NCBI GenBank assembly: GCA_023423405.1
Contig: JAFAFR010000099.1
Coordinates: 16,293 to 48,292, forward strand
Direction: 5' to 3'
DNA from: Bacteroidota bacterium
GTDB taxonomy: Bacteria > Bacteroidota > Bacteroidia > Chitinophagales > Chitinophagaceae
Length of the DNA: 32,000 nucleotides
This document shows, piece by piece, positions 1 to 32,000 of this stretch. Both the position numbers and the translations under genes were made by a program. Every line of letters starts with the position of its first letter. Positions within the stretch are counted from its first letter, which is position 1. Below the pieces are notes generated by a model that saw nothing but the letters and a program-made list of their open reading frames with translations, searched no databases and had not been told where the DNA came from.

Positions 1-1404
1 CGGGGGCTCGACCTCAGCGGCTTCTACAGCCAGCGCTTCGATAAAACAGGGCTCACCGTTTTCAGTTCTGCGAACTATAGTACGCCGTATGATCCCGCCG
101 GTATCGGCCTCACGGCCATTCCGCGTTTCAGCCGCTACACCATCCAGCCCAAGTTTTTTATCTACGGAAAAAATACCACGTTGAAAGTCGGCTTCAGCTA
201 TGTCACAGAAGCACGTACCGGCGGCAGCATGTCGTATATCAAAGACGATGTACCGGGATATTTTGAAAGGAACAATACCCGCCGTGGCACCACGCAGATT
301 GACCTGCAGCACCGCTTCAACGAGCGCACCAGCCTGCAGTTCAAAAACAGCTATTCCGGGTTTTATCGAAAGATCGCCATTCCTGCTTACCTCTTTGAAG
401 GCCGCCAGCAATCGAGCTATTCCGAACTGAACCTCAACACAAGAGCGGGCCGCACCACCTGGATAGCCGGACTCAACCTGCTGACCGATGATTTCAGCGA
501 AGTGCCGCACGCCACTACTGCGCTGCGCAATTACCACTACAATACCTGGGGACTCTTTTTGCAAAACACCTGGACACCCGCCGGAAAGCTCAGCCTTGAA
601 ACCGGCCTGCGCGGCGACTATGTACGGCAATACGGGTTTGAATGGCTGCCGCGAATCGCGCTGCTCTACAAAGCCGTTCCTGCATTAACCATACGGCTCG
701 GCGGAGGCATGGGATATAAAACGCCTTCGGTGTTCAATGAAGACGCAGAAAAAAGACAGTTCCAAAACATACTGCCGATAAACGAAGCTACTGCGCGCAA
801 TGAAAGATCCACCGGCGCTAACCTCGACTTCAACTACCGCACCAACCTGGGTGCCCTGGGCTTTTCGGGCAACCTGCTGTTTTATTATACCAGGCTGAAT
901 CATCCGCTGGTGATGCAGGATGCAGGAAGTGGCAACTACCAGTTTGTGAATGCAAATGGTCATATCGATACCCGCGGACTGGAAACCAACCTGAAGTTCC
1001 GTTACCACGATTTCAAATTATTTGTGGGCTATACTTATGCCGACGCGAATACCCATTACGACAACAGCAAAAGCTGGCTGCCGCTCACGGCGCGGCACCG
1101 CCTCAACAATGTGCTGATGTACGAAAAGGAAGACAATATCAAAATAGGATTGGAGGCTTATTATTTCAGTCCGCAGCAACTCTCCGATGGCGCCATGGGC
1201 CGGTCTTACTGGATCTGCGGATTTATGGTGGAAAAAGCCCTGGGCCCGGTATCGCTGTTCATCAATTTTGAGAACTTCCTGGATGTGCGGCAAACGCGCT
1301 TTGACACCATCTATACGGGCAGCATCGATAACCCCGTGTTCCGCGATATCTATGCACCGGTGGATGGTTTCGTGGTGAATGGCGGTTTTAAACTGCGGCT
1401 CTGA
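1..1404 (+). CDS. TonB-dependent receptor, C-terminal beta-barrel portion (5' end outside window)
   Basis: Frame 1 is open from nt 1, with no stop before the listed TTG at 181, so the ORF is cut by the window edge. The translation shows the alternating aromatic/polar beta-strand pattern of TBDR barrels (GLNLLTDDF, TRGLETNLKFRY, FVGYTYADA, terminal NGGFKLRL). Stop TGA at 1402-1404. Confidence 0.75.
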   Translation, partial: RGLDLSGFYSQRFDKTGLTVFSSANYSTPYDPAGIGLTAIPRFSRYTIQPKFFIYGKNTTLKVGFSYVTEARTGGSMSYIKDDVPGYFERNNTRRGTTQIDLQHRFNERTSLQFKNSYSGFYRKIAIPAYLFEGRQQSSYSELNLNTRAGRTTWIAGLNLLTDDFSEVPHATTALRNYHYNTWGLFLQNTWTPAGKLSLETGLRGDYVRQYGFEWLPRIALLYKAVPALTIRLGGGMGYKTPSVFNEDAEKRQFQNILPINEATARNERSTGANLDFNYRTNLGALGFSGNLLFYYTRLNHPLVMQDAGSGNYQFVNANGHIDTRGLETNLKFRYHDFKLFVGYTYADANTHYDNSKSWLPLTARHRLNNVLMYEKEDNIKIGLEAYYFSPQQLSDGAMGRSYWICGFMVEKALGPVSLFINFENFLDVRQTRFDTIYTGSIDNPVFRDIYAPVDGFVVNGGFKLRL

Positions 1405-1478
1405 AGGAAAAGATTTCGTAACTTTTTGTTGTGCAGCACGCGCACGAACACCCGCGCATCTGCACGCCGGGAATTACC

Positions 1479-1802
1479 ATGATCACGTGGAAAGCTTTCC
1501 AGGAACTGGCACTGTCCTTCCCGCATACCGAACAGGTGAAGCATTTTGAAAGAGAAGGTTTCAAAGTGACCGGTCGTCGCATGTTTGCTACCTATCTCGA
1601 AAAGGATCATACTGTTAACGTATTCCTGACACCTGCGGAGCAGCAGGTATTCTGTGCCATGTCGCCCGGGGCCATCTTTCCCGTTCCCAACAAATGGGGA
1701 GAAAAAGGAGCCACCACTTTTGTGTTGGAGCGGGTAGAAAAAGCCATCCTCCAGGAAGCCCTTGCTTCTGCGTATAACGATATCGTAAAACCGAAAAAAT
1801 GA
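1479..1802 (+). CDS. MmcQ/YjbR-family small protein (putative DNA-binding)
   Basis: The ORF track starts at 1431, but an ATG at 1479 (MITWKAFQELALSFPHTEQVKHFEREGFKV..RMFA) gives the size and N-terminal pattern typical of the YjbR family. The stop overlaps the next start (ATGA at 1799-1802). Family call is from motif memory only. Confidence 0.55.
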   Translation: MITWKAFQELALSFPHTEQVKHFEREGFKVTGRRMFATYLEKDHTVNVFLTPAEQQVFCAMSPGAIFPVPNKWGEKGATTFVLERVEKAILQEALASAYNDIVKPKK

Positions 1803-2188
1803 ACAAAGACGTCCAGTCCTACAACGAGGCCTTGTCTCCCGAAGATGCTGCCATCTGCCATTTACTGGCAACAGAGATCACGGCGCAACTGCCCGAAGCC
1901 GAGAACAAGATCTGGCACGCCCATCCCGTTTGGTTCCTCGATGGCAACCCTGTTGCCGGATACAGCAAGCTGAAAAATTGCATCCGCCTCCTGTTCTGGA
2001 GCGGGCAATCTTTTGACGAGCCCGGCCTGCAGGCCGAAGGAAGTTTCAAAGCAGCCGAAGCCCGCTACACGGCTGCATCGCAGGTGAACCGCGATGACCT
2101 GAAACGCTGGCTGGCCAAGGCCCGCGACATCCAGTGGGATTACAAGAACATCGTCAAAAGAAAAGGCCGGCTGGAAAGAATCAAATGA
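1799..2188 (+). CDS. DUF1801 (YdhG-like) domain protein
   Basis: 129-aa ORF coupled by a 4-nt overlap to the previous gene. The sequence (..ICHLLATEITAQLPEAENKIWHAHPVWFLDGNPVAGYSKLKNCIRLLFWSG..) resembles DUF1801 proteins. Confidence 0.55.
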   Translation: MNKDVQSYNEALSPEDAAICHLLATEITAQLPEAENKIWHAHPVWFLDGNPVAGYSKLKNCIRLLFWSGQSFDEPGLQAEGSFKAAEARYTAASQVNRDDLKRWLAKARDIQWDYKNIVKRKGRLERIK

Positions 2189-2301
2189 TCCTTTCATCCT
2201 TATTCTGTTCAACTAAAGAGGCTTCTTCTTAATTTAGCGCGGGCCGGTTGTTTCAATGGATCGCTGCCGGCCCGTCTCCCGCTTCGAGGAGGAAAGCGCT
2301 A

Positions 2302-2898
2302 ATGGACAACCAAACGACTGCTTCTTACCTGCAACACTGGCAGGCTTTTCGTCTGCACAACGAGCAAAGCCTCTATTGGCTCTATCACGCGGAATACGAC
2401 CGGTTCTATCGCTACGGACTGTTGTCCGCGCAGGACCCACACCTCGTAAAATCCGCCATCAACGCGGTTTTTATTGATCTCTGGACCCGTCGCCAGTCGC
2501 TGCCCGACGTAGAGAATGTGCGGGGTTATCTCTTCATCTGTTTCAAACGGCGGCTCTTCCATGCTTTGCGCGCGGAAAAAGACAATGCCGTATCCCTGCC
2601 CGAAAACTGGCCGCAACACCTCGCCGAATCATCCTACGAAGATGCGCTCATCGGTCATGAACTGGATGCACGTCGCAAAGAGCAGATTCGCCGGGCCCTG
2701 GATACACTTACCGAAAGGCAACGAAGCTGTATAAGGATGCGTTTCTTCGAAGAACTGAGTTATGAAGAGATCGCAGAGCAAACCAATACAACGGTCCGCA
2801 CGGTGTACAATACCATTCACAATGCCATTAACCGGCTGCGCCAGGAGCTGGGCGACCTGCCTTTATTGCTCGCCTGGCTGCTGATGCTGCCAACCTGA
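2302..2898 (+). CDS. ECF-type RNA polymerase sigma-70 factor (FecI-like)
   Basis: Region-2-like segment (YDRFYRYGL..AINAVFIDLWTRR) and region-4 HTH (LSYEEIAEQTNTTVRTVYNTIHNAINRLRQEL). ATG 2302 is preferred over ORF start 2248 because GAGGAGGA (2286-2293) lies about 10 nt upstream. It is followed by a FecR gene. Confidence 0.85.
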   Translation: MDNQTTASYLQHWQAFRLHNEQSLYWLYHAEYDRFYRYGLLSAQDPHLVKSAINAVFIDLWTRRQSLPDVENVRGYLFICFKRRLFHALRAEKDNAVSLPENWPQHLAESSYEDALIGHELDARRKEQIRRALDTLTERQRSCIRMRFFEELSYEEIAEQTNTTVRTVYNTIHNAINRLRQELGDLPLLLAWLLMLPT

Positions 2899-2985
2899 TA
2901 AGTTGCAGTTTGCCGGCCCCTTCAAAAAAAACTTCTTCTTTCTTTGGTAAAACCCCATCAGTTCCTCCCTCTTTATTCCTGAGCC

Positions 2986-4032
2986 ATGTTGAACAAACGA
3001 GATTATAGCATAGAAGACCTGCTGCTGGACGATTCATTTGTGCACTACTGCCTGGATACCCGGCCGGAAGCAGTGGCAGCATGGGAAGAATGGCTGGCCG
3101 AAAACCCCGACCAGTCTGTGAAACTGGAGGCGGCCCGGAAAATGCTGTTTTCGCTGGGCATAAGACTGAGCCCTGAAGAAAAAGAAGAACAGTTTGCCCA
3201 ACTCAAAGCTGCCGTGGAAGCCATGCGAAACGGCGGCGCCAGGCAGGAGCCGGAAAAAAGACTGCGACCCGTTGCCGGATTTTTCCGCTGGGCAGCAGGC
3301 ATAGCGGCCGCTGTATTACTTATTGCAACTGGTTTTTACTGGCATAAGCTCACGGCCCCCGTTACCGAGCAGGCAGGCGTGCTGGCCTATGAACGCTATA
3401 ACACCGGCGATGGAGAACGCAAACGCATTGAACTTGCCGACGGCTCTGCAGTGATATTGAATTCCAACAGCTCGCTGCGTATACCGGCATCGTATAACCG
3501 AAAAGACCGGCAACTGGAACTGGAAGGTGAAGCGCTTTTCGAAGTGGCAAAAGATGCCGCCCGGCCCTTTACCGTACACAATAACCAGTTGGACGTGCAG
3601 GCGCTGGGAACCGTTTTTAAAGTAAGGGCCTATGGCTTTGAACCCGCCATCAGAACGGCTCTGCTGGAAGGAAAAGTGAAGCTGGACGACCGGCGCACCA
3701 AAAGGCCGTCGCGCTTCCTGGCGCCGGGCGAATGGTTACAGGTTGCAGGAGCCGACCGTTCCGTGGAAGCAGGAACCTTCGACCTGGAAGAAGAACGCCT
3801 GTGGCAGGAAGGCCGCCTGATCTTCAGGGATGCTTCCCTGGAAGAGATCGGCCGGAAACTTCAATACTGGTATGGGATGGAAGTGAGGCTGCAGGCCCAT
3901 CCGGGCAAGGCAGTCCATTTTAACGGGGAATTCATGAACCGTTCCCTCGAAGAGGTATTGAAAGCGATCGCTTATGTTAACAATCTCAGATGCTCGATAA
4001 ATAACCAACAGATCACGATTCTCGATAGATAA
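2986..4032 (+). CDS. FecR-family anti-sigma factor / transmembrane sensor
   Basis: N-terminal cytoplasmic domain, one TM helix (FFRWAAGIAAAVLLIATGFYW), a FecR domain (ELADGSAVILNSNSSLR..LEGEALFEV..PFTV) and a C-terminal segment (SLEEVLKAIAYVNNL). It lies between the ECF sigma factor and an STN-bearing SusC. Confidence 0.85.
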   Translation: MLNKRDYSIEDLLLDDSFVHYCLDTRPEAVAAWEEWLAENPDQSVKLEAARKMLFSLGIRLSPEEKEEQFAQLKAAVEAMRNGGARQEPEKRLRPVAGFFRWAAGIAAAVLLIATGFYWHKLTAPVTEQAGVLAYERYNTGDGERKRIELADGSAVILNSNSSLRIPASYNRKDRQLELEGEALFEVAKDAARPFTVHNNQLDVQALGTVFKVRAYGFEPAIRTALLEGKVKLDDRRTKRPSRFLAPGEWLQVAGADRSVEAGTFDLEEERLWQEGRLIFRDASLEEIGRKLQYWYGMEVRLQAHPGKAVHFNGEFMNRSLEEVLKAIAYVNNLRCSINNQQITILDR

Positions 4033-4053
4033 CTAAACCTTTAATGCTGCTAT

Positions 4054-7000
4054 ATGATGAAAATGCAACTCGCTACCGGGTGGCGTTACTACCTGCTATT
4101 GCCCGCACTCTCGCTCTTTCTGCTAATGGACCTTCCCGCACGGGGACAGGTGAACCAACCATCCAGCCAGCAGGACAACAGTGCCGGTTCCAAAAAGCTG
4201 AACATGGGATTCAGCAACGCCGAAATACTGACCGTTTTCAACAGGGTCAGTGAAAAAACAAAACTGAAATTCTCTTACAACAACGACGACATCGATCGCT
4301 CGCGTCGCATCAACCTGGAGAAAAAAGAAAGAAGTCTCGATGAGTTGCTGCAGTTGGTGGGACAGCAATCCAGTCTTGAGTTCCGCGTCGACAAAGACCT
4401 CATCCTGGTGAAGCCCATGGGCGCGAAGCCTGCCGAAGCTTCGCAGCAACAGGAAGAAGTACGGGGCTCGGTGCGCGCTGCCAATGGCGATCCGCTTGCC
4501 GGCGCCTCCGTGAGAGTGCGCAATAGCAACTACGGTGCGGCCACGGATGACCAGGGTAATTTCGTGTTCCGGAATATCGCCGGCGATGCCATCCTGGAAG
4601 TATCGCTGGTGGGATACGATCCCCTCGTGGAACCGCTGAAAAACCGCAGCCAGTTGAACCTGGTGCTGGTACCCAGCAGCCGCCAGATGGAACAGGTAGT
4701 GGTGGTGGGTTATGGCACCCAGCGCAAAAAAGATGTGATCGGCGCCGTGTCTTCCGTGAATACAAAAAACATGGAAAAGCTTACCGGAGCCAATGTAGCC
4801 GGACTGCTGCAGGGCCAGGTGGCGGGTGTTAACGCGGCGCCCGGCTCGGGCGATCCCGGCGCACCCCCGGTTGTACTGGTGCGTGGGCTTTCGACCATCA
4901 ACAACAATGATCCCCTGTATGTGATCGACGGCATCCCGGGCGACATCAATGCCATCAACCCGGCCGATATCCAGTCGATCGATGTGCTGAAAGATGCATC
5001 GGCTGCTACCATCTATGGTTCACGGGCTTCCAATGGTGTCATCATGGTCACCACCAAACGCGGCCGCACGGGAAAAATCCTCATTGGCATCAACAGTTAT
5101 TATGGCGTAAGCAGCCTGGCGAAAAGGCTGCCCCTGGCCAACCGCGAACAATACAATAAAATCCTCAACCAGGTGGCTGTGAACGATGGTTCCACGCCGC
5201 TGGATTATGTGAGCTCCGACACCTATGTGGATGCCGACGGCCAAACGCAGCGCTATCCCGATACCGACTGGCAGTCGGAGTTCTTCCGGTCTGCCCCGGA
5301 GAGTAAAATAGACGTGTCCGTTTCAGGCGGTACCAAAGACATGCGCATGAACGTATCCTTCGGCCGCTACGCACAGGATGGCATTGCCATCAAATCAAAT
5401 TTTGAACGCTACAATATCCAGGTGAACTCCGACCTGACCAAGGGCAAATTCAAATTCGGGGAATCTTTCTCTTTTTCCAAAGCCCAGCGTCGCCTGCTGC
5501 AGGGATCCAATGAAAGCACGGATATTAACCAGAACGCCGGTTATCCGCTGATCTATGAAATGATCAACCGCGTTCCGCATCACAAATTGTACGACCCTAA
5601 CAACGATGGTGGTTTCGGCGGTCGCATTGGTTACCAGATGTCCGATGCGGTGAATCCCGTGGGATACCAGACCCTCGTGGTCAGCAGGGAAGAACCCAGC
5701 TATTTCATCGGCAACGTATTTGGCGAATACCAGATCCTGAAACCGCTTAGCTTCCGGCTGCAATACGGCTTTAATTCGAACGACGGCTATGCATATACCC
5801 ATATACCAACTTACTATATGGGAGATAAAGTACAGAATCCGAATACGCAACTCTACGAATCGCGCAACAGGCGTTTCCGCGATGTGCTGAATGCCGTACT
5901 CACCTATAACAAAGTGTTGAAAGAGGTGCACAGCCTGAATGTGATGGCCGGTTATTCGCAGGAGAGCGAAACCATAAAAAGTTTGTCGGGGAGCAATAAT
6001 AACCTGCCCTCCAACGACCTGTGGGCGCTTTCTTATGGAATCGGCGACAGGTCATCGGGTGGCTCTGTATTCGAAAGCTCCCTGCGCTCGCTGTTCGGCC
6101 GGGTGAACTATTCGTACGACGGGAAATACCTGCTGGGCGCCAATGTGCGTCGCGATGGCTCTTCCCGCTTTTCCAGTTCAAATAAATACGGAACCTTTTA
6201 TTCGGTATCAGGCGCATGGCGTGTAAGCGAGGAGAATTTTTTTAAGAATAACGTGGAGAATATCAGCGAACTGAAATTGCGCGCCAGCTACGGAATATTG
6301 GGTAACCAGAATATCCCGGACTATCAATACCTGCCTGCCGTCATCAATTCCGGAACACCAACCGTGAACTATCCCTTTGGCGGCGGACTGCGCCAGGGTG
6401 TGTCGGTGGGAGCTATTGTTACAGGAGCTACATCACCCGATATCCGCTGGGAACAATCGGCCACTTTCAACACCGGTCTCGATCTCTCCATCCTCAACGA
6501 GCGCTTATTGCTGATCGTGGATTATTTCCACACACGCACTTCCGATATGCTGGTGACCATTCCTTTGCCTCCCAGTTCCGGCTTGCTGGAGAACCCCATC
6601 CGCAATGGCGGTGAAATGACAAACCAGGGACTGGACCTGTCGCTTACCTATCGCAAGAACAATGGCGACCTGCGGTTTGATATCACCGCCAATGTGTCGA
6701 CCAGCCGCAACAAGATTGTGAAACTTGGTTATGCCGACGAATCTTTCACCGATGGATACATGGACTTCAATAACTATCCCACCACCCGTACGGAAGTAGG
6801 TGGAGAGATAGGTCGCTTCTACCTGTACCAAACGGCTGGGGTCATCAAAACCGAGAAGGAACTGCAGGAGGTGCAAACGCTGCAACCCAATGCGCAGTTG
6901 GGAGACCTCCGCTTCGTGGACGTCAACAACGATGGTGAACTGAACGATGCCGACAGAACCTTTATGGGCAGCGGTCTGCCGCGGATGGAATACGGTCTTA

Positions 7001-7458
7001 CTACCAATTTTTCTTTCCGCAATTTTGATCTCAATATTTTCTTCCAGGGCACGCAGGGCAACTATATGTACAACGGTGCTAAAAGGCTGATGTACCAGAA
7101 TACCATTTTCAACAAATCCACCGATCTGCTGAATGCCTGGTCGCCGCAAAACCCCAATAGTGATATTCCGCGCGTATCGGTGATCGATGCCAACGGTAAT
7201 ATGGCGCGTCCCTCGGATCTCTTCCTGGAAAAAGGATCTTATTTGCGCCTCAAGAGCATGCAGTTGGGATACCGGTTCACGGTGAAAGGATTCAATGTGT
7301 TGCGGGCTTATGTGGGCGCCACCAACCTTTTTACCATCACCAATTATTCCGGCTACGATCCCGGCGTCGTGAACTATTCGTCTTTTGCGCGGGGTGTTGA
7401 CAGGGGGCTGTATCCTTTGTCGCGCAGCATTTTCGCCGGACTGAACATTGAGTTTTAA
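4054..7458 (+). CDS. SusC/RagA-family TonB-linked outer-membrane transporter with N-terminal STN signalling domain
   Basis: 1134 aa. Signal peptide, then an STN-like domain at about aa 47-121 (nt ~4192-4416: FSNAEILTVFNRVSEKTKLKFSY..LILVKP). A CarboxypepD_reg-like domain follows (VRGSVRAANGDPLAGASVRV..GNFVF..LEVSLVGYD), then a plug with a TonB-box-like VVVVGYGTQRKKDVIGAVS. The barrel ends ..FAGLNIEF. Alternative ATGs at 4057 and 4063. Confidence 0.9.
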   Translation: MMKMQLATGWRYYLLLPALSLFLLMDLPARGQVNQPSSQQDNSAGSKKLNMGFSNAEILTVFNRVSEKTKLKFSYNNDDIDRSRRINLEKKERSLDELLQLVGQQSSLEFRVDKDLILVKPMGAKPAEASQQQEEVRGSVRAANGDPLAGASVRVRNSNYGAATDDQGNFVFRNIAGDAILEVSLVGYDPLVEPLKNRSQLNLVLVPSSRQMEQVVVVGYGTQRKKDVIGAVSSVNTKNMEKLTGANVAGLLQGQVAGVNAAPGSGDPGAPPVVLVRGLSTINNNDPLYVIDGIPGDINAINPADIQSIDVLKDASAATIYGSRASNGVIMVTTKRGRTGKILIGINSYYGVSSLAKRLPLANREQYNKILNQVAVNDGSTPLDYVSSDTYVDADGQTQRYPDTDWQSEFFRSAPESKIDVSVSGGTKDMRMNVSFGRYAQDGIAIKSNFERYNIQVNSDLTKGKFKFGESFSFSKAQRRLLQGSNESTDINQNAGYPLIYEMINRVPHHKLYDPNNDGGFGGRIGYQMSDAVNPVGYQTLVVSREEPSYFIGNVFGEYQILKPLSFRLQYGFNSNDGYAYTHIPTYYMGDKVQNPNTQLYESRNRRFRDVLNAVLTYNKVLKEVHSLNVMAGYSQESETIKSLSGSNNNLPSNDLWALSYGIGDRSSGGSVFESSLRSLFGRVNYSYDGKYLLGANVRRDGSSRFSSSNKYGTFYSVSGAWRVSEENFFKNNVENISELKLRASYGILGNQNIPDYQYLPAVINSGTPTVNYPFGGGLRQGVSVGAIVTGATSPDIRWEQSATFNTGLDLSILNERLLLIVDYFHTRTSDMLVTIPLPPSSGLLENPIRNGGEMTNQGLDLSLTYRKNNGDLRFDITANVSTSRNKIVKLGYADESFTDGYMDFNNYPTTRTEVGGEIGRFYLYQTAGVIKTEKELQEVQTLQPNAQLGDLRFVDVNNDGELNDADRTFMGSGLPRMEYGLTTNFSFRNFDLNIFFQGTQGNYMYNGAKRLMYQNTIFNKSTDLLNAWSPQNPNSDIPRVSVIDANGNMARPSDLFLEKGSYLRLKSMQLGYRFTVKGFNVLRAYVGATNLFTITNYSGYDPGVVNYSSFARGVDRGLYPLSRSIFAGLNIEF

Positions 7459-7487
7459 TACTATTTCTAACGAATCAATTTTTGGCA

Positions 7488-14172
<6,685 letters not shown>

Positions 14173-14180
14173 TTCCGCAT

Positions 14181-16484
14181 ATGTTTATCAGTTTACCCGA
14201 GCTGGCTACCTGCCTGAAAGAAGAATTCAATCTCACCGGTGATCTGCAACCGCTGAATGGATACGACGAGCAGAATACGCTGCTCACCACCGCCAGCGGC
14301 GCGCGATACGTATGCAAACTGGCGGGCCCGCAACACGATCTTTTTTTCCTGGAAGCGCAGCTTCTTATGCTCGAACATCTCCGCAAACAGGGGCTGGACA
14401 AGGGTTTTCAGCAACCGGTCCCAAGTCGCGACGGCCGTTTGATCGCGATCATCAGCCATGGCGAAAACCGTTATTTCCTTCGCGTGCTGAATTACCTGGA
14501 AGGCGAATTCCTGGTCAAAAAGCCGGCCCACAGCAATGCCTTATTGCACAGCATCGGCCTTGCCCTGGGGGAAATGGATAAGGCCCTGTGTGGCTTTCAC
14601 CATCCGGCTTTCCAGCGGCATTATGAGTGGGATATCAGCAATGCGCTGGATGCCCGGCAATACATGCCTTATATCAGCCATCCTGAACAAAAGCGCCTGG
14701 TATCTTATTTCCTGTTGCAGTTTGAAACCGAAGTGTTGCCCCTGCTCCCAAAGCTGCGCAAAGCCTGCATTCACAACGATGCCAACGATTACAATGTGCT
14801 GGTGCGCGATGAACAGTTTGCCGGGCTGATTGATTTTGGTGACGCGGTACATGCGCCCCTGGTCAATAACCTGGCGGTAGCTGTCACTTATGCAATGTTG
14901 TCGAAGCCCGATCCGCTGCAGGCGGCGGTGGAACTGGTGAGAGGGTACCACCAGGCCTATCCTCTGCAGGAACAGGAACTTGGACTATTATATTATCTCG
15001 TTGCTGCGCGTTTGTGCATCAGCGTTGGTAAATCGGCCTTTAACCATGCGAGCGACAGCGACAACCAGCACCACTTCGTTACGGAAGCACCGGCCTGGAA
15101 ACTCGTCTACCAGTGGATCGAACTGAACCCGCTGAAAGCGGAGCATGCATTCCGCCTGGCCTGTGGCATGCCGGGATGCATCGAAGAAGAAGGTTATGAA
15201 GAACTGCTGATGCGCCGGCACGCCCACATTGGCCGCAACCTGAGCATCGGTTACCAAAAGAAACTGAAAATAGTGAAGGGTGCGCTGCAGTACCTGTACG
15301 ATGACAAAGGAAATACCTATGTGGACTGCGTGAACAACGTAAGCCATGTGGGTCACTGCCACCCGGACGTAGTAAAAGCCATGCAGCGGCAAATCGCTAC
15401 CCTGAACACCAACACGCGTTACCTCAGCGATCACCTGGTGAACTACGCCGAGCTGCTCACGGCGACGCTACCGGAAAAACTGAAAGTCTGTTATTTCACC
15501 AACTCCGGCAGTGAAGCCAACGACCTGGCCATCCGCATGAGCCGCCACTTCACCAAACAGAAAGACGTTGTGGTGCTCGACCATGCCTATCACGGCACGT
15601 CCACGGTTGCCATGGAAATGAGTCCCTATAAATTTGACGGTAAAGGTGGATTCGGCAAAATGCCTTACATCCACAAAGCCATGAATCCCGATGGCTATCG
15701 TGGACCGTATAAAGTTTCCGATCCCGAGGCGGGTGAAAAATATGCCGCCGATATAAAGCGGATCATTACAGAACTGGCAAAAGAAGGCAGAAAGCCCGCA
15801 GCTTTTATCTGCGAAACCCTGCTGGGTGTAGGCGGACAAATTCCGCTGCCACAGGGCTACCTGCAGGCGGCCTACCGCGAAGCGCGGAAAGCCGGCGCCA
15901 TCTGCATTGCCGACGAAGTGCAGGTGGGTTTCGGCAGGGTAGGGGATGCTTTCTGGGGATTTGAGCTCCAGGACGTGAAGCCAGATATTGTGGTATTGGG
16001 AAAACCTATCGGTAATGGTCACCCGCTGGCGGCAGTGGTGGTTACCGAAGAAATTGCCGATGCCTTCAACAACGGTATGGAATACTTCAATACCTATGGC
16101 GGCAACCCGGTGTCCATGGTCACGGGAAGAGCCGTGCTGCAGGTGATACAGCAGGAAGATCTGCAGGAACATGCGCGCGAAACAGGTAACTACCTCATGG
16201 AAGCACTCCGGGAGCTGGCGCCGAAGCACCGGCTCATAGGCGATGTAAGAGGTCATGGACTTTTTGTAGGTGTGGAGCTGGTGCGCAATACCGGCAGCCT
16301 TGAGCCCGCCGTTCCTGAAATAGATGAGATCGTGGAAGAAATGAAGAACCGGGGCTACCTGCTGAGTACGGATGGACCTCTTCACAACGTGCTGAAAATA
16401 AAACCGCCGCTGGTCTTTAACAAACAGAACGCAGACGGACTGGTTGCTTCGCTCGATGCAGTGATGACCAGTCTGGGTTATTGA
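14181..16484 (+). CDS. Bifunctional fusion: hydroxylysine-kinase-like (APH-fold) domain + AGXT2L-type class-III aminotransferase-fold phospho-lyase-like domain
   Basis: 767 aa with no signal peptide. The N-terminal ~335 aa carry a Brenner motif HNDANDYN (14772-14795), IDFGD (14829-14843), and LRVLNYLEGEF and FHHP, as I recall for HYKK/AGPHD1. The C-terminal ~430 aa carry NNVSHVGHCHP, CYFTNSGSEANDLA, ADEVQVGFGRVG, a PLP-Lys in VLGKPIGNGHP (K608, 16002-16004), MEYFNTYGGNPVS and NVLKIKPP. These closely resemble ETNPPL/PHYKPL as recalled. It starts 8 nt after the GH63-like stop. Confidence 0.85.
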   Translation: MFISLPELATCLKEEFNLTGDLQPLNGYDEQNTLLTTASGARYVCKLAGPQHDLFFLEAQLLMLEHLRKQGLDKGFQQPVPSRDGRLIAIISHGENRYFLRVLNYLEGEFLVKKPAHSNALLHSIGLALGEMDKALCGFHHPAFQRHYEWDISNALDARQYMPYISHPEQKRLVSYFLLQFETEVLPLLPKLRKACIHNDANDYNVLVRDEQFAGLIDFGDAVHAPLVNNLAVAVTYAMLSKPDPLQAAVELVRGYHQAYPLQEQELGLLYYLVAARLCISVGKSAFNHASDSDNQHHFVTEAPAWKLVYQWIELNPLKAEHAFRLACGMPGCIEEEGYEELLMRRHAHIGRNLSIGYQKKLKIVKGALQYLYDDKGNTYVDCVNNVSHVGHCHPDVVKAMQRQIATLNTNTRYLSDHLVNYAELLTATLPEKLKVCYFTNSGSEANDLAIRMSRHFTKQKDVVVLDHAYHGTSTVAMEMSPYKFDGKGGFGKMPYIHKAMNPDGYRGPYKVSDPEAGEKYAADIKRIITELAKEGRKPAAFICETLLGVGGQIPLPQGYLQAAYREARKAGAICIADEVQVGFGRVGDAFWGFELQDVKPDIVVLGKPIGNGHPLAAVVVTEEIADAFNNGMEYFNTYGGNPVSMVTGRAVLQVIQQEDLQEHARETGNYLMEALRELAPKHRLIGDVRGHGLFVGVELVRNTGSLEPAVPEIDEIVEEMKNRGYLLSTDGPLHNVLKIKPPLVFNKQNADGLVASLDAVMTSLGY

Positions 16485-16514
16485 GCAATACCCCCGTTAA
16501 AACAAAATTTGCAT

Positions 16515-17417
16515 ATGGAAAAACAAACAGCCACACGCGCAGCCGTGCTGGAAGGCCTCATGCGCCGCTACCGGGAACGGGTACCCGATGTGAACGCCAT
16601 CATCCTCGCGATGATCAAGGAAGGCATTATCCGACAGGCGGAAGACATCGAGAACGACCACATTGCCTTCCGCACGCTGGGTGTGTCACATCTTGGGATC
16701 GCTTCCCTCGAAAAAATATTCCTGCACCTCGGTTACGAAAAAAAGGATTACTATTCTTTTGAAGAAAAGAAACTGAACGCCTATTGGTATGCGCCCCCGG
16801 TGCCCGGCGAGCCGCGCATTTTTGTCAGTGAATTGCGTGTGCAGGAACTAGGGCCTGCTGCACAGGAAATTGTTCGGAAATACACCGCAGGCATTCAGCA
16901 GGATCCGGTAGACCAACTCAACCTCGACGATGCGGCGCAGGTGGACGAATTCCTGCACAGCGGCCTCTGGGAAACGCCTTCACTGGCCGATTACAGCCTG
17001 CTGCTGGAGGAAAGTGAGTACGCAGCCTGGGTGATCTTCAACCGTTATTATCTGAACCATTTTACCATCAGCGTCCATAATCTTAAAGAGGGCTATAACA
17101 CCATCCCGGCCTTTAACACGTTCCTGGAAAATGCAGGATTTGTATTGAACGACGCGGGCGGAAAAATTAAAACCAGTCCCGACGGTAACCTGCTGCAGAG
17201 CGCCACAATAGCGAAAAAGATCCGGGCTTCTTTTGCGGGCGGCGAAGAACAGCTCATTCCAGGGTCTTACGTGGAATTTGCAGAACGCAAAGTATTACCG
17301 GCTTTCCGCGAATTGCCCGGAGACACCATTGAACGCAGCCATCGCCGCGAGGGTTTTGAAGCAGCCAATGCCAACCGTATTTTTGAAAGCACGTACCGCG
17401 GGCAAACAGAACGCTGA
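16515..17417 (+). CDS. DUF1338 family protein (2-oxoadipate dioxygenase/decarboxylase HglS / YdcJ family, short form)
   Basis: Candidate His/His/Glu metal triad contexts NDHIAFRTLG, YYLNHFTISV and GSYVEFAERK, as in DUF1338. The ORF-track start 16509 is TTG. The first ATG is at 16515, about 30 nt after the fusion gene. Confidence 0.75.
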   Translation: MEKQTATRAAVLEGLMRRYRERVPDVNAIILAMIKEGIIRQAEDIENDHIAFRTLGVSHLGIASLEKIFLHLGYEKKDYYSFEEKKLNAYWYAPPVPGEPRIFVSELRVQELGPAAQEIVRKYTAGIQQDPVDQLNLDDAAQVDEFLHSGLWETPSLADYSLLLEESEYAAWVIFNRYYLNHFTISVHNLKEGYNTIPAFNTFLENAGFVLNDAGGKIKTSPDGNLLQSATIAKKIRASFAGGEEQLIPGSYVEFAERKVLPAFRELPGDTIERSHRREGFEAANANRIFESTYRGQTER

Positions 17418-17449
17418 AAAATCAAACAACCGGGTAAATAAGGATCAGG

Positions 17450-17457
17450 TATTTTTG
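17450..17457 (+). promoter_or_regulatory. Candidate Bacteroidota -7 promoter box (TAnnTTTG)
   Basis: TATTTTTG is a perfect match to TAnnTTTG and lies 20 nt upstream of ATG 17477. It sits in the 59-nt gap after the DUF1338 gene. A single motif match only. Confidence 0.35.
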
Positions 17458-17476
17458 CAGATAAAGCAAACATACC

Positions 17477-18190
17477 ATGACGCAGAAAAAGTCGACCGTT
17501 GAAGAGATCAGGGCCAGGTTTGACCAGGACGTGGAAAGATTCTCTAACCTGGAATCGGGACAGTTGTCTACCATTGATGCAGCCATTTCGCTGGAGCTGA
17601 TCACGGAAGCATCGAAAAGGCTGGTGCCACATGCCACGCAATTGCTCGACATTGGCTGCGGCGCCGGGAACTACACGCTGAAAATGTTGCAGAAACTGCC
17701 GGGACTTACCTGCACATTGCTGGACCTGAGCCAACCCATGTTGGAACGTGCAGCGCAACGAGTAGGCGCCGCAACTACAGGTGCGGTCACTACCGTACAG
17801 GCCGATTTCCGCGAAGCCGGTCTCCCGGAAAACCAATACGACATCATACTGGCGGGTGCTGTTTTGCATCACCTGCGCGACGACGCCGATTGGGAAAGCA
17901 GCTTTGCGAAACTCTATGCCCTTTTGAAGAAGGGCGGCTGCCTCATGATCTCCGACCTGGTTACCCAGGACGATGAAAGGCTCACCGCCTATACCTGGGA
18001 ACGTTATGGCGACTACCTGGAAGCCACGGGTGGCGCGGATTACCGGCAAAAAGTACTCGATTACGTAGCGAAGGAGGATTCGCCCCGTTCGGTTACCTAT
18101 CAGTTGGCGCTGATGAAACGGCTCGGTTTCCGCGAAGTGGAAATCCTGCACAAGAACATGTGCTTCGCTGCCTTTGGCGGTATTAAATAA
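17477..18190 (+). CDS. Class I SAM-dependent methyltransferase
   Basis: SAM-binding motif I LLDIGCGAGNYTLKML, an acidic post-I residue (LLDLSQPML) and motif II/III-like DIILAGAVLHHL..GGCLMISD. Substrate unknown. Confidence 0.8.
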   Translation: MTQKKSTVEEIRARFDQDVERFSNLESGQLSTIDAAISLELITEASKRLVPHATQLLDIGCGAGNYTLKMLQKLPGLTCTLLDLSQPMLERAAQRVGAATTGAVTTVQADFREAGLPENQYDIILAGAVLHHLRDDADWESSFAKLYALLKKGGCLMISDLVTQDDERLTAYTWERYGDYLEATGGADYRQKVLDYVAKEDSPRSVTYQLALMKRLGFREVEILHKNMCFAAFGGIK

Positions 18191-18266
18191 GATGCCTGAT
18201 TTTCGCCAGCCCCTTGACGCGCCCCAAAAATTGGAGTAGTTTTATGCCGGACCTAAACCGGTAGCA

Positions 18267-18899
18267 ATGAAATACCTGCATCATCACTGCCAGCGTTACC
18301 TGACCGTCCTGGTTTTTGCAATGAACCTTCCCCTGCTCATGCCCGCGCAAACGTCCAAACCCTGGACGGAAAAGGACCGGCAATACCTGGTTGACAATCT
18401 CCGGAGAACCCGCGACGCACTGGCAAAAGAATGCGAATCGCTCACGGCCGAACAATGGGCATACAAGACAGACTCCTCGCAATGGTGCATTGGCCAGGTA
18501 TTGGAACACCTGGGATTGTACGAACGGATCTTTGCGCAGGAAGCCGATATCATGCTGAGCACTCCGCCCAACCCGGAGATGAACAAAAACGCTCTACCCG
18601 ATTCTGCTTATCTTTCCTGGATGAATGACCCCAGCCCGCACAAGGCGGAATGGAATGCAGAACCACTCGGGCTGATGAAAGGAAAAGACAATCTCCGTTT
18701 TTTTCTCTTTGGGCGCGATCACCTGATCGGCTTTATCCGCGAAACCAGCTACGACCTGAAATCACATTTCACCTATCGCTGGGGCGACGAGAAACGGCGA
18801 AGCATACACGCACTCATGGTGGTTCATTTCGGACATACCGACAGGCACCTGCGCCAGGTCCTCCGGATCAAAGCGATGCCCGGCTATCCTAAATCCTGA
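18267..18899 (+). CDS. DinB-family (DinB_2-like) four-helix-bundle protein, secreted
   Basis: N-terminal signal-like segment (LTVLVFAMNLPLLMPAQ). DinB-like pattern: LVDNLRRTRDAL..LTAEQW..WCIGQVLEHL..HFGHTDRHLRQV, with conserved His positions. Confidence 0.65.
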   Translation: MKYLHHHCQRYLTVLVFAMNLPLLMPAQTSKPWTEKDRQYLVDNLRRTRDALAKECESLTAEQWAYKTDSSQWCIGQVLEHLGLYERIFAQEADIMLSTPPNPEMNKNALPDSAYLSWMNDPSPHKAEWNAEPLGLMKGKDNLRFFLFGRDHLIGFIRETSYDLKSHFTYRWGDEKRRSIHALMVVHFGHTDRHLRQVLRIKAMPGYPKS

Positions 18900-18904
18900 T
18901 ACCC

Positions 18905-19633
18905 ATGTTTCGCCACCAGGGAAAAACCCGCACCTACGCCCACAACCTTCGCATCGCCTCTTTATTGTCTTTTGTAGCAGGACTCGTGAATGTGGTTGGC
19001 TTCCTGGCGGTGCAACGGCTTACCACCAATGTTACCGGGCACTTTGCCTTTTTTGTGGATGAAGTGTTCAAGCTGAATTTCTGGGGTGGACTGATCTACT
19101 TTTTTTACATCTTCTTTTTCTTCCTGGGTTCTTTTGTATCGAGTATGCTCATCGAGATCATGCAGCGCAAAAACGAGCAGTATATTTACGTGGTGCCCAC
19201 GCTCATAGAATGTATCATTCTTTTTTGCATCGGCGCCGTTGGTATGGAACTGGCATTTTCCGATCCTGACCTGATTGCATTCAGCTTGCTGTTTGCGATG
19301 GGATTACAGAACTCGCTCGTCACTACCATTTCGAGCGCTACCGTACGCACAACACACCTCACCGGCCTGTTCACCGATCTGGGCATCGAATTGTCGCAGT
19401 TGTTCTTTTACCGCGAGCCAGGGCAGAAGAAGAAATTGCTATCCTCCATCCGACTGCGGTTCACCATTATCAGTTTCTTTTTTATTGGCGGTGTGCTGGG
19501 TGGTGTGGCTTATGCGCGGTTCCAGTTGCATACCCTGCTCTTCGGTTCCCTGTCCCTGTTAGTGGGATTGATCTACGACAACATCAAATACCGCTTCATC
19601 CTGCTGCGCCGAAGGATAAAAGGCAATGGCTGA
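18905..19633 (+). CDS. YoaK/DUF1275-family inner-membrane protein
   Basis: Multi-TM hydrophobic protein carrying the family-typical LLSFVAGLVNVVGFLAVQRLTTNVTGHF and VRTTHLTGLFTDLG segments. Confidence 0.75.
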   Translation: MFRHQGKTRTYAHNLRIASLLSFVAGLVNVVGFLAVQRLTTNVTGHFAFFVDEVFKLNFWGGLIYFFYIFFFFLGSFVSSMLIEIMQRKNEQYIYVVPTLIECIILFCIGAVGMELAFSDPDLIAFSLLFAMGLQNSLVTTISSATVRTTHLTGLFTDLGIELSQLFFYREPGQKKKLLSSIRLRFTIISFFFIGGVLGGVAYARFQLHTLLFGSLSLLVGLIYDNIKYRFILLRRRIKGNG

Positions 19634-20407
19634 TCATTTCATCACCGAACTGATCCCCGCTTCAAGATGCTGCAGGAACAGCGGTTCGCTGTAGCTCTCC
19701 TTCGTGTGTCCGAGGGCGGTATAAAAAACTTTTCCGCCTTCAAAATCCTGGTACCAGGCCGCAGGATGATGGCCGTTCATATTACCACCCTGGTAAGAGC
19801 TTTCATCCAGCAGCAGCAACACTTTCACCTGGTCGTTGAAGTTTTTGAAATTATACCATTCATCTTTGCGGCTCCAGTCCTGCGGCAGCATGGCGGTGGC
19901 GGCATGAGCAAGAGGCGTTTTGTGCAGCGTGGCCGTTTGCTGTGCAGGATGACTGTCGAACCAGCCGCCCATCATGCGGTTGTACCAGGGCCAGTCGTAT
20001 TCACAGTCGGTGGCTGCATGCACGCCGGCAATACCGCCGCCTGCATGCACATAATCCTGCAATGCTTTTTCTCCTTTCCCATCAAATACATTGCCCGTGT
20101 TATTGAGCAGCACAATGGCAGAAAAACCGGCGATCCTGTTATCGGTGAAATAACTGGTGTCTTCCGTGGCAACCACTTCCCAGTGATTACGAACGCCCAT
20201 GGCTTTGATTGCAGCGATACCGTCGGGAATGGACTCGTGGCGAAACCCGCGCGTGGCGGAGAACACCAGCAGTTTTTTACCAGCGCCGGCAATGACGCCG
20301 GACGCTGAACCCGTATCCTTATCCGCACCGGAAGAATGATTCTTTGAACTCTTACAGGCAGCGAGGCCCAGCAGGGCCATCATTACAAAACAACAATGCT
20401 TGAACAT
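19634..20407 (-). CDS. ThuA-domain protein (trehalose-utilisation ThuA family), lipoprotein
   Basis: Lipoprotein signal MMALLGLAAC. ThuA-like motifs are LVFSATRGFRHESIP, GGGIAGVHAA, HPAAWYQ and GGKVFYTALGH. It abuts the convergent YoaK gene with a 0-nt gap. Confidence 0.8.
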   Translation of the reverse strand: MFKHCCFVMMALLGLAACKSSKNHSSGADKDTGSASGVIAGAGKKLLVFSATRGFRHESIPDGIAAIKAMGVRNHWEVVATEDTSYFTDNRIAGFSAIVLLNNTGNVFDGKGEKALQDYVHAGGGIAGVHAATDCEYDWPWYNRMMGGWFDSHPAQQTATLHKTPLAHAATAMLPQDWSRKDEWYNFKNFNDQVKVLLLLDESSYQGGNMNGHHPAAWYQDFEGGKVFYTALGHTKESYSEPLFLQHLEAGISSVMK

Positions 20408-20423
20408 GGCAGCAACAGCATTT

Positions 20424-20452
20424 AAAAAAAGAGGCTGCCCTCAGCAGCCTCT
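20424..20452 (-). terminator. Rho-independent terminator downstream of the DUF1080 gene
   Basis: 9-bp stem AGAGGCTGC (20430-20438) / GCAGCCTCT (20444-20452) with a 5-nt loop. On the minus strand it is followed by TTTTTTT (plus-strand A-run 20424-20430). It lies between the DUF1080 stop (20458) and the ThuA start (20407). Confidence 0.6.
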
Positions 20453-20457
20453 TCCGG

Positions 20458-21201
20458 TTATAATTTGCGGATCTTGATGTTCTTGAACCAAACGGCATTG
20501 CCGTGGTCCTGCAGGGCAATATGGCCGCCATGGGCTGTGCCGAAATCGGACTGGTTTTTGAACTTGCTCGCAGCGATGAGGGCCTTCCAGTTATCGTCCC
20601 ACATGGTAGTGCTCACCGTGGTTACGCCGTTCAGTTTGATCTCTAGCTGGTTGCCTTTCTGGATGATTTCGCAATGGTTCCATTCGCCCACGGGCTTCAC
20701 CGGTTCTACGGTGGACGCGATGAGGTCGTAGAGATTCGCTGCGCGGTGTTTGTAAATTTTTCCATCGGGATGGCCATCGTTGTCCAGCACCTGGATCTCC
20801 GGACCGGTCAACCATACAAACTCGTATTTCGGCCGGTCGTCCACCACGTTGATGATGATGCCGCTGTTGCCTTTGGGAGAAATTTTCCAGTCGAGCGCGA
20901 GGTGATAATTTTCAAATACGCCATCGGAAACAATGTCTCCGCCTCCACGCACCTGCCAGCCATCTTTTTTGGCATCGTCAAGGAAAATGGCGCCGTCCTG
21001 CACCTGCCAGGCCGATCCTACTTCTGTTTTTCCATAGGTATGCCAGCCCTTGAAACTACTGCCATCGAAGAGCAGTTCCCAGCCATCGGCTTTTTCTTTG
21101 GAAGAAAGTGTATTGTCGGCCACAGCCTGCGCTTTTTTGGAACCGGAACAGGCAACCAGTCCAATAGCGACCAGGGTTGCCAGGGAAAGGGTTCTCAGCA
21201 T
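20458..21201 (-). CDS. DUF1080 protein (3-keto-disaccharide hydrolase family, PF06439), lipoprotein
   Basis: Lipoprotein signal LVAIGLVAC. Family pattern: GWELLFDGSSFKGWHTYG, WQVQDGAI, FENYHLALDWKISPKGNSGI, EIQVLDN, IALQDHGNAVWFKNIKIRKL. Confidence 0.85.
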   Translation of the reverse strand: MLRTLSLATLVAIGLVACSGSKKAQAVADNTLSSKEKADGWELLFDGSSFKGWHTYGKTEVGSAWQVQDGAIFLDDAKKDGWQVRGGGDIVSDGVFENYHLALDWKISPKGNSGIIINVVDDRPKYEFVWLTGPEIQVLDNDGHPDGKIYKHRAANLYDLIASTVEPVKPVGEWNHCEIIQKGNQLEIKLNGVTTVSTTMWDDNWKALIAASKFKNQSDFGTAHGGHIALQDHGNAVWFKNIKIRKL

Positions 21202-21202
21202 T

Positions 21203-21598
21203 TTATTGGTTTTTAAGGGTAAGAATGTATTTCACCATGGTTTTGGCATCGTCTTCGCTCAGTTGCGGGTGCGGGGTCATGGGCACGGTTCCCCATACGC
21301 CACTGCCGCCTTTGATGATCTTTGAAGCAAGATCAGCAACTACGGCATCGCTGGCTTCGTATTTTTTGGCCACTTCCTGGTAAGAGGGACCAATGGCTTT
21401 TTCGTTCACTTTGTGACAGGTAAGGCAATCGCTGCCGGCAATCAGTTCTACTCCTTTCTCCTCGTCTGCCGAAGGGGCGGCCGGTTGCTCGGTAGCCGGC
21501 GCAGCACTGGTGTTATCGCTCGCTTTTTTCTCGGAACCGCCGTTTCCGCAGGCAATCGCCATTGCACTGATGCCTGCAAGGATGAAATACTTCTTCAT
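21203..21598 (-). CDS. Monoheme class-I c-type cytochrome, lipid-anchored with flexible linker
   Basis: Single CLTCH heme motif (21413-21427, verified by reverse translation) with a distal Met context GTVPMTPHP. Lipobox MAIAC (Cys17), followed by an Ala/Pro/Glu-rich linker (SEKKASDNTSAAPATEQPAAPSADEEKG). Only 1 nt separates it from the DUF1080 gene. Confidence 0.85.
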   Translation of the reverse strand: MKKYFILAGISAMAIACGNGGSEKKASDNTSAAPATEQPAAPSADEEKGVELIAGSDCLTCHKVNEKAIGPSYQEVAKKYEASDAVVADLASKIIKGGSGVWGTVPMTPHPQLSEDDAKTMVKYILTLKNQ

Positions 21599-21609
21599 GA
21601 TAGTTGTTT

Positions 21610-22662
21610 TTATATGCCAAGAATTTTTTTATTGAAAGCTTCGTCGGAACCGGTTCCCGCGAAGTCGTCGAATGCTTTTTCGGTTACACGTATGATGTGA
21701 TCACGGATAAAGATACCACCTTCTGCCGCACCGTCTTCCGGATGTTTCAGGCAGCATTCCCATTCCATTACTGCCCAGCCCTTGAAATCGTAAGCGGCCA
21801 GTTTGCTGAAAATGGAGCCGAAGTCCACCTGCCCATCACCCAGCGAACGGAAGCGCCCGGCCCGGTCGATCCAGCCCTGGTAGCCGCCGTACACGCCCTG
21901 GCGCCCGGTGGGATTGAATTCTGCATCTTTCACATGGAACATGCGGATCCTTTCGTGGTAGATGTCGATGTACTCCAGGTAGTCCAGGCACTGCAGTACA
22001 AAATGCGAGGGATCATATAACAGGCAGGCGCGGGGATGGTTGTTCACTTCTTTCAGGAACATTTCATAACTCACGCCGTCGTGCAGGTCTTCGCCCGGAT
22101 GGATTTCATAACAGAGATCCACACCCGAAGCATCGAACACATCGAGAATGGGCTTCCAGCGTCGTGCCAGTTCCCGGAAACCGGTTTCCACCAGTCCCGC
22201 GGGCCGCTGCGGCCAGGGATATACGGTATGCCATAACAAGGCCCCGCTAAAAGTGGCGTGGGCATTGAGTCCCAGGTTTTCGGAAGCTTTGGCGGCATAT
22301 TTCAGTTGCTGCACGGCCCAGTCGGTACGGGCGCTGGCATTGCCGCGCACCGCTTCCGGCGCAAAGCCGTCGAACAGTTCATTGTAGGCGGGATGCACCG
22401 CTACCAGTTGTCCCTGCAGGTGCGTGCTGAGCTCGGTAATTTCAAGGCCGCAGTCGGTTACAATTCCTTTGATCTCATCGGCATAGGTTTTACTTTCCGC
22501 CGCCAGTTGAAGATCGATGCAGCGCGGATCCCAGGTGGGGATTTGCACACCTTTGAATCCCAGCGATTCGGCCCAGAGGCAAATGGATTGCAAATTGTTG
22601 AAGGGAGCTTTGTCTCCCAGGAACTGGGCGAGAAAAATGCCCGGCCCTTTTAATGTTGTCAT
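21610..22662 (-). CDS. Sugar phosphate isomerase/epimerase (xylose-isomerase-like TIM barrel), cytoplasmic
   Basis: 350 aa with no signal peptide. TIM-barrel family segments are GFKGVQIP, CYEIHPGEDL, MFHVKDAEF and GWAVMEWE. Confidence 0.8.
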   Translation of the reverse strand: MTTLKGPGIFLAQFLGDKAPFNNLQSICLWAESLGFKGVQIPTWDPRCIDLQLAAESKTYADEIKGIVTDCGLEITELSTHLQGQLVAVHPAYNELFDGFAPEAVRGNASARTDWAVQQLKYAAKASENLGLNAHATFSGALLWHTVYPWPQRPAGLVETGFRELARRWKPILDVFDASGVDLCYEIHPGEDLHDGVSYEMFLKEVNNHPRACLLYDPSHFVLQCLDYLEYIDIYHERIRMFHVKDAEFNPTGRQGVYGGYQGWIDRAGRFRSLGDGQVDFGSIFSKLAAYDFKGWAVMEWECCLKHPEDGAAEGGIFIRDHIIRVTEKAFDDFAGTGSDEAFNKKILGI

Positions 22663-22680
22663 CGTAACAGGGTTTTGTTA

Positions 22681-23838
22681 TCAAACATCGAATGCCGTCC
22701 ACTTCAGATCGGATGCATTGCTTTTTACTACATTCTCAATAAAGGCCATGCCCCGGATGCCGTCGTCGATGCCGGGAAAATCGAGCCATTCCTCTGGCAC
22801 TTTTTTCCCATCCAGGCGGGCGCGCAGGGTATGCGCAAAATTCATATAGAGGTTGGCAAAAGCTTCGAGGTAACCTTCCGGATGGCCAGGCGGGGTGCGG
22901 GTTCCGGCCTTTGCGAAAGAGCTGAGGTAGTCGGCCCCTGCACGCAAAACCTGCGCGGGCTGGTCGAGCCATTTCAGCACCAGGCTGTTGGCATCTTCCT
23001 GCCGCCATTCGAGTCCGCCTTTTTCTCCATACACGGTAACGCGTACATTGTTTTCTTCACCGGCAGCTACCTGGCTGGCATACAGCAAACCGGTGACACC
23101 ATTGGTGAATTTCAGCAACACCATGCCATCGTCGTCGAGCTTGCGCTGCGGCACATAAATATTCAACTCTGCGCAGAGATGGGTCACTGTTTCGCCCGTC
23201 AGGTATTCGGCCATATTAAAAGCGTGCGTGCCTATATCGCCCATGCAGCCGGAGATGCCGCTGCGGCCGGGATCGGTGCGCCATTCGGCCTGCTTGTATT
23301 GTGTGCCTTCGCGGTAGGTGCTGAGCCAGCCCTGCGGGTACTGCACATATACTTTGCGGATCTTACCCAAACGCCCATTCGCAATCACCTGCCGCGCTTC
23401 CTTGATCATGGGATAACCCGTATAGGTATGCGTAAGACAAAAAATGGCGCCGGTTTTTTCAATAACGGCTTTCAGGTCCTTCGCTTCTTCGAGCGTGAAG
23501 GTGGCGGGCTTGTCGAGCACCACGTGAAAGCCATTCTCCATGGCCATTTTAGCGGGACCATAGTGCACATGGTTGGGCGTAACAATGGCCACAAAATCCA
23601 TGCGCTTGTCTGCCGGCAGGGTCTTCTCCCTTTCGATCATTTCTTTGTAATCGCCGTACACCCGGTCTTCCGGAAGATAGAGCGCTGCCCCGCTGGCCTT
23701 CGATTTTTCTGCATTGCTGCTGAAGGCGCCGCATACCAGTTCGATCTCTCCATCCATGGCGGCCGCAATGCGATGCACGGCGCCAATGAACGCATCCTTA
23801 CCGCCGCCGATCATGCCCATTCTGAGTTTCCTGCTCAT
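22681..23838 (-). CDS. Gfo/Idh/MocA-family NAD(P)-dependent oxidoreductase, cytoplasmic
   Basis: N-terminal Rossmann motif LRMGMIGGGKDAFIGAVH, the family-typical VLDKPATFTLEEA (EKP-like) and a C-terminal alpha/beta domain. No signal or Tat motif. Confidence 0.9.
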   Translation of the reverse strand: MSRKLRMGMIGGGKDAFIGAVHRIAAAMDGEIELVCGAFSSNAEKSKASGAALYLPEDRVYGDYKEMIEREKTLPADKRMDFVAIVTPNHVHYGPAKMAMENGFHVVLDKPATFTLEEAKDLKAVIEKTGAIFCLTHTYTGYPMIKEARQVIANGRLGKIRKVYVQYPQGWLSTYREGTQYKQAEWRTDPGRSGISGCMGDIGTHAFNMAEYLTGETVTHLCAELNIYVPQRKLDDDGMVLLKFTNGVTGLLYASQVAAGEENNVRVTVYGEKGGLEWRQEDANSLVLKWLDQPAQVLRAGADYLSSFAKAGTRTPPGHPEGYLEAFANLYMNFAHTLRARLDGKKVPEEWLDFPGIDDGIRGMAFIENVVKSNASDLKWTAFDV

Positions 23839-23845
23839 GTAACAT

Positions 23846-24511
23846 TTATTTATTGAAGCTGATGCATTCTTTCAGCTCCTTGTCGGTATAGGCGAGCTTG
23901 TATTGTTTCAGCACATCGTCGGGAACGCCATTCCACTGGTTGGGTTGGTTGCCGGCATAACCAATGTCTTTTACGCCCATTTCAGAAGTATAAAAACCGG
24001 TGCAGGTGAGGTCGCGCATGAGGTTGAAAAAAGCCACGCCCTGCCGCATATTGGGCTTTGCTTTTTCAGGATAGGCGATCTGGTCCACCATATTGATGCG
24101 GTCCGAAGCGCTGCAATCCTTAAAGGCTTTCCCGAACTGCTGCAGGCATTGCAGGTCGAGCCAGCGCAGTCCGCCGCGCATGGGCGTCTGGTGCTCGGGC
24201 ATATCCTTTACAATGAACTCAATGAACTCGGGTACTTTGGCTTCACTGGCGCTGCCGCTTACCTCGTCCTTGGGAATGATGATATCGGCCAGCAGGGTGA
24301 TGGTGGTCATTTCGGCCTCCGAGAAAAACTGTTCGGCGTTGATGCGGTCGAAATGCGCTTTTTCTTCGGGCATGCGGTCGGGACCTTCGGGATGGGGCTG
24401 GGCAGCCGCGGTTTCCGGCGCTTTTTTCTCCGGTTCCTTACAGGCATCGAGCAGCAGGCCGGTAGATAAAGATCCGAGTGCAATGGCCTTGATTGATTTC
24501 CTTCTATCCAT
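23846..24511 (-). CDS. Gluconate 2-dehydrogenase subunit-3-family small subunit (Tat-signal partner of the GMC flavoprotein)
   Basis: N-terminus MDRRKSIKAIALGSLSTGLLLDAC has a twin-Arg motif plus a lipobox Cys. It lies 16 nt downstream of the GMC gene. It is a paralog of 30464-31033, sharing ..IIP.. and FYTSE/YFTSE segments. Confidence 0.8.
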   Translation of the reverse strand: MDRRKSIKAIALGSLSTGLLLDACKEPEKKAPETAAAQPHPEGPDRMPEEKAHFDRINAEQFFSEAEMTTITLLADIIIPKDEVSGSASEAKVPEFIEFIVKDMPEHQTPMRGGLRWLDLQCLQQFGKAFKDCSASDRINMVDQIAYPEKAKPNMRQGVAFFNLMRDLTCTGFYTSEMGVKDIGYAGNQPNQWNGVPDDVLKQYKLAYTDKELKECISFNK

Positions 24512-24527
24512 CGTATGAGCGTTGGGG

Positions 24528-26267
24528 TTAGATGTTCTGTTTTTTGAGCTGGTCGATCAGGTATTCGCTGGCGCGCATGGCGAGCGCCAGGATGGTCCAG
24601 GTAATATTCTTATCGGCCTGTGACACAAAGGCGGCGCCATCCATCACGAATAAGTTCCTGCAATCGTGCGCCTGGTTCCACTTGTTAAGGGCCGATTGTT
24701 TGGGATCGTTGCCCATGCGCGCGGTGCCCGCTTCGTGGATGATCTTGCCGGGTGCGTGCAGCCCGTAATTGTTCTCCGGACCGTCGTCGCCGCCCCAGGT
24801 TACAATGGCGCCCATATTGTGCAGGATCTCCTTAAAGGTTTCCTTCATGTGTTTGGCCTGGTTGATTTCGTGCTGGCTCCATTTCACGTTGAACTTGAGC
24901 ACGGGGATGCCGTATTTGTCCACCGTGGTGGGATCGATGAGCGCCGTGTTTTCGCGGAAGGCAACGGCCTCACCGCGACCCGCCATGCCCACGCCGGCGC
25001 CGAAGAAATAACGCTGGTCTTCTTTCAGCGAAGCGCCGTAGCCGCCGGCTTCTTTTTTCTTTCCGTTCACCAGGAATTTTCCGTTCATGCTCTGGATGCC
25101 CATGCCGAAACCATAAGCGGGCTGGCCCATGCCGCCCCAGTATTCAATATGGTAACCGCGGGGGAAATCGAGCTTTTTGTTATCGAGCCACCAGGGACTG
25201 TATACGTGCATGCCGCCCACACCATCTTCGTTGTAGCGCTTGCGGCCCATGAGCTGGGGCAGGATGCCGCCAATATCGGCGCCGGTGGAATCATGGAGAT
25301 AACGCCCTACCACGTCGCTGCTGTTGGCAAGCCCGTTGGGATGACGCTCCGATTTGGAGTTGAGCAGTATGCGTGAGCTTTCGCAGGCCGATGCGGCCAG
25401 GATCACCACTTTGCCGTTCACCTGGTATTCCTGCAGGTCTTCCTTGTTCACATAGGAAACGCCGGTGGCGAGCCCCTCTTTATTGGTGAGCACTTCGCGC
25501 ACCATGGCGTTGGGGAATACCTGCACGTTGCCGGTTTCGATGGCGGGTTTGATGAGCACGCTCGAAGAAGAGAAATCGGCGTACACCTGGCAGGAGCGGC
25601 CGCACTGCGCACAGAAGAAACAGGAACCTCGCGAGTCGTTGATCTTTTTGGTGAGAATCGACAGGCGCGAAGGTATGACGGTAACGCCCGACTGCGTGGC
25701 GGCGTTTTTGATCATCAGCTCATGCAGGCGTGGCCTTGGCGGCGGAAGAAAAACGCCGTCGGGTTCATTTTCCAGTCCCTCCACGGTTCCGAAAATGCCC
25801 ACCAGCTTATCTACGCGATCGTAATAAGGTTTGATATCGTCGTAGGAGATGGGCCAGTTTTCACCGAGACCATCGATGCTTTTTCTTTTAAAATCCTTGG
25901 GGCCGAAGCGAAGTGAAATACGGCCCCAGTGGTTGGTGCGTCCACCGAGCATACGTGCGCGAAACCAGTCCCACTGCGTACCTGCGGCCTTGGTGTAGGG
26001 CTCGCCGTCAATATCCCAGCCCCAGTAGCAGGCGTCGAAATCGCCGAAGGGCCTGAACCGGGTGGCGGCGCCCCTCCGGGGCGATTCCCAGGGATTTTTG
26101 AGTTGGGTTACATTCTTCTGCGGATCGAAGAGGGGGCCTGCTTCCATCAGGGCTACCTTGATACCGGCATTGGCCAGCGTGTACGCTGCCATACCGCCAC
26201 CTGCTCCCGATCCGACAATGATCACATCATACTGGGTTGGCTGTTTTTTGATCTGGAGATCTCCCAT
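24528..26267 (-). CDS. GMC-family FAD-dependent oxidoreductase, catalytic subunit (paralog 1)
   Basis: FAD motif YDVIIVGSGAGGGMAAYTLA and C-terminal GMC region HEAGTARMGNDPKQSALN..FVMDGAAF. No signal peptide. Internal Cys cluster CFFCAQCGRSC (25590-25622). Confidence 0.9.
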   Translation of the reverse strand: MGDLQIKKQPTQYDVIIVGSGAGGGMAAYTLANAGIKVALMEAGPLFDPQKNVTQLKNPWESPRRGAATRFRPFGDFDACYWGWDIDGEPYTKAAGTQWDWFRARMLGGRTNHWGRISLRFGPKDFKRKSIDGLGENWPISYDDIKPYYDRVDKLVGIFGTVEGLENEPDGVFLPPPRPRLHELMIKNAATQSGVTVIPSRLSILTKKINDSRGSCFFCAQCGRSCQVYADFSSSSVLIKPAIETGNVQVFPNAMVREVLTNKEGLATGVSYVNKEDLQEYQVNGKVVILAASACESSRILLNSKSERHPNGLANSSDVVGRYLHDSTGADIGGILPQLMGRKRYNEDGVGGMHVYSPWWLDNKKLDFPRGYHIEYWGGMGQPAYGFGMGIQSMNGKFLVNGKKKEAGGYGASLKEDQRYFFGAGVGMAGRGEAVAFRENTALIDPTTVDKYGIPVLKFNVKWSQHEINQAKHMKETFKEILHNMGAIVTWGGDDGPENNYGLHAPGKIIHEAGTARMGNDPKQSALNKWNQAHDCRNLFVMDGAAFVSQADKNITWTILALAMRASEYLIDQLKKQNI

Positions 26268-26492
26268 CGTCGGAAAAATATTGGTGTTGTAAGAGGGCTA
26301 AATTAAATGATTAATACTATTCGAAAATTGAAAATCCGCTGCTTAGCAGTATTAAAAAATCTGAACAAAAAGGTAAAAAAGGATTAACCCCTTTGGAAAG
26401 ATTGCATTTTTTTTGACGATCCTTAGCGGAAGTGTAGAAAATACACATGAATCCCATAAATTTATGCCGCTCTGATAGTATAAACCAACGAT

Positions 26493-27791
26493 ATGCAAGC
26501 CAACATCAACCGTAACCAACTCTTTGTAGCAAGCTGCTTAGCTCTTTTGGTAACCTCTCTTTCCTTTGGCATCCGCGCCGGATTGCTTGACACCTGGAAA
26601 CACGAATTCGGGCTCACCCAGGAACAGGTCAGCATCATTACTTCTACCGCTTTCTGGGGATTTCCGCTGGCCATTATCATTGGTGGCATGGTGGTGGATA
26701 TCATTGGCATGAAAAAGCTTCTGATCACCGCTGCCGTTTTTCATACCCTCGGCATTGTGCTGACCATTACGGCAACCGGCTTCTGGTCGCTTTTTATATC
26801 CACCCTGCTGATAGGCCTGGGCAACGGAACGGTGGAAGCGGCCTGTAACCCACTGGTAGCAAGCCTTTACACCGATAAGAAAACCACCAAGCTCAACCAT
26901 TTCCATCTCTGGTTCCCGGGCGGCATCGTGATCGGCACGCTGATCGTGCGTTTCCTGGGCGTACAGATACCTGATACGGCCTACCTGCAGAACTGGAAAT
27001 TCCTGGTAGGGATCATGCTGATTCCCACCCTGCTCTATGGTTATTATTTCGCCAGGCTGTCCTTCCCCGTTACGGAAAGAGTGGCCAGCGGCGTTTCCAC
27101 CCGCGAAATGTATGCTTCCCTGCTGCACCCGCTTTTCCTGCTCATGATCGTACTGATGCTGGGCACCGCCATTACCGAACTCTTTACCGGTCAGTGGATC
27201 GATGTATTGCTGAAAAATGTGACCGACAATGCACTGCTTCTGCTGACCATTGAAACCGGTGTAATGGTGCTGGGCCGCGCTTTTGCGGGACCGGTGGTGG
27301 GCAAATTTTCCCCACAGGGCGTGCTGCTGATGTCGGCCATTGTATCGGCCATTGGCCTGTACATGCTGGGACATTTTACCGGCAATATGCTTTTTGTAGG
27401 CGCGCTTATTTTCGGCATCGGGGTATGTTATTTCTGGCCCACCATGATCGGTTTTGTGGCCGAAAACCTTCCCAAAACAGGAGCGGTAGGCCTCAACCTG
27501 ATGGGCGGCGCCGGCATGTTCGCCGTTTCTCTTTACATGATCTTTATGGGTGGATATTACGATAAGCTCATCGCCGGCAAACTGCCTGCCGGTGCAGATA
27601 TCGGCGCCTACAATGCAGCGCCTGCCGGATCCGATCTGGCCAATGCGCTGGCGGAAGCAAAAAAAGCAGCGGGACCAGAAATCATCAATGCCACGCTTAC
27701 CATTCCCATCATTCTTACCATTGCTTTTGCAGGCCTCTTTATTTATATGCGCGGCAGGGGTAACCAGGTGAGAATGGCTTCTACACATTAA
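26493..27791 (+). CDS. MFS sugar transporter (FucP / glucose-galactose-transporter-like)
   Basis: 432 aa with about 12 hydrophobic helices. It is the first gene of the plus-strand operon and is divergent from GMC paralog 1. The subfamily call is tentative. Confidence 0.8.
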   Translation: MQANINRNQLFVASCLALLVTSLSFGIRAGLLDTWKHEFGLTQEQVSIITSTAFWGFPLAIIIGGMVVDIIGMKKLLITAAVFHTLGIVLTITATGFWSLFISTLLIGLGNGTVEAACNPLVASLYTDKKTTKLNHFHLWFPGGIVIGTLIVRFLGVQIPDTAYLQNWKFLVGIMLIPTLLYGYYFARLSFPVTERVASGVSTREMYASLLHPLFLLMIVLMLGTAITELFTGQWIDVLLKNVTDNALLLLTIETGVMVLGRAFAGPVVGKFSPQGVLLMSAIVSAIGLYMLGHFTGNMLFVGALIFGIGVCYFWPTMIGFVAENLPKTGAVGLNLMGGAGMFAVSLYMIFMGGYYDKLIAGKLPAGADIGAYNAAPAGSDLANALAEAKKAAGPEIINATLTIPIILTIAFAGLFIYMRGRGNQVRMASTH

Positions 27792-27798
27792 TAGCATA

Positions 27799-28722
27799 AT
27801 GAAGAAATATAAAAACAGCAGGCGCTCCGCCGTGAAGCAGATGCTGGTCGCGGGCGCCGGAATGGCCCTGGCGCCGCAACTTGGATTCGGATCGCGCACC
27901 TCCTCCGCACTGGCCGAAGCTGCTCCAAACCCGGCTCCACCTGCCGAAAAGATCAACATGAAAGGAAACATCAAACATTCGGTCTGTCGCTGGACCTATG
28001 GTTTTTTACCACTCGACGAACTCTGCGCCCAGGCAAAATCCATCGGCATCAGCGCCATTGACCTGGTAGGTCCCAAAGAGTGGGATACGCTCAAAAAATA
28101 CGGCCTCGATTCTTCCATGTGCAACGGCGCCGAGATCAACCTGACCGACGGTTTCTGCCATACCCAATACCACAATACGCTCGAAAAGAACTACGCCGAC
28201 ATGATACCGCTGGTGGCGAAGGCGGGTTATAAAAACCTGATCTGTTTCAGCGGGAACCGGAAGGGACTCGATGATGAAACCGGGCTGAAAAATTCGGTAG
28301 CCGGACTGAAACGGGTGATCGGCCTGGCAGAAAAGCACGGCGTGGTGCTGACCATGGAACTGCTGAACAGCCGGGTAGACCATACCGATTACATGTGCGA
28401 CCGTTCCGCCTGGGGCATCGAACTGGTGAAGCGCCTGGGCTCTTCCAATTTCAAGCTGCTGTTCGATATCTATCACATGCAGATCGATGAAGGTGATATC
28501 ATCCGGTCCATCCAGAACAACCACGAATACTTTGGACACTACCATACCGGAGGCAACCCGGGTCGCCATGAGATCGATGAAACGCAGGAATTGTATTATC
28601 CTGCCATCATGAAGGCGATTGTGGCCACCAAATTCAAGGGCTATGTAGCGCAGGAATTCATTCCTTCTGCCCCCGACAAAATCGCTTCCCTGCGGAAGGC
28701 GGTTGAACTGTGTGATGTTTGA
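27799..28722 (+). CDS. Xylose-isomerase-like TIM-barrel protein (hydroxypyruvate-isomerase-like) with Tat signal, periplasmic
   Basis: N-terminus MKKYKNSRRSAVKQMLVAGAGMALAP has a twin-Arg motif plus an h-region. TIM-barrel segments are GISAIDLV, VLTMELLN, FDIYHMQIDEGD and GHYHTGG..GRHE. It starts 7 nt after the MFS gene. Confidence 0.8.
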   Translation: MKKYKNSRRSAVKQMLVAGAGMALAPQLGFGSRTSSALAEAAPNPAPPAEKINMKGNIKHSVCRWTYGFLPLDELCAQAKSIGISAIDLVGPKEWDTLKKYGLDSSMCNGAEINLTDGFCHTQYHNTLEKNYADMIPLVAKAGYKNLICFSGNRKGLDDETGLKNSVAGLKRVIGLAEKHGVVLTMELLNSRVDHTDYMCDRSAWGIELVKRLGSSNFKLLFDIYHMQIDEGDIIRSIQNNHEYFGHYHTGGNPGRHEIDETQELYYPAIMKAIVATKFKGYVAQEFIPSAPDKIASLRKAVELCDV

Positions 28723-28748
28723 TTAACCTGAAAAAGCAATAAACGATT

Positions 28749-30434
28749 ATGGCCGAAAACACTTTTGACGCAATTGTGGTTGGTTCCGGGATCAGCGGCG
28801 GATGGGCTGCCAAGGAACTTACTGAAAAGGGACTCAAAGTGATCATGCTCGAAAGAGGGCGCAACGTGGAACACGTTAAAGATTATGTGAGTGCCAACAA
28901 ACATCCCTGGGACTTCCCGCACCGCGGGGGCCGCACGCAGGAAATGATCAAGGACTACCCAGTGCTGAAAAGAGACTACCCGCTCAATGAAACCAACCTC
29001 GATTTCTGGGTGAATGAAAAGGACTGTCCCTATACCGAAGTGAAACGCTTCGACTGGTTCCGCGGATACCAGGTGGGTGGCCGCTCGCTGACCTGGGGCC
29101 GCCAGAGTTATCGTTGGAGTGATGTAGACTTTGAAGCTAATGCAAAAGACGGCTTCGGTGTCGACTGGCCCATCCGGTACAAGGATATTGCGCCCTGGTA
29201 CAGCCATGCCGAAAAATTTGCCGGCGTGAACGGCAGCAAGGATGGACTGCAGCAATTGCCCGATGGCGATTTTCTGCCCGCCATGGAAATGAACTGCGTG
29301 GAGAAGGATGTGAAAACGCGGATCGAAAAAGCCTATGGCGGTAAGCGCGCCTTCATCATGGGCCGCAGCGCCAACCTCACGGCGCCCATCAACGGCCGTA
29401 CGAATTGCCAGTACCGCAACAAGTGCTGGCTGGGATGTCCCTTCGGTGCGTATTTCAGTACGCAGTCGGCCACCCTGCCCGCAGCCATGGCAACGGGTAA
29501 CCTCACGCTGCGTCCTTTCAGCATCGTTACCAAGATCCTGTACGATAAAGACACGAAAAAAGCGAAAGGAGTGGAGGTGCTGGATGCCGAAACCAATAAG
29601 ACCTATGAGTACTATGCAAAGATCGTTTTCCTGAATGCCTCGGCGCTGAACTCTACCTGGGTGCTCATGAACAGCGTCACCGACATCTGGCCCGACGGCC
29701 TCGGCAGCAGCAGCGGTGAGTTGGGCAACAACCTGATGGACCACCACCTGGGCGTAGGCGCCAGCGGCACCGTGGAAGGATACGACGACAAATACTATTT
29801 TGGCCGCCGTCCCAATGGCATCTATATTCCGCGTTACCAGAACCTGCCCTGGGGTGAAGCCAGGCGCGATTACGTCCGTGGTTTCGGTTACCAGGGCGGC
29901 GCCAGCCGTTCGGGCTGGAGCCGCGAAATTCCGGAACTGAATATTGGCGTGGAACTGAAAGAAGCCCTGAGCGAGCCGGGAGGCTGGTCGATGGGTATGG
30001 GTGGTTTCGGAGAGATACTGCCTTACCACGAAAACAAAGTGACGCTCGATAAAACGCGCAAGGACAAATGGGGATTGCCGGTGCTGGCCATCGACTGTGA
30101 GCTGAAAGAGAACGAGAAAAAGATGCGGGTGGATATGATGAACGATGCGGCTGAAATGCTGGAGCAGGCAGGCGTGAAAAACGTGCACAAGTGGGACGGC
30201 GACGGCACACCCGGCCGCGGCATCCATGAAATGGGCACGGCGCGTATGGGTCGCGATCCCAAAACATCGGTGCTCAACGGCAACAACCAGGTATGGGATG
30301 CGAAGAACGTGTTTGTGACCGACGGGGCCTGCATGACCTCCGCCGCCTGCGTGAACCCTTCGCTCACGTACATGGCGCTTACAGCGCGCGCCGCCAGTTT
30401 TGCGGTGGAAGAACTGAAAAAAGGAAACCTATAA
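28749..30434 (+). CDS. GMC-family FAD-dependent oxidoreductase, catalytic subunit (paralog 2)
   Basis: FAD motif FDAIVVGSGISGGWAAKEL and C-terminal region HEMGTARMGRDPKTSVLN..FVTDGACM. No signal peptide. Cys cluster CQYRNKCWLGCP (29406-29441). Confidence 0.9.
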   Translation: MAENTFDAIVVGSGISGGWAAKELTEKGLKVIMLERGRNVEHVKDYVSANKHPWDFPHRGGRTQEMIKDYPVLKRDYPLNETNLDFWVNEKDCPYTEVKRFDWFRGYQVGGRSLTWGRQSYRWSDVDFEANAKDGFGVDWPIRYKDIAPWYSHAEKFAGVNGSKDGLQQLPDGDFLPAMEMNCVEKDVKTRIEKAYGGKRAFIMGRSANLTAPINGRTNCQYRNKCWLGCPFGAYFSTQSATLPAAMATGNLTLRPFSIVTKILYDKDTKKAKGVEVLDAETNKTYEYYAKIVFLNASALNSTWVLMNSVTDIWPDGLGSSSGELGNNLMDHHLGVGASGTVEGYDDKYYFGRRPNGIYIPRYQNLPWGEARRDYVRGFGYQGGASRSGWSREIPELNIGVELKEALSEPGGWSMGMGGFGEILPYHENKVTLDKTRKDKWGLPVLAIDCELKENEKKMRVDMMNDAAEMLEQAGVKNVHKWDGDGTPGRGIHEMGTARMGRDPKTSVLNGNNQVWDAKNVFVTDGACMTSAACVNPSLTYMALTARAASFAVEELKKGNL

Positions 30435-30463
30435 CCAATACACCTAACCGAAAATATTTTTTC

Positions 30464-31033
30464 ATGAAAAGAAGAGAAGCCCTTTCGGCTGTAGCGGTCA
30501 TCCTGGGAGGAAGCATGGTAGGCTCCAGTCTTTTTCTGACTGGTTGTAAATCAGAACCGAAGCGCACCAGCTTAACGGATTTTACGCCTGATGAGATCGC
30601 CTTCCTGGATGAAGTGGCCGAAACCATTATTCCCGCTACGGATACGCCCGGCGCCAAAGCGGCACAGGTGGGTGCCTTTATGAAAGTGATGGTGACCGAT
30701 TGTTATGAAGAAAAGAACCAGCAGGTATTTGTAGAGGGACTGAAAAAGCTGGAGGAATCCAGCAAGCAGAAATTCAGCAAAGGCTTTATGGACCTGGACG
30801 CCAGCCAGAAAAAGGAATTGCTGACGGATATCGACAAAGAAGCCAGAGAATACCAGAGGAACAAGAAGGACGGGGATCCCAATCACTATTTTAAGATGAT
30901 GAAAGACCTCACGCTGCAGGGCTATTTTACGTCGGAGCCCGGGGCTACCAAAGCCCTGCGTTATGTGGCGGTTCCCGGAAAATACGAAGGCTGCATTCCT
31001 TATAAGAAGGGCGACAAAGCCTGGGCAACCTGA
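30464..31033 (+). CDS. Gluconate 2-dehydrogenase subunit-3-family small subunit (Tat-signal partner, paralog 2)
   Basis: The ORF track starts at 30293, inside the GMC gene. ATG 30464 gives MKRREALSAVAVILGGSMVGSSLFLTGC, with a twin-Arg motif plus a lipobox Cys, matching the N-terminus of paralog 23846-24511. Confidence 0.8.
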   Translation: MKRREALSAVAVILGGSMVGSSLFLTGCKSEPKRTSLTDFTPDEIAFLDEVAETIIPATDTPGAKAAQVGAFMKVMVTDCYEEKNQQVFVEGLKKLEESSKQKFSKGFMDLDASQKKELLTDIDKEAREYQRNKKDGDPNHYFKMMKDLTLQGYFTSEPGATKALRYVAVPGKYEGCIPYKKGDKAWAT

Positions 31034-31064
31034 GAAGGGGAGATAACAAATTGTAATAATGGAA

Positions 31065-31088
31065 AAGAGCTGCGAGGCTCTTTTTTTT
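31065..31088 (+). terminator. Rho-independent terminator after the plus-strand GMC operon
   Basis: Stem AAGAGC (31065-31070) / GCTCTT (31077-31082) with a 6-nt loop, running into T8 (31081-31088). It lies 32 nt after stop 31033. Confidence 0.55.
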
Positions 31089-31101
31089 GTGGGCTGTAAA
31101 T

Positions 31102-31129
31102 AAAAAACCCATCCGCGGGGATGGGTTTT
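31102..31129 (-). terminator. Rho-independent terminator of the H1-like gene (hairpin could act bidirectionally)
   Basis: Perfect 9-11 bp stem AACCCATCC (31106-31114) / GGATGGGTT (31119-31127) with loop GCGG. On the minus strand it is followed by TTTTTT (plus-strand A-run 31102-31107). It lies about 18 nt downstream of stop 31147. Confidence 0.7.
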
Positions 31130-31146
31130 CAAACAAATAGTTTGTA

Positions 31147-31542
31147 TTAAGCGCCGGCTTCTGGCGTAGCAGGCGTATCGATGATGGGCAGTTCAGGAGC
31201 TACCGGTGCGGGAGCTGCTTTTTTTACTGCCCTTCTAACTGCCTTTTTTACTACTGCTTTTTTAACGGCTTTTTTTACCACTGCTTTTTTGATTGCCTTT
31301 TTTACAACGGCTCTTTTAACGGCTTTCTTCGCCGCTTTTTTTACCACCGCTTTTTTAACAGCCTTCTTCACTGCTTTTTTAGCAACGGCCTTTTTTACCA
31401 CTTTTTTAGCGGCGGCTTTTTTTACTACTTTTTTAACAGCTGCTTTTTTAGCGGCTTTTTTGGAAGCTGCCTTCTTCGGGGCGGCTTTTTTTACTGCCTT
31501 TTTGGCCGGAGCTTTTTTAGCGGCCTTCTTTTTTGTGGGCAT
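31147..31542 (-). CDS. Lys/Ala-rich histone H1-like (Hc1/AlgP-like) nucleoid-associated protein
   Basis: 131 aa made almost entirely of degenerate KKAxKKAV repeats, with a short non-repeat C-terminus (PELPIIDTPATPEAGA). It has its own terminator and an AT-rich upstream region, including the palindromic TAAATTTA at 31595-31602. Confidence 0.7.
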   Translation of the reverse strand: MPTKKKAAKKAPAKKAVKKAAPKKAASKKAAKKAAVKKVVKKAAAKKVVKKAVAKKAVKKAVKKAVVKKAAKKAVKRAVVKKAIKKAVVKKAVKKAVVKKAVRRAVKKAAPAPVAPELPIIDTPATPEAGA

Positions 31543-31921
31543 ATTAATTTGTGATTTAATGAGTGAGAAATAATGGGTTGCATTGAATGATTTCTAAATT
31601 TACACTGCTTGTTAATAAATACCAATATGTCAGGGTTTTTTTTATAGCATATTTTTAAAAAGTGGATATCCTGTTTATTTCCCGTCCGGAGCCGCCTCGG
31701 GTCCTTCCTGGCAGCCCGGGCGGACGATGGTTCCGGCGCTGCTGGTTGCCCCTTTTTTAGCCGGCGGGTATCCCCGGTTTTAGCCAAAAGGCGACCTGGA
31801 GAAGCCGGGGCTTCCGCTTGCCGGGGTGCGCTCCCTTTTGCCCGGTTCCCTGGGGGCTTCAGGGGGTAAAGGCCGGTCGCCACGACCCGCCCCGGCTTTG
31901 CCATTTGTTTTATTTTTTTCT

Positions 31922-31929
31922 TTACCTTT
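31922..31929 (+). promoter_or_regulatory. Candidate Bacteroidota -7 promoter box (TAnnTTTG) for a gene starting at the window edge
   Basis: TACCTTTG matches TAnnTTTG exactly. An ATG at 31973 opens MADLKFQRN.. and runs off the window. That is too short to call a CDS. Confidence 0.35.
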
Positions 31930-32000
31930 GCGCTCCAAAATGGCTTTGGCCTAACTTTTTTAACATACTACAATGGCAGACTTAAAATTTCAGAGGAATT

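What the first reader, a model, noticed from the sequence alone, without database searches (positions are those of the whole stretch)
2302..17417. Candidate glucosyl-galactosyl-hydroxylysine (collagen glycoside) utilisation locus: PUL glycosidases in one unit with hydroxylysine catabolic enzymes
Seen in sequence:
- The plus-strand run from susC to the DUF1338 gene has gaps of only 29, 5, -4, 8 and 30 nt (the 29 and 30 use the preferred ATG starts, 7488 for SusD and 16515 for DUF1338). I found no terminator hairpin in it, so it is very likely one transcript.
- It encodes outer-membrane uptake (SusC/SusD), a secreted LacZ-type GH2 beta-galactosidase and a secreted GH63-like alpha-glycosidase.
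- It then encodes a cytoplasmic fusion of a hydroxylysine-kinase-like domain to an AGXT2L-type phospho-lyase domain, followed by a DUF1338/HglS-family enzyme.

Established knowledge:
- The collagen O-glycan is Glc-alpha1,2-Gal-beta1-O-hydroxylysine.
- Animal HYKK phosphorylates 5-hydroxylysine. PHYKPL converts 5-phosphohydroxylysine to 2-aminoadipate semialdehyde, ammonia and phosphate.
- HglS (DUF1338) converts 2-oxoadipate, two steps further down the same route, to D-2-hydroxyglutarate.

Inference:
- An alpha-glucosidase plus a beta-galactosidase plus hydroxylysine kinase/lyase plus an aminoadipate-branch enzyme is the enzyme set needed to dismantle Glc-Gal-Hyl and feed both sugars and the amino acid into central metabolism.
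- I am not aware of a described PUL dedicated to glycosylated hydroxylysine.

Caveats:
- No peptidase, inner-membrane Hyl transporter, aminoadipate-semialdehyde dehydrogenase or aminoadipate aminotransferase is in the window.
- The amino-alcohol substrate could be something else, for example ethanolamine-type or another glycosylated amino alcohol.
Basis: partly seen in the sequence, partly recalled or inferred. Interest (0 to 1): 0.85.

Follow-up and report, generated by a model that had tools for sequence, protein, structure and literature searches.

The report
Collagen sugar–hydroxylysine utilisation locus
This bacterial gene cluster most likely imports the sugar-decorated hydroxylysine unit of collagen (glucose–galactose–hydroxylysine), strips off the two sugars and then breaks down the amino acid itself; no such bacterial pathway was found in the literature I could search, and it recurs in many soil, water and gut bacteria.

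Summary
Eight + strand genes lie at 2248-17417: ECF sigma, FecR anti-sigma, SusC, SusD, a LacZ-type GH2, a YgjK-like GH63, a kinase/phospho-lyase fusion and a DUF1338/HglS enzyme.

Comparative genomics supports the Glc-Gal-hydroxylysine reading:
- SusC-SusD / beta-galactosidase / GH63 / kinase-lyase recurs in at least 13 other Bacteroidota loci. In Flavobacterium a GH42 replaces the GH2.
- There are three gene fusions: kinase-lyase-HglS in one ORF, GH2-GH63 in Flavihumibacter, and GH63-GH2 in Phycisphaera.
- The "missing" aminoadipate-semialdehyde (piperideine-6-carboxylate) dehydrogenase follows HglS in Niabella. It also neighbours the kinase-lyase in Halomonas, Streptomyces and Flavobacterium.
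- Gut Bacteroides carry SusC-SusD-lysine-exporter-GH2-GH63.
- E. coli has ebgAC-ygjI(amino-acid transporter)-ygjJ-ygjK.

The catalytic residues of all four enzymes are intact.

Caveats:
- Nothing has been tested biochemically.
- Elizabethkingia uses a close GH63 homologue in a starch-like PUL.
- No peptidase or inner-membrane hydroxylysine transporter is in the window.
- No prior description was found in the held literature.

Verdict: a probable new PUL variant, interest about 0.75.

The parts
2248..2898 (+). ECF-type sigma-70 factor (probable ATG start at 2302), candidate regulator of the locus
   Evidence: PF08281/PF04545 and TIGR02937. The same sigma-FecR-SusC layout is seen in metagenome locus L088. 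Other genera carry a TPR regulator instead.
2986..4032 (+). FecR-type anti-sigma factor
   Evidence: PF04773 and PF16344. It ends 21 nt before SusC.
4054..7458 (+). SusC/RagA TonB-dependent outer-membrane transporter with an N-terminal extension
   Evidence: TIGR04056, 832 bits (cut-off 368), with Plug and barrel domains. Only a weak STN-like match at residues 72-121 (E 0.017, below threshold).
7482..9044 (+). SusD-family surface lipoprotein (ATG at 7488)
   Evidence: PF07980 and PF14322. Lipobox ...LVTGSAC followed by SKDF.
9050..12166 (+). Secreted LacZ-type GH2 beta-galactosidase; proposed to cleave Gal-beta-O-hydroxylysine
   Evidence: Five GH2/LacZ domains. NCBIfam Bga2A 954 bits, just under the cut-off of 999. 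LacZ E461 and E537 are conserved, and H418 is replaced by Asp. Signal peptide present. Replaced by a GH42 beta-galactosidase in Flavobacterium.
12163..14172 (+). Secreted YgjK-like GH63 alpha-glucosidase; proposed to remove the alpha1,2-glucose from Glc-Gal-Hyl
   Evidence: PF22422, PF21152 and PF03200. PDB YgjK E 2.4e-83, with D324 (WDxWK), D501 (WESGxD) and E727 (ENY) conserved. Signal peptide present. Fused to GH2 in Flavihumibacter and Phycisphaera.
14181..16484 (+). Cytoplasmic bifunctional protein: APH-fold small-molecule kinase (about residues 1-335) plus a class-III PLP phospho-lyase (about 340-767); proposed 5-hydroxylysine kinase / 5-phosphohydroxylysine phospho-lyase
   Evidence: PF01636 and PF00202. 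Invariant H198-x-D200-x4-N205, D218-F-G-D221 and PLP-Lys K608. Lyase domain E 2.7e-145 to human ETNPPL (6TOR) and 1e-98 to phospholyase A1RDF1. The kinase model has pLDDT 92, and its nearest folds are homoserine, amicoumacin and aminopropanol kinases. One homologue is named hydroxylysine kinase/5-phosphonooxy-L-lysine phospho-lyase by a source (P0051).
16509..17417 (+). DUF1338/HglS-family Fe(II) oxygenase (ATG at 16515); proposed 2-oxoadipate to 2-hydroxyglutarate synthase
   Evidence: PF07063 E 1e-66. Full-length match to rice FLO7 (6W1K), E 4.5e-62, with DHIAFRT (His + Arg), NHFT (His) and EFAER (Glu) aligned. FLO7 activity and the role of these residues are given in PMC7286885. Fused in frame to the kinase-lyase in L004.

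Best explanation
The locus is a polysaccharide-utilisation-type operon specialised for the collagen-type O-glycan glucosyl-alpha1,2-galactosyl-beta-5-hydroxylysine, either free or on short peptides.

Proposed mechanism (every step is inferred; nothing has been tested biochemically):
1. An ECF sigma/anti-sigma pair switches the operon on when SusC senses the substrate.
2. SusD binds the glyco-amino acid or glycopeptide, and SusC imports it into the periplasm.
3. In the periplasm the YgjK-like GH63 removes the terminal alpha1,2-glucose.
4. The LacZ-type GH2 then removes the beta-galactose. This frees the 5-hydroxyl of hydroxylysine, which is exactly the group the kinase needs.
5. Hydroxylysine enters the cytoplasm through a transporter not encoded in the window.
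6. The N-terminal APH-fold domain of the fusion phosphorylates the 5-hydroxyl.
7. The C-terminal PLP domain eliminates phosphate and ammonia, giving 2-aminoadipate semialdehyde / piperideine-6-carboxylate.
8. Enzymes encoded elsewhere in this genome, but inside the operon in Niabella, oxidise this product to 2-aminoadipate. Transamination gives 2-oxoadipate.
9. The DUF1338/HglS enzyme converts 2-oxoadipate to 2-hydroxyglutarate, which leads to 2-oxoglutarate.

Both sugars and the amino acid are thus harvested.
For: Anatomy: tight + strand operon, secreted glycosidases and cytoplasmic catabolic enzymes.

Synteny, from loci fetched with the kinase-lyase as bait. These loci were not selected for glycosidases.
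- 7 of the 8 Bacteroidota loci with enough upstream DNA carry SusC-SusD plus a beta-galactosidase directly upstream of the kinase-lyase, six of them with a GH63 as well: L004-L008, L012, L053. A ninth, short locus (L001) carries GH63 and GH42.
- Further loci with SusC-SusD, GH2, GH63 and the kinase-lyase: Pseudobacter L085, Niabella L086, metagenome L088, Flavihumibacter L093, Solitalea L094.
- Outside Bacteroidota: Phycisphaera L013 has SSF transporter, GH63-GH2 fusion and kinase-lyase. Marinimicrobia L027 and L030, and L017, have GH2 beside the lyase.

Non-orthologous displacement: GH2 is replaced by GH42, also a beta-galactosidase, in three Flavobacterium loci.

Gene fusions: kinase-lyase-HglS as a single 1078-aa ORF in L004; GH2-GH63 as a 1672-aa protein in Flavihumibacter; GH63-GH2 as a 1659-aa ORF in Phycisphaera.

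Identity of the aglycone:
- In Niabella the operon continues HGLS, then an aldehyde dehydrogenase that passes the NCBIfam equivalog cut-off for L-piperidine-6-carboxylate dehydrogenase (837 bits against 730). Its best PDB hits are Pcd and ALDH7A1.
- Orthologues of that dehydrogenase at 57-72% identity lie within 10 kb of the kinase-lyase in Halomonas L077 (directly upstream), Streptomyces L070 (about 3.4 kb upstream) and Flavobacterium L053 (just upstream of the locus's SusC).
- Gut Bacteroides PULs carry Lys_export (PF03956) genes between SusD and GH2.
- In E. coli an amino-acid-type APC transporter, YgjI, lies between ebgAC and ygjK.

Collagen flavour: Xaa-Pro aminopeptidase (M24) genes neighbour the kinase-lyase in L018, L025, L027 and L051. 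L027 also has a proline-racemase-family gene.

Enzyme integrity and closest characterised relatives: YgjK, LacZ residues, ETNPPL and A1RDF1 phospho-lyases, FLO7.

Established knowledge, from memory and not from the tools:
- The collagen glycan is Glc-alpha1,2-Gal-beta1-O-5-Hyl.
- Human HYKK and PHYKPL convert 5-hydroxylysine to aminoadipate semialdehyde. Their identification started from bacterial kinase/lyase fusion proteins (Veiga-da-Cunha et al., JBC 2012).
- YgjK glycosynthase and hydrolysis data point to Glc-alpha1,2-Gal (Miyazaki et al., FEBS J 2013).
Against: - No enzyme of this locus or of any orthologue has been assayed. Substrate specificity of GH2, GH63, kinase and lyase is inferred from context.
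- The lyase domain cannot be assigned to PHYKPL rather than ETNPPL from the data available (no PHYKPL or HYKK sequence or structure could be retrieved).
- Elizabethkingia GH63 proteins, 47% identical and nested within the same clade in an NJ tree, sit in a starch-like PUL with SusE, GH97 and GH13. GH63 of this clade is therefore not diagnostic of Glc-Gal on its own.
- L002 has the kinase-lyase without glycosidases. Most of the non-Bacteroidota loci fetched have no adjacent GH2 or GH63.
- The window encodes no peptidase, no inner-membrane hydroxylysine transporter, no aminoadipate-semialdehyde dehydrogenase and no aminoadipate transaminase.
- HglS is adjacent in only 5 of about 14 Bacteroidota loci.
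- The GH2 and GH63 scores are below the NCBIfam equivalog cut-offs.
Confidence: 0.72

Rival explanations
1. The glycosidase half is a generic PUL for a beta-galactoside/alpha-glucoside glycan, such as a plant, algal or bacterial oligosaccharide containing Glc-alpha1,2-Gal or kojibiose/nigerose-type links. The kinase-lyase and DUF1338 genes are functionally unrelated neighbours that merely share the transcript.
For: - Elizabethkingia places a 47%-identical GH63 in a starch-like PUL with SusE, GH97 and GH13.
- From my own knowledge, YgjK also hydrolyses nigerose and kojibiose.
- Gut Bacteroides have SusC-SusD-GH2-GH63 without the kinase-lyase.
Against: - The pairing of glycosidases with the kinase-lyase recurs in more than 13 loci and 3 phyla, with different gene orders, transporters (SusCD or SSF) and beta-galactosidase families.
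- The gut variant replaces the kinase-lyase with lysine-exporter-family genes, not with nothing.
- The hydroxyl the kinase would need is the one carrying the galactose, which gives a mechanistic reason for the linkage.
Confidence: 0.1
2. The locus degrades a glycoside of a different vicinal amino alcohol, for example glycosylated ethanolamine, aminopropanol, or a sphingoid or aminocyclitol compound. The kinase-lyase then acts as in ethanolamine-phosphate or aminopropanol-phosphate phospho-lyase systems.
For: - The best solved relative of the lyase domain is human ethanolamine-phosphate phospho-lyase.
- Among the structural neighbours of the kinase domain is the microcompartment aminopropanol kinase 6EF6.
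- Kinase and lyase specificity cannot be read from sequence here.
Against: - Products of those reactions (acetaldehyde, propionaldehyde) do not feed 2-oxoadipate. Yet HglS is adjacent in 5 loci and fused in frame in L004.
- A piperideine-6-carboxylate/aminoadipate-semialdehyde dehydrogenase, specific for the product expected from hydroxylysine, is in the Niabella operon and lies within 10 kb of the kinase-lyase in Halomonas, Streptomyces and Flavobacterium.
- Lysine-exporter genes sit in the gut PUL.
Confidence: 0.08
3. The chemistry is as proposed (Glc-Gal-Hyl or Gal-Hyl), but the ecological substrate is not animal collagen. It could be free urinary hydroxylysine glycosides, collagen-like domains of other proteins (C1q, adiponectin, collectins), or hydroxylysine-containing proteins of microbes, giant viruses or diatoms.
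For: - The carriers are mostly soil and freshwater Chitinophagaceae, Sphingobacteriaceae and Flavobacterium, plus marine Marinimicrobia and Phycisphaera.
- No collagenase or other peptidase is in the window.
- SSF-type transporters in non-Bacteroidota loci suggest uptake of a small free glycoside.
Against: - This is a refinement rather than a contradiction of the main explanation.
- M24 Xaa-Pro aminopeptidase and proline-racemase-family neighbours point to collagen-type peptides in some lineages.
Confidence: 0.25

Closest known systems
Bacteroidota polysaccharide utilisation loci (Sus-like systems), especially ECF-sigma/anti-sigma-regulated host-glycan PULs
   Same: SusC/SusD pair followed by secreted glycoside hydrolases in one operon, with an ECF sigma and a FecR anti-sigma immediately upstream.
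   Different: The proposed substrate is a disaccharide on an amino acid rather than a polysaccharide. The operon also carries cytoplasmic enzymes that catabolise the aglycone: a kinase/phospho-lyase and HglS, plus P6C dehydrogenase in Niabella. No described PUL of this kind was found in ten literature searches.
Animal hydroxylysine catabolism: HYKK (hydroxylysine kinase) and PHYKPL (5-phosphohydroxylysine phospho-lyase)
   Same: APH-fold kinase plus AGXT2L-type class-III PLP phospho-lyase. The lyase domain matches human ETNPPL, the paralogue of PHYKPL, at E 3e-145. A homologue is named after these two enzymes by a source.
   Different: The two activities are fused in one 767-aa polypeptide and embedded in a glycan-uptake operon. 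No bacterial member has been assayed, to my knowledge. Assignment to PHYKPL rather than ETNPPL rests on genomic context only.
E. coli YgjK (GH63) and the ebgRAC-ygjIJK region
   Same: Periplasmic GH63 with the same catalytic residues, encoded next to a GH2 beta-galactosidase and an amino-acid-type transporter.
   Different: 33% identity. The E. coli region has no SusCD and no kinase-lyase. EbgA lacks a signal peptide. The natural substrates of Ebg and YgjK are not established.
HglS / FLO7 (DUF1338) 2-oxoadipate to 2-hydroxyglutarate synthases of lysine catabolism
   Same: Full-length similarity to FLO7 (E 4.5e-62), with the His/His/Glu triad and substrate arginine conserved.
   Different: Here it is linked to a hydroxylysine-releasing glycan locus rather than to D-lysine or saccharopine pathway genes. 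In one genome it is fused to the kinase-lyase.
Vertebrate PGGHG (GH65 protein-glucosylgalactosylhydroxylysine glucosidase)
   Same: It would catalyse the same reaction proposed for the GH63: removal of alpha1,2-Glc from Glc-Gal-Hyl (activity described in PMC8626586).
   Different: A different glycoside hydrolase family and clan (GH65, clan GH-L, against GH63, clan GH-G). This would be analogous rather than homologous.

Membership tests
Polysaccharide utilisation locus (PUL) | Adjacent SusC-like TonB-dependent transporter and SusD-like lipoprotein genes | tested here: met
   TIGR04056, 832 bits (cut-off 368), plus the TIGR04057 signature. PF07980 and PF14322 for SusD, with a lipobox.
Polysaccharide utilisation locus (PUL) | Co-transcribed secreted carbohydrate-active enzymes | tested here: met
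   GH2 and GH63, both with signal peptides. Gaps of 5 and -4 nt, and no intergenic terminator. Co-transcription itself was not measured.
ECF-sigma / anti-sigma / SusC trans-envelope signalling | STN-type N-terminal signalling domain on the SusC | tested here: inconclusive
   Sigma and FecR genes are present. The SusC N-terminus gives only a sub-threshold STN match (E 0.017, 15.4 bits against a cut-off of 28.4).
GH2 LacZ-type beta-galactosidase | Five-domain LacZ architecture with catalytic Glu461 (acid/base) and Glu537 (nucleophile) | tested here: met
   PF02837, PF00703, PF02836, PF16353 and PF02929. LGNES and CEYAH motifs aligned with LacZ. NCBIfam Bga2A 954 bits, just below the equivalog cut-off of 999.
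GH2 LacZ-type beta-galactosidase | Activity on Gal-beta-O-hydroxylysine | not testable with these tools
   Needs an enzyme assay.
GH63, YgjK subfamily | (alpha/alpha)6 catalytic domain with YgjK N-domain and catalytic Asp501/Glu727 plus Asp324 | tested here: met
   PF21152, PF22422 and PF03200. WDSWK, WESGMD and YENY aligned to YgjK D324, D501 and E727. The NCBIfam YgjK equivalog score of 401 is below the cut-off of 625, so this is a homologue and not an equivalog.
GH63, YgjK subfamily | Preference for Glc-alpha1,2-Gal | not testable with these tools
   +1 subsite residues could not be evaluated. A close homologue in Elizabethkingia sits in a starch-like PUL.
Hydroxylysine kinase (HYKK) family | APH-fold kinase with the catalytic HxDxxxxN and DFG-type motifs | tested here: met
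   PF01636. Invariant H198, D200, N205, D218 and D221. Confident APH-fold model (pLDDT 92).
Hydroxylysine kinase (HYKK) family | Orthology to animal HYKK and specificity for 5-hydroxy-L-lysine | not testable with these tools
   No HYKK structure in the PDB. The AlphaFold-database library was unavailable. The only pointer is a source-given name on P0051.
AGXT2L-type ammonio-phospho-lyases (ETNPPL/PHYKPL) | Class-III PLP fold with the catalytic Lys, clustering with phospho-lyases rather than transaminases | tested here: met
   E 2.7e-145 to ETNPPL and 1e-98 to phospholyase A1RDF1, against 1e-50 or weaker for true transaminases and racemases. K608 is invariant.
AGXT2L-type ammonio-phospho-lyases (ETNPPL/PHYKPL) | Product is 2-aminoadipate semialdehyde, i.e. 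PHYKPL-type rather than ETNPPL-type | tested here: inconclusive
   Context only. P6C/AASA dehydrogenase and HglS are adjacent or fused in orthologous loci. There is no direct sequence discrimination.
HglS / DUF1338 hydroxyglutarate synthase | His-His-Glu metal triad plus the 2-oxoadipate-binding arginine (HglS His70/Arg74, His226, Glu294) | tested here: met
   DHIAFRT, NHFT and EFAER aligned with FLO7 (6W1K). The residue roles, and the prediction that Arg-containing DUF1338 proteins make 2HG, come from PMC7286885.

The most novel reading that the evidence does not exclude
Glc-Gal-hydroxylysine catabolism is a widespread, modular bacterial trait built around a GH63 alpha-glucosidase / beta-galactosidase pair.
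- Soil and aquatic Bacteroidota, Planctomycetota and Marinimicrobia couple the pair to a hydroxylysine kinase/phospho-lyase, often with HglS and P6C dehydrogenase, and consume the whole molecule.
- Human-gut Bacteroides couple it to a lysine-exporter-family protein, take only the sugars and dispose of hydroxylysine.
- The E. coli ebgAC-ygjI-ygjJ-ygjK region is a third variant. This would give the classic "evolved beta-galactosidase" Ebg and YgjK their long-sought natural substrate.
Probability: 0.35. Interest if true: 0.88.

Novelty: new variant of a known kind. Interest (0 to 1): 0.75.

Why it matters
- **Fate of collagen glycosides.** Collagen is the most abundant animal protein. From my own knowledge, animals degrade its hydroxylysine glycosides poorly and excrete them in urine as Gal-Hyl and Glc-Gal-Hyl. 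Their microbial fate is essentially undescribed.
- **A complete, testable pathway.** The locus would provide a route covering uptake, two deglycosylations and aglycone catabolism.
- **A wider PUL concept.** PULs would extend to glyco-amino acids, with integrated amino-acid breakdown.
- **Physiological roles for orphan enzymes.** These are bacterial YgjK-type GH63 enzymes, the bacterial kinase/phospho-lyase fusions that originally led to the discovery of human HYKK and PHYKPL, and Bacteroidota HglS.
- **Two leads of broader interest.** One is a conserved gut-Bacteroides PUL that may forage host or dietary collagen glycans. The other is the unexplained natural function of the E. coli ebg/ygjK region.

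Tried and rejected
- **Terminator and promoter scans.** Counts are no higher than in shuffles, so they say nothing beyond the absence of an intergenic terminator.
- **Downstream genes.** The methyltransferase (17477-18190), DinB (18267-18899) and DUF1275 (18905-19633) genes were considered as part of the locus and rejected. No homologue occurs in any related locus. The methyltransferase next to the Marinimicrobia kinase shares only the generic SAM-binding region.
- **Metagenome scan with the GH63 as a single-protein query.** It returned only two loci, so a systematic reverse-direction statistic was not possible. It was replaced by nine context look-ups on GH63 and fusion homologues. Two further look-ups found no record.
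- **Comparing the kinase domain with animal HYKK.** The AlphaFold-database library was unavailable, and the PDB holds no HYKK.
- **Veiga-da-Cunha 2012 paper.** It could not be read, so I cannot exclude that it already mentions glycosidase neighbours of the bacterial fusions.
- **Source organism of the window.** An exact cluster look-up gave no name. By best hits it is a Chitinophagaceae bacterium near Flavihumibacter (72% for the fusion, 66% for the GH63).
- **MAFFT run on 120 fusion homologues.** It timed out and was replaced by motif-based slicing.

Full report
**1. What is in the window**

Between 2248 and 17417 the + strand carries eight consecutive ORFs. Pfam and NCBIfam identify them as follows:
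- An ECF sigma factor (2248-2898, likely ATG at 2302).
- A FecR anti-sigma factor (2986-4032).
- A SusC/RagA transporter (4054-7458; TIGR04056, 832 bits against a cut-off of 368).
- A SusD lipoprotein (7482/7488-9044).
- A five-domain LacZ-type GH2 (9050-12166).
- A YgjK-like GH63 (12163-14172).
- A 767-aa fusion of an APH-fold kinase and a class-III PLP enzyme (14181-16484).
- A 302-aa DUF1338/HGLS protein (16509/16515-17417).

No terminator-like hairpin falls in an intergenic gap, and the scan as a whole is not above shuffled expectation.

SusC, SusD (lipobox GSAC), GH2 and GH63 have N-terminal leaders. The fusion and the DUF1338 protein do not.

The three genes that follow (methyltransferase, DinB, DUF1275) have no counterpart in any related locus. 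I do not count them as part of the system.

**2. The individual enzymes**

*GH63.*
- Its closest solved relative is E. coli YgjK (E 2.4e-83). YgjK's D324, D501 and E727 align with WDSWK, WESGMD and YENY in the window protein.
- Identity to YgjK is about 33%. The NCBIfam YgjK equivalog cut-off is not reached (401 against 625).

*GH2.*
- It keeps LacZ E461 and E537. The Mg ligand H418 is Asp here and in Niabella.

*Kinase-lyase fusion.*
- The lyase domain matches human ethanolamine-phosphate phospho-lyase at E 2.7e-145 and the Arthrobacter phospholyase A1RDF1 at 1e-98. Genuine transaminases and racemases score 1e-50 or worse.
- The PLP lysine (K608) and the kinase motifs (H198/D200/N205, D218/D221) are invariant among homologues.
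- An AlphaFold model of the kinase domain is confident (pLDDT 92). It resembles small-molecule kinases such as homoserine, amicoumacin, N-acetylhexosamine and aminopropanol kinases.

*DUF1338.*
- The protein aligns end to end with PDB 6W1K (E 4.5e-62). That entry is rice FLO7, shown in vitro to convert 2-oxoadipate to 2-hydroxyglutarate.
- The authors of that study predict this activity for every DUF1338 protein that keeps the substrate arginine (PMC7286885).
- The window protein keeps the H-x3-R motif, the second His and the Glu.

**3. Related loci**

A scan of one genome per species with a profile of the kinase-lyase returned 80 loci from many phyla. This sample was not selected for glycosidases.
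- 7 of the 8 Bacteroidota loci with enough upstream sequence carry SusC-SusD and a beta-galactosidase immediately upstream of the kinase-lyase, and six of those seven also carry a GH63. They are Sphingobacteriales L004 (GH2 only), Chitinophaga L005, Pedobacter L006 and L007, a Chitinophagaceae MAG L008, and Flavobacterium L012 and L053. A ninth, short locus (L001) carries GH63 and GH42.
- In the three Flavobacterium loci the GH2 is replaced by a secreted GH42 beta-galactosidase. Displacement by an unrelated enzyme of the same class argues that beta-galactosidase activity is what is selected.
- Context look-ups starting from GH63 or fusion homologues added five more loci: Pseudobacter (L085), Niabella (L086), a metagenome contig with the same sigma/FecR layout (L088), Flavihumibacter petaseus (L093) and Solitalea canadensis (L094).
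- Outside Bacteroidota, Phycisphaera (L013) has an SSF transporter, GH63-GH2 and the kinase-lyase in a tight + strand run.
- Marinimicrobia (L027, L030) and an unclassified MAG (L017) have GH2 next to the lyase. L027 and L017, like Phycisphaera L013, also carry orthologous SSF transporters.

**4. Fusions**

Three independent gene fusions link the parts:
- Kinase-lyase-HglS as one 1078-aa ORF in L004.
- GH2-GH63 as one 1672-aa protein in Flavihumibacter.
- GH63-GH2, in the opposite order, as one 1659-aa ORF in Phycisphaera.

**5. What the aglycone is**

The kinase/lyase module alone could act on several vicinal amino alcohols. Context discriminates between them.
- HglS is adjacent in five Bacteroidota loci: the window, L004, L007, L086 and L093.
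- In Niabella the operon runs GH2, GH63, kinase-lyase, HGLS and then an aldehyde dehydrogenase. That dehydrogenase exceeds the NCBIfam equivalog cut-off for L-piperidine-6-carboxylate dehydrogenase (837 against 730). Its best structural relatives are Pcd and human ALDH7A1, the alpha-aminoadipic semialdehyde dehydrogenase.
- This is the enzyme that consumes the product expected from 5-phosphohydroxylysine.
- Orthologues of it at 57-72% identity lie within 10 kb of the kinase-lyase in Halomonas (directly upstream), Streptomyces (about 3.4 kb upstream) and Flavobacterium sp. LHD-85 (just upstream of the locus's SusC).
- Ethanolamine or aminopropanol would yield C2 or C3 aldehydes. Neither enzyme would have a use for those.

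Independent hints come from variants that lack the kinase-lyase:
- Human-gut Bacteroides (B. intestinalis and relatives) have a conserved SusC-SusD-Lys_export-Lys_export-GH2-GH63 unit with differing flanks.
- E. coli K-12 has ebgR-ebgA-ebgC-ygjI-ygjJ-ygjK on one strand, where YgjI is an amino-acid-type APC transporter.

Several kinase-lyase loci also carry an M24 Xaa-Pro aminopeptidase. One also carries a proline-racemase-family gene. Both suit collagen peptides.

**6. Mechanism**

1. SusCD takes up Glc-alpha1,2-Gal-beta-Hyl, free or on short peptides.
2. The periplasmic GH63 removes the glucose and the GH2 removes the galactose.
3. Hydroxylysine enters the cytoplasm and is phosphorylated on O5.
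4. The lyase domain converts it to aminoadipate semialdehyde, ammonia and phosphate.
5. The aminoadipate branch ends with HglS.

There is a structural reason for the linkage. The hydroxyl that the kinase must phosphorylate is the one that carries the galactose, so deglycosylation has to come first.

All steps are inferred from homology and context. None is shown.

The chemistry of the collagen glycan, of HYKK/PHYKPL (Veiga-da-Cunha et al. 2012) and of YgjK's preference for Glc-alpha1,2-Gal (Miyazaki et al. 2013) is cited from my own knowledge. The first paper could not be opened here, and the second is not in the searchable library.

**7. Evidence against and limits**

- Elizabethkingia GH63 proteins are 47% identical to the window enzyme and nest inside the same clade in a simple NJ tree. 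They sit in a starch-like PUL with SusE, GH97 and GH13. GH63 of this clade is thus not by itself diagnostic of a Glc-Gal substrate.
- One Bacteroidota locus (L002) and most of the loci fetched from other phyla have the kinase-lyase without glycosidases. Those presumably use free hydroxylysine or another substrate.
- The window has no peptidase, no inner-membrane transporter, no semialdehyde dehydrogenase and no aminoadipate transaminase.
- PHYKPL-type and ETNPPL-type specificity could not be distinguished from sequence. HYKK orthology could not be tested.

**8. Novelty**

Ten full-text searches found no paper that describes a bacterial locus for glycosylated hydroxylysine, or that links YgjK/Ebg to collagen glycosides.
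- The nearest papers treat GH65 PGGHG and bacterial alpha-1,2-glucosidases.
- From memory, the bacterial kinase/lyase fusions are known as sequences and prompted the discovery of the human enzymes. Their physiological setting was not established, as far as I know.
- I cannot exclude that the 2012 paper mentions glycosidase neighbours.

I classify the locus as a new variant of a known kind: a PUL with a new class of substrate and built-in aglycone catabolism.

**9. Verdict**

- Confidence in the Glc-Gal-Hyl mechanism is about 0.72.
- Interest is about 0.75. The pathway is directly testable in cultured strains. It would also explain the microbial fate of collagen glycosides and give leads on a gut Bacteroides PUL and on the E. 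coli ebg/ygjK puzzle.

Noticed in passing
L081 (E. coli K-12 NC_000913.3, 3221466-3231239): ebgR-ebgA-ebgC-ygjI-ygjJ-ygjK lie on one strand. The run comprises the "evolved" GH2 beta-galactosidase, whose natural substrate is unknown; an APC amino-acid-type transporter; YgjJ; and the GH63 YgjK. The logic (GH2 + GH63 + amino-acid handling) matches the window locus and suggests Gal-Hyl/Glc-Gal-Hyl as the natural substrate.
   Followed up: partly
L082 836-11938; L083; L089 960-11929; L090 1035-11929: Human-gut Bacteroides (B. intestinalis and relatives) carry a conserved PUL: SusC, SusD, Lys_export (PF03956, 92 + 201 aa), GH2, GH63. It has no kinase-lyase, and its flanks differ between genomes. It may harvest the sugars of collagen glycosides and dispose of hydroxylysine.
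   Followed up: partly
L093 4980-9998; L013 4974-9953; L004 9986-13222: Three independent gene fusions: GH2-GH63 (Flavihumibacter petaseus, 1672 aa), GH63-GH2 (Phycisphaera, 1659 aa) and kinase-lyase-HglS (Sphingobacteriales bacterium 50-39, 1078 aa).
   Followed up: yes
L084 4447-17656; L087 4529-14168: Elizabethkingia GH63 proteins, 47% identical to the window GH63, sit in a starch-like PUL (SusC, SusD, SusE, GH63, GH97; in L084 also GH13 and MFS). The same GH63 clade is therefore also used on alpha-glucans.
   Followed up: partly
window 19634-30434: A neighbouring two-strand cluster encodes ThuA, a 3-keto-disaccharide hydrolase, cytochrome c, two sugar-isomerase-like TIM barrels, a GFO/IDH/MocA oxidoreductase, gluconate 2-dehydrogenase subunit 3, two GMC oxidoreductases and an MFS transporter. 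It looks like an oxidative (3-keto) glycoside-cleavage system unrelated to the finding.
   Followed up: no
window 9050-12166 (GH2 residue aligned to LacZ His418): The LacZ Mg2+ ligand His418 is replaced by Asp (IECDGM) in the window GH2 and in the Niabella orthologue. It is His in the gut, Phycisphaera, Marinimicrobia, EbgA and LacZ sequences.
   Followed up: no
window 181-1404: A 407-aa ORF matches only the beta-barrel of TonB-dependent receptors and has no Plug domain hit. It may be a truncated or frameshifted receptor gene.
   Followed up: no
L027 7380-18131: A Marinimicrobia locus strings together M24 Xaa-Pro aminopeptidase, a methyltransferase, separate kinase and lyase genes, GH2, an SSF transporter and a proline-racemase-family gene. 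This is a collagen-peptide-flavoured variant without SusCD.
   Followed up: partly
window 14181-16484 versus 12163-14172: The protein database holds a 100%-identical copy of the window's GH63 (P0121). The best hit to the window's kinase-lyase is only 75% identical, and no contig record could be retrieved for P0121. This is probably a database or indexing quirk.
   Followed up: no

Follow-up and report, generated by a model that had tools for sequence, protein, structure and literature searches.

A probable GlycDH/LacABC-type oxidative glycoside utilisation cluster with a second GMC dehydrogenase in a Chitinophagaceae bacterium

Organisation of the cluster and its control region

Within the window, i.e. 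the whole 32-kb stretch of DNA that was analysed, positions 19634 to 31033 hold eleven tightly packed genes (Table 1). They form two divergent operons that flank a shared spacer of 225 bp, and the intergenic gaps inside either operon amount to 1–50 bp. This layout had been described in a first-pass annotation, and all of its elements were recovered at their positions. For small subunit 2 the ATG at 30464 is the real start, such that the start of the open reading frame at 30293 was set aside. The Pfam calls, from ThuA (E 1.6e-71) down to cytochrome c (1.6e-08), are all well past the curated cut-offs and chance matches are therefore no concern. The cluster is of soil-type Bacteroidota.

Table 1. 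Features of the divergent gene cluster and the matches on which their names are based.
Feature	Position	Strand	Match or remark
ThuA (PF06283)	19634-20407	-	Pfam E 1.6e-71
DUF1080 (PF06439)	20458-21201	-	Pfam E 2e-48
Cytochrome c (PF00034)	21203-21598	-	Pfam E 1.6e-08
TIM-1 (TIM barrel 1)	21610-22662	-	PDB 8ro4_A match
Gfo (Gfo/Idh/MocA)	22681-23838	-	match to A. tumefaciens 'Gfo Oxo'
Small subunit 1 (PF13618)	23846-24511	-	Pfam E 4.1e-36
GMC-1	24528-26267	-	putative FAD/3Fe-4S dehydrogenase
Divergent control region	26268-26492	no strand	exactly 225 bp
MFS transporter	26493-27791	+	Pfam MFS_1 and Sugar_tr
TIM-2 (TIM barrel 2)	27799-28722	+	PF01261
GMC-2	28749-30434	+	Pfam GMC_oxred_N and GMC_oxred_C
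Small subunit 2 (PF13618)	30464-31033	+	Pfam E 7.4e-43

In 12 of 13 related loci the spacer measures 188–317 bp, the outlier (L068) having 1594 bp. Comparison of related loci revealed a TAAATTTA box that is kept approximately 30 nt upstream of the MFS start as well as a TAnnTTTAr-like box upstream of GMC-1. The control region further contains the palindrome CATAAATTTATG at 26455-26466. A search of this region against Rfam returned no match, and no regulator gene is found among the genes of the cluster.

Export signals, core dehydrogenase and cytochrome c

Localisation was judged from signal motifs together with their conservation across orthologues. Twin-arginine motifs are present in small subunit 1 (N-terminus MDRRKSIK...LLDAC; 73/74 orthologues), in small subunit 2 (MKRREALS...FLTGC; twin-arginine and lipobox each in 12/13 orthologues) and in TIM-2 (SRRSAVK; 14/14 orthologues), where R8 and R9 are each at least 90% conserved among 31 homologues. 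Lipoboxes are carried by cytochrome c (AIAC, kept in 13/14 orthologues and 38/46 of a larger set), DUF1080 (LVAC, 12/16 orthologues) and ThuA (LAAC). The motif search for an export signal in GMC-1, GMC-2, TIM-1 and Gfo found none; Gfo is taken to lack a signal because its N-terminus opens straight into the Rossmann motif. Pfam scores and motif conservation in orthologues thus uphold the family assignments and export signals of the first-pass annotation.

Aligned along the whole protein (563 columns), GMC-2 shares 68% identity with GlycDH of Rhizobium sp. GIN611, a characterised glycoside C3-dehydrogenase of broad specificity that also oxidises C-glycosides (PMC10628242). In GMC-2 the cysteines C220, C226 and C230 have the C-x5-C-x3-C spacing of a 3Fe-4S cluster and the catalytic pair consists of H493 and N536, whereas the position of the covalent-FAD histidine of BcGDH is occupied by T115. 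As judged from orthology, GMC-2 would be the FAD catalytic subunit of a glycoside 3-dehydrogenase. At 23 of 25 loci, all with a flank of at least 8 kb on both sides, small subunit 2 is found next to the orthologue of GMC-2; it is probably a lipid-anchored Tat 'hitchhiker' protein that takes GMC-2 to the periplasm.

In cytochrome c, CLTCH stands at residue 58, a GVWGxVPMTPHP motif is conserved, and each of 46 orthologues (46/46) has exactly one CXXCH. Cytochrome c is predicted to be a monohaem class-I lipoprotein that accepts the electrons of the dehydrogenases; that the transfer is direct is an assumption. The protein is small and monohaem, whereas BcGDH-type complexes possess a three-haem subunit, which is absent from the cluster. 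This difference bears on the possibility that the two GMC proteins resemble the dehydrogenases of acetic acid bacteria (gluconate, sorbitol, fructose or glucose-1 dehydrogenases), which would yield keto-acids or keto-sugars without any glycoside cleavage. The Pfam family of the small subunits is indeed named 'gluconate 2-dehydrogenase subunit 3', and the closest solved structures of the GMC proteins are glucose and fructose dehydrogenases, for GMC-2 fructose dehydrogenase (7w2j) and BcGDH (6a2u). However, identity to such enzymes is low (E 1e-33 to 1e-44) compared with the 68% between GMC-2 and GlycDH, and the co-conserved partners are the putative hydratase, reductase and lyase of a 3-keto-glycoside pathway. 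Given also the missing three-haem subunit, we regard this reading as highly improbable.

These partners were obtained by counting co-conservation around GMC-2 orthologues at the same 25 loci: small subunit 2 occurs in 23, Gfo in 22, the hydratase (TIM-1) in 20, TIM-2 in 19, cytochrome c in 18, MFS in 16 and DUF1080 in 13. The conserved unit hence comprises about eight genes centred on GMC-2 (MFS, TIM-2, GMC-2, small subunit 2, Gfo, hydratase, cytochrome c and DUF1080). A matching gene set is found on a Hymenobacter plasmid and in Xanthomonas sacchari, the latter with a LacI regulator. Both of these loci also include cytochrome c but carry a 'nucleoside permease'-type transporter in place of MFS.

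Enzymes for cleavage, import and reduction

TIM-1 matches 2-hydroxy-3-keto-glucal hydratase (PDB 8RO4) over residues 1-350 with E 1.9e-178 and is 69% identical to AtHYD, a machine-read AtHYD sequence serving as reference. Relatives with 74–81% identity are found in Hymenobacter, Azospirillum, Croceicoccus and Sinorhizobium. TIM-1 is accordingly annotated as a predicted cytoplasmic 2-hydroxy-3-keto-glucal hydratase, orthologous to AtHYD. Gfo shares 44% identity along its entire length with the oxidoreductase 'Gfo Oxo' of the A. tumefaciens operon and matches PDB 3v5n with E 3e-112, suggesting a cytoplasmic NAD(P)H-dependent 3-keto-glucose reductase. In a one-pot reaction the A. tumefaciens Gfo oxidoreductase, AtOGE, AtHYD and NADH converted 3-keto-phlorizin to glucose; the authors describe their support for the roles of hydratase and reductase as preliminary (PMC10628242). 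The MFS protein, which came close to the cut-off of none of the NCBIfam models, may import 3-keto-glucose or 2-hydroxy-3-keto-glucal.

For the periplasmic cleavage step two candidates are encoded. DUF1080 has matches of about E 1e-41 to BT2157-type structures (PDB 8tda, 8rr2, 3osd and 9fbe) and would be a periplasmic protein of the BT2157/AL2 type, with 3-keto-alpha-glycoside 1,2-lyase and glucal hydratase activity. The first-pass annotation had named it a 3-keto-disaccharide hydrolase, a label that is no longer appropriate, as proteins of this family act as lyases and hydratases (bioRxiv 10.1101/2024.03.25.586180). TIM-2 appears to be a Tat-exported, metal-type xylose-isomerase-like TIM barrel. 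Its AF2 model (mean pLDDT 81) gave 3ngf, YcjR (6wn6) and ketose 3-epimerases as best Foldseek matches, with E-values that are flat over many TIM-barrel families (5e-12 to ~7e-9), and no particular relative with a known function stands out. TIM-2 probably works on periplasmic 3-keto-glycosides, either as lyase or as 4-epimerase. That TIM-2 is a homologue of AtOGE was ruled out (blastp E 5.8, hhalign probability 0.3%). No AtOGE-like Tat-exported beta-eliminase was found in the window; such a gene occurs at 18 of 25 and at 10 of 11 related loci. Cleavage of beta-glycosides would therefore be left to TIM-2, to DUF1080 or to a gene elsewhere.

ThuA has weak PDB relatives (4jqs, 4e5v) and occurs in only 3/41 and 3/25 related loci; this lipoprotein is a rare accessory gene, added in a lineage-specific manner. 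A proposed ThuA/ThuB-like pairing with Gfo fails because ThuA is exported while Gfo is devoid of a signal, predicted to be cytoplasmic and orthologous to the reductase.

Several of these matches could also be read as dedication to one special substrate class, namely levoglucosan or other anhydrosugars, C-glycosides, or 3-keto-galactosides from lactose. The top NCBIfam match of Gfo is levoglucosan dehydrogenase, but its score of 108 bits stays below the cut-off, which is 650. C-glycosides are among the GlycDH substrates; yet GlycDH specificity is broad and 3-keto-C-glycosides are not cleaved by AtOGE (PMC10628242). Furthermore, the cluster is without the C-glycoside deglycosidase subunits (DgpB/C, or CarB/C with DUF6379) that the Croceicoccus locus has. 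With respect to galactosides, the modelled fold of TIM-2 is similar to that of YcjR, the 3-keto-glucoside 4-epimerase of E. coli, which would suit galactoside funnelling, and 8 kb upstream there is a GH2 beta-galactosidase locus. However, five unrelated genes separate that locus from the cluster and this flank is not conserved in relatives. Overall we consider such a specialisation unlikely.

The second dehydrogenase and the proposed pathway

GMC-1 is 33% identical to GMC-2 and 30% to GlycDH. Its cysteines C216, C222 and C226 align to the BcGDH 3Fe-4S ligands C212, C218 and C222, and H113 to the covalent-FAD His105. GMC-1 would thus represent a second FAD/3Fe-4S dehydrogenase, from another clade than GMC-2, and small subunit 1, adjoining it in 40/41 loci, its putative Tat hitchhiker partner. 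The pair has the same architecture as GMC-2 with small subunit 2 and probably widens the substrate range.

Orthologues of GMC-1 at 76–86% identity are widespread across Chitinophagaceae and Sphingobacteriales. Only 11 of 41 long-flank loci have pathway genes nearby, while in the other 30 (about three quarters) the GMC-1/small subunit 1 pair is solitary. These solitary pairs share no recurrent neighbour family, the best one reaching 8/32 loci, and just 3 of the 25 GMC-2-anchored loci contain GMC-1. The cluster may thus consist of two independent neighbours: a genuine GMC-2 pathway and an unrelated periplasmic dehydrogenase, acting e.g. on a free sugar, a polyol or a non-sugar alcohol, that merely heads the Gfo operon. 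The low identity of GMC-1 to GlycDH and GMC-2 and the BcGDH (glucose 1-dehydrogenase) histidine, kept in GMC-1 and missing in GMC-2, agree with such independence. On the other hand, where both systems co-occur (Flavihumibacter, Flavipsychrobacter, Lacibacter, Pinibacter and Hydrotalea) the order GMC-1, small subunit 1, Gfo, hydratase, cytochrome c, DUF1080 is kept with short gaps. In addition, a 47%-identical Pseudoalteromonas relative of GMC-1 is embedded in a comparable cluster of Gfo, hydratase, MFS, DUF1080 and TIM barrel genes without a GMC-2-type gene, and the Hymenobacter copy is flanked by polysaccharide utilisation loci and LacI regulators. We consider two separate systems possible but less probable than a contribution of GMC-1 to the pathway, the suggested link being based on gene neighbourhood in a minority of genomes plus the Pseudoalteromonas relative. 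The eleven genes do not make up a single co-conserved unit: the core goes with GMC-2, and GMC-1/small subunit 1, mostly found alone, and the rare ThuA are lineage-specific additions.

For the locus as a whole, we consider it likely that it encodes glycoside utilisation of the GlycDH/LacABC type, in which glucose-type sugars are freed from glycosides and disaccharides not hydrolytically but through oxidation, elimination, hydration and reduction. This assignment follows from the relationships of GMC-2 to GlycDH, TIM-1 to 8RO4, Gfo to the Agrobacterium reductase and DUF1080 to BT2157-type lyases. GMC-2 would receive FAD along with a 3Fe-4S cluster in the cytoplasm, leave via Tat attached to small subunit 2 and oxidise the glycosyl residue at its C3 hydroxyl in the periplasm. 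Electrons would pass from FAD over 3Fe-4S to cytochrome c, the monohaem lipoprotein, and from there reach a terminal oxidase. DUF1080 would split 3-keto-alpha-glycosides into aglycone and 2-hydroxy-3-keto-glucal and may also hydrate the glucal, while exported TIM-2 could act on 3-keto-glycosides as beta-specific lyase or YcjR-like 4-epimerase. Glucal or 3-keto-glucose would then enter via the MFS transporter, followed by conversion of glucal to 3-keto-glucose by TIM-1 and its reduction to glucose by Gfo with NAD(P)H.

The proposed sequence of periplasmic C3 oxidation, cytochrome c, non-hydrolytic cleavage, import and cytoplasmic steps is supported by orthology to measured enzymes. The accompanying statement that such clusters are essentially uncharacterised is outdated: work from 2021–2024 established the pathway in Agrobacterium (PMC10628242) and in Bacteroides/Alistipes (bioRxiv 10.1101/2024.03.25.586180), and transposon fitness data are published for Pedobacter and Echinicola (PMC8121099, PMC9007349), where homologous clusters contribute to growth on disaccharides. 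In Caulobacter and Pedobacter, growth on lactose, salicin and other glycosides requires the LacABC-type dehydrogenase and DUF1080 genes. The cluster is thus a typical member of an already described oxidative glycoside-splitting pathway.

Layout and predicted localisation of the cluster

The region 19634-31033 contains eleven genes in two divergent operons, which are separated by a spacer of exactly 225 bp (26268-26492) and have intergenic gaps of 1–50 bp inside each operon. The first-pass annotation had described this arrangement, which we confirm at these coordinates together with all of its Pfam assignments, the scores being far above the curated cut-offs. A mechanical ORF call places the beginning of small subunit 2 at 30293, but its true ATG is at 30464. 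None of the NCBIfam equivalog models came near its cut-off for any of the cluster proteins, which explains the vague annotation of such loci. The nearest named relatives of the source organism are Flavihumibacter species.

Genes of the cluster, their positions in the window and their domain assignments
Gene	Position	Operon	Pfam
ThuA	19634-20407	minus	
DUF1080 lipoprotein	20458-21201	minus	PF06439
Cytochrome c	21203-21598	minus	
TIM barrel 1 (TIM-1, hydratase type)	21610-22662	minus	
Gfo/Idh/MocA oxidoreductase (Gfo)	22681-23838	minus	
Small subunit 1 (small-1)	23846-24511	minus	PF13618
GMC-1 (dehydrogenase)	24528-26267	minus	GMC_oxred_N + GMC_oxred_C
MFS transporter	26493-27791	plus	
TIM barrel 2 (TIM-2)	27799-28722	plus	
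GMC-2 (dehydrogenase)	28749-30434	plus	GMC_oxred_N + GMC_oxred_C
Small subunit 2 (small-2)	30464-31033	plus	PF13618

To predict localisation, topology was read from the N-termini and the conservation of the motifs was then checked among orthologues. Small-1 (MDRRKSIK...LLDAC) carries a twin-arginine motif that is kept in 73 of 74 orthologues. In small-2 (MKRREALS...FLTGC) both the twin-arginine motif and the lipobox are kept in 12/13. The twin-arginine motif of TIM-2 (NSRRSAVK) is present in 14/14 orthologues and at least 90% conserved among 31 homologues; such export would suit a metal-dependent enzyme that is loaded before it leaves the cytoplasm. Lipoboxes were found in the cytochrome c (13 of 14 orthologues in one set, 38 of 46 in a larger one) and in DUF1080 (LVAC; 12 of 16 orthologues). 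ThuA has a lipoprotein signal, and among its orthologues a signal peptide is seen in 5/5 and a lipobox in 2/5. GMC-1, GMC-2, TIM-1 and Gfo lack an N-terminal signal, the catalytic fold beginning at once: both GMC proteins open with the GxGxxG motif, and signal motifs occur in 0/80 GMC-1 and 0/14 GMC-2 orthologues. Since the N-terminal motifs are conserved among orthologues, the division into periplasmic and cytoplasmic components proposed in the first-pass annotation is a well-founded prediction.

Proposed assignment of the oxidation, cleavage and reduction steps

A close characterised counterpart is the Agrobacterium tumefaciens operon described by Bitter et al. 2023 (PMC10628242). It encodes GlycDH, a flavoenzyme with a TAT subunit, together with AtOGE (a beta-eliminase), AtHYD (a putative hydratase) and an oxidoreductase of the Gfo type. 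The reference sequences were machine-read from Supplementary Table 6 of that paper, such that the following identities are slightly underestimated: GMC-2 is 68% identical to GlycDH over the full length, GMC-1 30% to the same enzyme, TIM-1 69% to AtHYD, and Gfo 44% to the A. tumefaciens Gfo oxidoreductase (Oxo; full length, 288 bits). A close relationship to an enzyme with proven C3 oxidation of glycosides thus holds for GMC-2 only. GMC matches on Rhizobium plasmids (33% identity) were rejected as candidates for GlycDH, the GlycDH sequence itself being the GMC-2 orthologue. Four of the five components of the operon of Agrobacterium and Rhizobium sp. GIN611 have orthologues in the window, namely GMC-2, small-2 (same Pfam family and Tat motif as the TAT subunit), TIM-1 and Gfo, and the logic of oxidation, elimination, hydration and reduction is the same. 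The window differs in that an AtOGE homologue is absent and in that the cluster also includes a putative DUF1080 lyase, TIM-2 with its Tat signal, ThuA, a second GMC pair, an MFS transporter and a dedicated cytochrome c with a single haem. Its gene order differs too, with two operons running in opposite directions.

Among solved structures, both GMC proteins are nearest to Burkholderia cepacia glucose dehydrogenase (BcGDH, 6A2U) and Gluconobacter fructose dehydrogenase (7W2J). These share with the window a GMC subunit, a Tat hitchhiker, the 3Fe-4S cysteines and the catalytic His/Asn pair, but identity is low and their substrates and regiochemistry are different. In BcGDH the 3Fe-4S cluster on Cys212, Cys218 and Cys222 relays electrons from FAD to the cytochrome subunit. 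GMC-1 C216, C222 and C226 align with these ligands (C-x5-C-x3-C) and GMC-2 C220, C226 and C230 occupy the same columns. The histidine that attaches FAD covalently in BcGDH (His105) is kept in GMC-1 (H113), and T115 stands at this position in GMC-2. The His/Asn pairs (H511 and N554 in GMC-1, H493 and N536 in GMC-2) align with each other and with BcGDH. The small subunits match PF13618 with E 4e-36 and 7e-43.

The cluster cytochrome is a class-I monohaem protein of about 130 residues. Its orthologues contain exactly one CXXCH in 46/46 cases as well as a conserved methionine-ligand motif, GVWGxVPMTPHP, and a gene for it lies near GMC-2 orthologues in 18 of 25 loci. Such a monohaem lipoprotein differs from the membrane-bound three-haem subunit of the BcGDH and 7W2J complexes and suggests a lipid-anchored shuttle, which would pass electrons on to a terminal oxidase in a putative final step.

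For the steps after oxidation, TIM-1 matches PDB 8RO4, deposited as '2-hydroxy-3-keto-glucal hydratase', over its full length with E 1.9e-178. We infer the origin of 8RO4 from its deposited name and from the sequence match with AtHYD; this entry and 8RR2 presumably stem from Kastner et al. 2024. An assignment of TIM-1 as IolE was rejected (59 bits at a cut-off of 290), as was Gfo as levoglucosan dehydrogenase (108 bits at a cut-off of 650). By sequence comparison Gfo is the orthologue of the putative Agrobacterium 3-keto-glucose reductase. AtOGE, AtHYD, the Gfo oxidoreductase and NADH were used together in a one-pot assay for converting 3-keto-phlorizin to glucose, the evidence for the roles of AtHYD and Gfo being called preliminary by its authors (PMC10628242). 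The first-pass annotation had also pointed to ThuA and the Gfo/Idh/MocA protein ThuB as makers of 3-keto-trehalose. This argument is not transferable, and a reading of ThuA plus Gfo as a ThuAB-like 3-dehydrogenase was rejected: ThuA bears a lipoprotein signal and would be exported while Gfo has none, Gfo is a reductase orthologue, and ThuA occurs in only 3/41 and 3/25 of the loci surveyed around GMC-1 and GMC-2, respectively.

DUF1080 matches PF06439 with E 2e-48 and the BT2157-type structures 8tda, 8rr2, 9fbe and 3osd at about E 1e-41. Its initial reading as a hydrolase has to be dropped, as the family is not hydrolytic according to Nasseri et al. (bioRxiv 10.1101/2024.03.25.586180); in Bacteroides and Alistipes it acts as a 3-keto-alpha-glucoside 1,2-lyase and glucal hydratase (same source). 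The systems BT2156-BT2159 of Bacteroides thetaiotaomicron and AL1-3 of Alistipes thus share with the window a DUF1080 protein of the same family and periplasmic 3-keto intermediates. Their oxidant, however, belongs to the Gfo family, is exported by Tat and binds its NAD tightly, being recycled by a 3-keto sugar, whereas in the window it would be a flavoprotein passing electrons to cytochrome c, fitting an aerobe, a contrast discussed by Liu et al. 2021 (PMC8121099).

An AtOGE-type eliminase was searched for by tblastn of AtOGE and of an AtOGE-like protein from the related locus L008 against the whole 32-kb window, and none was found (best E 0.31). AtOGE-like Tat TIM barrels (e.g. MSTRRTFLKQ) are present in 18/25 GMC-2-anchored loci and in 10/11 pathway loci anchored on GMC-1, the closest relatives of the window among them. 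There the gene lies just past ThuA/DUF1080 (L008 16809-17537, L006 11665-12393, L086 12671-13417); the matching flank of the window holds DUF1275, DinB and methyltransferase genes instead. Since it has no AtOGE-like gene, beta-elimination is left without an assigned enzyme in the window, unless one is encoded elsewhere in the genome. The elimination step would presumably be covered by DUF1080 and perhaps also by TIM-2.

One explanation for TIM-2 is that it is itself the missing AtOGE-type beta-eliminase. TIM-2 shows no similarity to AtOGE (PDB 8BVK) in sequence (blastp E 5.8) or profile (hhalign probability 0.3%), and AtOGE appeared neither in a PDB profile search with E up to 1 nor among the 50 best Foldseek matches. 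In addition, TIM-2 and AtOGE-like genes occur together in 17/25 GMC-2-anchored loci, so the two probably do different things, and we reject this explanation. TIM-2 as a hydroxypyruvate isomerase was likewise rejected (90 bits at a cut-off of 353). The PDB profile search returned ketose 3-epimerases, 3ngf and E. coli YcjR (E 6.6e-6), and Foldseek with the AF2 model (mean pLDDT 81) gave a flat list of TIM barrels headed by 3ngf and YcjR. YcjR (6WN6), the E. coli 3-keto-D-glucoside 4-epimerase, ranked third (E 2.5e-11; TM 0.66 for query and 0.76 for target; 18% identity), with ketose 3-epimerases and 3ngf scoring equally or better. Both proteins would act on 3-keto-glycosides, but TIM-2 is predicted to be Tat-exported and the identity is only 18%. 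As many TIM-barrel families score nearly as well, the likeness to YcjR is a lead and not an assignment. As candidate activities of TIM-2 we favour 4-epimerisation of 3-keto-glycosides or a lyase reaction of different specificity. A 4-epimerase would turn 3-keto-galactosides into substrates of gluco-specific lyases.

Conserved core, control region and flanks

To define which genes belong together we carried out two synteny surveys. The first was anchored on GMC-1 orthologues (76-86% identity) from 80 genomes, the second on GMC-2 orthologues (75-89% identity) in 80 metagenomic loci; counts were taken from the 41 and 25 loci, respectively, that had at least 8 kb on both sides.

Number of loci in which each gene is found near GMC-1 or GMC-2 orthologues
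Gene	Near GMC-1 (n = 41)	Near GMC-2 (n = 25)
GMC-1		3 (with small-1)
Small-1	40	3 (with GMC-1)
GMC-2	10	
Small-2	10	23
Gfo	11	22
Hydratase (TIM-1)	11	20
TIM-2	10	19
Cytochrome c	9	18
MFS	7	16
DUF1080	11	13
ThuA	3	3

The small subunit lies adjacent to its GMC gene in nearly all loci of either survey (40/41 and 23/25). Wherever the full set occurs in the GMC-1 survey, the divergent architecture of the window is kept across several genera. The same core was also found on a Hymenobacter plasmid and in Xanthomonas sacchari. The Xanthomonas GMC protein shares 72% identity with GMC-2 and 73% with GlycDH, and its gene has a LacI regulator alongside. From the two surveys and from the occurrence of this core in Hymenobacter and Xanthomonas it follows that the pathway is built around GMC-2, with GMC-1/small-1 and ThuA as lineage-specific additions. 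Co-conservation therefore holds for the core around GMC-2 and fails for GMC-1/small-1 and ThuA. TIM-2, a very abundant Tat TIM barrel that is at present annotated 'hydroxypyruvate isomerase family', accompanies GlycDH orthologues across phyla.

Other lineages have a different paralogue in the second dehydrogenase position, which shares about 49% identity with GMC-2. In many metagenomic loci, among them L115, L119, L146, L153, L160 and L167, this paralogue and its own small subunit lie directly upstream of the GlycDH-type pair, and all genes are collinear (order GMC, small subunit, Gfo, hydratase, MFS, cytochrome c, TIM-2). Duplicated dehydrogenase pairs are a recurrent theme and probably extend the substrate range. 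A GMC-1 relative from Pseudoalteromonas (47% identity) sits in a pathway-type cluster of its own with Gfo, hydratase, MFS, DUF1080 and a TIM barrel, which makes it plausible that GMC-1 acts within the same chemistry. Solitary GMC-1/small-1 pairs had no recurrent neighbour, the best family being found in 8/32 loci. A Gfo/Idh/MocA protein with a Tat signal lies near such pairs in 5/32 loci (e.g. L029 12584-14026); its N-terminus, ...RRQFIRDASLSLAAF..., is like that of periplasmic BT2158-type glycoside 3-dehydrogenases.

The hydratase TIM-1 is unusually conserved across phyla, with 74-81% identity to proteins of Azospirillum, Croceicoccus, Sinorhizobium and Hymenobacter, and 349 plasmid records hold a homologue, many of them in Phaeobacter, Pantoea and Paracoccus. 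On a plasmid of the alphaproteobacterium Croceicoccus marinus (L002, 4978-6392) hydratase, Gfo and a GMC/small pair are joined by a TIM barrel adjacent to a DUF6379 gene and by GH3, ThuA and a GPH symporter. To our reading, the TIM barrel next to the DUF6379 gene recalls C-glycoside deglycosidase subunits, and the locus may represent a variant able to handle C-glycosides.

Among the genes of the cluster none encodes a regulator, and an Rfam scan of 19000-32000, spacer included, gave no match. Alignment with 13 related spacers revealed two conserved boxes. One, TAAATTTA, precedes the MFS start by about 30 nt and lies within the palindrome CATAAATTTATG at 26455-26466; the other is a TAnnTTTAr-like box upstream of GMC-1. 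We take both to resemble the Bacteroidota -7 promoter element, a putative reading of our own. Lacibacter-type relatives (L013, L024, L050) have a LacI-type operator palindrome, TGCAAACGTTTGCA, in the MFS/GMC-1 spacer, which the spacer of the window lacks; LacI genes adjoin the Xanthomonas and Hymenobacter clusters. Counts of sigma-70-like sites (4 versus 9.0 ± 3.0 in shuffles, from a scan that does not include Bacteroidota promoters) and of terminator-like sites (23 versus 15.6 ± 4.5) were uninformative.

Upstream, at 2248-14172, lies a polysaccharide utilisation locus with an ECF sigma factor, a FecR anti-sigma factor, SusC, SusD, a GH2 beta-galactosidase and a GH63/MGH1-like glycosidase. Since five unrelated genes intervene and the flank is not conserved in relatives, a functional link to the cluster is unproven. 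It is followed at 14181-17417 by a fusion of an APH phosphotransferase with a class-III aminotransferase (767 aa) and by an HGLS-family 2-oxoadipate dioxygenase/decarboxylase, a pairing that recalls hydroxylysine/lysine catabolism (kinase with phospho-lyase plus 2-hydroxyglutarate synthase). Just downstream of small subunit 2, a 131-aa ORF on the minus strand (31147-31542) has no family and a weak, sub-threshold histone-H1-like match; gene calling on the matching Logan contig, L003, likewise predicts it, beside an EF-G-like gene.

Relation to known glycoside utilisation loci

Caulobacter crescentus LacABC with the DUF1080 protein CCNA_01705, and its counterparts in Pedobacter, Indibacter and Algoriphagus, resemble the window by description: one neighbourhood combines DUF1080, a reductase, a transporter and two TIM barrels ('sugar epimerase') with a GMC dehydrogenase and its accessory subunits. 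The LacABC-type periplasmic dehydrogenase is described as cytochrome c-dependent (Liu et al. 2021, PMC8121099); the cytochrome of the window differs in being the small monohaem lipoprotein. For clusters of this type, fitness effects have been recorded on several glycosides, lactose, salicin and raffinose among them (PMC9007349; PMC8121099). Liu et al. 2021 (PMC8121099) point out that homologous clusters are important to Pedobacter sp. GW460-11-11-14-LB5 and Echinicola vietnamensis in the breakdown of disaccharides and glycosides. Price et al. 2022 (PMC9007349) found that a Pedobacter dehydrogenase is required for growth on lactose, salicin and other glycosides, and that LacA and DUF1080 are syntenic in Indibacter and Algoriphagus. 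Given this published work on aerobic Bacteroidota (PMC8121099, PMC9007349), the first-pass view that such clusters are essentially uncharacterised there is no longer accurate. Its proposed mechanism of periplasmic oxidation and non-hydrolytic cleavage gains support from orthology to a characterised dehydrogenase, hydratase and reductase.

Judged by these relationships the cluster belongs to the glycoside utilisation loci of GlycDH/LacABC type and does not represent a new kind of system. That its two conserved parts TIM-2 and GMC-1/small-1 represent undescribed activities is conceivable, though we lean somewhat against it. TIM-2 could be a new periplasmic 3-keto-glycoside enzyme, e.g. a 4-epimerase channelling galactosides to gluco-specific lyases or a lyase of new specificity. 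GMC-1/small-1, which is highly conserved and usually solitary in Chitinophagaceae and Sphingobacteriales, could be a dehydrogenase that departs from GlycDH in substrate or regiochemistry. Together with ThuA, TIM-2 and GMC-1 are the three proteins worth testing.

For annotation, the co-conserved core follows the GlycDH-type GMC-2. Tat-signal proteins of the 'hydroxypyruvate isomerase family' and small monohaem cytochromes belong to this core. The second GMC pair is a variable module, as are ThuA and the AtOGE-like eliminase. This rule helps to interpret thousands of similar loci that are mis-annotated as 'choline dehydrogenase', 'gluconate 2-dehydrogenase subunit 3' or 'sugar phosphate isomerase'. 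Oxidative non-hydrolytic glycoside cleavage was elucidated as recently as 2021-2024, from work on Agrobacterium and gut Bacteroides. The window would represent its aerobic form, linked to cytochrome c, in a genome of the Chitinophagaceae, and the characterised dehydrogenase, hydratase and reductase all have clear orthologues there.
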